The translations under genes were made by a program, and so were the position numbers. From the NCBI GenBank assembly GCA_951406725.2, contig OX597816.1, positions 12,710,001 through 12,774,000 on the forward strand: 64,000 nucleotides of DNA. Direction: 5' to 3'. The notes under the pieces are model-generated. The model searched no databases, had not been told where the DNA came from, and saw only the letters and a program-made list of their open reading frames with translations. How positions within the stretch are numbered: the stretch's first letter is position 1; each line of letters opens with the position of its first letter. Origin of the DNA: Octopus vulgaris (taxonomy: Eukaryota). This document shows positions 1 through 64,000 of this stretch, piece by piece.

Positions 1-217
1 TTCTGGAGGCTCGGATTTACTCCATGATGTTGGCAGATGCAGTTCGCAAAACGTCAGGTATAAGCAACCAGTAGATAACACAAATATACACAGGTAGGAC
101 CGGCCTCCGTCTTCAGGGGGAAAAGATAGGTATCTACTTAATGTTTACATGCTAACACTACTGGCTGCATGTGCTTGACCCTTTGCGAATTACATAATGT
201 ATATATATATATATATA

Positions 218-535
218 TACAATATGTTACATTACTCGGTAGTCAAGATAAAACTCTGAGTTTCAGATGCCGAAGTGGAAATCCAAAACACGGCTGAGGT
301 TACGACCATTCGGTTATCGCGGATAATTTTTTAAATTTAGTGAAAAAAATGGACGAACGAAGATTCTATTTTTTCATAACGTTTTCAACATGTTTCAAAG
401 GCTGCAAATTTCCAAATTCGAGATTGAATAAGGAGACCATTTTGCAGCTTTCTTCAGGAAAATCCAGGAATTTAAAGTAATGTAACATATTGTATAGATA
501 AATTTCCTCTATTTACATAATATTGAGGCCCATGG
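218..535 (-). mobile_element. (TA)n-embedded PLE-like terminal-repeat remnant with two hammerhead motifs
   Basis: Bounded by inverted CAATATGTTACATTACT / AGTAATGTAACATATTG and flanked by (TA)n on both sides. Segments recur at 46680-46840. HHR motifs at 382-462 and 247-330. Confidence 0.6.
382..462 (-). ncRNA. Type I hammerhead ribozyme motif
   Basis: Minus strand reads TTTTC-CTGAAGA-aa-GCTGCAAA...TTTGCAGC-cttt-GAAAC-ATGT-T-GAAAA: 5-bp stem I, CUGAAGA and GAAA core, 8-bp stem II, palindromic ACAUGU stem III, GUU triplet. Confidence 0.7.
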
Positions 536-537
536 TA

Positions 538-600
<63 letters not shown>
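536..600. repeat. (TA)n microsatellite
   Basis: Directly visible; one of many TA/CA/CATA tracts in the window. Confidence 0.95.
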
Positions 601-607
<7 letters not shown>

Positions 608-1820
608 TTGTTTTTTGCTATGTTCAATCATCATAAAAATAACAATTTGGTGGGTTACTCTATACTTGTGTAGAGTACAAATTAGTATTCTTAAACATGA
701 ATATTATTAAAGTGACTTCGAAGTTTTGGCCAGTTACAATGGATTAACTTGGCCGGAACTTCCAGGACACTGTCAATAATATTCTTCCTTATGAATATAT
801 GTATGCCAGAAGGTCTGCAAATCTAACCTAGGCCTCAAACAATATTCTAAGATCTACAAAGATAAGGACTTAACTGCAGCTTACATAGACAATGAGCGCG
901 TGGCAATAAAAGACACGACACCAGAACAATGGGAAGAAAGACCAAAACATAACACAGCTTATGTTACACCTACTGAACACAAGAAACGAAACACTGAAAT
1001 AAACACTTAAACATTAATAACGAAAATGTACCCTAAAATTCCCAAATAAATCGTTTAAAAGTAACGTTAGTAAAAGTCAAATGAATCACAATAAGAGTAA
1101 TACTAGTACCAAATACGAGTCCACGATACTAAATACTGCCGTCTGTTGATAGAGTGTGATGGCAAACCTTACCTCAATACAAAATAGATAGAATTTTTGA
1201 AACTTATACCTTTACAAGAAACCTGTACGCAGGACAGTTATGTAAAGTCGAATAATATTTCTGTCAAACAGGAGTTAAACCAAGAAACGGCAAAGAGAAA
1301 AAAATTATATACGTCCACTTACGAAAAGATGAAAACCGATTAAATTATGCCAATTGTCAAGTTGTTCCCTCCAGGACATATCAACAAAAATGATCTCATT
1401 TGATGAAGACAAAAGCTATGAAACTATCTGATTTATCTTTATAATTGAAGGAAGAGGATAAAATTGTCTGATATACTTCTAGCTATGCATTTGTACCAAA
1501 GTCCTCAAAGAAACACTAAAGTCAGAATAAGATTTATAGGTTGTGACTTAGACACAGAGCCAGAGGGGAATTTTGCGTCGCGATATGAGAGAATGATCAA
1601 AGTAGGCTTAACTGAATGTGACCTGTATTTAGAAGACGTCAAAATTAAGTAGCAAGTGCTAATCACTGCTTAATTCCACAGATTCATACTGACATTGTTT
1701 CTAGAATCGCTGATGCAGCAAAGAAAACATACCTGTTACATTTATCATAGTAACACTCGTCTTAAAGCTGAATTCCCGTACTAGTATAGTATGCAGTCTA
1801 CCACGTTCTCAAACAGTATA

Positions 1821-2053
1821 TATTTCTTTACTACCCACAAGAGGCTAAACATCGAGGGGACAAACAAGGACATACACACGGATTAAGTCGATTACATCTA
1901 CCCCAGTGCGTAACTGGTACTTAATTTATCGACCCCGAAAGGATGAAAAGCAAAGACGACCTCGGCGCAATTTGAGCTCAGAACGTAACGGCAGACGAAA
2001 TACGGCTACGCATTTCGCCCGGCGTGCTAACGGTTCTGTCAGCTCGCCGCCTT
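1821..2053 (-). mobile_element. tRNA-derived SINE, family B
   Basis: Head AAGGCGGCGAGCTG.CAGAA..GTTAGCAC, B-box-like GAG(C/T)TCAAAT, body CTTTCATCCTTTCGGGGTCGAT; degenerate TSD AAACAGTATA. Confidence 0.9.
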
Positions 2054-2073
2054 CATACGTTGTAAACAGTATA

Positions 2074-2625
2074 GCCAGGGTCATCTACTTTTATCGTTCA
2101 ATTAATAAAGGAAACCAATTCTTCCAAGATACGGACATTAACAACAAATTAAACTGCAAGCTGAGCCTAAGTGAGATTTTTGAACTAATACCATTTTTTT
2201 CATGGATATACCCATGACCACAGCAGTGATTCCAAAAGGAAAATCTAAAAATACAATAAGTGACTGGTATAATATGTGCCGCGAGGTGTGTGGAGCCATG
2301 GTTTATTATGAACGACGAGGGAAGATGGTTGGAACAAACGATAACCCCATTGAGATCGATGAAGCAAAATTTGCTGGTCGAGGAAAACACAATTGAGGAA
2401 GAAAGCTTGGATGGCAACAAGCTCCTCTCATCCAAGGTAGTGATGCAGAACAACGAAACAACAGGAACCATGAACATAGAATTGATCGGACGTGGGTCTT
2501 TGGTCTCAAACAAGGCTCAGACTGTCGATACTTTTGCGTGGAACGACGTGATGGGAACAGTCTGATCTTAATTATTGGAAGAGAAAGTGAAAAAAGGCTC
2601 ATTCAGATGAGTGGCCCATGTATTG
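2074..2625 (+). pseudogene. Merlin (IS1016/ISXO2-like DDE) transposase fragment
   Basis: Broken frames give TISDWYNMCREVC, IEIDEAKFAGRGKHN*GR, WVFG...FCVERRD and HSDEWP, the hallmark Merlin motifs. Confidence 0.8.
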
Positions 2626-2727
2626 TGCAAAAACAAAGAAAGCCAAAATAGTGAAAAATCTACATCAGTCAAAGAAAGAAAAAAAAAAAGAAAATGAACC
2701 TGTTATTATTATGAAGGTAGCCACACT

Positions 2728-3109
2728 AGGAGGACGCTGTGTGGTAAGTAGCTTGCTTACCAACCACATGGTTCCGGGTTCAATCACACTGCGTGGTACC
2801 TTGGGCAAGTGTCTTCTACTATAGCCTTGGGCCGACCAAAGCCTTGTGAGTAAATTTGGTAGACGGAAACTGAAAGAAGCTTGTCGTATATATGTATGTT
2901 TATATATGAATGTGTGTCTGTGTTTGTCCCACCAACATCGCTTGACAACCGATGCTGGTGTGCTTACGTCTCGTACCTTAGCAGTTCGGCAAAAGGGACC
3001 GATAGAATACAAAGAATAAGTCCTGGGGTCAATTTGCTCGACTAAAGGCGGTGCTTCAGCACGGCCGCACTCAAATGACTGAAACAAGTAAAAGAGTAAA
3101 AGAGTAAAA
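2728..3109 (+). mobile_element. tRNA-derived SINE, family A
   Basis: GCTGTGTGGTAAGTAGCTTGCTTACCAACCACATGGTTCCGGGTTCA head, internal TA/TG tract, (GTAAAAGA)n tail; more than 10 copies in the window. Confidence 0.92.
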
Positions 3110-3273
3110 TAGCGTAAATCGAATAAAATCTTATGTACAGTGTGAGTGTATAAATCACGGTAACTTGGGTGAGGAAACCCACCCCCATTAATAAAACGAC
3201 TTTATAATTCCAAGATTAACTCGACCATGAAGCGCGAGCAGCATTTTCTCCTATTTATATTCCCCGGTCTAAT

Positions 3274-3507
3274 AAGGCGGCGAGCTGGCAGAAACGTTAG
3301 AACGCTGGGCGAAACGCGTAGCCGTATTTCGTATGTCGTTACGTTCCGAGTTCAAATTCCGCCGAAGTCGACTTTGCCTTTCATCCTTTCGGGGTCGACT
3401 AAATAAGTACCAGTTACGCACTGGGGTCAATATAATCGACTTTATCCCTTCTTCTGTCCTTGTTTGTCCCCTCTGTGTTTAGCCCCTTGAGGGTTGTAAA
3501 GAAAGAT
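3274..3507 (+). mobile_element. SINE family B
   Basis: Full monomer; degenerate TSD tatattccccggtct / tatactccctcgtct. Confidence 0.9.
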
Positions 3508-3771
3508 ATACTCCCTCGTCTGCAGATGAATATCGGGAAGAAGGCCCCTACCTTTGAGGTATTCTCGTCACGTATGACATCAAACTTGCCCCGTTGAAAA
3601 GCATTCGCATTTCTTTTTTTTTTTTTTTTTGAGGTCTCTGTAGAAGAAAAACAATGTAGCAAATTGAAAGACACCATAAGAATCAAGACCTTGAATTGAC
3701 AAAAAGCAAAATAATAAGGAAGGAAGAAGTTTTTATAAGGACTACGGTAAGTACAGGTGATATGTATTTTA

Positions 3772-4157
3772 TCTCTCTATATATAAACGGCAGTTTGTCT
3801 GTGTGTGTTTCTGTGTGTCTGTTTTCTCGTACCCTCACTCTGACCACAGCTTTCAACCGATTCTGATGAAACTTGACACACACATAGCCCAATGTCATAA
3901 TTCAAAACTAACGCAGCGAAAATTTTGAAAAGTTCCCCCAGTTCTGAAAAAAATCGATAAATTCGACATGGGGTCGAGAACCAGGAACACAAACCACAAA
4001 CTGTGTAGGGGACGCAACTCCACCTTTTTTAACTATCAAAAAAAAATTTACCATAATTTTTTTCCAATTTTTTTGCTGTTTTTTGGCTATAACTCTCTAA
4101 AAATGCTTTATAGTTATTTCCCTTACAAACCTGAGCAACGCCGGGCGATACTGCTAG
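3772..4157 (+). mobile_element. Non-autonomous Helitron
   Basis: 5' TC start (A^TCTCTCTATATATAAA), subterminal GC hairpin CCTGAGCAACGCCGGG, 3' CTAG followed by T. Confidence 0.8.
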
Positions 4158-5147
4158 TCACATATAAGTGATTATCGTACGCAGAGAATATATTGTTCAA
4201 ATAATGGTGATAAAGATGTCGAAGTGCTTAAACGAGCCTTATGTGACATCATGCGACAAACAATGCAGAACGAAAAGCTTTTCTATAATAACGAAAAATA
4301 ATAATAATACTCATTGTTATGAGGAGATAAATGTGTGTGTTTGCGTGCGTCACTCAATAATGTCTTTGTCACTCAATAAAGTCTTTATTATTAGGTTTTT
4401 TTGTGTGCTTTCGTTCTTCGGTTGATTTTTGATGGCTTCTTTATGAGTAAGAAACAATGCGAGGCAGAAATAGAGAGGGACATAGAGGCAGACGTACTGA
4501 GTCACAAACAAACAGAGAAAAATCAACAAGAAAGAGGAGGAAGAGCTTTCGTAAAAAGAAGGGAAGAAATATATATTTGTAAAGTCAAAGATGAAAAGAC
4601 ATGAAACGGTGGGATGGCGGATGAAAGAGAGATGATAGAAAGAGCTGAGGAGGAGGGGAAAGAGAAATACAAAGTGAAGGAGACGTCCAGGAATAAACAG
4701 AGAAATCAAAAACCCGAAGAACACGTGTATGAGTAACGTGTATTTGTCACTGTTTGCACTCGGTTTAATCGGCTGTTTATTAGCTTATAATATGAAGAAG
4801 GAAAAGGCCAAGAAGGTTTGATCAAACAAATCCACCAATAAAATTCATATAAAGAAATATCTACAGTATTTATTATCCCACGTTGATAAAATCAATATGG
4901 CGATATGTATGTTTGCGCGCGTACGTATTTATATTTGTGTGTTGCGTTAATTCCATGCATGTATACCCAAGACCTCCGCTGACGTTGCTCTCTTCCCCAT
5001 CGACATATTGCATCCTATCTTTTCTACAAAAGTCATGCAACCCCCACACATTTTCTGTCTTTCTCTGTTATACTCTGCTCTATCTTTATTTCGCCTTCTT
5101 TTACCTGTAATCTTTCCTTTCTTTCACCTGTACACCATTATATCATC

Positions 5148-5565
5148 TTATTTCTTCATTGCCTATAAGGGGTTAAACATAGAGGGGACAAACAAGGACA
5201 GATAAACAGATTAAGACGATTATATCGACCTCAGTACGTAACTGGTACTTATTTAATCAACTCCGAAAAGATGAAAGGCAAAGTCGACCTCGGCGGAATT
5301 TGAACTCAGAACGTAGCGGCAGACGAAATACTTATTTCTTTATTACCCACAAGGGGCTAAACATAGAGAGGACAAACAAGGACAGAAAAACGGACTAAGT
5401 CGATTATATCGACCCCAATGCGTAACAGGTACTTAATTTATCGACCCCGAAAGGATGAAAGGCAAAGTCGATCTCGGCAGAATTTGAACTTAGGACGCAG
5501 CGGTGGATGAAATACCGCAAAGCATTTCGCCCGGCGTGCTAACGATTCTGCCAGCTCCCCGCCTT
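5148..5565 (-). mobile_element. SINE family B, head-to-tail dimer
   Basis: Full monomer plus a headless second body joined at GAAATA(A/G)GTATTTCGTC; TSD-like tacaccattatat.atc. Confidence 0.88.
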
Positions 5566-5867
5566 CATATTATTATACCTTCATATATTATACCTACACC
5601 ATTATATTATCGGCAATTCCTCTTCTTTTTCGGACCTACATACATGCACATTCACGTTCACACACACACACACTGTATACTTATATAAAGTTTACGACGA
5701 GAATACTCATACTTCTTGCAACGGCGATCTCGAACAGGAAACTGAAATTAATTTGTGATCATAATAGCCCTTGAAGGCGCAACTGCTCCTAAACGCATTT
5801 CCGTGGATATGTGCTTTGTTCTTAGAACTTTGTTTGCAATAGAATATCATTAAATTTTCTGGAAAAA

Positions 5868-6190
5868 CTGATGGTCCAGTGGTTAAGGAATTCGGCTCGC
5901 GATTGTAAGTTCGTGAGCTCGATTCCTAAAGGCGCGTTTTGTCCTTGAGCAAAACACTTTATTTTTCCCTTGCTCCAATTCACTCAGCTAGAAAAAATGA
6001 GCTGTACCTGTTATTCAAAGGGTCGTTTTATCTCGTTCTGAGTCACGCTAAATATCCTTGAGAACTACGTGCATGTTAGGCGCGTGTATGGAGGTCCCAG
6101 CCACTTGCACGTTAATTTCCACGAGAGAAGGCTGTTCCGTTGATCGGGTCAACTGGAACCCTTACCATCGTAATCGACAGAAAGCCATTT
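5868..6190 (+). mobile_element. Old tRNA-derived SINE related to family D
   Basis: TGGTCCAGTGGTTAAGG and GCTCGATTCC boxes; 3' part matches 40691-40880. Confidence 0.75.
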
Positions 6191-7866
6191 CAGTAAATTT
6201 CCTAAAACTATGTTAAGTTGCTGAACTTGACGAAATCACTTTACACAAAAGCTTTCAGTTTTTTTTATTTACTTTTAGTATTGTCAAAAAATGTTCTTTT
6301 TCACTGATTACTGAACTGTTATCTATTTTATTAATTAAACACAAGATATATTAGTTCTATCTAATTACCAAGGCATTCGAGAAACAAATGAGAATTCGGT
6401 ACAAGCATAACTTAAATAAGTTTTACATATTAAAAATGCAATACGAAGTATATTTCTCAATACAAAGAAATAAACAAACCAATCCCAAATGCACGATTAT
6501 TTATCGACCGAATATATAATTTTAGTTATTGGCAGACGACAATACGTACGTACACACGAGAATAAGAATCAAAAGACTTTTCACTCAAAGCAAAACAGAA
6601 AGGAACGAATTTTCAGTACAGAAACCGGAATGAAATTTTTAGCTCAATAAAATCAAAGTGAAACTGATTTAAAATTAAATTATGTTATTTAATAACAGGT
6701 TAACTATGTGCACGGAGAATCAAACAGCACTTCAATCCAGATCGATCGCTTCATGAGGTATTATGAATTTCGTCTTTATTGCACGTTTGATACGAAAATA
6801 ATGTACAATGCTGTTCAGAAGCGGCATTCCCCCGAAAGGCAAAAAAAACGAACGATAAAGCCCATCAGTTACAATAAGCGCAAACATTAATAAAAAGAGT
6901 GAGAGAAAATGTTGCACCAGTTAAGAATTATATTTTGTTATTATTCCTCAAATTATATCAACATTGTACGAAACGATGACGGACCAAGACACATGAATTA
7001 TCGAGAAAAATGAAACTCAAGATGTGATAAAGTATTAGAAATAAATACAGGCTTGCGAATATACAGACATTGATCATAAACAACAAGGTTCTAAAACTTA
7101 AAATACAACTTATAGCAAGAATATAAAAAGAAGCCTCCAAAATAACCGGCCATACATAGAGAATATATACCGGGAAAACGCAGCAACCGACTACCCAGAA
7201 AAAAGTGTAGTTGGCCACAGACTAATGCAAGTAGCACAACGGAAAGGCTTAAAGGATTTGGGGAGGAGTGTCGCATATGGCCGGGTGGCCCTTACACGAC
7301 TTACATGTCCTACATGAGTGAAGCATGGGAAATAGCGGGATACAGGAACTCAAGCGGCATTGAAGATAATGATGAATATATCGATGGATTTATCGATGAG
7401 TAGGAGGTGAAAAAGCCTCGTTAGAGGGTTTAAAACCTCATCTTATTGTATTATTTGTAGTGGTTTATAACCTCAATTGTGTGTTTAAAAAACATGTTAA
7501 GTAAAAGGTTTTAGTGCCTCCTTCTTGTAAGAGGTTTGAAACCTCATATTGATTTTAAAAAAAAAAGAAAATATGTTTTCGAGAAAAATCCAATCGGCGG
7601 GTGTTGGGTTTCGTCTCTCATTTATTCATTTTATTTCATTTTCATTCATTAATGTGTTTGTCCAGCACGCAAAGCTACACAATCTTTATACTGTCCATAT
7701 GACAAATTTTATGAAATGAAATAAAGTAGCACAACGGAATCTACTTTATGCACAACATACTAAACCCAACAAAAGGAAAATAAAGCAATACAAATGAATT
7801 GATGATGTACCCAATGAAGGAATGCTTAAACTACACTGGAAGCAAGAACTTTGTACGTATAAAGCT

Positions 7867-8180
7867 GATATTGTTGTTTTTGTTCCTTCTCGAGCCACGC
7901 CTGGCTCATAAGGATCGGTTTCCCTGTTTCCTTGGCGTATAGGTTCCCCACCTAGATGGGACACCGGTCCGTCGCAGGTGAGCTGCAAGATGCAGGAGGA
8001 AAGAGTGAGAGAAAGTTGTGGCGAAAGAGTCAGCAGAGGTTCGCCATTACCTTCTGCCGGAGCCGCGTAGAGCTTAGGCGTTTCGCTCATAAACACACAC
8101 ATCGCCCGATCTGAGATTCGAACTCGCGATCTCTCGACCGCGAGTTCGCTGCTCTAACCACTAGGCCATGTGTCTCCACA
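7867..8180 (-). mobile_element. tRNA-derived SINE, family C
   Basis: TGGCCTAGTGGTTAGAGCAGCG...GAGTTCGAATCTC head; 5' half shared with family D, different 3' half; TSD-like AAAGCTGATATTG on both sides. Confidence 0.88.
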
Positions 8181-8242
8181 AAGCTGATATTGCACAAATC
8201 TAAAACAGACAAAGAAAATACGATGGAAGGTGAAAATTATGA

Positions 8243-8347
8243 TTATAGATGTTTTCGATCTAGTTTGGATTTTTTTGCCATCAAATTTGAATTCTTTGCA
8301 ATCAAATTTGTTTGCAAAGAATTCAAACTAGATCGAAAACATCTATA
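8243..8347. repeat. Fold-back inverted repeat
   Basis: 24-bp perfect arms TATAGATGTTTTCGATCTAGTTTG / CAAACTAGATCGAAAACATCTATA, with internal duplications. Confidence 0.9.
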
Positions 8348-8379
8348 AAATCACAGAAGTCGCTTGTGTAACTTGCACT

Positions 8380-8692
8380 TTATCGGTTGCGTCGACAAAG
8401 ATTCCAGTTGATCCGATCAACGAAACAGCCTGCAAGTGTTATCAACGTGCAAGTGGCTGAGGACTCCAAAGTCAGGCATAGCGTTAACGTAGTTCTCAGG
8501 GATATTCCGGGTGACAAGGAATATGACAAGGCTGGTCCTTTGAGTTACAGATACGACTCATGTTTCTCAGTTGAGTTAAATGGAGCAATGGGAAATAAAG
8601 TGTTTTACTCAAGGGTACAACTCGTCGCTGGGTATCGAACTTACCACCTCACGATCATGAACCGAATATACTAATCACTAAGCTAGGCGCTT
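8380..8692 (-). mobile_element. Old SINE related to family D
   Basis: Shares AACGTGCAAGTGGCTGAG and CGTAGTTCTC.GGGATATT blocks with 40691-41082. Confidence 0.75.
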
Positions 8693-8854
8693 TTAAACAA
8701 ACTTCCTCAGTTGAACATTCAAAGAAATTCCCAGTTGCGACGAAACTATAACCTCGATCTAATAGTAACAGCAAATAGCATAAAAAGACACCCAACTCGA
8801 TTAACGACGGCTAACATGATGCGAGCCATAATTGAGAATATAAAGAAATTAGAG

Positions 8855-9088
8855 AGGGCAGTGATGTGGCAGAATCATTAGCCTGCTGAGCAAAATGGTG
8901 AGCTGCATTTCGTCCGAGTTTACGTTCTGAGTTCGAATTACACTAAGGGGAACTTTATTGTGTTTTCATTTTTTCGTTATTTTTTTTTTTGGAGGTGGTC
9001 AAAATAAGAAGCAGTTAAGAACTGGGGTCGATGTGATCGACTTACCCTTCCCCATAATTGCTGGCCTTGTGCCAAAATTTGAAACTAA
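8855..9088 (+). mobile_element. Diverged SINE family B variant
   Basis: TGGCAGAATC.TTAG, ACGTTCTGAGTTCGAAT and CTGGGGTCGATGT.ATCGACTTA blocks. Confidence 0.7.
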
Positions 9089-9364
9089 TACAAAGAAAAT
9101 AGTGAACATGAATCAGCCTCAACACCTGAGGCAAAATAGAAGAAAGATAAAGGCGGAAGTGTACTGCAAGATATTCTGTCCACAAAAATAATTTCTAAAA
9201 TTCATTTCATCGATCCAGGGTTAGCGGCTCGTGTTGCCCGGTCACATGACTCATAGCCACAGCAGATGAGGAAGTATTTTACCGAGATGGGAACTGATTG
9301 AGACCCAACTTGGAGTGGCACCCAAGTATGCACCTAAATTATCAACACAATTTTGCCATTTTAT

Positions 9365-10446
9365 CAGTTGTTAATTTGTGCAGGTACCGAAGAATACTGG
9401 AGAGCAAGAAATGATGAAATCCCGAAAAGCTGCTTTTTCATCTTCCTCAGATTTTAAGTTTTTTTTGCTTGCAAAAAGTTGAAAAACGTGATAGTCAGTT
9501 GGTACAAATTCTGGTGAATATGGTGGATGACAGAGCACGTTCCAGTTCAGTTCCTGTAACTTGAACATCGTTCTTTGTGCAACATGTGGTCGAGCATTGT
9601 CTTGCAAGAGAATTGGCCTATCTCTGTAGACCAATCTCGGCTGTTTAATTGCAAGTTCACTCATTCTTTCATCCACTGTAACTGACTCACCAGGTCTGAT
9701 GAAGCTGTATTGGATGACACCAGCGCTGGACTAGCAAACAGACACCATTAGCTTGTTTGGTGAATGTTCTTTTTTAGATTGTGTTTTGGCTTTTCGTCTC
9801 TATTCAACCACCATGCAGAACACTTACTATTGTTGAAACCTATCCATTTTTCATCACACGTAACAAAACGATGCAAAAATGGATTGCTTTTAAGCCGTGA
9901 CATCAAAGTTTCAAGATTACATATCATTTGATGCTCGTTCAGTTCATGTAGCACCAATTTGTCCAGCTTCTTTACCTTGCCGATTTGTTTCAGATAGTCC
10001 AATACAATTAGAATCATAACATCAAACCTTGCTGCTAACTCACGCATAGTTTGAGATGTATCTGCTTCCACTACAGTTTCTATCTCACGGGGCTAAGTTT
10101 CCCAGAATAAAGTCACCAGACCAGGACTTCTCAAACCATCGTCGTACAGTGCGCTCCTTCGCCACATCTTCACCAAACACCTCATTGATGTTTCGAGCAT
10201 TGGTTGCATGACGGAACACATAATCATAAACAACAATAATTTTTTATCTATCAATAGGTTCACAAAAATTGTTTTACAAGAGAAAATTCACAATATAATC
10301 AGACACCATGAATTGCATTCCGAAAACGGATGATGTGACTCTACAATGTTGTAAAACAAAAAATAGTCAGGATAAAACACTAGAGTTAACGATTGTCAAA
10401 CTTGGTGCATAAAGAAATCGAACATTTCATTCTTAATGACCTGGTA
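9365..10446 (-). pseudogene. mariner (DD34D) transposase remnant with 5' TIR
   Basis: LHRFVTCDEKW, LQDNARPH and HPPYSPEFVPTDY motifs across frameshifts; TIR-like TACCAGGTCATTAAGAATGAAATG at ~10420-10446. Confidence 0.9.
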
Positions 10447-10449
10447 TAT

Positions 10450-10575
<126 letters not shown>

Positions 10576-10634
10576 CTTAAGAGAAAGGAGGAAGTCAGGA
10601 AATGGATAAAAATTATTTGTTTAGTATATTCGAC

Positions 10635-10800
10635 CCTTTCAGGGATTCATTATGAATGATTTCATGGAAAAAATTCATACGTCTTATATACACTGTTATG
10701 TATGCAAGTTGAAAGGAAAATTTGGAATCGAATTAGATTCTTTTTCAATAAAAGGCACGCATTTTCTCAAAGAAATCATTCATAATGAATCCCTGAAAGG
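10635..10800. repeat. 29-bp perfect inverted repeat with ~108-bp spacer
   Basis: CCTTTCAGGGATTCATTATGAATGATTTC at 10635-10663 and its reverse complement at 10772-10800. Confidence 0.9.
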
Positions 10801-12171
10801 CACAAAATTGCTACGTAGTTAATTTTTATCGAAATTTTGACAACTTCATTTTCTATAACATAAAAAAAAAACCTATACAAACACCACTTGAAACAAGCCA
10901 TAAATACACAAAGGCATGTATGTTTGCATATACATAATTTTTATGAGTACATATATATATATATACATACATGTGTGTATGTACTTGTGCGTGTATGTGA
11001 GTGTGTGTGAGTGTGTATACAGACATATATTAAGAACGATGTAGCATTCATAATGTCAGCAAATAGTTGCAGGCTTTATTCTAGTTTAATCAAACCGATG
11101 CCATTGTTTCCTTAGCAGCGGCGCAATGAAACTGTTTTAAGCGAATCGTCTGCATCCGCCTTCGTTAATGAACTAACGAGCAAGAAGGATACAGTCTAGC
11201 TTTGTTAATTTCAGTCCTATCATCCTATACAGCTGACTGACAGAGTAAAAAAAATGATAGACGTTGAGATAGCTTGATTCATTCACGTATGAGTACGTGT
11301 GTATGCATGAATATACACACAGACACAGCCATATATATATATATATATAATGAAATTGAGAGAGACGTTTATTATGAATAATTTATCGTTAGTAGTTGTC
11401 TCTTCAAATATAATAAAAGAAAATAGATATCGCTTCAGTTTTGCAGTTTCTGACAATGGTACTCGCGTAAAACATTATCATTTGTCTTATTATCAGCAGT
11501 CTTGCTGCATATCACGGAGTATTGAAATAGACCGTGAGGAAAATAATAATATGGGAAATTTGGATAGCGTATTATATGATAAAATGGCATATGTTATCTT
11601 ATTAAAGACCGAGAAGAACGTGAATAGATATACACACGCACACACGGCCGCACACACACACACACACATGCATGTACGCCATTACACAGAAAATCTAGTG
11701 GTGGTCGGGAGACGAGGATTTGTCGCGGCGTCCTTGTGCCAACTACCCAAGGTCACCTTGGAATGAAGGGTCGCAAGAAAATAATGATGATGAAACAAAC
11801 ATTTATCAGAGACAGTTGAGAAGAGCTTAATGTGGTCATGTGCGACAAAAAATGGTAGATGGAACTGAAAAGAAATGCAAAAGGGCATTAAAACTAACGG
11901 GAGGGAAACCCAGTTTGCAAGTTTGCAAGTTTTTGTGGCGGCCTTGTTACCCAAATGTTCCGAATTCAATCTCCACTACAGGTGGCATTTAAATAATAGG
12001 AAGATGACACCCAAGAGTCACTACTTAGCTGGGCCCGGATCCTTTCGGTTGTCAGGAGCGAAAGGGCCGAAAAACTTGTTTGATGGGAGTTCTGAAGATT
12101 TCTCCTGCAATCTGCTCGCTCCGTATCGAGTTTCTACATACCGAAGAGTAACAGAGACAGAGGGAGAAAAC

Positions 12172-12222
12172 AGATAGATAGATAGGCTGACAAACAGATA
12201 GATAGATAGATAGATAGATAGG

Positions 12223-12296
<74 letters not shown>

Positions 12297-12300
12297 TAGA
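12172..12300. repeat. (GATA)n microsatellite
   Basis: Directly visible. Confidence 0.95.
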
Positions 12301-13127
12301 CATATAGAATTATTTTAATAGCATCCGTTACATAAATGACCGATATGTGTTGTTAGGGAAAAGGTTTGCGTGAGCAATGCATCTATGTTCTGTGTGTGTG
12401 TCTGCATGAACTGCATACATGTTCCAGTTTTATTAAACTGCCTCAGCGAAGGATGGACTGCGCTGTACGATTACCAAATTTTCCCGCAGCAAAATTTTAG
12501 CTACGAATTTCCTGGCCATGATATAAATCAATTCCGCATGATAAAAAAGCAAACCTGACATTGGAAGAATTTGAACTCAGATGATACAGAGCTAGCTGAA
12601 ACAGGTATTTGGGCAAGTATCTATTCTTATAACCCAGAACTAACCAGTATAGCTGTGGCTTAAAATTTAGTTAACGGACGACGCCCGATGTGTATGTGAG
12701 TACATGTGCACGTGTGGGAGTATGTATATGTGTACGTGTTTTTGTCTTTATGCATACGTCTATTTTTCACTGATATGTATTGGTTTAGGGTCTAAATATC
12801 CATAAAACATAAGGCCAGTAATTGACAAATGAACTTTATTAAATATTTCTTCTGCGGAAATTTATAGGCATTATATGCACTAGTGGTTAGCTACCTGTAA
12901 GCCACGACGCTGTTGTTCACAACTGTGATATGAAATAAAATATATAGCCCTTTAGTTTCGTGTTTATGAATAATAGCGAAAGATCTCTGTATATAAAAAG
13001 TTACGTGTTACTTTTTATAGTTTGCTGTTTAAGTCGTATTACGACAGTTTGAATGCGTGGGGCTGCCAAACAACAAATAGAGAGTGAGTGAATGGCAGTA
13101 GCAAAATTAAAATGAGAAACTATTATA

Positions 13128-13545
13128 GGCGCAGGAATGGCTGTGTGGTAAGTAGCTTGCTAACCAACCACATGGTTCTGGGTTCAGTCCCACTGCGTGG
13201 CATCTTGGGCAAGTGTCTTCTGCTACAGCCTCGGGCCGACCAATGCCTTATCAGTGGATTTGGTAGACGGAAACTGAAAGAAGCCTGCCGTATATATGTA
13301 TATATATATATATATATATGTGTGTTTGTGTATCTGTGTTTGTCCCCCTGGCATTACTTGACAACCGATGGTGGTGTGTTAACGTCCCCGTCACTTAGCG
13401 GTTCGGCAAAAGAGACCGATAGAATAAGTACTGGGCTTACAAAAGAATAAGTCCCGGGGTCGAGTTGCTCGATTAAAGACGGTGCTCCAGCATGGCCGCA
13501 GTCAAATGACTGAAACAAGTAAAAGAGTAAAAAAAAAAAAGAGAA
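13128..13545 (+). mobile_element. SINE family A, full length
   Basis: GGCGCAGGAATGGCTGTGTGG head through to the GTAAAAGAG tail. Confidence 0.92.
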
Positions 13546-14194
13546 AATAGTTAGTTGTATTACACTGGCCATCGTGGGACAGCTATAAAAAGTAAGCAAT
13601 GAAATATGCGTTAATAAGGAATGACAATTCAACTTAAAAATACCAAACGTTTAAGGAAAACGAACAAATGATATTGTGGCATGTGCCTAGATATTTAATT
13701 GATCTGAAGTTTGGCATGATTTTACAAAATATCGGCGGTGGTGGTCATGGAAAACTAAGCGTTTTGCGAAGAATATTATAATTTGGAATTTATCAGTTTC
13801 AGTATTTCTATATTAAAACATAGTTACGCAATTTATTCCATACTCAAATAAACTTGGTTTGTCATATTTGACCTTTCAAAACAAAATGTTTCAGCGCTGT
13901 GTAATTAATTTCGCATGTATATATACATATATAAAATACATACGTATATATACATACATACGTACACTGTGTGTGGGGTGTCTGTGGGGGGATGTATGTA
14001 TGTACATATATGTATGTGTGTGTATGTGTGTATGTATGTGTGTGTGTGTGTGTGAAAGACTTCAATTTGGTATTTGTATTCTAAGAATGTTGAGGTGGAA
14101 ATGTATATTGAAATACCTGTGTTTCTTAAAGAGCCTGTATTCCCATTGCCATTAAGAAACACACGCAATTGTTTAACTCATTTCATTTTATTTC

Positions 14195-14502
<308 letters not shown>

Positions 14503-15230
14503 GAGAGAGAGAGAGTTACACATGTTATCCAAGTGACACTGGGGTACACAAATATACGATGCCCAATATATCTACACGTCGGATAAGGGTATATAAGGCA
14601 CATGCACCAAAGCCATATGTGCGCGACATGGTGATCTCATATCAAGATAAACAGTGCATGACCAGTTACAATTTTCCTCAGGTTGAGTAGCCTATCCTGC
14701 TCAGAAGGTTCTTGAATAAGGTTTTTTTTTGAATGATGTTGAAGGAAGCAACTATGTCTCCAGCGGTTAATTATTCCAACTCCAAACAATCCCTCTCAAC
14801 ACATGGCTATGAAATCTGCCCCACTACTCCTGCTCATGACCTTACAGGTGGGGCCCAGTTAGAATTTTCTTCAGGTTGAGTAGCCCATCCCGCTCAAAAG
14901 GTCCCTGAATAAGGGTTGTTTAAGGATGTTGAAAGAACCACCCATGTTTCCAGAGGTGAATTATTCAAACCCAAAAGAATCCCTCTCAACACATGGCTAT
15001 GATGCTCCCCCACTAATTCTGCTCGTAGTCAGAGATGCACATATCGTCAGCCATTAAGGGACATGCTCAACTGGTTAAGGTCAAACAACTGACAAGCAAA
15101 TCTGTGGTATTGAGCAGAATATTTGCTGTAGCCCATCTTTTACACCAAGGTAAAACATGTACATGATAACACTTTCAGTCAGTTAAGATCAGGAGCAATA
15201 AGAACCACCGCTGATACGGCACCAGAGCTT
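14503..15230 (-). mobile_element. AAT-associated ~555-bp non-coding element (family E) with internal ~190-bp duplication
   Basis: Reverse complement of 47897-48451; 3' end abuts (ATT)n; 14663-14840 duplicates 14845-15030. Confidence 0.85.
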
Positions 15231-15424
15231 TTAGTGTTGTTGTTGTTGAATACCGAGCAATAACAACAACAGTTGCTATTATTCAGTAGGATCGCACTAG
15301 ACCGAACTAGACACCTATAATGGAGAGGAGTGTCAATCAGGCGATAACTACTGCAGCGCTTCAGGCCCAAAGTTTTGACATGGCATTACAAGATATAAAA
15401 CGGAAATCAGCGAAGGATAACCAC

Positions 15425-15752
15425 TTCTAGTTTTGGGAAAAGGCCAGCAATTTTGAGCGAAGGAGGAAAAGGAAGTCGATTACAGCAACTCCAGTATATA
15501 ACAGGTAATTTATTTTATCGAGCTTCAAAGGCTGAGTGACCTTAGCGGAATTTGAACTCAGAAAGTAACGGCAGTCGAAATACCTATTTCTCACATCGAC
15601 CCTAGTACTTAACTGGTACTTAATTTACCGACCTAGAAAGGATGATAGGTAAAGTCAACCTCTACGGAATTCGAGCCCTGAACATAAAGACGGACGAAAT
15701 ACTGCCAAACATTTTACCTGGTGTGTTATCGATTGAGCCATTTCACCGCCTT
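15425..15752 (-). mobile_element. Degenerate SINE family B dimer
   Basis: Two GGAATT..A.C.C.GAA and ACTGGTACTTAATTTA blocks. Confidence 0.7.
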
Positions 15753-15804
15753 CGTCGTAATAATAATGATGATGATGATGATGATCATGATCATGATCAT
15801 GATC

Positions 15805-15846
<42 letters not shown>

Positions 15847-15848
<2 letters not shown>

Positions 15849-16384
15849 CTTAACTGCTTGGAAGTGTTATCATGTACGTTGTTTTGTCTTGGTATAAAAG
15901 ATGAGCTACAGCAAATATTCTGCTCAATACCAGAGGTTTGCTTGTCAGTTTTTTTACCTTAACGAGTTGAGCATTTCCCCTAGTGGCTGATGATATCTGC
16001 ATCTCTGATCACAAGCAGAAGTAGTGGGGAGCATCATAGCCATGTTCTGAGAGGGACTCTTTGGGGTTTGAATAATTCACCTCTGGAAACATGGGTGTTT
16101 CGTTCAACATCTTTAAACAACCCTTATTCAGGGACATTTTGAGCGGGATGGGTTACTCAACCAGAAGAAGATTCTAACTGGGCCCCACCTGCAAGGTCAT
16201 GTGCTGTTTATCTTGATATGAGATCACCATGTCGCGTACATATGGTTGTGTTGCATGCGCCTAGTGTACCCTTATCCGACCGGTAATCATGATGGGTATA
16301 CTGGGCTTTGTATATTTTACCCCAGTGTCATTTTGATGGCATGCACTGCACTCTCACTCAATAATAATAATAATAATAATAATG

Positions 16385-16421
<37 letters not shown>

Positions 16422-16545
16422 TGATGATAGTAATGCATGTGCCTGGAGTACCCTTATCAGACGGGTAGTCATGATGGATATACGGGGCTTTGTATATTTT
16501 ACCCCAGTGTCACTTTGATGGCATGCACTACACTCTCACTCAATA
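15847..16545 (+). mobile_element. Family E: 5'-truncated copy plus a second 3'-only copy
   Basis: 15847-16359 and 16432-16541 both end CTCTCACTC-(AAT)n and both are preceded by AAT repeats. Confidence 0.88.
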
Positions 16546-17389
16546 ATAATGATAATAACAAATTTTATGGTCGCAAGACCTCAATTATTCGTGAAGTGTG
16601 AAAGGGCTAAATAGAGCCATAACTTCATGAACAGCCAAAACAATAAGCAATATATTCATAACTTGATCAATTTAATTCTGTCGTGCGTTAAAATCTTTGT
16701 ATCTGATACGAAAGCATAAAATTATGTTTTGGCAAATTATAACAAAATATGGCTACCACAGTGAAAATCTAATATTTGAAAAAAATAAAAAAAGCAACGA
16801 TGAAAGAAATTTTCATTGAATTTAAAAACTAAAATAAGCAAAAATAATAAGAAGAAATTGTAGGTTTGTTAATATGATTTCCTTTGAGGAATTATGTTAT
16901 TTGTTTCGAGAACAGAAAATATGACAAAATATATGACATACAGAGTTATATATATATATATATATATGAATGTCTATCGAGTGTCTTGCTTTTTTTAACA
17001 ACTTCCAAACACATATTTATCTAATGAAGCCAAATTGTCATTATAACGAACCAATACACTAAAGAATCACACACTCACACACAAACATAGAGATATATAT
17101 ACACACACATACACACGCATACACACGAGAGAAAAAAAGAGAGCAGAAACTGAAGTAGATAGATGAATAAATCAGTCAATGAAATAAAAACAATTTAAAA
17201 TGAATCTACCGAGTATGATGAGATATGTACTGACAAACCTACGATATTGAACTAATGTCTTGACAATATCAGGTGATTTATATCTTCTGACAAGTCGTTA
17301 ATCCTCCAGATGTAACGAACACAGGAGAGTAGTGTTATGAAGTAGTAACAAAAAAAGTGATCATGCGTGCAGGTGTGTGTTACACGTTG

Positions 17390-17940
<551 letters not shown>

Positions 17941-18378
17941 CATAAATACATATTTATACACCATCACGAGACTTCCTGCAGTGAAATGTCTTTCTAATTT
18001 TATTTGTTCCAATACTTTTCTAGTTTCTTGTCATTTATTCTCTCATTTCGACTTATCCGAGAAAGGAATATATCCGAAACGTTATAGCAATCAACTCTTT
18101 CATGTACAGCAAAGCAATATTGGTAATTATGTACTACACCCGCTTTCTTCTTTTAAGATGAATTTGTTTTAATTATGTATATAAAGTTTGTGATTGCCCC
18201 CACCCTAAATGATTTAGCCACACCCATCCATAACGTACATCGTATATGATTTTAACTATGGTTTAGATATAACTAGAAAAGTTATTTTCCACGGCTTGTT
18301 ATATATATTTCGAGTGATATTCTTAATGTTTGAGTAGTTAGCAACATTTTACAATTGATTCGGTGTTTACAATTTATA

Positions 18379-19122
18379 TTCATAAAGTGGTGCTAATGCA
18401 GTTTCGCACCTCTCCTTGAAAAATGCATTTCTTTGAAAAAAACTTTTCGGATTCTTACATTTTAGATGTCGGAGATTACGACTGTGCAAAACAAATTTTT
18501 AAAATTTCACCTTATCCCTTTTAAATGTTTGATTTTGTTTACTTGAAGAAGATCGTAGCGATTTGACGAACATATACAAATGGAAATTAAATACAGACAA
18601 AAACGTTATAGTGAAAAGAATTTGCGTTTTACTTGTGTAAATAAGAATTCAATGTAAATTAGATATAGACCGTTTTATTAGAAACAAACATTAATGTTTA
18701 ATAAGGGGCTAAAATTACACTATCTCGCCCAATTTTAAATTTTGAAATGTTTCATCCATTTATTTATTTATCTATCTGTCTATTTATCCCTATCCGTTAT
18801 TCATAAAATATTTCCCAATTAAATGTGGTGGTTCTATAGAAGACGGTGTTACTGTTGTTTTTAGCCCCAGGAAGACATTCATATCTATTTATCTCTTATA
18901 CACATATCTATATGTTTATTGAATTTAAAATGTTGAAAACGTGGTTTTTAGCATATTCGGAATCTCCGTCAGAGGTAAAACAAATTTCGAAAAACTTCAA
19001 AATTTTAAGTGGGGTGGGGTTAAAAAAATTAATTTTTCGCATATTTGTAAACTCCGACATCTAAAACGTAGGAATCCGAAAAATTTTAAGGAGAGGTACG
19101 AAACTGCGTTAGCCCCCATGAA
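18379..19122. mobile_element. Degenerate MITE / non-autonomous DNA transposon
   Basis: ~150-bp imperfect inverted ends: GCTAATGCAGTTTCGCACCTCTCC..TTCGGATTCTTACATTTTAGATGTCGGAG versus CTCCGACATCTAAAACGTAGGAATCCGAA..GGAGAGGTACGAAACTGCGTTAGC. Confidence 0.7.
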
Positions 19123-19558
19123 GCCTACGTAAATCGATACTTGCTTAATATCTACTTTTGAATATGTGGCAATTTCAGAGCCTCGTACTCAAAAGAATAA
19201 AACAAAAACCATACAGTTTATATTCCTTGCTGGTGAAGGTACATAAGTATTCCCGATTTACCTGGTGCTTCAAAAGAAAACCAAAACGGTATTCGATATC
19301 ATTCGTGTGCAAAAAACTCAAAGAATTGAGATTTAGAGAAGAAATATACTTATAATTAAGTTCAAGTTTTTTTTCCTAAGTTTAATTTTTGTTATATGTC
19401 AATAACACGTAATCAAACTATTTCAATGTCGGGTTCTTTGTTCACTATATAAAATGGTATTTACAGTGAGGTGTATTTTGATTTGCATCTTGTGAATATA
19501 ATATGATTTATATCAATCTCCCTATACACACTCACTTATAAGAACACATAAAATTTTC

Positions 19559-19601
<43 letters not shown>

Positions 19602-19629
19602 CACAAATTCTTACAAACGCACATACGTG

Positions 19630-19673
<44 letters not shown>

Positions 19674-19755
19674 CATATATATATATCTATATAAATATAT
19701 ATATACATATATATTAATCTATCTATATCTATCTATATATATGTATGTATGTATG

Positions 19756-19786
<31 letters not shown>

Positions 19787-19969
19787 ATGTGTGTGTGTGT
19801 TTATGTGTGTGTGTGTATTTGTGTGTGTAGCGAGCGAGAGAAAGTGAGATAGGTAGTTATGCTTACATAGAAAGATACGAATGTATATTTTTATGTCAAT
19901 TAATGAAACAAGCATAGTGGTATTATAATCGCTTTTCACTATTGCGAAAAGCGTTTACACACAGATTTG

Positions 19970-20012
<43 letters not shown>

Positions 20013-20109
20013 ACACACACACGCACACACACACACGCATACACACACATGCATACACACATACTTACATACATACATACACGGTTACATATATACATGC
20101 ATACATGTA

Positions 20110-20520
20110 AATATGCATTGAAGAGCTGCGGGCTTTTGATGCCTAGACTATTGCAGTACCTGGTCCTGAATTTAGATGGAGTGGATGCCATCTTTCGTAC
20201 AATTCAATGGCGGCCAGTTCTGGCATTTGTATATCTCTGAAGGCCAAAGTTAGGTACTAGCCCTTCTAGGATCTTCCATATGTATATTATCGCATATCTC
20301 TCATGCCTTTGGTACAGAGAGTAAAGCTGTAGTTTTCTCATTCTATCCCTGTAGCTCATCCGCTGCACTGTTCCAATCTTTTTTGTGTAGTGGCGTTGAA
20401 CTGCTTCAAGCTCCGCTCTTAGTTTGGCACTATGTGGTGCAGTAGTCCAGGCGACTGAGAACAAAGGTTCTCCATAGGGTCAACATAGTTTCTTTGTTTC
20501 TTTGTAACATATTTTTGCAT
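20110..20520 (-). pseudogene. CR1/L2-group LINE ORF2 C-terminal fragment
   Basis: ELEAVQRHYTKKI...SYRDRMRKLQLYSLYQRHERYAIIYIWKILEG fits the post-RT motif LE.VQR..T..I...Y..RL..L.L.SL..RR.R. Confidence 0.75.
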
Positions 20521-20920
20521 TTCATGTATTTAATATATTTTATAATTGATTTGTTTAACTTGTTTATCCCCATTTTTCCTCCTCTACCAGGTCAAGTTTG
20601 AATAGTTTGAGTACTACTAGGAGTATTCTATATGGAGAAAACCTGAAACTCATCTATCAACTATATATACATATGTAACCTTTTCTTCCTGGTACCGCCA
20701 ATTGCGAAGCATTTAGTCTTATCGTTAAAGATGCAAAACTGAAACAGTACAATTGGTCGATAACTGATGAAAAATTATGGACTTTCAGATTGTTTTACAA
20801 TTATTTTTACAATCAGTATACGTTTTGCCGTTTGTTTATGTAATTTTATACACACACACACACACACATATATATATAAATATATATGTTTATACATCTA
20901 TATATATATATATAAAAAAG

Positions 20921-20964
<44 letters not shown>

Positions 20965-20967
20965 TAT

Positions 20968-22322
20968 AGGGGTAAAATATAAAAAATCAACGAAAATGCA
21001 TATTGTAGATATAAAAAGGCTACTTATGATAGGTAGTGATATAAATATACATTACGTGGTTTAAATAGAGTATTACGTGGTTTAAATTGAAGAGTTAGTG
21101 GTGTTCTGTATTGCGTTGTGTGTTCACATTTAGTTGAGGGAGAAATTTGTTGATGAAAAATGACTCTTTATTCAACCTTTGTTGCATTGTGGTGTTCTGT
21201 GAGCATTGGTAAAAGGGAAATATTTGGAAATTGGGATTAAGATTCTTGGCACATCTTTCTATTTGTTCACTCACCTTTAACTGTCTGTATTGTGGGTGGC
21301 GGATTTGCTCTTTGTGAATGGTGAATCTTTGACGGAGCGAAATTCCTGTTTGTCCAATATAGAGTTTACCGCATCTTATGCATATCATGACATAGATTAT
21401 ATCTGCCGAGGAATAGGTGAAATTTGATTTGATCTTAAATATTTCTCCTTGTTTGAATTGGAATTCTGAACCCTCCAGAAGGTGGGGGCATGTTCCACAG
21501 TTGGAACGTCCACATTTTGTCACTTTTGGCTCAGTAGTTAGTGGGTAAAGTCTAGCGCTGGTTAGTATTCTTTTCAGTGACTTCGGTTGCTTTTTTGCTT
21601 TTTATAATTTTATATGAGCTTAAAATTTCGTTCATCGTTTTGTCTGCTGTGAGGATGGGGAGGTTTTGGGTGATGATGTTGAAGGCTTCGTTATTTCTGG
21701 GGTTATGTGTGGAGATGTACGTGAGTATTTTTAAGTCTCGTTTAGTATTACGGCTAGTTTTCCTTAATCTTTGTATATCTATTCCCTTAGCACTTTTGAT
21801 GCCTTCATTTACTAATGAGATTGGGTAGTGTCTTTTAGTTAGTGTAGATCTAAGTTCAAGGAGTCTATGTTCATGAGTGTCTGTATCGGAAACTATGGTG
21901 CAGATTACGTGAACACACAACTCAATACAGAACACCACTAACTCTTCAATTTAAACCACTAAACCCTATACACTTTCTACATCACTCACATTTCTAATTC
22001 CTGAACTACTTACCTCCCTTATACATATAATCCAAAACTACTTACCTCCCTTACAAATTATCTCTTCTCTCAGGAACTATTAGACCTGACACCGTTTACT
22101 AACCGGTGTTATTCAAACGATGAATAGCTAATGCGAAAACCAATTGGTTCGTTTCAGTCTCTTACCTTATTATTATTATTATTAACTTCTTATAATCATC
22201 AATAATAATGACCTTTTTGACTAGTAATACTCTAAATGTATATTTTTGTCACTACCTATCATAAATAGTCTTTTTATACCTGCAATATGCATTTTCGTTG
22301 AATTTTTATATTTTCCCCTTAC
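20968..22322 (-). mobile_element. 5'-truncated Penelope-like element (Neptune-type) with inverted pseudo-LTR
   Basis: 21076-21128 is the reverse complement of 21909-21959, and 20968-21053 of 22235-22320; flanked by (TA)n; encloses RT-thumb and GIY-YIG frames. Confidence 0.88.
21095..21905 (-). pseudogene. PLE RT C-terminus, Cys-rich linker and GIY-YIG endonuclease (frameshifted)
   Basis: RLLELRSTLTKRHYP; KCGRSNCGTCPHL; IIYVMICIRCGKLYIGQTG..LRQRF..H; RLNKESFFINKFLPQLN. Confidence 0.88.
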
Positions 22323-22360
22323 ATTTCCACGTGTATTTTTTTTTTTTCAAAACATATTTC

Positions 22361-22412
<52 letters not shown>

Positions 22413-22451
22413 GTGTGTGTGTTTGTGTGTTTGTGTGTGAGTGTGTGTGTG

Positions 22452-22484
<33 letters not shown>

Positions 22485-22968
22485 GTTTGTGTGCGTATGT
22501 GGTCCGAAATTGAAGAAAATGTGAAAGTACAAAAGATAGAAAGGTGAAGATACAACAAGCAAGGTGTGTATAGTTTGGCTCTAATGCAAAATGGAAGAGT
22601 CTTTGTCGTTTCGAATCTACACTCTTCTACAGAAAGAGGGAACGGCTAGACAGGGGATAAAAACGGAAAGAAAAATAATCTGTTTGGCTTAACGGTTGCA
22701 CACCGTTTCAGTACTACAGCGATACAGGCAATTACAATGAAAGACAAAAATATAGCTGCGTATGATACATGTATTCGTAAAAGCAAACGGATATATATAT
22801 ATATATATATATATATGCATACTTATAAACATACTTCTGCCCTCTCGCACATACTTCTATATTTGCATACCTATGCAGGTATGTGTGGATCTATATATAT
22901 GTGTGTGCGTATAAACATATGAATATATGTATATATACATATATATATATGTATATTATATATAAATG

Positions 22969-22999
<31 letters not shown>

Positions 23000-23013
23000 G
23001 TATATATATAAGC

Positions 23014-23044
<31 letters not shown>

Positions 23045-23148
23045 GTAAAACTGCATAGGTGTATGTGTGTCTTTTTGTGTTTCCTGTCAATGTGTGTGAG
23101 TACATTCGTACATGCATATATACCTACATACATATATGTATATATACA

Positions 23149-23194
<46 letters not shown>

Positions 23195-23594
23195 TATATA
23201 CGTACACACGCACACACACACACACATATACATATATATGCATACTCACACATAAATACAAACACACATATATGCTGATATACGCAAATTGGTAAACATA
23301 TGTAGTATTAGAGAAAAATGTGTGGCGCTTGTGTGAGTGATAGAGATACACAAAAAAAAGGAAAGATAGACACACGCAGGAAAGCTTTGAGACAAGAAAG
23401 CAATGGTAACAAATAAAAAAAATTACAAGCAATTTAGTTCAAGCTGGGATTAATAAAATGTAAATTTCTTTCGAACATAACCCATTGTTTCGTCTGTTTA
23501 TCAAATCTGTCTTTCAATAAAACACTCTAAAATGAATTATGTCGACAATTTCATCGTTGCATACTTGGTCAAACTAGCTTTGGACATTACACTT

Positions 23595-23905
23595 ATGGCG
23601 TAGCTGCTTGGTAAAAACTTTGCTTTTCAACCATATATTTCGGGATTCAGTACCACTGTGTGTCATCGTGGGTAAGTATTCTCCCATATAGCCTTGGTTC
23701 GACCAACGATTTGTGAGTGGATTAGGTACAAGACCAGTCAAAGAATCGCATCATAGGCGCGGTTATGTAATCAGAAGCTTGCTTCCCAACTGCATGGTTT
23801 TAGGTTCAGTCACATCATGCAGTAACTTGAGCAAGTGTCTTCTGCTATGGTCTAGGGCCGACCAAACCCTTGTGAGTGGAATGATAGATGGAAAAGGAAA
23901 CAAGC

Positions 23906-23910
<5 letters not shown>
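23595..23910 (+). mobile_element. Two tandem degenerate SINE family A 5' halves
   Basis: Repeated G.TTCAGT.CCAC / GCAAGTGTCTTCT / CCTTGTGAGTGGA blocks. Confidence 0.7.
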
Positions 23911-23953
<43 letters not shown>

Positions 23954-24026
23954 GCATGTATGTATGTTTGTATGTATGTTATGTATATGCACACACTCAC
24001 ACACACACACACACACACACACAAAC

Positions 24027-24098
<72 letters not shown>

Positions 24099-24112
24099 TA
24101 TATAATATATAT

Positions 24113-24415
24113 ATTATTATTAATATTAGGAAATCCATATTAGAAAATTCTTCAGAAAGATATATACGTGTGTAAAATAATTGTTGCATTAAAAATATAA
24201 ATATATGTAAATATATGTAAATATGTATAAGTATAAATATAGAACATATATTAAAAACCTAATTCAAAACTTTTAAACTGTCATATACATTATATATTTA
24301 TACTTATACATATATTTTTATACATATTTACATATTTTTAATACGGCAATTATTTTACAAACGTATGTATCTTCCTGAAGAATTTTCTAGTATGGATTTC
24401 CTGATATTAATAATA
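24113..24415. repeat. ~125-bp imperfect inverted repeat within a TA-flanked element
   Basis: AGGAAATCCATATTAGAAAATTCTTCAG versus CTGAAGAATTTTCTAGTATGGATTTCCT. Confidence 0.8.
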
Positions 24416-24569
24416 TTTTATCATAAAATACATATAATCGCTCGTATTAAATATATAAATACTTTAATAGTATTAATACTCTGATACAATAGAGCACTCA
24501 ATATAGGTTCAGTATATGATATTCTCATTGAATATATTTAACTAAAGATTTATACATACATACATACAT

Positions 24570-24984
<415 letters not shown>

Positions 24985-25073
24985 AAGTAACTATATTTAA
25001 AGGGAATAATTATAAATTCTTCCCTATGGTTTTCACGCTAACTACTTGATAAATTCTCATAAAGATTTTATCC

Positions 25074-25128
<55 letters not shown>

Positions 25129-25139
25129 ATATATAAAAT

Positions 25140-25192
<53 letters not shown>

Positions 25193-25196
<4 letters not shown>

Positions 25197-25839
25197 AAGA
25201 ATGTTATTTTCTCGGACGAGACATCCTTTACCTTATTTCCGACCACCGGCCGAGTATACGTGTGGAAACAGCCAAAAGAATAATTTGAACCAGACTGCTT
25301 TCTTCCAACTGATAAACATTGAGAAGGATCTGTGATTATCTGAGGGGACTATATCTTGGAAATCCGCCGGATCACTGTTTTCTCTTTATGGCAGAAGTAA
25401 TAATCAAAACTATTTAACCATTTTATCAGATCAAATATATCCTATGGTTGCGTAACTGTTTCCGGAGGGAAACACAATCTTTCAGGAGGATAATTTACCA
25501 ATTCACACAACCAAAGTTGTTATTGAATGGCACGAGGCACATTCTATTGAAGTTGAACAACTTATCTGGCCACCACAATCCCCAGATCTCAATATTATTG
25601 AACATTCATGGTGCATTTTAGAAAAACACGTAAGGTGTCGATATCCACCACCATCATCACTACAAGAACTGGAGACTGTTTTAGCTGAAAAAGGGCTTTG
25701 GAAGCAATTCAAACTTTGTATGAGTCCTTACCCCATAGAATTCAAGCTGTAATTACTGCCAAAAGCGGTCCTACTCCATATTAAAATAAATTTGTTTGAA
25801 ATTTTAAGGTGTTTCCATTATTTTGTACAACCCTTGTAT
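25193..25839 (+). pseudogene. Tc1 (DD34E) transposase 3' half with 3' TIR
   Basis: WKNVIFSDETSF, FQEDN, WPPQSPDLNIIEH and RIQAVITAKSGPTPY* motifs; ends GTTTCCATTATTTTGTACAACCCTTG-TA. Confidence 0.9.
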
Positions 25840-26097
25840 AATAAATGGCTGAGAATTTGTTGTTCATGATATAAGGAAAATTGAATAAAACATCCACTGA
25901 CATTGTTGATATCTGCGCGGTTGATTAAAAATCATGTATAAGCAATTAAGACAGTATCTAAATAGAATAGTCATCTATGTATCATACTTAAAATATACAC
26001 ACTACTGACAGACCAGTTAAAGCAGTATTTGTCCTGAGATTGCATCAGTTATGGATTGGTGTCTTTAAAAGAATATATGTGAGAAAGAGAAGAAAAC

Positions 26098-26246
26098 ATT
26101 ATTTATATTATTTACACTTGACTGATATTTCACCTCATCTTGTTTGTTGTTAATACAACATTTCGGCCGATACACCCTCCAGCCTTCATCAGGTGTTTTG
26201 GGGAAATTTTGAACCTGGGTTCTCATTCCTAAGGTATTTTTCGATG

Positions 26247-26301
<55 letters not shown>

Positions 26302-26396
26302 TAATAATATTATTATCATTATTATTATTCAAGTCAGTGCCTGGAATTGAACTCGGAATCTTGGGGTTAGTAGCCCACGTTCTTAACCATTACGCC

Positions 26397-26399
<3 letters not shown>
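26098..26399 (-). mobile_element. tRNA-head/(AAT,GAT)n/hammerhead module, complete copy
   Basis: Minus strand: TGGCGTAATGG (A box)...GAGTTCAATTCC (B box), then microsatellite, then ACAC-CTGATGA-A-GGCTG..CGGCC-GAAATGTT-GTATT. Confidence 0.8.
26152..26198 (-). ncRNA. Minimal type I hammerhead motif
   Basis: CUGAUGA and GAAA core, stem II GGCUG/CGGCC, GUU triplet; C15.2 changed to U. Confidence 0.65.
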
Positions 26400-26463
<64 letters not shown>

Positions 26464-26464
<1 letters not shown>

Positions 26465-29400
26465 TATGCATTAGGTAGGCCATCTCAAGAGAGACACACC
26501 GCAAACTCTTACAGTATATGGAGAACACGGAATCAAGACAGTAGGCCCTATTTGGACGAGAACAAATTAGCAAATGTGAGGAGGGATATCTTTAGAAATA
26601 ACAGACTCACAGACAGTGAAATAAGCGCGATCAAGCACGCAACGGAAAATGACATAAATATAAGACACAAAGGAAATGAAGAATCAGATGAACAGTATAG
26701 CCCGCCACGAGGCTTAATTGAAAGACTGCCATCTGACCAAAGTACGCAAAGGCCTGAAGATACAAGAAATTCTATTGTACCTGTTAAAGATAGCCAGGAA
26801 AACGAAAAAACAACAGTAACTGAAGATCTCGCATTTGCTGAAGAACACAGAGAGTCTATGGCAGAAATGAGGCAGAAAATCCTGAATACGCTTGAAGTTG
26901 TAAGACATACAAGTATGAATGATAGAGAACCACTTCATAAACTCTCAAATTAAACCAAAATAAAAAACAAATCCAAATTGGCAACTATGTAACAAATGAA
27001 ATAATACGAGAATTAAAACCTGATTTTACTGAGTTAAATGAAATTATTTACGCTTCTGCTAGGGCAATTGAAACCAGCTGTATGCCCCCGAAAAAACAAA
27101 GAAAACAAAACCTGGGAAGAAATCAAACCTGGAGAAGTAAAATTGAAAAAGAGATTGAATTTATGAGAGGGGAAATATCAATATTAAATGAACTAATATG
27201 TGGAAATGATGTAAGATCCAGAACAGGAAGAAAGATGAAGAGAAAATTTGGATCCTCACCAAGAGAAGAACTGATATCAATAAAAGAAACGCTGAAACAA
27301 AAAGTCCAAGCAAAAGCCCAAAGAATACGAAGATTTGAGAAGAGAAACAAGTTTTACAAGCAAAATAAGCTGTTCACATCCAATGCCAAAACATTCTACA
27401 GAGAAATAGGGAAGGAGAAAGTAACCGTTAAAGACCCCCCACCCATGGAAGAAGTTCAAAACTTTTGGAAAAGGATTTGGAGTGACAAGAAGACGTACAA
27501 CATAAATGCAGACTGGATTATACAAACTGAAGGATCCTACCAAAATTTACAACAACAAGCATGAGAAGACATCACAATAGCAGACCTAAGAAAGGCACTC
27601 ACGAAGGCCCATAATTGGAAATCCCCCGGTAAAGATAGGGTGCCGAATTTCTGGCTCGCATCGCTCCCATGCGCACACGGTAAGCTAGTTCAGCTGCTCA
27701 ATGGAATTATGAGAGACCCAAAGAAAACACCTGAATGGTTAGCAAGTGGCATTACTTACCTACTCCCAAAGAATAACGAAACCAACCTTCCAAAAAACTA
27801 TCGGCCTATAACCTGTCTATCCACCACGTATAAAATCCTAACATCTATCCTGGCGGAGAAAACATATGCATTCATGGAGAAGAACGATATTTTCCCCATT
27901 GAACAAAAAGGGTGCCGCCGAGGCTCTTACGGATGCAAAGATCAACTGCTAATCAATCGTATGATCCTTGAGAACTGTCACAACAAGCGCAGAAATCTCA
28001 GCACCGCATGGATTGACTATAAAAAGGCCTTCGACAGTATACCGCATCCATGGATCTTGAGATCGCTGGACATCTTCAAAATTTCCCCTGTGATTTCAAA
28101 CTTCCTGAAACACAATATGTCGTTGTGGAATACGAATCTCCAATTATACCACTCTAATGGAGTACTTGCCTCAGAAAATATAAACATCAACTGTGGAATT
28201 TTTCGAGGTGACTCACTTTCACCTTTAATATTCTGCATAGCCCTAATACCCCTTACAAGTGAATTAAACAGAACAGGGTATGGGTATAAAATTGCCAATA
28301 AAAAAATAAGCCATCTATTTTATATGGATGACTTAAAACTTTATGGTAAAGACAATAATGAACTTGAAGGCCTATTGCGCACCGTGAAGGCATTCAGCGA
28401 TGACATCGGGATGGAGTTTGGACTTGAGAAGTGTGCCAAGGCAACTTTCCAGAAAGGGAAAGTGAAGACCACAAATTCAGTCGTGTTAGATGTTGACACA
28501 GTCATAAGAGAGCTTGAGCAAGAACAAACATACAAATATTTAGGGATAAATGAAGGCTCTGGTATTCAGCATGCAAGCATGAAAGAGGAAATCAGGAAGG
28601 AATGTTATAGGAGAGTTCATGCAGTCCTGAGATCTGAACTAAATGCACGTAACAAGGTGTTAGCTCTAAATTCCTTAGCAGTTCCAGTTGTTACTTATAG
28701 CTACAATGTGTTGAACTGGAATATGAGTGAAGTAAAGAATATAGATAGAAAAATACGCAAGCTGCTGAGTTGTAATAGGATGCACCACCCAAAGGCAGAC
28801 GTAGATCGCCTTTACCTTCCCAGAGCCCAAGGAGGTCGAGGCTTGATCCAATTTGAACTAGCTTACAAAACAACCACAATTGGACTGGCAAAATATCTCG
28901 AAATATCGAATGACTGGATGCTAAAGCTCGTGGAAAATCACGAGAGACGAAAGAAGCTTCATTCTATCATAAAGGAAAGCAAAAAATTTGCTATTGATCT
29001 CGTGCAGGATACCCAAACTGAACAACCCGAGGGAAGTACGGCAACTATTGTTGCAAAGAAGGTGAAAATGATGGCAATGAAAAAAGCGCACGAGCAATTG
29101 GCTGATAGGTGGGAGGAGAAACCTCTGCACGGCAAATATGTGACCCGCAGCAAACAAGCTGATGTTGACCAGAAACAAACCCATCAGTGGCTACGGAGCT
29201 CAGGGCTAAAAGCAGAGAGCGAAGGTTTCATCCTGGCTGCTCAAGATCAAAGCCTATTAACTCGGAACTACCAGGCCAATGTGATGAAAAATGGAGCAGA
29301 CCCAAAATGCCGATTCTGCAACGACATGATTGAAACAGTGGACCACCTAATCTCTGGATGTAAAGTCTTAGCACCAGTGGAGTATAAATTAAGACATGAC

Positions 29401-30048
29401 AGAGTTGGCCAATATCTCCACTGGCTAATAAGTCGGCATTACAATATCAAAACTGCCGGCAAGTGGTATAATCACCACCCTGAGGCTGTAACTGAAGGAG
29501 AAAATGTAACCATTCTGTGGGACTTTCCAGTACATACAGACCGAACCATCAAGGCCAATAAACCAGATATTGTTGTGAAAGACCAAAACAATAAAGTTTG
29601 CTTATTGATCGACATGAGCATCCCCTGTGATCATAATATCTCAGCGAAAGAGTTTGACAAGCTCAGAAAATATAAAGACCTACTCATTGAAATTGAGAAA
29701 ATGTGGCATCTCAAGGCGGTTACAATACCAGTGATCGTAGGAGCACTAGGAATGATCAAGAAGGGAACCGAAAATTATATGAGAATGATCCCTGGCTTAC
29801 CATCCCTGCAAGAAGTGCAAAAGATTGTCTTAACTGGTACATCACACGTATTGAGAAGAGCATTGTCGATGTGAGAACTGTTGCTGCTCATGTATTTTAA
29901 TTTAACTTTAAAAAAAAAAAAATTAAAAAAATGAACGAACTACTGAGTTTGGTTTAATGGCCTACCAATGTATACTATGAGTTTCTTTGCCCTAGGAGTC
30001 GGGAAGACACTCGGCAAGAAATGATAACAAATTTGAAAGAAGAAAAAA

Positions 30049-30051
<3 letters not shown>
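26464..30051 (+). mobile_element. R4/Dong-like RLE non-LTR retrotransposon, 5'-truncated, inserted in (AAT)n
   Basis: Single ancestral ORF broken by a frameshift near 26950 and an in-frame TGA at 27562; AAT repeats on both sides; 3' UTR hairpin TTTCTTTGCC..GGCAAGAAA. Confidence 0.93.
27640..29874 (+). pseudogene. Reverse transcriptase, CCHC finger and restriction-like endonuclease (744-aa open remainder of the LINE ORF)
   Basis: YRPITC, WIDYKKAFDS, GIF(R)GDSLSP, LFYMDDLK, YKYLG, CRFC..ETVDHLISGC, RHD, KPDIVV..D..K..KY. Confidence 0.93.
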
Positions 30052-30079
<28 letters not shown>

Positions 30080-30260
30080 TCGAAAAATAACTTGGAATGA
30101 GAATCCAGGTTCGAAATTTCCCCAAGATATCTGATGAGAGCTGGAGTGTCTATCAGCCGAAACGATGAGTTAACAACAAACAAGATGAGGACAAAATCTG
30201 TCAAAATGTAACTAATGTAAATAATGTACATAATTCCTCATCTCTTAAATATGGAACTGG
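30052..30260 (+). mobile_element. (AAT)n/hammerhead half of the module; inverted partner of 26098-26399
   Basis: CATCGAAAAATA..TTCCCCAAGATAT-CTGATGA-GAGCTG..CAGCC-GAAACGAT-GAGTT..AAATAT.GAACT; HHR at 30126-30171 with GUU changed to GAU. Confidence 0.8.
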
Positions 30261-31703
30261 ATGAGAAGAAAATCAATCCTAGAAGACAAAAGAGGTCGAA
30301 ATGCAAGTTGGCATTCTCAGGTGACTGATCTGTTAAAATTATTGATGAAAAATAAGGATTAAAATCAATGTAAGAAAAACAAACGAATTTATCTGACAAC
30401 CCAACGCGTGTGTATATGTATGTGTGTCTGTATGTATGTATGTGTGGGGGTATACATTCATGCATACATACATACATGCATACATTTATACATACATACA
30501 TATACCCTTACACGTATATGGCAACCATTGTGACATTCTTGAAATCATAGCTGTACGCATGCGTCGTTGTCTGTGCGAGTGTATGTTTCTATGCGAGATA
30601 ACAACACGGATGCACAGAAATGGACGCACGTGCGAATTCATGTAGCAATTCATGTAGCAAGATGTAACAAGCCTCAGCATCCAGTTGTGTATTAATGTAC
30701 ATGTAGGATGACAGAAATCGCAAAAGTTTAGTAGGTAAAAATATACGAAGTCCAGGATTTTAGATTAAAACAAGATGGTCGCATATTTGGAAAGTTACGA
30801 TGCAGTAAAAATGTTCCGGCATTTTAAAATCACAAAATTATAGAAAAAATAACACGAAATGTTAAACTGAACGATGAATACAAAATATCAAATGCAAATT
30901 ACAATGCTGTACTATTATAAAATTCTAAATTTATAAAATTATTGTATTATCAAATTTGAAAGAATGAAATTATTAAATTATCAAATTTAAAATTCATGAA
31001 TTAAAAGATTATGAAGTATGAAATTATAAAATTATAGAATTTTCAAATTATAGAATAGGAGAATTTTCAAATTATAGAATAGGAGAATTTTAAATGTGTG
31101 CGTGTTAGGGTTCTGGAAAATGAGAGAATTATGATGGTAATATGTGTGGAGGGTCACAAACGCTTAGCGATTAAGGGAGAGATATGATTCTATGTGGAAA
31201 CGATTCAACGCAGTGTGTTGTCTTTTAAATAGGCCTGGTGTAATTTTGTGTAGTGCTGTCATATAACAGACGAGGAAAAAGCCCCCCGTCCTTGGACGGT
31301 GCTGAGTTCTCAAACATTTAAACCAAATTTAACCTAACTTTGAGACACCAGCAAAAGAAGAAATAAGGATAGAATTTTTTTCTATTCCAAAGAAAAACGG
31401 TTTTATTCACACAAATATGCAAACGAATAGTTTAAAGTACCAGTAATGATAAGGCTGTTGACTGGGAGGACACAAACATGGTTTAAACAGTAAGCTTGGC
31501 AGGAAAGAAACGTGTCTTTAAGCAGTACAAAAACAACAAAAAATGGAAGGTGCATTTATGCACAGGCTGACGGAAGAAATGCAGGACAAAAACGGCTTTA
31601 TAGGTCGCATTCTCACCTGGAATCGATTTTTGTAATTTTTTCAAGACTTATACACGCCCTGATACCGTCGGTATCTACATATCAAATTTGAGCGCAATCG
31701 GAT

Positions 31704-31935
31704 GGAGGATTTTAGCACAAGACCAAAGCCTCCCTACCAGAAATCACCAAAAACATATAATGAAAAGAAACATAACAAGTAACTGCAGATTATGTGGAGA
31801 TGGACAAGAAAAAATAAATCATATTATCTCTGGCTGCCCAGTCCTGGCTAAGAAGGAATATATTCACAGACACGACAGAGTTGGAACCTACATACACTGG
31901 AAGCTATGCCAACACTATGGAATAACAACAGAAGA
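31704..31935 (+). pseudogene. Internal fragment of a second R4/Dong-like LINE (CCHC and RHD region)
   Basis: AQDQSLPTRN..CRLC....EKINHIISGCPVLA..YIHRHDRVG.YIHW aligns by eye to 29236-29450. Confidence 0.88.
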
Positions 31936-31946
31936 CACACACACAG

Positions 31947-32005
<59 letters not shown>

Positions 32006-32655
32006 TCCTAGAAGACACACACACACATACACAGACAGAACAGATTTTATATAATAGACTAGATAGCATCAGTTGCTTTTAGTTAAATTTGAAGCGTTTT
32101 CAAAAGGTAACTTAGTATATACAGGGGAAAATAGTTCGAATTTTGCGTTTTGGTCAGCCAGGGGTGGATCAATGTAAAGAATTTGTCTCTGGTGCAAATC
32201 AATAACGAAAGATTCTATTGTGTTCTGGTGCATGAGCTTACATTTGATGTTATATCTCAGGCATTTTGGCGTCTTTAAGGACAAAATATATTTGAAAAAG
32301 CTTTTCTTTTCTTTCTGAAAGAACGGATGTAATGGTGGATCCTTAGATTTCCAGCTGTTCTTCGTCAGGGCAATAAAAGCTATGCATATATTGTTATTCT
32401 CGACAAAGGTATTTTTACTCGGTGTATCGCAGATTTTGGAGTGAAGCATAGAACAATTATGGAGATTGCTACAGATCTAGTTTATCCTGGATTTTCGTTA
32501 TTCTTGACTGATAGGCATTTGGTATTGATTTAGTCATTTGTCTGGTGAAGCTATATGTGCAGCGATAACTGTGTTTAACAGTTCCCGTTGAATATCAGAT
32601 GGTCATGGATTATTATACGAAAATAGCAAGTGCACGCGCACAGGACAACTATGTA

Positions 32656-32699
<44 letters not shown>

Positions 32700-32798
32700 T
32701 CATATGTATCTATGCATATATATATACATACATACATGTATATATATAGATATAGATATGTATATTTGTATATATGTATATAAGTATGTATGTACATT

Positions 32799-32837
<39 letters not shown>

Positions 32838-32953
32838 ATACATATATATATGGATAGTGGGATAAATCGATAGTTAGATATGCATACACATATATGTGCA
32901 TATATGATATGTATGTATATATTTATATATGCATAAATACATATACAGTATAT

Positions 32954-32999
<46 letters not shown>

Positions 33000-33082
33000 G
33001 TATATATATTTGTATATACACATATATATATTTCTGCACACACACACACACATACACATATATATATATACATACATATATA

Positions 33083-33113
<31 letters not shown>

Positions 33114-33334
33114 GTGTATGTATGTATGTATGTATGTATGATACTCTTGAATATTTACGTTTTGATATCAATTGAGACACGTGTATTGATCGATGTTTTA
33201 ACAATTCACTTGTTTCTCTGCTCCATTGAACTTGTTGAAGTGTTAGCTGAACAAATTGGTTCATGTTAGTGGCCGACAACTACTTGATTACAGCGAGTTG
33301 TGCAATATATCCTTTTAGAAGCACAGACGAATAT

Positions 33335-33365
<31 letters not shown>

Positions 33366-33514
33366 ACGGAGAGAAGAGAGAGATAATTCACGGTGATAGC
33401 AGAAGATAATGCAGAGGAAAGAAGAGAGAGACAAGAGGTGTTGGTAAGACGGAAGTGAAAATGATAGTAAATGAAATAATATGTTAAAAACAAGCACAAC
33501 TAATAAACATTTTA

Positions 33515-34070
33515 AATTTTGCCACAGGGGCAGCTTGAGGGAGGTGGAGAAGAATCGATTACATCGACCCCAGTGCGTAACTGGTACTTATTTCATCGAC
33601 CTCGGAAGGATGAATGTCAAAGTCAACGTCACGGAATTTGAATTCGGAACGTAGCGACGAGCGAAATACCTATTTCTTTACTACCCACAAGGGGCTAAAC
33701 ACAGAGAGGACAAACAAGGACAGACAAATGGATTAAGTCGATTATATCGACCCCAGTGCGTAACTGGTACTTATATAATCAACCCCTAAAGAATGAAAGG
33801 CAAAGTCGACCTCGGCGGAATTTGAACTCAGATCGTAATGGCAGTTCATAATAATAATCCTTTCTACTATTGGCTCAAAGCCGGAAATTTGGGGTGAGGG
33901 GATGAGTCTATTAGATCGACCCTAGTACGCAAATGGTACTTAATTTATCGACCCCGAAAGGATGGACGGCAAAGTGAACCTCACGGAATTTGAATTCGGA
34001 TCGTAGCGACGGGCGAAATACCATTAAGCATTTTGTCCAACGTGCTAAAGATTCTGCCGGCTCACCGCTA
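33515..34070 (-). mobile_element. Cluster of SINE family B units (dimer plus monomer)
   Basis: Three repeats of ATCGACCC.AGT.CG.AA.TGGTACTTA and GGAATTTGAA.TC.GA. Confidence 0.85.
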
Positions 34071-34354
34071 TTAAATAAAACTAATAATATTAGTAACGTT
34101 GTTGAATTTGGGCATAGTGCCAGTAGTTTGAAGGTAAGGGATAGGTTGACTATATCGTCTCCAGTGCCGAATTGGTAATGGTTTTGTTGATCCCGGGAGA
34201 ATGAAATGTATGAACATGAACAAAGGGCTGTGATAGAAAATAAGAATTTCAGAATTCTGAGAATCTGATGAGATTTTCCATTGAAGACTGACCATACCAT
34301 TGAAGTACGAAGATGAGAAATGTTTATAGAGGACAAAACAACAAACTATGGAAA

Positions 34355-34611
34355 TACAGTTCTATGTTAAAAGTTGAGGAATTATGTACATTATTTACGA
34401 TATTTACATTTGACGGATATTTTTCCTCATCATGTTTCTTGTTAACACAACGTTTCAGCTGATATACCCTCCAGGCTTCATCAGGTGTCTTGGGGAAATT
34501 TTGAACCTGGGTTCTCATTACTAAGGTTCGCATTCTACGGGCATATGGCGTACTGGTTAAGAGCGCGGGCTACTTACCCCAAGATTCCAAGTTCGATTCC
34601 AGGCAGTGACT

Positions 34612-34708
<97 letters not shown>

Positions 34709-34787
34709 TGATAATAATAATAATAATAATAATGATAATAATAATAATAATAATAATAACAACAACAATATCGAAAAATACCTTAGG
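34355..34787. mobile_element. Inverted pair of the tRNA/AAT/HHR module
   Basis: HHR half on minus (34355-34527) lies back-to-back with tRNA head, (AAT)n and ATCGAAAAATACCTTAGG on plus (34539-34787). Confidence 0.82.
34444..34489 (-). ncRNA. Minimal type I hammerhead motif (best-preserved stems I and III)
   Basis: GACAC-CUGAUGA-AGCCUGGAGGGUAUAUCAGCU-GAAAC-GUU-GUGUU; palindromic AACGUU stem III. Confidence 0.72.
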
Positions 34788-35345
34788 TGAGGATGATGAA
34801 GATGATGATGATGATGATGATGATAATTGTGATGATGATGATGATTTTGACGATGATGATGATAATGATGATGGTGATGATGGTGATGATGATGATGAGG
34901 AGGGGGATGGTGATGAAGACGACAATAAAAATAGCCAACTTGTTTTAGTTTTCTCGCTAGCGTCTAAAATTGCATAACTTTTTGAATTATCAAAACGATA
35001 ATTATCACCATTTAATGTGATGTTTTCCTTTTCATTTGTTTTTACCATCCGATTAATTACAAGATTAATCATGTAAAAATACATTGGGATTCGAAAGAGT
35101 TATAATCAACATCTTCATCATCATCATCATCATAGCCGTCGCCAACATCATCGTCATCATCTTTGACATGAAGAACATCACCATCGTCGGTTGTCGTCGT
35201 CATAGCCATTGTCATCGCCGTTTACATTGTCATTGTTGTTATTTCCGTACCGAGAAGACACCGTTCTAATAATTTGATTTCTTTTTTAAATTGTTTCACT
35301 GTTTTTAAAAAGCCTACCGTGAAAAATAAACAGGTTTGTTCTTTT

Positions 35346-35770
35346 ACGAGATCTGATCAATAAGTATCCGCTCTGTCGCCATAGTAACGAAGCTACAAGC
35401 TCGCAGAGTAAAGCTGCTTGGCAAAGATTGACCATAAGCTCTGCTATGCATGCGCATTAAGTTTTAAGATTCTCGCTCACTTCCGCTGTCTACAACACAG
35501 CTTGGAATGAAGGTGTGTAGCGTGTGATCGTCGCATTAATCATGACAAAGTTGTCATGGCGATTCCTGTTCAGGGGCCTATGTGAAGTTGCAGAAAGTGT
35601 CTGGAGAGGAGTGTGTAAGGTACAAACAAGAGTACAGGGGGGTTCATATGGTTCCAAGATGGCCAAAAAAGTTGATATTGACGAACGTTCTGGGAGACCC
35701 GCAACCAGCAGAACTGTAAAAAAAAACATCGCAGATGTGCTTGCAGCCGTGAGGGGAAATCGTCGAATAT
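35346..35770 (+). mobile_element. mariner 5' remnant
   Basis: TA-CGAGATCTGATCAATAAGTATCCG TIR-like start; DERSGRPATSRT..NRRI N-terminal motif. Confidence 0.75.
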
Positions 35771-35774
35771 ATAT

Positions 35775-36106
35775 TTAAATATATATGAGCATATCTAGAT
35801 ATACAACTATATGCATGAGAATACATACTCTTTTACTCTTTTACTTGTTTCAGTCATTTGACTGCGGCCATGCTGGAGCACCGCCTTTAGTCGAGCATAT
35901 CGACCCCGGGACTTAGTCTTTGTAAGCCTAGTACTTATTCTATCGGTGTCTTTTGCCGAACCGCTAAGTGACGGGGACGTAAACACACCAGCATTGGTTG
36001 TCAAGCAATGCTAGGGGGACAAACACAGACACACAAACACACACATGCATATACATATATATATATATATATATACACATATATATACGATATGTATATA
36101 TATATG

Positions 36107-36143
<37 letters not shown>

Positions 36144-36500
36144 GTATATACATATATATACGACAGGCTTCTTTCAGTTTCCGTCTACCAAATCCACTCA
36201 CAAGGTATTGGTCGGCCCGGGGCTATAGCAGAAGACACTTGCCCAAGATACCACGCAGTGGGACTGAACCCAGAACCATGTGGTTGGTTAACAAGCTACT
36301 TACCACACAGCCACTCCTGCGCCTATACATGAAACAAAACATACAAATCTGCACATATAAATGCATACATACATACATACATACATACATACAAAAATAC
36401 CCTGTTGTTGATGTTGAAATCCCAATAAAGGATCTAAATGAGAAACTGTCTCTTTCTCTTTTGGCCAGATATCCTGGATTAAAACTGAATAATGACATAC
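35775..36500 (+). mobile_element. CATA-associated repeat (family F) interrupted by a SINE A
   Basis: Flanks of the SINE match 49215-49430. Confidence 0.75.
35826..36324 (-). mobile_element. SINE family A, full length
   Basis: Matches 13128-13545. Confidence 0.92.
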
Positions 36501-36567
36501 ATACTTACATTCATAGATACATATACACATACATACTTCATACATGCCTACATATCTACATATATAA

Positions 36568-36600
<33 letters not shown>

Positions 36601-36637
36601 TACGTACATGCATACGTATACAAGAATACTACATATA

Positions 36638-36921
36638 AAGTTGCGGCCAAAATGTTCAGAACGACATTGTTTTCGTCAGAAAAGTAGATATATTTTTTTA
36701 TCAAAGTTGTTTTATATTCTATAATGGGTTTTGCAGTAAATCACTAAATCATCCATAACTTTTGTATTATCCTCTCAAATTACACCAAAATCTCAGACAA
36801 TAACAATTGATATTGTATTTATTGTCTGTGAAAATTATAGAATATAAAACAACTTTGATAAAAACTTATAACTACTTTTCTGACGAAAACAATGCCGTTC
36901 TGAACATTTTGGCTGCAACTG
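36638..36921. mobile_element. Tc1/mariner-type MITE
   Basis: ~85-bp TIRs AGTTGC(G/A)GCCAAAATGTTCAGAACG..; TA on both sides. Confidence 0.85.
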
Positions 36922-39900
36922 TATGTATATTCAATTTTGGGAGATTAATCGATATGCGGGTATTCTATTTCGGATAATACAAAATAACCTAATAAGTATA
37001 TCTTACAGTAAACCCATGGTATCAGTTTGCACATCACGAAATAATACTTAAATGATATAACCAAAATTGCCAGCTGGGCATATAATGTACTTCATTATTT
37101 ATATCATACTTTAGTTAATACTTATATTTATTAAATATGAAGGAACTACACGTGTTATATATATATGCTTGTATGTACACGCACAAACGGACATACACAT
37201 CTCAAGTCAAGTAATAAGTTTACGTTATAATAAAGGTTACTAATGAAACAATTGTAGTAATACCAGGCAACTCATCCGTCTGTCTTTATTAAATGTGTCT
37301 GTGTGAGAATGTGTCAGTGTGTGCCAGTGCGTGTGTGTGAGTATGTGTGTGTGTATGTGAGTGTACGTGTGTGAGTGTGTGCGCGTTTGGGGAGAGTGTG
37401 TGTATGTGTGTTTATGTGTGTGCGTGTGTGTGTGTGTATCAAGAGAGTCAAAGAGAGAGATAGAAGCCAGAGGCAGACATACACACATACAGAGACACTG
37501 ACCGAGAGTCAGATAAGTACACCACAGATAAATAGATTTTACATTCACTCACAATTCTACACCTCTCTCTACATCCTCACGCATATGCGAACGGATATAG
37601 CCACATAAATACATACGTGTATTCCTGTACGTAAACTAATGATAAAATGCCTGAACCAGATGATGGTTAATTTTGGCTTGCTAATTTCGTTTGTGTCTAA
37701 ATTCAGCAAGTGTACCATTAATTAATCATAATTTTGGCTGTAACATATGATGCTGCTTAATTTTTTAAGCATTCATCTCTCCAGAAATTCAATTAACATC
37801 CAGCTCATGGCCACTTATACGTAGATGTATGCCTATGTCAAATTATTTTGGACTAATCACAATGATATTTGGAGAAAGCTCCATTGGTGGAACACAAGAA
37901 TGGAACGAAGCGAAAATATATTTTTGTTCTTTCGACTTAGCTCATTGCTGGTTGAGGTGACATTCAATCAAACGTACGTTCCAGATACGACCATCCTGAC
38001 GTTTTATAGAACTAGTAATGTCTTGGCCAATGCGTTTTCTGTTGTTTTGTTTTTTAGACAGTCGCTAGGTTGAAATATAATGAGATTTTCCTGTAGCTTT
38101 TAAAGAACCAAGAAATAATATAGAAGCTCTTTCATTGGCCTATTTTTGTTCCTGTTATTGTTGTTTGGCACGTGGTCAATAGTGAGCAGAGACATCTATA
38201 ATCAAATGTATTCCCTTATCGACCGTTTCATTTTTCTTCTGAAGTAAAGTACTGTCGCTGGATCCATAGGGTCGGTTACCTGGTTTCCATGGCGCATGTC
38301 TGGCCGAGATTACAATAATCCTTCTCAACGGGAGACCAGTTCATTCCAGGAATACTTATCTTCAGATGAGTTGACTGGAGCAACGTGAAATGAAGTGCTT
38401 TGCTCAAGAACACAATGCACAGCCCAGTCCATAAGTTGAAACCACGATTTTGCCATCAAAGTGGCAACAGGCAACACCCTAACCACTACGTCTTCTGCCT
38501 TTTTTAAGAAGTATGTTGGGTCACCCGCTCGGACGTGTTTTATCATATTTAAGACGGCAGGGTATACTTTCAGAAAATTTTTATTTCAGAAAGCTGTTAT
38601 TTCTAGCAATTTGAGTGTCCACTTGCAGAAGTTCTTCCCAGCCTTTTTTCCTACCAAGTATCCCTTTATAATTGAATAAAGATTTTCTATGAATTACAGG
38701 CTTTGAAACGCCTGACCACTCAATCTTTGAATTCAACCCACGTCCTCCTCAATCGTTTTCTTTGTGGGGTTAAAGTTGTATAAATTTCGACTGCCTTCGT
38801 TTACTTCTGAATTGTTCAACGGTGGTGCTGCTCCAGCATGACTGCAGCATTAACACTGAAGCACATTAAAGAATTAAAGAAAATAATGTAATCCTGTTTC
38901 ATGACTGTTGGTGTTGATGGAAATGGTTGTGGTGCTGATGTGTGCCAATATCAAAAGGAGTGTTTGTTGAAGTGCTTACATTTGTTAATAGTTTCCGATC
39001 TAGTGTTTTAGCTTGCATTAAAGGTTCTTCTATTCCAGATTAAAAACGTTTTTCTGAAATGAGCATATTTCGCACTGCCTGGTTCAGTTTATTTATTATT
39101 TCACCTTAGATTCTGTAGATGATGTTCGTGTTCCAGAGCAAAACAAATATCGTGACACACGAATACGACAAACACGTTTCACCTTTGTTGAAGCTAGTCA
39201 ATGCTGGACACACGATTGTCAACTGCTTAAACTGAGTTCGTGCCTCAATTTCTGCTTAAGTGGTTGACATTCAGGTTTATTAAATGTTTCAGTTGCGTTT
39301 GACATATTTTTCAAGAACTTGGAGTAAGTTTGAAATAACAAATTAAAATTTCGTTAATTTCTTTATTGCTAAAGACTGTTGCTTTTAGTATTAAAAGCAG
39401 AATAGGTAACATTATGCATTTGGTTGTATTACGATATCAGGTTTGTACAAAGAATATGAAATTTAAGTGCTTTAGTCCATGAGACAGTAAAGCGCTCCTA
39501 GGATGACATTTTGGTTATAAGTTTCGTAACCTATAAATTGAGCTTTTATAGTCTAGGTGAATGCAAATGTTTTACTTAAATAAGGCCACTGAAAGAATGA
39601 ATTATAATCAATCAAAAACTTAGAAATACCATAATCATGAGTGTGATGGAAAGACAAGTAGCTTGTGCTTTTTAAAGTATGGGCTTCATATTCTTATCAT
39701 TAATTAAATTGATCTTGAAGTAATCAATATATATATAAGACATGGGACCAAACGAAGAGGAGAATTTTACAGACAGATTATATTAGGTGAAGTAAAATGA
39801 GTAAATTAAATATTCGTAATTGAATAGAAATTGGCAATTAAAATATTGACATCTTAATTGTGCCAAATTGATACATGAGTGATTTCGTGTTGCTGTCAGT

Positions 39901-40690
39901 ATTACTGATGTTGTTGTAAAGAGTTTTATAGACTGTCGTTTTATGACAGCTTTCAGATATTGCAATGCTGTTTCCCCCTTTTAGGGTAAAATCTTAACAA
40001 TTCCATTTAACTACGTTGGTGAGCTTTACGAAATCTACGTTCGTGACATTGTTTTGAATCTGAGCCAAACCCTTGCACTCAATTCCCTTTCCAAACCTTT
40101 TAATTCCATTTTCTGTATCCCATTTCTTTGAATATGACAAAAGCAAAATGGAAAACTCATTTTAAAGTATCGTGACCGTTTTAGCTTTTTTTTTTAATCT
40201 ATTTTCAATTACTATTTTAATGTAGACAATATACTATAATGTAGTGTTGTATAATGTATTATAGAAACAATAGACTGTTGTGTAAAGTAGTGTAGTTAAT
40301 ATTAATGCTTTTGGAAAGTTACTTTATGTCCCGAGGAAATAATTCACTTGAATGTTCAACTATTTCAATATAAACCGTTTCATCTGTTCGTTTTACAGGT
40401 GTTTATTCTCTCTCACTCAGAACAGTAGGAACATTGCCAGAACCAGACTATTACCTGTGGCTACGTAGAAGAAATAGAATTTAAGGCAACTTGTTAACTG
40501 TGGTTTGAATTAGTAAAACTTAATTCAATAATAACAAAATATTGAATTCGTGTGAATAGGCACCCATGAATTGTAAGTTAGTATAAAGTTTCTGGAAAGC
40601 CATTCTGGTGATTAAAGTTAAGATGACTATTCATTTACAATGAACTACAGCTGAACTACAGTCTCTTATCACGACTTCTTTAGTTGTGAT

Positions 40691-41082
40691 GGATGAATGG
40701 AAGCACTCCGTCGGTTACGACGATGAGGGTTCCGGTTGATCCGAATCAACGGAACAGCCTGCTCGTGAAATTAACGTGTAAGTGGCTGAGCACTCCACAG
40801 ACACGTGCACCCTTAACGTAGTTCTCGGGGATATTCAGCGTGACACAGAGAGTGACAAGGCCGGCCCTTTGAAATACAGGTACAACAGAAACAGGAAGTA
40901 AGAGTGAGAGAAAGTTGTGGTGAAAGAGTACAGCAGGGATCACCACCATCCCCTGCCGGAGCCTCGTGGAGCTTTTAGGTGTTTTCGCTCAATAAACACT
41001 CACAACGCCCGGTCTGGGAATCGAAACCGCGATCCTATGACGGCGAGTCCGCTGCCCTAACCACCGGGCCATTGCGCCTCCA
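40691..41082 (-). mobile_element. tRNA-derived SINE, family D, young full-length copy
   Basis: TGGCCCGGTGGTTAGGGCAGCG..GTTTCGATTCCC head; TSD-like GTTGTGAT at 40683-40690 and 41085-41092. Confidence 0.92.
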
Positions 41083-41559
41083 CTGTTGTGATAGAGGATC
41101 CCTATCACTCGTAAACAATGTTACTATAAGGTTCCAAAGCGTAGCATAAATTAAACACACCGTGCTTCATGTTATCGTATGGAAATTGTTGCTTAGCCAT
41201 TGATCTTTAGTTTTTCAGCTTCAAATCAGTCTTAATGAATAAGAAAAGACTGATCTAGCCTTTCTTGTTTGTTTGTCCAATGTTTTCCATACCAGTGGCT
41301 ACATTTTCTGAAGTAGTTGCTGCTTCAAAATGGTACGGTACAACTTGAAGAAAATGTAGCACATATTTGTATCGGAGAATGAACATGTAGAAGCTACCTC
41401 AATAAGGTCCTTACGGATGGAACAAAATAAATGGAAATAAAAATAATTCCAGGAAGATACAGAAGGATGTGTAGAGAAAACAAGAAGTCACAGAGAATCT
41501 TTTTACTAAAATGAAAAAAAATATCTCATATATTTTCAAAACCAGAATGTTAGATATTT

Positions 41560-41769
41560 GTGACTGGGTAAGTTCCTGGCCCAGAGTAAAAGAAAATACA
41601 GAAGGATAAGTTAATTATGATTTTATTTAACTTATTCCTCTCTCAGATTCATACATTGCAGCCTACCTTCAGTTTTTCTAAGCCCGGTAAAAGAACACGG
41701 ACGTGTGGGTCTCCAATCAGGCATTTCGTGACACCATTAAAGCCAGGAATTTTTTAGCAGACCCTCGTA
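41560..41769. mobile_element. mariner-type MITE remnant
   Basis: Right end GCCAGGAATTTTTTAGCAGACCCTCG-TA; partial left mate AAGTTCCTGGC. Confidence 0.6.
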
Positions 41770-41870
41770 CACATACACACATCCTTCCATGATCAAGCCA
41801 GCCTAGTAAAAATTGCAATTTCATTTTCCCTGCAGTAAAGAAAAGTCCATTCCAAAGGCAAGTTGACAGC

Positions 41871-42022
41871 GCAGTTTTTTTTTTTGTCGGCAGCCAAAAA
41901 ATACCGGCATTTTTTCGAACAATTTTCCAGAAAAAATTATTGATTATTAAGTATTGCTAATTTTTTCTGGAGAATTGTTCGAAGGAATGCCGGTATGTTT
42001 TTGATGCCGACAAAAGAACTGC
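41871..42022. repeat. ~65-bp imperfect fold-back
   Basis: TTTTGTCGGCA..ATACCGGCATT..TTCGAACAATT.TCCAGAAAAAATT versus its reverse complement. Confidence 0.85.
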
Positions 42023-43261
42023 ACTTGCGCAGTGGATTTGAAAAAATTTAAATTTATAAGCAAGAGGCACATGCTGGATTTGCCTAGTACTTATATGTTT
42101 AATCTAGGCATACCTGTTGATGAAGACTTCGCCTAGCAAATTGTTTTATTTGCTAAAAAAAGTCAGACACCATGGTCCAGGAAATAGATGGTAAATGTTT
42201 TTATTTTTCATTCCCTTCGTATTTTTATCCCTAATAATGGTTTGGACTTTAGCTGTTCCTTCTAGCGTGAAATGAATCCTATGAAGGATACTTCTTATGT
42301 GTATAAATGTACACCATATATATATATATTCAAGAAGCACTTAAGCAAGTCTAGAATTTATTCAACAGAACAGACTTATTGATGTGATGTTCATTTCAAT
42401 TTATATCACAAGACGCTAGCGGTGTTTAATGTGGAGGAGAAAGGTCCATTTTGGAGAACATAAATACTTTTGGTTTACAAAAAGATTGTAAGCATACAAA
42501 CACATAGAGAGACTGGAGAAAACGGTTTGATGGTGCAGAATATTGGATAGTGATGTCTAAGAAAATTTTACGCTAATATTTGTCAATAAAGTATTTGTAG
42601 ATTTTTGCTTCTGAATGTCGGTTGCGATAAGTTAAGTAGATTGCATTTCAATACACGCGTAAAGCGATTCCAGGAAAGGATCATTGCTGTGATAAGAGAG
42701 CTGAGGCTATAAGAGCGAGGTTATACCTCTTAGTAGATCCAATAATTTCGCTATCAGGAGTTGTATCAGTTGAAGTTATCTATCTTAGCGAGTGAGAATG
42801 GAAAGTAGTTCAAACCAGCGGATGCTATCAGAGTAGCTGAGAGTCAATGCACTGGGTCAGAAAGATAATTTTCTCAAATATAGAATTCATTGCAGATTAA
42901 GCAATCAGTTATTTTTGGCAGAAATAATTGATTAACCCTTCACTGCCGCTTCATGTACTTATCTGAACAGACTGGAGCTTTCGTGTTGAAATCAATGCAA
43001 AGGAAAGAATAGACATTAGAAGGCATCATACTTTATCGCGTAAATCTTTAACATATAACATTATGGGTGATGAACAAGATTTGAGACAAACAAAAGTACC
43101 ATTAAATGATTGAATTTCATGTTAAACAGTTTCTTGTTTCAACTTCTCAATGAATGAAGAACAGATTCTGAGAAATGAATATTGATAAAATTTAGTTGTA
43201 ATATAACAGAGAGGAGAGCTGAATGTTCCATACAGTCCATAAGCAAAGTAACAGATTCTGC

Positions 43262-43380
43262 TTTCTTTCTTTTTTTCCTCCTTCTTATCATCATCATTTC
43301 AATTACCGTCGTCATCGTCGTTGTCGTTGTCGCTGTCATAGGCATCTTCGTCGCCGTCGTCATCATCATCGTCGTCGTCG

Positions 43381-43422
<42 letters not shown>

Positions 43423-43895
43423 CAAGCCTCACCACCGCAACCACCACTACCACCACCATCACCATCACCACCATCATCCTCATCCTCAACATCATCATCA
43501 TCATCACAAGCATCACCATCACCACCACCACCACCACCACTACCACCACCGTCGTCGTCGTCGTCTTCTCGTCATCATCATCACCATCATCAACATCATA
43601 ACCAACAGTAATTGAGTGAAATGAAATGTTGGCCACCATGATTATCATCATTGCCACCACCACCACCACCACCACCACCGACACCACCGCCGACACCACC
43701 ACCGACACCACCGCCGACACCACCACCGACACCATCATCATCATCATAGCAAAACAGTAATGATTGAGTGAAATGAAATGTTGGTCACCATCATTATCAC
43801 CACCACCGCTACCACCACCACCATCATCATCCTCATCATTATCATCAACATCATAACCAACAGTAATGATTGAATGAAATGAAATGTTGGTCAAC
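43262..43895. repeat. CAT/CAC/CGT trinucleotide field with a ~50-bp block repeated three times
   Basis: ACAGTAA(TGA)TTGA.TGAAATGAAATGTTGG at ~43605, ~43753 and ~43860. Confidence 0.9.
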
Positions 43896-44932
43896 CAGCC
43901 AAAGATTTCCGAGTTCGCATAGCCTTACCTATAGAGTTATTTCCTAGAAGACCTCCGTCTTTCCTTCCTGCCTTTCCGATACTTATTGATGCACCATGTT
44001 GCTTCCAGGAGAGTCCAAATTATCTGAAAGCTAAAAGAGAGAATAACTGCTCGGAACTCTGTACATTTCTGTTCGAGTTGGAAGTAATTTTATCCAAATA
44101 CTTCTCAGATCATTCCATGCTAACTTTCAACAAGGAAAGACATATGCACCTAAATCAGAAACCATTATCTATCTTCAATACAGGGTGGTAGATTGGGGTC
44201 GGTGTACTTAAAAAATTCCTTGCAGTAATCCGTCTGTTCTTTTCCTTACATTTGAAATTTCCGTCCCGTCGGGGTCAGTTTGCACAGCCCACGCTCCAGG
44301 ATCGATACGAGAAAGTATTAGTCAAGTTGTGGGATCGTTGTATCGAATAGCCTCCTTCCTTCCAAACTGCAAGCCTCCTGCCTAACTTAGGAACAGCTAT
44401 TTATCCTCAGGTCTCCCCTGGTCGCGCAAAGCAACGATTGACCAAGAACCTCTAGATGCTCTCAATGAAATATATGTCTACCGGTCTTAATAGAAAATGA
44501 GATACAAGACAAGACACTTGGTGTTCGGACAGTAAGACAACCAAAACAAAATTACTGAGAATTAAAAATCTTTTCATATGTCTCTACACGCAATACTAGA
44601 AACAACGCATATTTATCCAAAATAAATCAATGCTTCCAACCATGACCATTCCATTGTCTGTATATTCGACAATGAATTGCATAACATGTTCTTCCTTTTT
44701 CTCCAACTGTAATATGAAATATGATAAGAATGTTACTATTTCTAGCACAAAGAACGACCACGTAGAGGCTTCCATGTGGCTATTTACTCATCACAGCTGC
44801 ATAGAAAAGAGAATAAGTAAAATCCTTATATATTTACATTGTTAGTGTATTCTAACTCTCAACTGAATGAATTTCACAGCTCTTACTAAGAAGCTCATGA
44901 ACGTCACATCTCATAAATATATAAGTATTCTT

Positions 44933-45142
44933 ATAGCTGATCATGGATGGAAAAGTGGAGATCACTTTCTCCTGTGGGATGAAGTTAAAATAATCGACAG
45001 AGAACACTAATGGAAAACACGAAAACTAAAAGAGGCAGTACATATACTAGGACACAATAACCTCCTAAGCGGACCTAGTGTAGATATAAGTAGCATATGG
45101 GAACTGGTATTAAGGAAGAATGCAAAAATATTAGGTTTATAA
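44933..45142 (+). pseudogene. Penelope/Poseidon-type GIY-YIG endonuclease C-terminus
   Basis: IADHGWKSGDHFLLWDEVKIIDREH*WKTRKLKEAVHI..NNLLS...ISSIWELVL fits the PLE endonuclease tail pattern A.H....H.I.W...I.D.E...R..KEA.HI....L. Confidence 0.75.
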
Positions 45143-45171
45143 GCCCTAACATTCACTCTATAATTGCTCAT

Positions 45172-45236
45172 GGGCATAAGAGCGCAGGCTACTAACCCCG
45201 AGATTCCGAGTTCAAACCCAGGATGTGCCTTGAATA

Positions 45237-45318
<82 letters not shown>

Positions 45319-45860
45319 TGCTCAATACCACAGATTTGCTTGTCAGTTGAGCATGACCAGTTGAGCATGTCCCTTAGTGGCATAGCCATGTGTTGAGAGG
45401 GGTTCTTTGGAGTTTGAATAATTCACCTCTGGAAACATGGATGGTTCGTTCAACATACTTAACAACCCTTATTCAGGTTTATCTTGATATGAGATCACCA
45501 TGTCGCGCACATATGGTTGTGATGCATGTGCCTAGTGTACCCTTATCAGACGGATAGTCATGATGGGTATACTGGGCTTTCGTATAGTTTACTCCAGTGT
45601 CACTTTGATGACATGCACTGCTCTCTCACTCAATAAAAAAAAAATAATAATAATAACAATAGCAATATTAGCAAAAAATACCTTAGGAATCAGAACGCAG
45701 GATTGGGTTCAAAATTCTACCAAGACACCTGATGAAGGCTGGAGAGTAAATTAGCCGAAACGATGTGGTAACAACAAACAAGACGAGGAGGACATATCCG
45801 TCCAATGTAAATAATGTAAATAATGTACAGGACTCCTCCTCTCCAAAATATAGAACAAGT
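45172..45860 (+). mobile_element. tRNA/AAT/HHR module directly after the PLE endonuclease, with nested family E
   Basis: Head at 45172-45233 (A box deleted), (AAT)n, family E at 45318-45632, HHR at 45724-45769 GACAC-CTGATGA-A-GGCTG..TAGCC-GAAACGAT-GTG. Confidence 0.82.
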
Positions 45861-46582
45861 ACTGTTCTACACAGTCTTAAATTTAAATGCAATCTTGTGG
45901 TATGAGTTCTTCTCATATGGCTTCATGCCTAAACTCGTCATAAGCTTTCCAAAAGCAGAAATAGTTGTAGCATTCATGATACATAAAAGCCAATGAAAGT
46001 AGAAATATATACAAATAGAAATATATGCAATGAGATCAAATATGCATTAGATGTTTCATTGTGTCTTTGTTTTAAAGTAAATACATTGTTCTGCAGTGTC
46101 ACTTTGTGTAGTCACGTATAATAGATAAACAGATGACCTATTGATGGGTACGTCTCTTCACGAAAGGTTAAGCAGCTGATGATGTTTGTCGCGCTGGTGT
46201 GCTAGACAAATATTCATTCTATAACTCCTGGGAAAATGTCAATAGCAATGATAAACATTTACTGAATAGAACGGAACGCAAATGCTTGACAAATTGATTC
46301 TATTTATCCCATTAATAAATAAATATCTATTGTTTATATTTCAGACGCCTTCGTGAGTATGTGGTTACATTGTCGGTTTTAGAAATCATGGTTTCCAGTT
46401 CAATCGGGAGGGAGACACAGTAACATAAGTAAGTATCTTTTACAGCATAGATAACCTTAGATCGATTTAAGCATTGTTAGCAAAATTTGGCCGGTTGAAA
46501 GATACTAGGGAGGAGAAAAGCGGACGCATATGCATTACATACACACACGCTCACACCTATGTATATACGTATATATACATAT

Positions 46583-46641
<59 letters not shown>

Positions 46642-46644
46642 TAT

Positions 46645-46905
46645 TATTGGTAAAAACGGTAAGTTAACAGAAGAAAGAAAGAGGCCTCAATATTATGTAA
46701 ATAGAGGAATTTATCTGTAAAAATAATATGTGACAATCACTCGGTAGCCAAGATAAAACTCTGAGTTTCGGATGCCGAGGTGAGAATCCACACCACCATC
46801 TCTTCAGTTCTCAGGACATCTGAAAAACGCTATGAAAAAAGACCGTTATACAAAGGGAAATTACTGTATTATAGACCGCTAATTAAGATAAGGTTAAAAG
46901 TTCAT
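46645..46905. mobile_element. Second copy of the TA-embedded HHR element (rearranged)
   Basis: 46680-46740 matches the reverse complement of 476-533; 46725-46790 matches 221-285. Confidence 0.65.
46752..46812 (-). ncRNA. Type I hammerhead motif
   Basis: GAGAA-CUGAAGA-GAUG..CAUC-C-GAAAC-UC-A-GAG-UU-UUAUC; stem III ACUC/GAGU, GUU triplet. Confidence 0.65.
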
Positions 46906-47319
46906 AGAGAGAGGGAAAGAGACAGAAGGAAGAGAGAGAGAGAGAGAGCGAGAGAGATAATGATAATGAGAAATGAAGAGACTTGACACAGCCTGTTGTA
47001 CTAAGAATAGAGAGGAAAATGCACTAAAATCACTTGATAAAAGTTTATCATATAAATGGAATGTTCATGAAACCAACTGGTTTCAGCTTTTATGGATAAT
47101 CATGTCATGGTTTTCTAATTAAGACGCTTAAATTTCATATTGTTATAGCCATATGATGTTATAGCTTTGAGATGTCATTACTAGGTGTCGTTAGCAATAA
47201 CAAACGCCATAATAAAGGAATGTGCTTTACAGTCACATGAGAGATGATAAATGAAACATTTAACTGTTTTCAGTTAACAATAACAATAATAACGATAATA
47301 ATAATAATAATAATAATAA

Positions 47320-47812
47320 AACTACACGTGCGAAATAATGTGACAACAGAAATAAACGGACCGGTACCCTACGAAAATGACGACCGTCAAAATAATGGGC
47401 CGGACGTTGTACCTCATGTCCCGCAATTAAAACCCAAAAGACGTAAATGGACACGTGAGGAATACATTTCTATCTTACACGCATACTTCACAGCAATGCT
47501 CTACCCACAAAATGAAAATACAACAACACATACATATAAAATATGGAAGGAAAATAATAGAGATATAGACTTGGATACAGCAATGAACCCTAATAAATTA
47601 GCTAACGTACGAAGATAAACACCAGGACTTACAAACACATATAACATACAGAAAATTGCACTACTAGGCACTGCACACATCCTACGCAGAACACTTTCCA
47701 TACAGTAACCATCAGAGCATCACAACAAATCACAGCACATACCCAAGGCACACAGAGCTGCGCTCGGTAGTGAAGTGAAAGCACGCTATAAAAATAAAAA
47801 TAAAACTACTGA
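47320..47812 (+). mobile_element. Internally deleted R4/Dong-like element (N-terminus fused to C-terminus and 3' UTR) in (AAT)n
   Basis: KRRKWTREEY..YKIW..NKLANVRR joined at ~47615 to TPGLTNTYNIQKIALLGTAHILRRTLSIQ*; both parts match the ends of the 26464-29874 ORF. Confidence 0.88.
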
Positions 47813-47819
47813 ATAATAC

Positions 47820-47896
<77 letters not shown>

Positions 47897-47899
<3 letters not shown>

Positions 47900-48451
47900 C
47901 CCTGATGCAGTACAAGGCAGTGGCTCTCATGGCTTCTGATCTTAACTGATTGGAAGCGTTATCATGTACATTGTTTTGTCTTGGTATAAAAGATGGCCTA
48001 CAGCAAATATTCTGCTCAATACCACAGATTTGCTTGTCAGTTGTTTGACCTTAACAAGTTGAGCATGTCCCTTAATGGCTGACGATATGTGCATCTCTGA
48101 TCACGAGCAGAAGTAGTGGGGGAGCATCATAGCCATGTGCTGAGAGGGATTCTTTTGGGTTTGAATAATTCACCTCTGGAAACATGGGTGGTTCTTTCAA
48201 CATCCTTAAACAACCCTTATTCAGAGACCTCTTGAGCGGGATGGGCTACTCAACCTGAAGAAAATTCTAACTGGGCCCCACCTGCAAGGTCATGTGCTGT
48301 TTATCTTGATATGAGATCACCATCTCGCGCACATATGGTTGTGATGCATGTGCCTGGTGTATCTTTATCAGACGGGTAGTCATGATGGGTATACTGGGCT
48401 TCGTATATTTTACCCCAGTGTCACTTTGATGGCATGCACTGCTCTCTCACT
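47897..48451 (+). mobile_element. Family E, apparently full length
   Basis: (AAT)n-GCCCTGATGCAGTAC...CTCTCTCACTC-(AAT)n; the same 5' start recurs at 55866. Confidence 0.9.
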
Positions 48452-49089
48452 CAATAATAATAATAATGGATACGTGTGCGTATGTGTGTGCATGTGTGTA
48501 TGTGAGCTTGTGTGTGCATGCGTGTCTATGAGTGTGTATGTGTGTGTGTGTGAGTGTGTGCACGTGTGTGCTCTGTGTGTATGTGAGTGTGTGCGTGTGT
48601 GTGTGAGTGTGTGCTATGTGTGTATGTCTGTGTGTCTTGTGAGTGTCTGTGTGTGTGAGTGTGTGTGCGTATGTGTGTGTGTGAGTGTATATCAAGAGAG
48701 TCAGAGAGAGTTTATTAAAAAAATGGATACAATTTCAACTTCCGTAAATGTTAATTCACTGAATAATTGGACATCTCTTAATTCGGTCGATGTTTTCATT
48801 GAGTGGAACTATTTTTCATCCACTTTGTGTAGATCTCCCACCAGTCCACTGTTACAATCTTAAAATCTGTATTACAGCACGTGTATTTCGCTTGGCGGTT
48901 TGGGACTTTTAATGCTAATAGTTATCGAAGATAAAATACTTACGTTGCAGAATAAATTTGAATTCATAGAAATATATTTGCTTTTTTTATAAACTCTGGC
49001 CATTCTTTTCCGATTGTAAAACAATAATGTTGTCTTGATGCTATTCCATTGTCACGAAGGATAATTGTGCACAATTATGCTACATCAAA

Positions 49090-50100
49090 AAATACGACTG
49101 AATAATGACATACATTAGGCTTCTCAAAACCAGAAAGGGGAGAGCTAATTCGAAAACTACAGATCCAATCTGGAACTGTAAAACTCTGTAAAAGGTTACA
49201 GAGGTTTAATCATTCAAATATATATGAGCGTGTTTAGATATGCAACTATATCCATAAGAATACATATGTAAAGCAAAACATAAAAATCTGCACATATACA
49301 TACATATAAAGAAAAATACCCTGTTGCTGATGTTGAAATTCCAGTGAAGGAGTCTTGGATCTAGGTTAGAAACCGGCTCTTTCTCTATTGGCAAGGAATC
49401 TTGAAATAAAACTGAACAGTGACATATATACATTCATACAGTTCCATCACTAGAACTGTAAAAATCTGTAAAACTTTCCAGAAGTTTATCATTTAAGTAT
49501 ATGTGAGCATGTCTAGATATGCAACTATATGCATGAGAATACATACATAAAATAATACATACAAATCTGCACATATAAATACCCTTTTACTTGTTTTAGC
49601 CATTTGACTGTGGTCATGTTGGAGCACCGCCTTTTAGTGGAGCAAATCGACCTGAGGACTTATTCCTTGTAAGCCTAGTACTTATTCTATCGGTCTGTTT
49701 TGCTGAACCGCTAAGTTACGGGAACTTAAACGCACCAGCATGGGTTGTCAAGCGATGTTGGGGAGACAAACACAGACACACAAACATATACACACACACA
49801 CACACATATATATACATATATACGACGAGCGTCTTTCAGTTTCCGTCTCTCAAATCCACTCACAAGACTTTGGTCGGCCCTAGGCTACAGTAGAAGACAC
49901 TTGGCCTAGGTGCAACGCAGTGGGACTGAACCCGGAACGATGTCGTTCGTAAGCAAGCTACTTACAACACAGCCACTTCTGCACCTACAAAAATACTCTG
50001 CTGATGTTGTTAGACTTCCAATGAAGAAGCCTTCGATCTAAGTTAGAAACCGGCTCTTTCTCTATTTCAAGAAATCTTTAAATATAACTGAATAATGCCA
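49090..50100 (+). mobile_element. Family F tandem direct ~280-bp units; second unit split by a SINE A
   Basis: Units at 49172-49435 and at 49452-49582 plus 49987-50100 end ACTGAA.A.TG.CA.A; the tail of a preceding unit is at 49090-49115. Confidence 0.78.
49583..49986 (-). mobile_element. SINE family A
   Basis: Matches 13128-13545. Confidence 0.9.
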
Positions 50101-50593
50101 CACACACACATACAGTCATACATACATACATACATACATACAAAAATACATACATACAGACATACATACATACATACATACATATATACATACATACATA
50201 CATATATACATACATACATACATACATACATACATACATACATACATACATACATACATACACACACACGGACACACGGACACACGGATACACACATATA
50301 TATATATATATGTGGTGGATATACAATTTAAGCTTCGCTAAAAGTGTATCATGTGTTGAAGAGATGCAGTTCCAGACCCAACCGTTTAGCATTTAAAAAG
50401 ATTCTTTCAACTAGCATCGAGTAATTCTGTGACCAATATCAAAATACCTGATACAGATATACACATTTACAAATATATACTGACATTTATATATACGTGC
50501 GTGTAGGTGCGTGAATACATTCACTCGCGCGCGCATACACACACATATATGTGTGTGTGTGTATATATATGCATATATATATATATGTATATC

Positions 50594-50672
<79 letters not shown>

Positions 50673-50787
50673 ATATATATATATACACACACATATATAT
50701 GTATATATACCCAAGCACATATATGTATATGCACACATACATACATATATACATACATACATACATATATATATATGTATATATATG

Positions 50788-50859
<72 letters not shown>

Positions 50860-50963
50860 GACAAACATATATATCGGTATCTGACCATATATATGTGTTT
50901 GTGTGTCTGTATGTGTATAGTGTGTGTAAGATAATATGGCTTGAGAAGCGAACACAGAGCAAG

Positions 50964-51004
<41 letters not shown>

Positions 51005-51222
51005 GAGATAGATAGAGAGAAATGGAGGAAGAGAGGAAGGATCTGACCATTCTCCAGTTCCGAGTAATTTGATCATGTACTTATAAATTAACAAAATATC
51101 TCAGACTCTGCTGTCAGGCTTTAAATTATGGTCTTAGTTGAATTGTGCAAATCAAGTTATACCGAGATTTATTCACACACAAACGTCGCAAGCACTAAAC
51201 ACACATACACACCGGACCACAT

Positions 51223-51278
<56 letters not shown>

Positions 51279-51657
51279 CTACGTAAGAAGACATGGCCGT
51301 GCGCATATATGTACACGCATGCGTACACACGTATATAGATACACTAGTGAGTCCATTACGGTCTTTCAACTGGTGGGCTGAACAAATCTGGTAATGGAAC
51401 TTTTATATCTTTAACACGCAGTAAGAATTGCTATAAAACAGGAATTTGGTTTCTCAGTTATCTTTATATTTCTCTTTTAAAGTTATCCATAAAAAGCAAG
51501 CTATTAACACATCTAACAATGTTAACATTCAGATAGTTTCGGAATATCCAAATATCTGCTCGGCCTGGCCATTCAATATATCACATTTTATTCTAGTTCT
51601 TCGTCTTTTATCTCTCTCAGTTATGTATATACATACATAAATATATGCATCTATACA

Positions 51658-51691
<34 letters not shown>

Positions 51692-52294
51692 CATGCATAC
51701 ATACATATATGCACATATATGTATAAATATATATGTATATATATGTGAACGCTCGTGTTTGTGTATACGGCTATGTCGTGTATGACTAAAGGCCATTTTC
51801 AAAATTTCTTTCGACTCTCTTTCTTCTGATTCTATAGATATCCGGTTGTGGGTTCGTGCTACTCCTACGAAATATGTGGAGCACTTTCTTTCATTTTGAG
51901 GCCTAATCGTACGATATATAAATATATGTGAATATTTTTACACAAGCATGTTTGTGTGGTAAGAAGACACCCACTGCCGGAGTCTCGTGGAGCTTTTTGT
52001 TACTGATTGACCCTGAAAAGAGGAAAGGCAAATTTTACCCCGGTGGGGTTAGAACTCAGAAAAACTAAAGAGCTCGAAGAAATGCTGGAAAGCAGTTTGT
52101 TCGATGCACATATGATTTTGCCAGCAGCCGTCCTGGGGAAAAAGAAAACGTGTTTAGAAAATGGCAGAGTCGTTAGATCGAGGGATGTATTGTAGTGTTC
52201 TCTCCAGCAATCTGAGTTCATGTACCGCCGAAGATAACTATGGTTTCTTCTATGAGCTGCCCCAGCATTGCCTCAGTTCAATAACTGAAACAAA

Positions 52295-52678
52295 TCAACC
52301 ACATGGTTCCGGGTTCAGTCTCACTGCGTGGCATCTTGGGCAAGTGTCTTCCTCTATAGCCTCGGGCCGACCAGAGCCTTGTGAGTGGATTTGGTAGACG
52401 GAAACTGAAAAGAAGCCCGTCGTATATATGTATATATATATATATATATGCGTGTGTGTTTGTGTGTCTGTGTTTGTCCCCCTAGTATTGCTTGACAACC
52501 GATGCTGGTGTGTTTACGTCCCCGTCACTTAGCGGTTCGGCAAAAGACACCTATAGAATAAGTACTGGGCTTACAAAGAATAAGTCCCGGGGTCGATTTG
52601 CTCGACTAAAGGTGGTGCTCCAGCATGGCCGTAGTCAAATGACTGAAACAAGTAAAAGAGTAAAAGAGTAAAAGAATA
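52295..52678 (+). mobile_element. SINE family A (5'-clipped)
   Basis: Matches 13128-13545. Confidence 0.9.
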
Positions 52679-53005
52679 AATGTGCACCTTCCAGCACACT
52701 ACTGCCTACCTCCTTTGAATAACAAGTACTCAATTCCCAGAACACTCCATGTTCTTCGATCTTCATGTTAAAAAATCTATATCTATATATTATCAGTACA
52801 CTTAGGCAGACGTACGTTACGCTGTCACGTGATTAGTTGAAGAGAGAAGGCAAAGATCGAGAGAGAGAGAGAGAAAGAAGGAGGAGTAGGAGAGATGACA
52901 AGCGGCGTGGGGTGAGGGGAATGTACTATTTATCACGTGATTAAAAAGTTAATTGAAAGGAGTGATATTGAGAAAGTAGGAAATACAATGTTTACCAGCG
53001 AACAA

Positions 53006-53042
<37 letters not shown>

Positions 53043-53297
53043 GCTGCTGTTGCTGCTGCTGCTGCTGCAACTACTACTACCACTACTACTACTACTACTA
53101 CTAGTTGTAGTAGTAGTAGGCGTTAAAACAGTTGCCGCTATGAATTTTATCGGCAACTTCATTCGCCCAGGCACCAAAACCGTTACAAATGTTTTAAGAC
53201 GAAACCGTATATATACTACACACATGCGAGTGTGTGTCACACAGTGAGTATAGTTTGCGTACTCAATACGTACGTACATACATTCATGCATACATAC

Positions 53298-53384
<87 letters not shown>

Positions 53385-53387
<3 letters not shown>

Positions 53388-53804
53388 CTCTTTACTCTTT
53401 ACTCTTTTACTTGTTTTAGTCGTTTGACTGCGGCGATGATGGAGCACCGCCTTTAATCGAGCAACTCGACCCCGGGACTTATTCTTTTTGTAAGCCCAGT
53501 ACTTATTCTATCGGTCTCTTTTGCCGAACCACTAAGTTACGGGGACGTAAACACACCAGCATCGGTTGTCAAGCAATGCTAGGGGGACAAACACGGACAC
53601 ACAAACACATACAAACACACACCACACACATATATATACATATATAGACAGGCTTCTTTCAGTTTCCGTCTACCAAATCCACTCACAATGCAATGGTCGC
53701 CCCGGGGCTGTAGCAGAAGACACTTGCCCAAGATGCCACGCAGTGGGACTGAACCCGGAACCATGTAGTTGGTTAGTAAGCTACTTACCACACAGCCACT
53801 CCTA
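53385..53804 (-). mobile_element. SINE family A
   Basis: Matches 13128-13545. Confidence 0.92.
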
Positions 53805-53829
53805 AATATATATATATATGTATGTATAT

Positions 53830-53953
53830 AAACCACAGAAAATGATAAATTCACGAAAGGAATGAAAATTAAAAAGGTTTACCATCTCAACTTGAGATGG
53901 TAAACGTTTTTAATTTCCATTCCTTTCGAGAATTTATCCTTTTTTTGTGGTTT
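53830..53953. repeat. ~60-bp-arm palindrome with 1-nt loop
   Basis: ..GTTTACCATCTCAA-C-TTGAGATGGTAAAC.. extending to AAACCACA / TGTGGTTT. Confidence 0.9.
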
Positions 53954-54139
53954 TTGAGATTTCTACTGCTCTTTCTAGCACAACGCTTTCCTATTTGGAA
54001 GCCTCTTATTGTATTTCTATATGAATAATATATAGTGTAATGACTAATTCGTTTTTGTGTTAGGCCACTGGTAATAATAATTTATTATTACCCTATGTAT
54101 TATGTTTATATATATATATATATATATATATATTCTTTT

Positions 54140-54270
54140 AATTTTTTACTTGTTTCAGTCATTTGGCTGCAGCCAAGCTGGAGCACCGCCTTTGGTCGAG
54201 CAAATCGATCCCAGGACTTATTCTTTGTAAGACTAGTACATATTCTATCGGTTTCTTTTGCCGAACCGCT
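54140..54270 (-). mobile_element. SINE family A 3' fragment
   Basis: TTTTACTTGTTTCAGTCATTTG..TTTGCCGAACCGCTA. Confidence 0.85.
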
Positions 54271-54531
54271 ATCTGTTCTTTCCGTGCTTGTTTATGTATA
54301 CATTCGCTGCTTCCTTCCAAGGAATCTAATGCTCTTAACTTAGTTATTCATTGGGGCTGGCCAGATTGGAGCAATCAGCCGAAATTGCGAAGATAATCTG
54401 GCACTCGAGTCAGGAAAGAAAACTTCGAATGACTCATCCTTGTTTTCTTTGTATCGTCTATCTGGATGTTTTGTTGTCCTATATTTGTGTCACTTAAATG
54501 TCCGGATGTTTTGTATTCTTGTCCCATTTTG

Positions 54532-54567
<36 letters not shown>

Positions 54568-54570
<3 letters not shown>

Positions 54571-54993
54571 CGCTGGAGTGGCTGTGTGGTAAATAGCTTG
54601 CCTACCAACCACATGGTTCCGGGTTCAGTCCCACTGCGTGGCATCTTGGGCAAGTGTCTTCTGCTATAGCCCCGGGCCGACCAATGCCTTGTGAGTGGAT
54701 TTGGTAGACGGAAACTGAAAGAAGCCTGTCGTATATATGTATATATATATATATATGTATGTGTTTGTATATGTTTGTGTGTCTGTGTTTGTCCCTCTAG
54801 CATTGCTTGACAACCGATGCTGGTGTGTTTACGTCCCCGTCACTTAGCGGTTCGGCAAAAGAGACTGATGGAATAAGTACTGGACTTACAAAGAATAAGT
54901 TTCGGGGTCGATTTGCTCGACTAAAGGCGGTGCTCCAGCATGGCTGCAGTCAAATGACTGAAACAAGTAAGAGAGTAAGAGAGTAATAGAGAG
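54568..54993 (+). mobile_element. SINE family A, full length
   Basis: Matches 13128-13545. Confidence 0.92.
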
Positions 54994-55524
54994 TATAGAT
55001 ATATAGCGGCATACATACACTTTGGTCTCTGATATATGCAATGGAAAGAAGTGGAGAATAATTTAATTTTGTGCGCTTATATGTATGAAAAAGAAAAAAA
55101 ATTGACGATATGTTTTCACTGAAAAATGTTTATGCCTCTTACTTGAACTGATACAGCATTGGTATACAGATACTCAAGGTCTGTTTGACATATATAATTT
55201 ATATAAACATAAGGGAACAAGGAAACGAGTTGCTCTAAGTCTGTTGTACTAAAAGAAAATTTAATATATATGTAGCTGTCTCTCTCTCTCTCTCTTCAGA
55301 CACACACATAGACACACTAATAAATATCTAATAGGCTAGTTGCTGGAAGAAAAGTGTTGATACTGCAGTAATTTCTAATTGATTCATGTCATGCCATATT
55401 CAACATGGAACCATGATGTAGATGGGATATTGTCAAGATTCCAAAACACATAAATTCGTCAGTTAGATTTGGGACTTAAAGCATTCAAACCAGATCAATT
55501 CAAATCTATTTACAATGTAATTGT

Positions 55525-55525
55525 G

Positions 55526-55575
<50 letters not shown>

Positions 55576-55678
55576 GCTGATGCTGCTGCTACTACTAGTA
55601 CGACTACTACGTATGATAATAATAATAATAATAATGATAATAATAATGATAATAATAATAATAATGATAATAATAATA

Positions 55679-55709
<31 letters not shown>

Positions 55710-55865
55710 TAATGATAATAATAATAATAACAATAATAATAATAATAACAATAATAATAATAATAATAATAACAACAACAACAACAACAACAACAACAAT
55801 AATAATAATAATAATATAATAATAACAACAACAACAACAATAATAATAATAATAATAATAATAAA
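55525..55865. repeat. Compound (CTA)/(AAT)/(AAC)n microsatellite
   Basis: Directly visible. Confidence 0.95.
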
Positions 55866-55947
55866 TGCCCTGATGCAATACAAGGCAGTGGTTCTCATGG
55901 CTTCTGATCTTAACTGATTGGAAGTGTTATCATGTACATTGTTTTGA
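55866..55947 (+). mobile_element. Family E 5' fragment
   Basis: Matches 47897-47978 and follows (AAT)n. Confidence 0.85.
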
Positions 55948-57125
55948 CACTGAGGGGGTCACTACGAGGATAGTTTACAATTTGTGTCATTACGTGGACA
56001 GTTTGTATTAAAAATGGGGTGAAACAAATGGAAAAGACAGTGAAATGGCATAAAAGAATATATATATATACCTATTATACAAGGTAAGTGGAAACAGGAA
56101 AGCTGTATTCTACCAGATACAGGAGTAAATCGAACAAGAACCAGCCAAGGAATCACAGATCCAGACTAACGCAGATTTCCAAAGGTACGAGTCCGCCCCT
56201 GTGTTGTTCTCCAGTCAATATGCACAGACTTAGTGTAGGGCAATTCGCCCTAACCATTTTCGTTACCATCAACCATCTTTACAAGATTTCGCTGAAGAGA
56301 AGCACTACCATCTCCATCCTCACTGTCCTTTCAAGAGGAACTTTAAAACAAAGTTGACCAGGGCTTGACCGATATGAAAGCTGCCTTTCGTCAATCGTTT
56401 CAGCCTCGTCTGCCACAGAAACTCTATGACCCTACCATATCAATCCTTATAGTTTTTATTAACCCTTTCAAACCCCTATACTGATTCTGTTCAATTCTAC
56501 TACCATTGATATATACATCCATCTAACCAGACCAATCGCCAACATATTTGTTGGTATTGATTTCATTTCATTTGTTAAAATTCATTTATTTTCGTATGCT
56601 TCATGCCATACAAGTCGTGTATATGTGTTTGTGAGTTTAAATGTGTTTATATATGTGGGTTTATTTATACTCTGTGTGTAGATGTATATGTGAGAGATGG
56701 AGAGAGAGACAGAGACAGACAGAGAGAGACAGACAGACAGAGAGCTCCAGTGTCTGCTCTGGTAATTTAGAAACTATTGAAGCATTAAATCTAGAAACTC
56801 TAGAATTTCTATCAATGATCACTAAACAATTTTTTCTTCAAATGTTCCAATATTGTATGTTTTTTTTTATCTGTTATATGGACATATTTGATAAACTACG
56901 GAATATACAAGAAGAATATACTAGAAAATAAAAACCAAATCATGTTCAATAAAAAAAGAAAGAACGAAATCTTTTTAAAATATGAGCTTTATGAAAAGTT
57001 AAATCAGTTCTGCAGAGTAAAAACATAAAGAAAAAGGAAAATACACATATATATGTATATATTTATATATAAATACACTCACAGACACACACACACACAC
57101 ATACAAATATGTGTGTGTATAAATA

Positions 57126-57195
<70 letters not shown>

Positions 57196-57586
57196 GTGTA
57201 TATATATATATATATACGTACACATAAACAAATAATATATATATGAATACACACACACATATACATACACACACACGCACACACACATATATATATACGT
57301 ACATATATACAAATATATATATGTGTGTATATAATCAATAAATATAAAAAAATATAAATAATACATATATAAACACATACACATAAATAAATTATATATG
57401 TATGAATACACCCCACACACGCACTCACACACACAATATATACAAATATATATGTGTGTAAATATACGCAATAAATCTAAAAAATATAAATAATATATAT
57501 AAATAAAATATAAATACATATACATAAATAAATAATATATGTATGAATACCCCACACGCAAACCCTCACATACACACACGCGCGCA

Positions 57587-57617
<31 letters not shown>

Positions 57618-57716
57618 AAAATATATTAATATTTGATACATCAAATCGCATCATTTTTCAGATGTTGTCGTTAAGAACAGATAATAGAACAGAATAAATT
57701 TAAATATTGACCACAT

Positions 57717-57935
57717 ATCTTTTACTTCTAATCTTTTACTTGCTTCAGTCATTGGCCTGCGGCCATGCCCGGCACGCTCCTTGAAGGTTTTAGTCGAATA
57801 ATATCTACTCCAGTTATCATTCTTTAAAGTCTGGTAAAGTTCCATCGGTGTCTTTTGCCGAACCGCTTGATAACGATGACGTAAACAATCCAAACATTGG
57901 TTCTCTCACAGTGGTGGGCCACAAACACAAAGACA
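57717..57935 (-). mobile_element. Degenerate SINE family A 3' half
   Basis: TTTTACTTG.TTCAGTCATT and CTTTTGCCGAACCGCT blocks. Confidence 0.75.
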
Positions 57936-58050
57936 TATACACGGATACTCATGCATACACATACATACATATATACATATACACACATAGACGCATGCAC
58001 ACACACACACACATACACATATATATGTATGTATATACATACATATGCCT

Positions 58051-58121
<71 letters not shown>

Positions 58122-58296
58122 GAATTTAGGGTATTTAAGAGATACCAGCAAGCTGGAAATGCTATTTCCAGCGAGGTGGGATACCCTAAATTATAATTCT
58201 AACAATAATTATTACCTTTGAAGGTTTTTATTCCCATGCTGGACACTTAATAAGATCGATATTTACATTAACGATCTTATCCTTATTTATATAAAT

Positions 58297-58480
<184 letters not shown>

Positions 58481-59970
58481 ATTCTATTATTCTATTCTTT
58501 TATCTTTTATATGTTTCAGTCAGTCCTAATGCTGTGACCATGCTGGGGCACCGCCAGTGTAATTATCTTTTAAATGGCAAATTCTAGCCGTAATAATGTT
58601 GTCATTTCACCTATCAACAAATTGCTTCTAGATTTATGTTCTCTAAGACGTGTTGAACCAGAGATCCCTTACTTGATAGACAGAAAAGGGATAGCGTCAT
58701 GCACGGCATTCACTCTAACACGATGCATCAATAATATATACGTCTAACCCAAGCTAGCAGGAGACAAAATTACTGCAAATGAACGAACGAACGAATGAAG
58801 CAATGTTCCTCCAGCCAAATACAGCTTCTTTATAGTTGTAACAGCCAGCATCTTCTTCACGGAGTTATCTGAAATTAATTCAGCAATGATACGAGTCAAA
58901 TCTTCTTTAGAATAATTCAATAAAGTAAATTTCTGTAAACTATTTCTTATCTCACTATGCTTCTTTACTCTTTGTTTTCGCATACAGATATTTCTAATAA
59001 CGTAAGAAAGTTTACAGAATGCTATCCAGTTAGGAAACAAGAGTTCCGTTAATCTGAAAAGATATAATATGGCGAATATTAAAAAGTAAACAAGAATGAT
59101 TCTGAATGTATATAAGTAGAAGAAACAAAAAATTAATATCCCGTTATTTTAAAGAAATCTCGAACGCGGAATAGCCGTGAAAACAGTTTATGAGATCAGG
59201 TAAATACCCTTAAAAAACGGAAAAAGTGGGAAGAATTCTGTTACAGACAACTGAAGCCTGTTCCTCTCAAATTCCGGCTGAGTGCTCTGTAGTATTGAGC
59301 AAAGCGATGTTCTCTAATATCTCAGTGTAGAATCTTGTATAATTAACTTAGTAATTGTTTAATCAATATTTCGTCATGCGTGATGAAATCTATGCATTAT
59401 TGATTAATTTAAAGCAAGACAGAAACATTTCCAGAACTGTCCACCATACTTGCTGGAAAAGGAGATAAATGATTATAAATTGTGATATGCATGGTGAACA
59501 GCGGTAAATGAAACAACCTGCATAGTTATTCTTAATACATTCCGACTGATTCCAAAGTGAACACGCTAAAAGCTGTCGTGTTTCGACACAGGAGGACAGC
59601 TTCTTTACGACGAATATGTATTCATAACACATTCGATTCCTCAGCAGAAGAGACTCTTGGACATCCGCTGTTTCGACATCGTTGCTTTTCATCAGTCAGA
59701 CCCCTTCGGATAAATGAACCTAGCAGGAGTCGAAGCATTTTTTATAACTTTAGCGAACAAACTGTTTGCTGGTCCGCGGTGATATCTGCCAACTAATACT
59801 AAATCGTGATACACTTGTATTTGATCTCGTGGCGGCATCCACCCAGGGTACATGGAGCCATCTCTGAGTAACGAATTCACCCTGACGGTCGGCCCTTATA
59901 TTCCTGCAGGCAAAGTAATGCTTCTGCTTGAGACCCAAGGAGCCCAGCTTCCAAATTTGTCAAATGCCCA

Positions 59971-60506
59971 TCCGGAAGGCGAAATTTTTTCCCACGGTAG
60001 TTCCGGACCCCAGCAATAAACTCATTTGTATAAAGCCAATCAGAGATCACCTTGACCTTTTTGTCTAATTAACAAACACACTCTACCAAGCAAACTCAAG
60101 ACGAAGTACGTTGTTGTAAATCGACCGATCTCTAAGTTACACCTGATTTTAGGAGACAAGCTATTAAATAGATTTGCATCTATATCTATTATCGGATTTT
60201 ATTAGATATGGTAGAGATGTGGATGGGAAAAATGTGGGTAGAGGGTGACGTACTAGCAACCCTCTCCCCTTACTGTTTTACAAAGTAAACAACACAAATA
60301 ACTACGCAGTGGCAGCCATGGTTGAAACAAGAACAAGAACAATAAGCATTATTAAAAGACAAAAGCATGGTCATTCCTTAACCAAAATACCTTATCTTAT
60401 CGCCCATCGCTTGTTATGCGCTCATAAATTAGTTTGATTGGCTGTATGCAAATGAGTTCATAACTTGGGTTAGGAACTCGGGCGAGAAAAAAAATTCGCA
60501 TCCGGA
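59971..60506. promoter_or_regulatory. Candidate divergent promoter: two outward-facing 72-bp modules
   Basis: 59971-60042 (minus) and 60435-60506 (plus) share TGATTGGCT (CCAAT box), AT(G/A)CAAATGAGTT (octamer), GGAACT, an A-tract, TTCGC and TCCGGA at nearly identical spacing. Confidence 0.45.
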
Positions 60507-60728
60507 AGAGCAAGTGTGTCGGATAGCACAAACGTTGTAGCCGTAGTCGTTATTCTTTGTTGAGGGACACGGTTTGTGTTCGGAGGTTCCGTGTTAATGC
60601 GAGTTCACATATGGTTCCCAATCACATGGAAATCGTGATTTGTTTAGTGAGAATCTATTATTGATTTTTGTCTCTTGCTTTGACTTCGGTTCAACGAATG
60701 ATTATTTCTTATTAATTCATGAAATATT

Positions 60729-60895
60729 TAGGAGTGGCTGTGTGGTAAGTAGCTTGCTTACCAACCACCTGGTTCAGTCCCACTGCGTGACACCTTGGGC
60801 AAGTGTCTTCTACTATAGCCTCGGGCCGACCAAAGCCTTGTGAGTGGATTTGATAGACGGAAACTGAAAGAAGCCCGTCGTATATATGTATATGT
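60729..60895 (+). mobile_element. SINE family A 5' half
   Basis: Matches 13128-13300. Confidence 0.88.
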
Positions 60896-60997
60896 ATTAT
60901 TAGCATCTTTATCATCATCATCATCATCATTATCATCATCATCATCTTTTTCATTATTATTATTATTATTATCATCATTTTTTGATTATTATTATTA

Positions 60998-61053
<56 letters not shown>

Positions 61054-61668
61054 TTAAATAAGGAACAGTCTCATTTGTACTTTAATGCATGGGCATCAAT
61101 TCCGAGAATTCGTAGAAATATTTGACGGATCGCAGTTATTTTATGTATCTTAGTGGGCGAAACGGTTTCAAATGAAAGAAAATAAAATATTTTTTTTTTC
61201 TTTTTAATTTTTTCATATCTTACAAATTCTCATTTCTAGTTTACAACCACCATGAAGAATAATGGTAAGTCATAAATTTATTCGAATTTTTGGACATGTT
61301 TACATCGTTATATCGTACTTAAGCACCAAGAAGACCTTTTCCATTCTTTGAAGAGATTCTTCTATAAACAAATTAGACAGAATGAGAATAAAAGCAGACA
61401 ATAAATGACATGAAAATAACAGAAAAATCAACTAAAATGTCATCTTTGAGTGGCATTTTAATGGAAACATTGTTTCTTTCTCCAACCTGACACAAACTCC
61501 TCCTGTTTTGTGGTGACAGCGAGGAAAGACATTTAGACGAAGATTCTAATCTGTGCTTCTTTACGTTCTTGTTTCATTGTGTCAAAATAGTTTCGTAATT
61601 CTTCAGCTGGGGAGAGAGAAGTATGACAGAATATGACGAAATGAAATACGTGGGATGTAGGCGAGAGT

Positions 61669-61737
<69 letters not shown>

Positions 61738-61969
61738 TGTGCGTGTGACTAGGACAGGCAGGTAAAGAGAGAGTTAGAGATAAAGAGTAACAGATAACAG
61801 AGAGAAGGACAGCCAGGCAGACAGGCAGACAGAGAGACAGAGACAAGGGGACGGAGAGCAGTCATAGAAAGAGGGAGACAGACAGGCATACAGACATACA
61901 GACATACATATAGTGGGGTGAGATAGAGAGAAAAACAGACAGACAGAAGGGAAGTGAGAGACACAGACT

Positions 61970-62004
<35 letters not shown>

Positions 62005-62350
62005 TCAAGGAGAGAGAGAGAGACAAAGAGAGGAAGACAGAGCTAGAGGCAAAGAGAGAGACAGAAAGTGAGACGTAGACACAGAGAGCGAGATTTGGGA
62101 GAGCTGAAAAAGAAGGAACAGTGGAGCGTAATGTTAAACTGTAGAAATTATATGGGTCCCTACAAAGGGTCTCTGGAGTAACGCTGTTCGACAAAGTGCA
62201 TAGCTCGGAGATTAGAGAGTCTCACCTCGTCGAGCTGCTGTCTTCGCATCTAAACTTTACAACACCAGTACTACAGGCATGTAATGAGAATGTGACAGGA
62301 AAGCATCGCAAGATAGCCACAAGCGTGGTCGTGTTGTAAGACGTTGGCTT

Positions 62351-62757
62351 AAGGCGGCGAGCTGGCAGAACCGTTAGTACGCTGGGCGAAATGCGTCGCC
62401 GTATTTCGTCTGCCGTTACGTTCTGAGTTCAAATTCCGCCGAGGTCGACTTTGCCGGTCATTCTTTCAGGTTCGATTAAATAAGTACCAGTTACGCACTG
62501 GGGTCGATATAATCGACTTAATCCGTTTCTCTGACCTTGTTTGTCCCCTCTGTGTGTAACCCCTTGTGGGTAGTAAAGAAATAGGTATTTTTTCTGTCGC
62601 TACGTTCTGAGTTCAAATTCCGCCGAGGTCGACTTTGCCTTTCATCCTTTCGGGGTCGATTAAATAAGTACCAGTTACGCACTGGGATCGATGTAATCGA
62701 CTAAATCCCTTTGTCTGTCCTTGTTTGTCCTCTCTGTGTGGGCAATAACGAAATAAG
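62351..62757 (+). mobile_element. SINE family B head-to-tail dimer
   Basis: Monomer, then GAAATAGGTATTT junction at ~62580, then a headless second body. Confidence 0.92.
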
Positions 62758-62759
62758 AT

Positions 62760-63145
62760 GACTGCTTACCAACCACATGGTTCTGGATTCAGTACCACTG
62801 CGTGGCACCTTGGGCAAGTGTCTTCCATCAAAGCCACGGGCCGACCGAAGCCTTGTGAGTGGATTTGTTAGACAGAAACTGAAAGACGCCTGTCATATAT
62901 ATGTATGTGTATGTATGTGTGTGTGTGCCATTGTGTTTAAGTTTGTGCCCTCCACCATCACTGGTTGACAACCGTTGTTGGGGTATTTACGTCCCTGTAA
63001 CATAGAAGTTACCGGTACGTAATGGAGTTTGACAGAATAAGTAAGTACCAAACTTAGAAAAATGTACTGGGGTCGATTAATACGATTAAAATTTCTTGAA
63101 GGTGGTGCCCCAGCATGGCCGCAGTCTAACGCATGACAGAAGTAA
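62760..63145 (+). mobile_element. Diverged SINE family A
   Basis: TGCTTACCAACCACATGGTTC..GGTGGTGCCCCAGCATGGCCGCAGTC. Confidence 0.85.
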
Positions 63146-64000
63146 ATGATTAATGAAACGGTACACGATAGATTCTTCAAGCAAAGCCAACTGGCAGGAG
63201 ACCAGAATCTGATCCTTGGATAATATCCGCAGTCGCAGTTGGTTGCGCTTGGCAATTCAGCCGTAAAATGTAATAACGGTTCCTTCTGCCAAGATCTTAT
63301 GGAGGAGGTACCCGAAGATTCTGCTACTGTGACCTTTCCAGGAACAATGGCAGAGAAAATGAATGGATGGAAGAAAGGAAAGAACAAAGGAGGAAACTTA
63401 ATAAGAGAAAGAATAAAATAATTGAATTTTAACTCCTTTGTCAAAACTATCGTTTCAAAATGGCTTTCACCTTTAGAAGCAGCATTGCAAGAAATTTATT
63501 CTCAGAAGAAGTGATTCTTTCAATAAAATTAATGAGTATTGCTTTGTTTAGTAATGCGAATGATTCTACAAAAATGGTTCTGCTAAATACGGAATTAGAA
63601 TTCTTACAATCACTGGATTTGGATTTGAAAAATTTCGCTCATTTCAAACATTTCCTTTTAGTTACCCGATGTGCGGATGAATGTGTGTGTGTGTGTGTAT
63701 GTGTGTGCGTGTTTGTGTGTAAATACACTTGTATCTATTAATGAAGGATTGACAATCCAGGAAAAATGCTTCGCAAAGTTTCTCTTAATGTAAGTACACC
63801 AGGTTAACAAGATGGGAATGATTTCCGCCCCACCCGTTATTTTCTCCCATATTTATTTATTTTTGTAACTTTTCTTTTGCCAAATGTGCCCGTTTTCGGA
63901 TACGGAGGTTCCGGAAAATTGCCAAAAATCGGCATTGTGAAATTTTCCCCCACCTTCCCCCAACTTCAATTTTGACTTTTTTCCCAAACACTAACCCTAA

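Follow-up and report, generated by a model that had tools for sequence, protein, structure and literature searches.

What is the element that lies between two runs of (TA)n at positions 218-535 of the 64-kb stretch analysed here (the window), an AT-rich eukaryotic DNA rich in microsatellites and interspersed repeats, and what could its two tandem hammerhead motifs do? A preliminary description had proposed either that cleavage at both hammerheads could release a defined, retrozyme-like RNA, or that the unit is a pLTR with several hammerheads from a TA-targeting Penelope-like element (PLE). We consider it fairly probable that 218-535 is a dead, 5'-truncated, TA-targeting PLE, probably of the Hydra clade, in which the core of the downstream hammerhead (HHR-B) is broken and which likely acquired the upstream hammerhead (HHR-A) from the 3' end of a different PLE. 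It is thus likely an ordinary PLE 3'-end remnant of a known kind, with two unlike HHRs as its one unusual trait. The features of this copy (copy 1) and of a second copy at 46.7 kb (copy 2) are collected in Table 1.

Table 1 Features of the element at 218-535, its flanks and its second copy in the window.
Feature	Position	Strand	Basis
Left flank (TA)10, likely target microsatellite	200-219		Last TA common to inverted repeat
Sense-copy 3' end, 34 nt from HHR-B cut to (TA)n, no tail	218-251	-	Copy-2 alignment
HHR-B, Hydra-PLE-like hammerhead, type I	247-318	-	Homology to copy 2
AT-rich spacer	319-381	-	Copy-2 alignments
HHR-A, minimal type I hammerhead	382-462	-	Descriptor scan, folding; no other copy in window
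13-nt leader; putative 5'-truncation point and head-to-head junction 475/476	463-475	-	Inference
Inverted copy of the element's last 19 nt, right arm, 19/19	476-494	+	Self-comparison
PLE-type tail: 36 nt as in copy 2 (34/36) plus 5 unshared nt	495-535	+	This end only
Right flank (TA)33	536-600		Repeat scan
Second family copy	46683-46840	-	Sequence homology, descriptor scan
Copy-2 tail	46683-46717	-	Match to copy-1 tail
Copy-2 HHR-B, intact core CUGAAGA 46807-46801	46812-46752	-	Descriptor scan
Copy-2 upstream stretch	46813-46840	-	No HHR-A core

Two unlike hammerhead motifs on the minus strand

HHR-A has an intact CUGAAGA core (457-451), a stem I of UUUUC/GAAAA (462-458/386-382), a stem II of eight contiguous pairs (448-441/408-401; pair probability 0.89) and, on its 3' side, GAAA at 396-393, the palindrome ACAUGU and a GUU triplet with U17 at 387, giving a predicted cut at 387/386. 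The minus-strand motif of the preliminary description at 462-382, with its core, 8-bp stem II, ACAUGU and GUU, was thus recovered in full, and none of 300 shuffled windows held its equal. Its helix II is separated from the core by 2 nt on the 5' side and 4 nt on the 3' side and lacks the G10.1-C11.1 pair, and its stem I pairs weakly (probability 0.02); the active fold costs 6-9 kcal/mol.

HHR-B retains stem I (GAUAA/UUAUC, 318-314/251-247) and a complete 3' half, with GAAA at 264-261, GAAA-CUCAGAG-UU at 264-252, a stem III of ACUC-A-GAGU, and a GUU triplet whose U17 at 252 gives a predicted cut at 252/251. Its core at 313-307 reads CCGAAUG (U4C, G8U and A9G), and about 11 extra nt follow the core, within the 5' strand of stem II. 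The stem I, 3' motif and corrupted 5' core noted earlier were therefore present, and HHR-B spans 318-247, where about 330-247 had been given. U4 and A9, like G8, are required for hammerhead cleavage, and HHR-B of 218-535 is predicted from its sequence to be inactive. According to excerpts of one study, a PLE hammerhead no longer cleaves once G8 is changed (PMC11167929).

The two predicted cut sites are 135 nt apart, in agreement with the positions first proposed. HHR-A and HHR-B could not be aligned with each other (best local scores 18-19), which bears out the earlier reading of two different hammerheads on one strand.

An inverted 3' end and a one-sided tail

The unit had been described as bounded by a 17-bp inverted repeat and (TA)n. 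The (TA)n flanks were confirmed; the repeat, by contrast, measures 19 bp (218-236/476-494; 17 if the shared TA is left out) and does not bound 218-535, since 36-41 further bases lie past its right arm. Because copy 2 has this arm and the 36 nt past it as one continuous terminus, the inverted repeat is not the boundary of the element, and the unit therefore consists of a sense copy (475-218) joined head to head to an inverted one (476-530). From left to right, the layout is (TA)n, the sense copy on the minus strand, the inverted 3' end with its 36-nt tail, and (TA)n.

As described in the available text of PMC8557442 and PMC3846280, PLE insertions carry an inverted 5'-truncated copy and a tail of 30-40 bp, the tail representing the gap between two neighbouring reverse transcription start sites (excerpts of PMC11167929). 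At 218-535, an inverted 5'-truncated copy lies beside the sense copy, the 36-nt tail is found at one end only, and a type I HHR lies near the 3' end or pLTR, the HHR-B cut falling 34 nt from the end (with the core intact in copy 2). The same inverted-copy layout occurs in a PLE at 21-22.4 kb of the window that bears a GIY-YIG domain. The idea of a multi-HHR pLTR of a TA-targeting PLE was thus supported as regards the PLE end, by the inverted 3' copy, the 36-nt tail, (TA)n and the Hydra-type HHR-B.

If 218-535 is such an insertion, an autonomous partner's RT-GIY-YIG protein would have nicked AT-rich DNA, reverse transcription would have started at two neighbouring RNA sites, one with a tail and one without, and the two products would have been joined head to head, all as in published PLE biology. 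One product would have halted at 55 nt and the other been extended to 258 nt. HHR-A would have come in by a template jump or a nested insertion, either during the insertion of 218-535 or earlier in the lineage of this copy; if acquired earlier, it may have replaced a decaying HHR-B. A transcript of 218-535 would be cut weakly and at most once (387/386), provided that it forms an A-A dimer or is helped by protein, and would release no 135-nt piece.

A second copy at 46.7 kb

BLAST, nhmmer and part-wise short BLAST searches of the window returned copy 2 as the only relative of 218-535. The PLE at 21-22.4 kb and a four-copy HHR family at 26-46 kb were rejected as its kin by sequence comparison within the window, and no copies came from GTDB genomes in two exact scans, as expected of a eukaryotic repeat.

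The preliminary description held that HHR-B is intact at 46752-46812. Its core there is indeed intact, yet stem I contains a G-A mismatch and keeps 4 of 5 pairs. Copy 2 lacks an HHR-A oriented like its HHR-B, so that the tandem is present in one of the two copies, and neither has two intact HHR cores. The (TA)n run at 46558-46644 begins 38 nt past the copy-2 tail; these 38 nt (46645-46682) are absent from copy 1, purine-rich on the plus strand and unmatched elsewhere in the window.

Identity between the copies is 62/71 over 291-221 and 28/31 over 251-221, whereas upstream it is 24/41 over 348-306, with 348-341 colinear (8/8) and 340-319 at 7/20. The drop upstream of 306 fits, as far as alignment can tell, either a mosaic structure or the descent of the copy from a lineage whose HHR-B was already decaying. 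Within HHR-B, 264-252 is identical to copy 2 at 13/13 positions and the core at 5/8. When the broken 5' half was aligned to the copy-2 core in an anchored test, with the segment picked post hoc, only 6 of 10,000 random windows did as well; under a looser test 636 of 6,000 did, which is not significant. Decay of HHR-B is therefore preferred to its having been severed by a junction at 291, the anchored test favouring decay and the loose one being without significance.

Upstream of its HHR-B, copy 2 contains a stretch, 46816-46840 on the plus strand, that resembles 393-369 on the minus strand, the part of copy 1 with HHR-A stem III, cut site and 3' flank; the stretch is oriented oppositely to HHR-B. 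As good a match was found in 19 of 6,000 random windows and 55 of 10,000 AT-rich windows, and the resulting p of 0.003-0.006 is uncorrected although several alignments were tried. A continuation of the match into the spacer was rejected, 2,445 of 10,000 random windows being as good; it ends after 25 nt. The stretch and its counterpart could pair at -22.3 kcal/mol, compared with -4.7 within copy 1. The match could reflect the joining of a B piece in inverted orientation to a sense piece from the HHR-A cut, an internal inverted repeat of the family, or chance.

Probable affinity to Hydra-clade elements

In the sections of PMC8557442 available to us, the Hydra clade is defined by the ORF motifs RWK and DKT, a CxCX5C linker and the lack of CCHH, together with RT phylogeny. 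No ORF is joined to either copy, and PLE or Hydra membership is therefore not proven by protein; tblastn of 14 PLE proteins, obtained with a non-Hydra query, matched the window at 21.1-21.9 kb only. Judged by its sequence features, 218-535 resembles the end of a Hydra-type PLE and is a candidate member of that clade.

Insertion into (TA)n is seen at both flanks of copy 1 and 38 nt past the tail of copy 2. This preference is listed for 26 of 27 Hydra families (PMC8557442 File S2), and it is not clade-specific, since (TA)n is also listed for Naiad families. HHR-B, compared by eye with File S2, has a 9-nt quasi-palindromic stem III and an extra base before GAA. By our count by eye in the rows of that file, a 9-nt stem III is found in 20 of 26 Hydra rows, an additional C or T ahead of GAA in 19 of 26 and ACTC-N-GAGT in 5 of 26; as far as the paper's accessible text goes, these are traits shared by Hydra elements and not its authors' definition of the clade.

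Searches with motifs of the 218-535 family gave no match in the supplements of PMC8557442 (four motifs), PMC13282606 and PMC8967140 in the form available, in which line-broken FASTA can hide matches. The Zenodo repeat library of O. vulgaris could already contain the family.

Origin of HHR-A

We favour, as the rather more probable origin, the acquisition of HHR-A by a template switch or a nested insertion. HHR-A and HHR-B cannot be aligned, copy 2 is without HHR-A, and identity between the copies falls from 62/71 to 24/41. Both routes are touched on in the PLE literature accessible to us, which describes a tendency of PLEs to land in or next to other PLEs (PMC6765202) and discusses template jumps for them (PMC3846280). 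Copy 2 may, for its part, simply be truncated short of HHR-A, and the 25 nt beside its HHR-B that resemble HHR-A hint, at the level of sequence, that what is linked to A is a regular part of the family and not a one-off.

The strongest alternative, which we regard as unlikely but to be taken seriously, is that the pLTR of the parent PLE natively held two working hammerheads, A then B, that the B core was lost here after insertion, and that copy 2 consists of an inverted B piece and a sense piece starting from the HHR-A cut. Both motifs do lie in the same orientation within an otherwise clean PLE layout, the firm part of the match between 46816-46840 (+) and 393-369 (-) starts at about 387/386, as a cut template would leave it, and colinear similarity of the copies extends to 348/46840 (global p of about 0.03). 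Against such a native pair, the copy-2 match stops after its 25 nt without running on into the spacer and its significance is uncorrected for the several alignments tried (p 0.003-0.006), both cores are intact in 0 of 2 copies, the stem III sequences of A and B cannot cross-pair, and a single HHR is given for each Hydra family listed in PMC8557442 File S2.

A bolder form of the native pair, which we think doubtful, would be a Hydra-type PLE family with a native tandem of unlike HHRs, each dimerising only with its own kind, in which tandem transcripts would be cut at two sites 135 nt apart and copy 2 would be the scar of reverse transcription running off at the HHR-A cut. If that were true, the copy-2 scar would be evidence from within a genome that PLE hammerheads cut the transposition template.

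Proposed excision of a small circular RNA

The retrozyme-like proposal, that cuts at 387/386 and 252/251 free a 135-nt RNA that is circularised and re-inserted by PLE proteins, was not supported, and we consider it very improbable. It drew on the two same-strand HHR motifs 135 nt apart and finds an echo in reports that animal retrozymes descend from PLE pLTRs (excerpts of bioRxiv 10.64898/2026.07.22.740005) and form circles (excerpts of PMC7229834). However, the core of HHR-B is broken by changes in three conserved bases, no head-to-tail array exists at 218-535 or at 46.7 kb, and neither copy has two consecutive complete HHRs; the known monomers, as given in excerpts of PMC7229834, are 150-450 bp repeats of one HHR. 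A circle would hold only the 5' part of B and the stem I strand of A, and would rebuild no hammerhead, HHR-B stem I needing UUAUC where the circle junction offers GAAAA. The 135-mer also folds like its shuffles (z 0.23).

The behaviour of the two motifs as dimers adds to this. Minimal PLE hammerheads are reported in the available part of PMC4209133 to cut poorly, and only as dimers formed through the stem III palindrome. Computed stem III duplexes here came to -4.6 kcal/mol for A-A, -7.4 for B-B and +0.9 for A-B; given the last value, A and B could not activate each other as a dimer. None of HHR-A, HHR-B in either copy, the 135-mer and the 239-nt unit folded better than shuffles (z -0.74 to 0.59), and forcing the hammerhead fold costs 6-10 kcal/mol.

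Unlikely readings: inverted-repeat transposon or chance hairpin

Hardly credible to us is a MITE-like DNA transposon at 218-494 with 19-bp terminal inverted repeats and a TA target duplication: the inverted repeat is perfect and TA stands at the left end, though a duplication is unreadable inside (TA)n, but the right arm is followed by 36 nt that adjoin this arm directly in copy 2 as well, which places the arm inside a longer terminus, and copy 2 has a single arm. To our knowledge, hammerheads are not a trait of MITEs.

The least credible reading, that HHR-A is a chance hairpin beside a chance CUGAAGA, could appeal to its lack of an Rfam match, its single copy, the absent G10.1-C11.1, its poor stem I pairing and its folding no better than that of shuffles (z -0.74), but it meets a core, long helix II, palindrome, NUH and helix I that are all in register and that no shuffled window equalled. 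HHR-A was the top of nine candidates listed by a hammerhead descriptor scan of the window, whose sensitivity was incomplete (of the four copies that make up the other HHR family it recovered two, and an earlier version missed HHR-B). With thresholds chosen when HHR-A was already known, a motif with stem I ≥5 and stem II ≥8 occurred in none of 300 block-wise dinucleotide shuffles of the 64 kb, and stem II ≥8 alone at 0.033 per shuffled window. Rfam gave no matches at the gathering score over the whole window, and the 22 and 6 weak matches at E ≤10 included none from a hammerhead family. At 59695-59660 (-), CUGAUGA is followed 17 nt on by GAAAC, a core pair that the descriptor did not accept.

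Other elements in the window

At least three PLE-type families occur in the window. The PLE at 21-22.4 kb is decayed (GIY-YIG domain, Pfam E 6.9e-7) and shows inverted-layout arms at 20964-21053/22235-22324, the inverted copy alone carrying an additional 40-45 nt or so. As a whole (20964-22363) it is a 5'-truncated element inside (TA)n, with ORF remnants at 21095-21950 on the minus strand and an inverted copy with a tail; it has a CxxxxCxxC linker and is Neptune/Nematis-like by that motif. About 270 nt of 3' UTR are gone from its sense copy and kept in the inverted one, and in that retained part, near 22120-22160, lies a decayed hammerhead-like stretch with the palindrome AACCAATTGGTT.

The four-copy repeat at 26-46 kb has HHR cores at 30131 (+), 45729 (+), 34484 (-) and 26192 (-). 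It is a short repeat with the standard minimal PLE hammerhead CUGAUGA-A-GGCUG...CAGCC-GAAA-CG-UU and a mean column identity of 77%, and several copies adjoin trinucleotide microsatellites. Two small elements (24120-24160/24365-24410 and 36635-36710/36840-36924) have long inverted ends with a CUGANGA word in each arm and no proper GAAA box; they are possibly decayed inverted pLTR pairs or MITEs. Self-comparison gave more imperfect palindromes at 8243-8348, 10605-10830, 41879-42018 and 53830-53953.

A near full-length, stop-interrupted non-LTR retrotransposon, which we take to be Dong/R4-like, occupies 26387-29874 (+) (RVT_1 E 1.7e-28; best relatives 68% identical); it starts in an (AAT)n run, and further pieces are found at 31604-32011 and 47241-47618. 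SINE-like repeats are abundant, at 5147-5515, 62401-62740 and 14662-15024 and as a repeat of about 400 bp with about 12 copies in the window (for example 13123-13553 and 54559-55005); some are tandem dimers of 184-190 bp.

Significance

In the supplement of PMC13282606, as far as available, PLEs are given as covering 6.83% of Octopus vulgaris, in 190 families. The element at 218-535 is one of very many PLE remnants and would matter if the pair of A and B were heritable. For one PLE tested in vitro, excerpts of PMC11167929 report that cleavage was unneeded for insertion and that no reads ended at the cut, and Craig et al., in the text available of PMC8557442, ask whether HHRs merely parasitise PLEs. 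With a family that has two unlike HHRs or swaps them, truncation counts per cut site could test the role of PLE hammerheads from genomes alone.

Comparison with known systems

Our search of the literature, which took in few of the subscription papers, found no report of two unlike same-strand HHRs in one endonuclease-type pLTR. Multiple HHRs occur in a PLE-related element in the Terminons of bdelloid rotifers, which are giant, endonuclease-less and telomeric; 218-535 shares with them the presence of more than one HHR and none of these three features.

With the metazoan non-LTR retrozymes, as described in excerpts of PMC7229834 and bioRxiv 10.64898/2026.07.22.740005, the element has in common its non-coding nature, low GC, type I HHR and PLE-pLTR ancestry. 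It differs from them in having no tandem repeat, in that its HHRs are unlike and one is broken, and in a distance of 135 nt, below their 150-450 bp.

The minimal PLE hammerheads, as presented in the available part of PMC4209133, resemble HHR-A in the 5-bp helix I, the long helix II, the palindromic positions 15.2-16.2 and a predicted need for dimers. HHR-A is without their conserved G10.1-C11.1, and its helix II region spans 54 nt. They are mostly dispersed as single remnants, and the dual motifs reported there lie 100-700 bp apart on opposite strands, whereas HHR-A and HHR-B are unlike and on the same strand.

The closest likeness is to the Hydra-clade PLEs, which, in the available text and File S2 of PMC8557442, share with 218-535 the insertion into (TA)n and a 3'-terminal position of a type I HHR, a short distance from the end. 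The file gives one sense HHR row for each of 25 Hydra families, and in comparison with the families listed there, 218-535 has a longer stem II, no ORF, and a second, unlike HHR upstream that is not seen in them. The ACTC-A-GAGT-T of Penelope-3_HM is identical, by eye, to that of HHR-B. Copy 2 shares 16 nt with Hydra-1_Obim of Octopus bimaculoides, with one gap, over stem I, the core and the start of stem II (again by eye, on the sequence available). The distance from cut to end is 34 nt in the 218-535 family and 36 in the Hydra-1_Obim consensus, and the two differ in stem II, stem III and the 3' end, a relation of sister families and not of identity.

Follow-up and report, generated by a model that had tools for sequence, protein, structure and literature searches.

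Three loci in a 64,000-nt stretch of the Octopus vulgaris genome (the window) carry a repeat in which a tRNA-like head, an (AAT)n spacer and a tail with a hammerhead ribozyme (HHR) follow one another. This raises the question as to what kind of element the repeat belongs to, where its RNA starts and what makes its ends. The original prediction offered two answers: the pseudo-LTR (pLTR) of a Penelope-like element (PLE) with its own Pol III promoter, or a PLE-mobilised SINE or retrozyme whose end is made by self-cleavage.

Layout of the module in the window

Every piece of the predicted module is present at its expected place in all three loci. At locus 1, the minus-strand arm (26399-26096; head, spacer and tail to T150) consists of a tRNA-Arg-derived head (26330..26399) that by sequence comparison spans tRNA positions 5-74 with both A and B boxes, an (AAT)n/(GAT)n spacer (26246..26329) and pLTR tail T1-T150, the short end (26096..26245), in which the minimal HHR (26152-26197) has a stem I mismatch and a changed C15.2. 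Its plus-strand partner is a headless long-end tail, T1-T182 (30079..30259), with an HHR (30126-30170) that is missing U16.1. Locus 2 has a minus-strand long-end tail, T11-T184 (34355..34527), whose HHR (34444-34489) combines an intact core with a damaged stem II, and a plus-strand arm with a head beginning at tRNA position 1 (34539..34613), followed by an (AAT)n spacer and an 18-nt tail stub (34614..34787; stub 34770-34787); the remaining tail, including the HHR, is absent. At locus 3, all on the plus strand, the 3' end of a Penelope ORF (44932..45142; GIY-YIG C-terminus with the motif IADH..W..VKIIDRE..LKEA.. and a stop codon) ends in TATAA (45138-45142). A 6-nt leader and a head with a deleted A box follow (45166..45235, 45166 being the inferred start base G-6), then an (AAT)n spacer (45236..45673) interrupted by a 313-nt piece of another repeat family (45320-45632), and finally tail T5-T180 (45674..45856) with an HHR (45724-45769) that also lacks U16.1. 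The GIY-YIG remnant immediately 5' of this third head had previously gone unrecorded. Between window copies, tails are 77-88% and heads 82-90% identical (E 1e-11 to 1e-47). As the original prediction had it, no HHR in the window is perfect, with U16.1 missing in two copies (30126 and 45724) and stem mismatches in the other two (26152 and 34444).

The locus 1 arms had been candidates for the flanks of a Penelope ORF. That proposal fails: the intervening ORF (26464-29876) matches Pfam RVT_1 and, weakly, zf-RVT, and this together with its translation identifies it as part of an unrelated RLE LINE (26464..30049, plus strand), which from its motifs we take to be of the R4/Dong-like clade. The LINE lies outside the module, has (AAT)n on either side and was inserted into the spacer of the plus arm.

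The module as a Penelope pseudo-LTR

Genome-wide, the module family has approximately 30,000-50,000 copies in 2.8 Gb. A search with the window endonuclease (EN) plus head as query, which included the head and excluded the tail, found the tail downstream of EN and head in 27/29 other loci, and RT lies upstream of GIY-YIG at module-linked loci. The tail also occurs directly 5' of the ORF (132 junction matches), so that the module both follows the stop codon of RT and GIY-YIG ORFs and precedes such ORFs, in tandem and in inverted arrangements, as is the rule for PLEs. The majority sequence, built from 63 segments, contains one 796-codon open frame that joins the tail without a break, with RT first (SLDV, MGSPLS, YVDD) and a GIY-YIG domain at the C-terminus with a two-Cys/two-His motif (CVYSIPCSCG..YKGET..EH..ADH). 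Most of the 56 ORF homologues carry RVT_1, PF28514 and PF26215. Pfam gave GIY-YIG on P0003 only at E=0.23 and no match on four natural PLE fragments, a PDB search with the PLE returned no match, and a CX2-5CxxC finger was not seen by eye in the linker of the translated ORF. Judged by these sequence features, the module is the pLTR of a Penelope-clade element, in agreement with the original prediction. The complete unit of about 2.7 kb reads tail, RT, GIY-YIG, stop, head, (AAT)n and tail, with an ATG at T20 of the tail and the hammerhead within the reading frame. Head and tail are indeed linked: the tail is downstream at 26/30 head-selected loci, the head is present in 74/111 spacer-reaching arms, and two copies (L160 and L178) begin at the head, cross the tail and enter the ORF.

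The tRNA-derived head and the hammerhead

The head aligns with tRNA-Arg(ACG) genes of the same genome at 49/68 matching columns (72%), with a score of 62.5 against a shuffle maximum of 42.5. The tRNA-like head of the original prediction can now be described as tRNA-Arg-derived; its A and B boxes still fit the consensus, and the cloverleaf is gone. Exact 38-nt matches number 438 genome-wide vs. 0 for the reversed control. The boxes match the tRNA at 18/21 columns and the remaining head at 31/47, a difference that is not significant. ARAGORN found no tRNA across the window and missed the head at relaxed thresholds too; Rfam gave neither a hammerhead nor a tRNA among the 150 of 273 window matches listed, and its 3/3 matches on a near-consensus copy were unrelated. 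The B box is absent in 12/12 related PLE loci with enough 3' sequence.

The HHR consensus drawn by eye in the original prediction proved to be the genome majority, with 915 exact 45-nt matches and none for the reversed control. From majority sequence and fold, it has CUGANGA, one extra base, a G-C closed stem II, GAAA, a palindromic 15.2-16.2, NUH and a 4-5-bp stem I; on this evidence it is the minimal type I hammerhead usual in PLEs. Eleven other PLE-type HHRs, 4 of them chosen by eye for their stems, share the core, and their stems covary: 42/44 and 30/44 are paired, where shuffling gives 31 and 18.6. The HHR is intact in 28/117 unselected arms. Its core was expected to be better conserved than its flanks and is not (5.2% vs. 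4.7% divergence), a comparison that is uninformative because the copies decay neutrally; the sole common variant lies at the free N7 position and at the same time exchanges D for E, a conservative substitution. Elsewhere in the genome, eight further HHR-like sites have no linked head, which is a weak control since they also lack a PLE ORF within 700 nt. The designed HHR dimer is predicted to be less stable (-20.7) than the minimum free energy cofold (-29.2).

Where the copies start

An indirect indication of a promoter comes from the 5' starts of the copies. These fall within -9..+5 of the head in 64/93 informative arms vs. 4.3 expected, and do so in head-selected (24/30), tail-selected (18/25) and unselected subsets (20/37), with junctions exactly at G-6 in L067, L101, L109, L157 and L166. 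Such a pile-up points to an RNA 5' end at the head, and from it we infer Pol III transcription from the head. Our preferred reading is that the module is probably a Penelope-clade pLTR with a tRNA-Arg segment between stop codon and hammerhead, likely serving as an internal Pol III promoter with its start 6 nt before the tRNA 5' end. Of the pLTR with its own Pol III promoter that was originally proposed, the pLTR, the minimal HHR and the tRNA-derived head have thus held up, and the Pol III part depends on the 5' pile-up. In three RNA-seq runs from one study the two strands were equally represented, run-on into the flanks reached 74-78%, and no discrete, piled-up ends were seen, as expected from passive co-transcription.

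The G-6 start could also be real and made by Pol II, since a TATAA lies in the ORF end exactly 28 nt upstream of this base; the head would then be a passenger, captured as a SINE or tRNA fragment. By eye, relatives have TATA- or CCAAT-like motifs before the HHR, the ORF requires translation, and the sole Penelope promoter mapped, that of D. virilis, is Pol II-like (PMC2377424). Against this, G-6 sits at the tRNA 5' end, 13 nt upstream of a consensus A box, and the consensus B box has tRNA spacing. TATAAG is a weak TATA, upstream TATA elements serve Pol III as well, and the unit lacks TTTT. We therefore regard a Pol II start as unlikely. The TTTT gap extends over head, tail and ORF majority sequence (in the ORF, none where synonymous shuffling gives 2.7, P=0.034), and T4 runs follow the ORF in 12/12 related PLE loci with enough 3' sequence; the gap carries little weight because GGGG is likewise absent (P=0.29) and 17/79 related ORF stretches, two of them of about 2 kb, are T4-free. 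More tentatively than the preferred reading itself, a captured tRNA-Arg promoter might have replaced the Pol II promoter of an autonomous coding PLE, which would also have rid itself of Pol III terminators, the whole 2.7-kb unit being a Pol III transcript with SINE-like short products.

A different explanation dispenses with an RNA start: truncations could pile up at the head by RT stalling or cDNA fold-back at the palindrome TGCCC-AC-GGGCA that crosses the head start within a longer imperfect hairpin (-17..+17). Many copies do fold back there, among them about 17/76 short arms, and RNA reads contain head-to-head joints at 1742 (263 reads in X21). We consider this improbable, given that solo copies and arms with a tail-cut partner start at the head without fold-back and that a template hairpin predicts a stop at its 3' base (+17), where the hazard is about 0.9 per 100 nt vs. 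6.6. Nor should a stem of 5 bp closed by a 2-nt loop displace an RNA:DNA hybrid.

Where the copies end

At the other side, arm ends (n=277; for starts and ends alike, the two arms of a pair are not independent and most loci are top-scoring or exact-match picks; the random sample was 400 kb, contigs C1-C16) cluster at T174-184 (138) and T136-162 (124). Inverted pairs consist of one long-end and one short-end arm in 46/56 cases (P=4e-10 for 50 classifiable pairs), the signature of a PLE 'tail' of 30-40 nt at one end only, as described for other PLEs (PMC8557442, PMC11167929).

Short copies dominate, with only 11/111 spacer-reaching arms extending past -20, and keep both boxes; like a tRNA-derived SINE, they have an A/B-box tRNA-related head at their 5' ends. 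They could accordingly form an independent SINE with short source genes of its own, mobilised by the PLE in trans, and at a few sites the frequencies in short arms and in ORF-linked arms are not the same (uncorrected P 0.002-0.04). Yet two subfamilies are common to both kinds of arm, divergence is similar (5.7% vs. 6.9%), and no foreign 3' flanks or 3' transductions shared between different loci were found. In addition, the anole PLE protein needs RNA past the RT start sites (PMC11167929), a stretch that short copies would not have. An independent SINE is accordingly very unlikely. Inverted 'GT' loops, considered as proof of secondary source genes, were set aside, as one ORF-linked copy has the loop too.

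The weakest proposal, a retrozyme or SINE with an end made by hammerhead self-cleavage, can point to a source sequence whose minimal HHR is intact, and is almost certainly wrong for the genomic copies, since only 2/277 ends lie near the cleavage site (T88-92), copies instead end 50-95 nt beyond it, starts just past it show no excess (10 observed, 6.3 expected, P=0.10), and copies are mostly solo or inverted and not tandem monomer arrays bounded by HHR cleavage sites. Ends at the cleavage site, which the original prediction had entertained, and starts there are both rejected on these counts. A frequent 3-nt loss at this site is not a cleavage scar either, since it removes a GTT unit of a mini-repeat that also expands.

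Proposed life cycle and relation to known elements

Under the preferred reading of a pLTR with an internal Pol III promoter, transcription from the head in an upstream pLTR would carry on across the tail and into the ORF. AT-rich DNA would be cut on both strands by the PLE protein, and reverse transcription would be primed internally at two positions near T184 and T140-158, as suggested by the anole PLE and the ends seen here. Once RT had run off the RNA 5' end, the result would be head-to-tail copies some 270-300 nt long, frequently in inverted pairs; in tandem arrays, priming in a pLTR lying downstream would give ORF-bearing copies. Hammerhead cleavage is predicted to require either a dimer or the help of protein, and it does not set the copy ends; the likely template is uncleaved RNA.

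Penelope/Poseidon-clade PLEs are known to carry minimal hammerheads (Cervera & de la Pena 2014, PMC4209133; Poseidon_Ac, Frangieh 2024, PMC11167929). The octopus element resembles them in its RT and C-terminal GIY-YIG ORF, in a pLTR at both ends, in a minimal type I HHR with an extra base before stem II, G10.1-C11.1 and palindromic 15.2-16.2 that overlaps the ORF start, in the 30-40-nt tail at one end and in inverted 5'-truncated partners. It differs in the tRNA-Arg A/B-box segment upstream of the HHR, where the 5' ends of copies accumulate; such a segment is missing from all related PLE loci checked. Schistosoma SM-alpha and Sj-alpha are also short repeats with a Pol III-type promoter before a type I hammerhead, but are tandem, non-coding and released by cleavage (PMC6765202), whereas the octopus module is integral to a coding PLE, with a minimal HHR and ends that would be RT start sites. 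TRIMp3 elements (Cassandra, Helenus, Ajax) likewise have a small-RNA-derived Pol III promoter in a terminal repeat; they are non-autonomous LTR elements whose autonomous partners are argued to require Pol II (Kojima 2024, PMC10886601), unlike the octopus pLTR, which is common to the coding element. Non-LTR retrozymes, too, are short HHR-bearing repeats derived from PLE pLTRs, but are defined by tandem HHR monomers, and the words 'tRNA' and 'promoter' are absent from their description (bioRxiv 10.64898/2026.07.22.740005).

In the literature compared here, terminal-repeat Pol III promoters occur only in non-autonomous LTR elements, and it is LINEs to which the tails of SINEs are linked. If the pLTR of a coding PLE does hold a tRNA promoter, the element would represent a further, SINE-like class driven by PLEs, would bridge the gap between PLE pLTRs and Pol III/hammerhead repeats, and would make expression of a retroelement ORF from Pol III RNA testable. 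Should the whole unit be a Pol III transcript, it would offer a direct view of SM-alpha-like repeats arising from PLE terminal repeats. With tens of thousands of copies, often inverted pairs inside host transcripts, the family is also a likely source of dsRNA. Octopus tRNA-derived SINEs, OK, OR1 and OR2, were reportedly described by Ohshima and Okada in 1994, OR1 and OR2 being said to be tRNA-Arg-like, and the module, compared by description only, is similar in tRNA origin, size and copy number; the short form may have been catalogued earlier as a SINE without the PLE link. OR2 is a CORE SINE (PMC4758252), which by eye the module is not. A second tRNA-Arg-like SINE is present in the same genome (L232).

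A Penelope pLTR with a tRNA-derived head

The original prediction read the recurring module as the pseudo-LTR (pLTR) of a Penelope-like element (PLE), and this is almost certainly what it is. Every module piece that it placed in the window was recovered there. A GIY-YIG endonuclease (EN) C-terminus lies at window 44932-45142, directly 5' of the third head (45166-45235, +). When the EN and head stretch of the window was used as a query without its tail, the tail continued after it in 27 of 29 other loci, and a 5'-truncated reverse transcriptase (RT) was present upstream of the EN in the loci found in this way. The same tail lies immediately 5' of the PLE ORF (132 junction matches). A majority sequence built from 63 segments has a single open frame of 796 codons; upstream, the frame stays open into the tail as far as an ATG at tail position T20, placing the hammerhead within the reading frame. 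The homologue P0003 and this ORF share an N-terminal peptide (TPDDG..WPKRCV vs TPDEG..QPKRCV). A full-length metagenomic PLE (locus L233) has identical minimal hammerheads in both pLTRs, at positions 195 and 2986.

Across the 2.8-Gb assembly (227 contigs), the 45-nt hammerhead has 915 exact matches and a 38-nt head stretch 438, with none for either reversed control. Seven loci in 400 kb, sampled from contigs C1-C16 at round coordinates, extrapolate to ~49,000 loci (95% range 20,000-100,000), and 128 unselected pLTR arms, of which four carry a perfect core, imply ~29,000 hammerhead-bearing arms. Copies diverge by 5-7% from the majority sequence. The family is a real, abundant and decayed PLE of known kind; its unusual point is a captured tRNA head that very probably marks the true RNA start.

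Aligned from tRNA position 1, the head agrees in 49 of 68 columns with this genome's own tRNA-Arg(ACG) genes, which were located by a motif search. It has lost the cloverleaf and contains TGGCGTAGTGG and GTTCGATTCC, which match the A box and B box consensus, respectively. Upstream, pLTR positions -17 to -1 (e.g. window 45150-45171) resemble head 0-17 in reverse complement, as would be expected had a fold-back end come into the PLE along with the head. At T28-38 (e.g. L043 1864-1874), just before the hammerhead, the 11-mer CCAGGTTCGAA repeats exactly the 5' side of the T-arm of tRNA-Arg and forms a second B-box-like motif. More than 20 tRNA-Arg(ACG) genes, many ~206 bp apart, are clustered at 211887730-211907122 of contig C2, and another tRNA-Arg-like SINE head, at about 100-175 of locus L232 and in the flank of L135, could belong to one of the published OR families.

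RNA start and polymerase

Removal of duplicates and of arms cut by locus edges left 315 of 386 arms for counting. Of these, 93 reach position +5 and were picked without regard to ORF sequence: 64 begin at -9 to +5, where background predicts 4.3, 10 begin at -20 to -10 (for the most part fold-back alignments), and 19 continue further. The peak is present in every selection group, and junctions frequently fall exactly at G-6. Loci L160 and L178 start at the head and continue into the ORF, as source loci would. A depth step at the head is also seen in RNA reads, where it reflects copy structure and not initiation.

Overall, transcription from the head by Pol III is somewhat favoured. The A box lies 13 nt downstream of the start, both boxes are kept, and TTTT is absent from head, tail and ORF (P=0.034 for the ORF under synonymous shuffling). 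The ORFs of 79 related metagenomic PLE loci hold 231 T4 runs in 96.9 kb; in all 12 loci with enough 3' sequence, representing about seven families, T4 runs also follow the ORF and the B box is lacking. Against Pol III, however, T4 is also missing from 17 of the 79 related ORF stretches, GGGG is absent as well, TATAA is present at -28, a palindrome spans the start, and in three RNA-seq runs, all of one study, the strands are equal, with 74-78% run-on into flanking sequence and no pile-up of ends.

Hammerhead and copy ends

The majority motif has every feature of metazoan minimal hammerheads listed in PMC4209133: an extra base after A9, G10.1-C11.1 and a palindromic C15.2-G16.2, with stems I and II of 5 and 6 bp. 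As the original prediction stated, none of the window copies is intact; 28 of 117 unselected arms are. The core proved no better conserved than its flanks (70/1336 vs 390/8252), the equal decay expected after insertion. The sole common variant, U7 to A, is a subfamily marker at a free position. Eleven hammerheads from other families, four of them chosen by eye, have the same core and stems that covary. For the majority motif, a putative self-cleaving ribozyme, the designed dimer is not the lowest-energy cofold in fold calculations. Further minimal-hammerhead motifs with differing stem II sequences occur in the same genome (L225, L226, L227, L231), with no PLE ORF found within 700 nt upstream.

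The suggestion that self-cleavage makes the copy end did not hold: only 2 of 277 arm ends fall at T88-92, and starts at T90-99 show no significant excess (10 vs 6.3 expected, P=0.10). Instead, ends are bimodal (138 at T174-184, 124 at T136-162, 15 elsewhere), and 46 of 56 inverted pairs combine a long end with a short one. Such a pattern is the PLE 'tail'; in the anole PLE it marks two internal RT start sites (PMC11167929). The main substrate there is unprocessed RNA, with which copy ends away from the cleavage site agree.

Short copies and earlier reports

The same subfamilies occur among short and ORF-linked arms, and no foreign 3' transductions were found in either. The short copies therefore look like ordinary output of the coding family, not like a SINE in its own right, although a SINE name may already exist for the short form. 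A search of full-text literature turned up no description of a PLE pLTR with a tRNA-derived or Pol III promoter, and none of hammerheads in cephalopod PLEs. The comparison covered parts of PMC4209133, PMC11167929, bioRxiv 10.64898/2026.07.22.740005, PMC8557442, PMC10886601, PMC6765202, PMC4758252, PMC8967140, PMC2377424 and PMC13282606; a term search of the supplement of the last gave no 'hammerhead'.

Elements in the spacer

The large ORF between the first two module pieces was rejected as a PLE: it has an RT and a CCHC knuckle, and its end is PD-D/ExK-like. It belongs to a near-intact LINE at window 26464-30049 (+), R4/Dong-like by its motifs, with premature stops near 26951 and 27562; the LINE is flanked by (AAT)n on both sides, i.e. 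inserted in the pLTR spacer. The spacer of locus L029 holds the 3' end of a close copy, and the 3' end of another family is present in L007, L008 and at window 47700-47811. A non-coding repeat of ~550 nt with (AAT)n at its borders (window 47899-48453, 14502-15115, 15922-16542 and 45320-45632) also occurs in the PLE spacers of L011, L025 and L057; the spacer is thus a site where (AAT)n-targeted elements insert. Finally, a 134-bp imperfect palindrome at window 41882-42015, noticed through a spurious Rfam miRNA match, is possibly a MITE.

Follow-up and report, generated by a model that had tools for sequence, protein, structure and literature searches.

A high-copy family of Penelope-type elements (PLEs) in Octopus vulgaris carries a tRNA-like head inside its pLTR. 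We analyzed a window of 64,000 nt (GenBank assembly GCA_951406725.2, contig OX597816.1, forward-strand positions 12,710,001 to 12,774,000), a repeat-rich stretch of 28–42% GC with many microsatellites. Within it, the end of a Penelope-type endonuclease frame leads through a short linker into a tRNA-like head, an (AAT)n tract and a tail with a minimal hammerhead motif (Table 1). Read contigs join endonuclease end, linker, head and tail in many copies, and we are highly confident that the head is part of a coding PLE family. With moderate confidence we favor a fuller account, in which the head is a likely Pol III promoter and the family spreads SINE-like copies through its own RT. The strongest form of this proposal is an autonomous retrotransposon with its own SINE, in which the pLTR holds a working Pol III promoter, every intact insertion is a SINE master gene and a PLE is the partner of a tRNA-headed SINE; we offer it tentatively, at somewhat short of even chances. 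The window copy itself is a single dead, 5'-truncated insertion of this family, a fossil with no likely function.

Table 1. Coordinates of the PLE copy, its flanks and the other loci of the family (positions in the window).
Feature	Position	Strand	Basis
Candidate left TSD, 10 bp, 8/10 identical to 45857-45866	44923-44932	+	boundary set independently by read loose ends at 44932
C-terminal 69 codons of a Penelope-type RT-GIY-YIG ORF, 5'-truncated	44933-45142	+	translation, phmmer, tblastn, read contigs
Linker, 29 nt, which other copies conserve; another TAA lies in frame at 45161-45163	45143-45171	+	read contigs
tRNA-like head; B-box remnant at ~45210-45219; 14-nt deletion after 45178	45172-45232	+	read contigs, window copies
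Left part of the module's (AAT)n tract (27 units, the first at 45237)	45233-45318	+	
Later insertion, 327 bp, from an unrelated ~570-bp repeat flanked by (TAA)n; this copy is truncated on the left and internally deleted	45319-45645	+	window copies
(AAT)n tract, right part, degenerate	45646-45672	+	
pLTR tail of the module, with two family 3' ends (45827 and 45856); the last ~30 nt are optional	45673-45856	+	
Minimal type I hammerhead motif: helix I 5 bp, CUGAUGA core, unpaired base, helix II 6 bp, GAAA, helix III	45724-45769	+	
Candidate right TSD, then single-copy DNA	45857-45866	+	anchored TSD test
Second locus: head-to-head pair with a LINE in its (AAT)n, perfect 10-bp TSD	26096-30262	both arms	
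Second locus, minus arm: head from base +7, no tail	26096-26397	-	
Second locus, plus arm, with tail	30051-30262	+	
Third locus: intact head on the plus strand, joined to a hammerhead tail on the minus strand (34527 to 34354)	34354-34787	both arms	

Results

Homology identifies the reading frame ahead of the head as the probable end of an RT-endonuclease protein. The initial annotation had taken an unlisted frame with one stop for a Penelope-type endonuclease C-terminus, and our searches bear this out. The frame falls below the 110-aa threshold of the ORF listing and translates from IADHGW to KILGL and a stop, 69 residues with a single internal stop at 45008-45010. Searching 1.84 billion representatives with this peptide (phmmer) returned 301 matches at E<=0.001, the best at 4.8e-20, and P0166 is identical at 51 of the 69 residues (74%). 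The long matches are RT-endonuclease proteins with Pfam RVT_1 (P0019, P0128, P0135, P0187 and P0188), 44–63% identical to the frame by tblastn; by the same measure the C-termini of the RVT_1-bearing P0155, P0187 and P0188 are 54–63% identical. The closest named proteins are P0001 (Octopus vulgaris) and P0212 (Octopus sinensis). P0192 carries a GIY-YIG name from its source, and P0135 has a GIY-YIG Pfam match below the cut-off. RVT_1 followed by the endonuclease C-terminus is the domain order of canonical EN+ PLEs, as described in the text available of PMC8557442, and the ORF end at 45142 reads, by homology, as the GIY-YIG endonuclease end of RT-EN proteins. The element's link to an RT is one of homology only. 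The tentative label "Poseidon type" comes from domain order and hammerhead layout compared with PMC11167929. Pfam gave no match to the 69-aa peptide, and a word-index homolog search for longer proteins passed none of its seven candidates.

The two stops in this frame have different origins. Most read depth has CAC (His) at 45008-45010 (45008 T>C, 45010 A>C), so the internal stop is private to this copy. We considered the terminal stop at 45140-45142 as copy-specific too and rejected this, because P0166 stops at the same residue: it is the family stop. The far end of one 12-contig consensus in run X1 reads through 45140-45142, which would move the stop to 45161-45163.

The copy is truncated at 44933. 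Neither RT nor EN remnants turned up in 43900-44932 when 12 PLE proteins were searched against it by tblastn. The flanking DNA is single-copy except for a short repeat around 44740-44770, and in other copies the element runs further upstream; together these results place the break at this position. Depth in X1 is 62.5 upstream of 44904 and climbs from 44932 onward, staying in the tens to hundreds of thousands across the head. In the four runs (X1, X2, X4 and X5), 23, 14, 28 and 16 contigs, respectively, extend upstream of 44932 in frame and match the upstream sequence of P0001. P0166-like octopus proteins and P0212 take the family ORF back to the RT thumb region; P0212, an octopus relative known as a protein without DNA context, joins that region to the EN. 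The proposal that the autonomous parent of the module had been identified thus stands for the parent family and falls for the element itself: the window holds no autonomous copy and no RT upstream, and neither it nor the read contigs yielded an intact RT-EN copy with a head.

The join between endonuclease and head recurs in other copies of the family. Contigs of the four runs placed on 44400-45236 at 80% likeness numbered 2519, 1579, 1554 and 2348 (contig counts are not copy counts, nor is summed depth a copy number). Among them, 52 (X1), 33 (X2), 39 (X4) and 28 (X5) pass from the linker into an intact head with its A box, at an agreement of 0.70–0.80; they stop aligning at 45178 because the window copy lacks 14 nt there. 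Four of the 32 pieces displayed, from a total of 8028, span the frame to 45178 or beyond, one of them reaching 45215. Their 20–27 differences from the window copy mark them as other loci, and two are probably the same locus in two runs. Seven of the same 32 leave the window sequence within the linker (45162-45170), with 29–114 letters unseen, so that the head is demonstrated in other copies and not for every endonuclease copy. None of the 24 loose-end rows displayed, of 660, passes from linker to non-head sequence. Heads preceded by different DNA are frequent as well (62, 43, 62 and 59 contigs in the four runs, agreement 0.60–0.67), and upstream of them, in three of the four runs, the consensus breaks up some 3 nt short of the head. 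In three of the six joints listed, the frame to which the head region is tied lies on the opposite strand.

Insertion boundaries treat the endonuclease end, head and tail as one unit. Around the read-defined ends, 44923-44932 and 45857-45866 match at 8 of 10 positions; 129 of 5000 random pairs score as well. This anchored test came after a first unanchored scan of the element, whose best match was within chance (0.118), and a degenerate TSD alone is modest evidence; its right half could alternatively be a short insertion within the final bases of the family. Around the head alone there is no TSD, the best anchored match being 7/9 with a score of 3 or less. Given read-fixed ends with an 8/10 flank match and no anchored head TSD, a single insertion most likely brought in all three parts. 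Recurrence of the join in other copies, the missing head TSD and the TSD around the whole unit together make the head a part of the family and not a chance SINE insertion at this site, as the initial annotation had argued; the two observations that could have spoken against it, endonuclease copies that lack the head at this position and a duplication around the head itself, went the other way. Ancient entry of the head into a master element as a SINE-like insertion may still lie behind this and agrees with family membership.

Later insertions have obscured the module. The 327 bp at 45319-45645 belong to another repeat, which inserted into the (AAT)n tract and is not part of the module; copies of this ~570-bp repeat without any PLE part lie near 15850-16360, 47899-48467 and, on the minus strand, 14503-15231. 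Without it the module is a head of ~65 nt, an (AAT)n tract and a tail of ~185 nt, as at 26096-26397. Its (AAT)n tract has been struck by later insertions at two of the three loci in the window.

The head is tRNA-like by its A and B boxes and their spacing only. It starts at 45172, 29 nt after the stop, in agreement with the earlier estimate of about 30 bp. The 14-nt deletion removed the A box from this copy; other copies keep it, and canonical A and B boxes at tRNA spacing occur in the majority head in the reads and in the window heads at 34539 and 26397. A strict A/B-box pattern found one real match in the window and none in 100 window shuffles. The acceptor and anticodon stems are decayed, unlike the boxes. 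The head may resemble tRNA-Arg. ARAGORN at default settings called no tRNA in the window; at 80% score it drew a cloverleaf for the 26333-26403 copy, yet made 26 matches in the window at that setting. Rfam gave no match at gathering cut-offs across the window and, by E-value on three stretches, chance-level matches only, with neither a tRNA nor a hammerhead model among them. Single-strand folding of three heads was no better than shuffles. Such a lack of a tRNA call and of a better-than-shuffle fold is typical for SINE heads. The boxes would be the tRNA-type internal Pol III promoter elements by which SINEBase defines a tRNA-derived SINE, as given in the part of PMC3531059 available. Against phages, blastn with the head gave three non-significant matches (E 2–7), two of them on tRNA-Gln T-arms, and a 20-nt head motif had no match in metagenome, viral and prokaryote contig collections.

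A 12-bp palindrome at 45165-45176 spans the end of the linker and the start of the head. It has one mismatch here and is perfect in the X1 consensus; it may record a fold-back step during gain of the head.

The tail carries a predicted minimal type I hammerhead, as expected of a PLE pLTR. Its core, described as conserved in the portion of PMC4209133 available, is present in all four window copies, with the unpaired base after position 9, five to six of six helix II pairs and four to five of five helix I pairs; helix III is palindromic in one of the four. The family helix III is palindromic ACGU (91% of X1 depth), and the copy at 45724-45769 has ACGA and a broken helix I pair: 45763 is A here and T in 91% of X1 depth, which breaks helix III, and 45768 is G here and T in 89%, which breaks helix I. 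With the A box lost and both helices broken, Pol III transcription or hammerhead cleavage of the copy at 45172-45856 is unlikely. Folding of the four hammerheads gave none better than shuffles.

Family copies end at two alternative 3' positions. In boundary contigs placed on 45655-45960, X1 depth stays high to ~45857 and then falls to single-copy level (48 after 45863), and long, heterogeneous loose ends on the 3' side cluster at 45827 (81 and 91 contigs in X1 and X4) and 45856 (67 and 58). One window copy ends at 45826 and three at 45856. This is the optional 30–40-bp 3' tail of PLEs, which PMC11167929, in its available text, ties to two RT start sites. The tails of the four window copies are only 82–88% identical to one another, so the family is old here.

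An ATG lies within the hammerhead core at 45732. A 25-codon frame follows it, then a GT...AG stretch of ~47 nt, which is short, ending just before the family 3' end (45732-45856); the stretch is present in two of the four window copies, and no read showed it spliced. Frame and stretch together may be an ORF start with an intron. Presumed RNA runs, whose RNA nature is guessed, gave 941 and 438 tail-like contigs, and in one such run (X20) two contigs join the head end to the tail through a short AAT stretch. We draw nothing on expression from them; no RNA run was listed for 43900-45240.

Two further loci in the window show the family in PLE-type arrangements. At 26096-30262 an inverted, 5'-truncated copy lies beside a direct one between short TSDs (26087-26096 and 30263-30272), which match at 10 of 10 positions, a result reached by none of 5000 random pairs. 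The plus arm of the third locus, at 34354-34787, runs from head base +1 at 34539 through (AAT)n into the first tail bases, and we found no TSD around this locus. Its arms meet at the module equivalent of ~45680, where one stops and the other starts, and look like a twin-priming inversion of one RNA copy rather than two copies. Neither of the short copies, at 26096 and at 34354, has coding sequence, yet both are arranged as PLE-type inverted pairs. The copy at 44933-45856, with its 8/10 TSD, has no inverted arm. Of the five module arms in the window, two begin no more than 7 nt from the first base of the head, and none of the three window heads is a head-only copy.

The LINE nested in the second locus (26464-30050, plus strand) is near-intact, with an RT (RVT_1, 1.7e-28), a zinc finger, a restriction-enzyme-like end and a 769-aa open stretch at 27565-29874. 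Fragments of its relatives lie at 31604-32011 and 47340-47790.

Discussion

Hammerhead, two 3' ends, inverted pair with TSD and a palindrome at the pLTR 5' end are signatures of a PLE. The pLTR of the family would run from the linker through the tRNA-like head and (AAT)n to the minimal hammerhead. By analogy with Poseidon, as described in the available text of PMC11167929, the PLE protein would nick AT-rich DNA, and reverse transcription would start downstream of the hammerhead at one of two sites, 45827 or 45856 in this element, which lie ~30 nt apart. The RT would then copy back through hammerhead, (AAT)n, head and linker; for the window copy it would have halted 239 nt upstream of the head. 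This copy was later struck by the nested ~570-bp repeat and has lost its A box and a hammerhead core base.

In intact copies, the head would act as an internal Pol III promoter. Canonical boxes, arms that start near head base +1 and the decay of the consensus ~3 nt before the head make such a role likely. A transcript from the position equivalent to 45172 would pass through (AAT)n, the hammerhead and both RT start sites, and short transcripts of this kind could be copied in trans by the element's RT, giving SINE-like, pLTR-only insertions. Such a transcript would meet no T4 terminator before the RT start sites, so any intact copy would double as a source gene for SINEs. The missing T4 is within what chance allows, since 30–96% of shuffles lack it as well, and one of the four tails has one. 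Against the promoter reading, short 5'-truncated copies are expected of any PLE, promoter or not. The coding RNA would more plausibly come from Pol II or from read-through transcription, as described for Penelope of Drosophila in the account available from PMC2377424.

How the head was gained is a separate matter, and two routes fit: a simple SINE may have landed in the pLTR, or a pLTR that already had a head may have homed to the ORF-pLTR junction. The first bears on the most serious competitor to a promoter role, that a simple SINE landed once in the master repeat and has been copied since as a passive passenger, short copies being ordinary 5' truncations. Head plus (AAT)n is indeed a simple SINE layout, and the window copy at 45172 inserted or survived without an A box. 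P0015 and related matches show an endonuclease C-terminus and, within a few codons, an apparent next ORF start. In P0015 the endonuclease end runs almost directly into sequence like the N-terminus of the next ORF, implying a sister family with a very short pLTR and no tRNA head; as that family appears to leave no room between ORF end and next start, the head looks like a derived addition. Insertion of a SINE into an LTR has also been proposed by Kojima as the origin of TRIMp3, according to the text available of PMC10886601. A SINE-insertion origin is, however, compatible with the promoter account, and lack of function alone sets the passenger reading apart from it. The A and B boxes of the majority head are canonical although its stems have decayed, head-only copies are missing among the three window heads, and heads often start at or beside +1. 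We therefore consider a functionless passenger unlikely, though the strongest of the alternatives.

Less probable still is a non-autonomous derivative, in which a tRNA-headed pLTR homed into or fused with an ORF-pLTR junction, the chimera with an endonuclease fragment was amplified and the true master has a plain pLTR. Poseidon protein is described in the available part of PMC11167929 as preferring to cut near its own ORF-pLTR junction at ATT, and the linker here has AATT just before the head; the seven displayed pieces that leave the linker into unseen sequence and the lack of a full-length copy with a head also suit such a chimera. The tail, however, is followed by single-copy DNA and not by a second, head-less pLTR, copies extend upstream in frame to match P0001, P0166-like proteins and P0212 reach back to the RT thumb region, and the displayed loose-end rows hold no passage from linker to non-head sequence.

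Pol III products are short and uncapped, which makes it very improbable that the head is the element's main promoter, supplying full-length RNA for translation and reverse transcription. The head does occupy the usual place of a PLE promoter, the start of the pLTR, as placed in the text available of PMC2377424 and PMC8557442. No T4 occurs in the 239 nt of ORF and linker seen here, but this is expected in 56% of shuffles and covers only that part of the ORF, and PMC10886601 argues, in its available text, that autonomous elements must use Pol II. An independent SINE inserted behind a PLE fragment at this locus only can be set aside as a negligible prospect: the window is repeat-dense and one nested insertion inside the element did happen, but the join recurs in all four runs with differing mismatch counts that argue against single-locus contigs, and a candidate TSD surrounds the whole unit and none the head.

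Among described PLEs, the element most resembles, and by analogy would work like, Poseidon_Ac (PAc) of Anolis carolinensis, of the Penelope/Poseidon clade. In the available description (PMC11167929), PAc shares the C-terminal GIY-YIG, a pLTR after the ORF, a minimal hammerhead, an ATG at the boundary of hammerhead core and stem II (45732 here) and 3' ends ~95–125 nt past that ATG, with two ends ~30 nt apart. It differs in that this text describes no tRNA-like head or (AAT)n for PAc. Unlike in PAc, the frame from ATG 45732 closes after 25 codons or sooner in three of the four window copies. Those PLE features that could be tested, namely the GIY-YIG end of the ORF, the minimal hammerhead, the optional 3' tail and an inverted pair with a short TSD, are all found in the octopus family.

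Other Penelope elements share its anatomy and differ in their promoters. Penelope of Adineta vaga (Pen2a, Pen2 and Pen3a), in the main text of PMC3846280, has inverted pLTR pairs, an 8–10-bp TSD, an optional 31-bp tail on one arm and a palindrome at the pLTR 5' end, and the layout at 26096-30262 is the one described there; its putative promoter is of TATA/Inr type, and the word tRNA is absent from that main text. Penelope of Drosophila virilis also has its promoter inside the pLTR, a TATA-less internal promoter of Inr/DPE type like those of LINEs and not of the tRNA A/B-box type; this is the only dissected PLE promoter according to the available text of PMC2377424.

Pol III heads and hammerheads have been combined in other ways elsewhere. 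TRIMp3 elements (Helenus, Ajax and Cassandra; available text of PMC10886601) have small-RNA-derived Pol III boxes inside a terminal repeat, with an origin by SINE insertion proposed, but they are non-autonomous elements with two LTRs, PBS and PPT, whose autonomous partners do not have the repeat, whereas here a coding element with PLE-type machinery and anatomy carries the head. Schistosoma Sm-alpha and Sj-alpha unite tRNA-derived sequence and hammerhead in one high-copy repeat (PMC2770079, as far as available), but with a canonical hammerhead (PMC4209133) and no described link to an endonuclease ORF in these texts. Animal non-LTR retrozymes, solo pLTR derivatives and MRC1 (PMC7229834, bioRxiv 10.64898/2026.07.22.740005 and PMC8557442, each in the text available) are likewise short non-coding hammerhead elements thought to be mobilized by PLEs. 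Non-LTR retrozymes differ in forming tandem arrays of units that each have a type I hammerhead and no tRNA head, and neither "tRNA" nor "promoter" occurs in the main text of bioRxiv 10.64898/2026.07.22.740005. None of the 136 TRF rows of the window is a tandem array of our unit.

The short form of the family resembles both a SINE and Sm-alpha. The copy at 44933-45856 is no SINE in the sense of a short non-coding unit with boundaries of its own: it has 69 coding codons, and its head has no TSD. Ohshima and Okada are said to have described the octopus SINEs OK, OR1 and OR2 in 1994. These are, like our short copies, abundant tRNA-derived octopus retroposons, to judge from the available text of papers citing them (PMC4758252, PMC4824008 and PMC3531059). 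Citing papers file OR1 or OR2 as CORE SINEs, and overlap with the module, against SINEs known here by description only, is possible. We found no description of a tRNA-derived head in a PLE pLTR in the literature examined; Repbase, Dfam, SINEBase, the 1994 octopus SINE paper and supplements may hold the family.

A PLE that makes SINEs would widen the range of their known partners. Within the literature examined, in the text available to us, SINEs have LINEs as their partners, and the only terminal repeats described with a Pol III head are those of non-autonomous LTR elements. If true, the strongest form of our account would add a new partner class. It would also show one way in which a SINE can arise within its own partner, in a genome that still holds the intermediate. 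A coding PLE family with the head in its own repeat would make testable, on one short construct, how SINEs acquire the site that their partner's RT recognizes. The same construct would test which RNA a PLE copies: its start site, its polymerase, and whether it is cleaved or not. The finding also bears on annotation: in octopus-type genomes, some sequences now listed as unclassified SINEs may be the ends of PLEs.

Additional repeats in the window

The ~570-bp non-coding repeat is abundant and always lies between (TAA)n tracts, with a further copy at 55865-55946 and one copy holding a 190-bp tandem duplication. It has no tRNA boxes and no Rfam match, and blastn of the nested copy against the LINE at 26464-30060 gave no match. 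Judging from its target, it may be a passenger of Dong/R4-type LINEs.

A second, unrelated PLE-like fragment lies at 21095-21950 on the minus strand, with a full GIY-YIG domain (Pfam 6.9e-07) and no hammerhead core of the searched pattern beside it. Further A/B-box heads at 5872, 8168, 8685, 13138, 36313, 41071, 53798, 54579 and 60735 represent at least two other SINE families, unrelated in sequence to the PLE head. Another SINE-like family shows 184-bp tandem duplications at 5147-5515 and 62401-62740, and long hairpin-like inverted repeats occur at 23908-24641, 36635-36924, 41879-42018 and 53830-53953.
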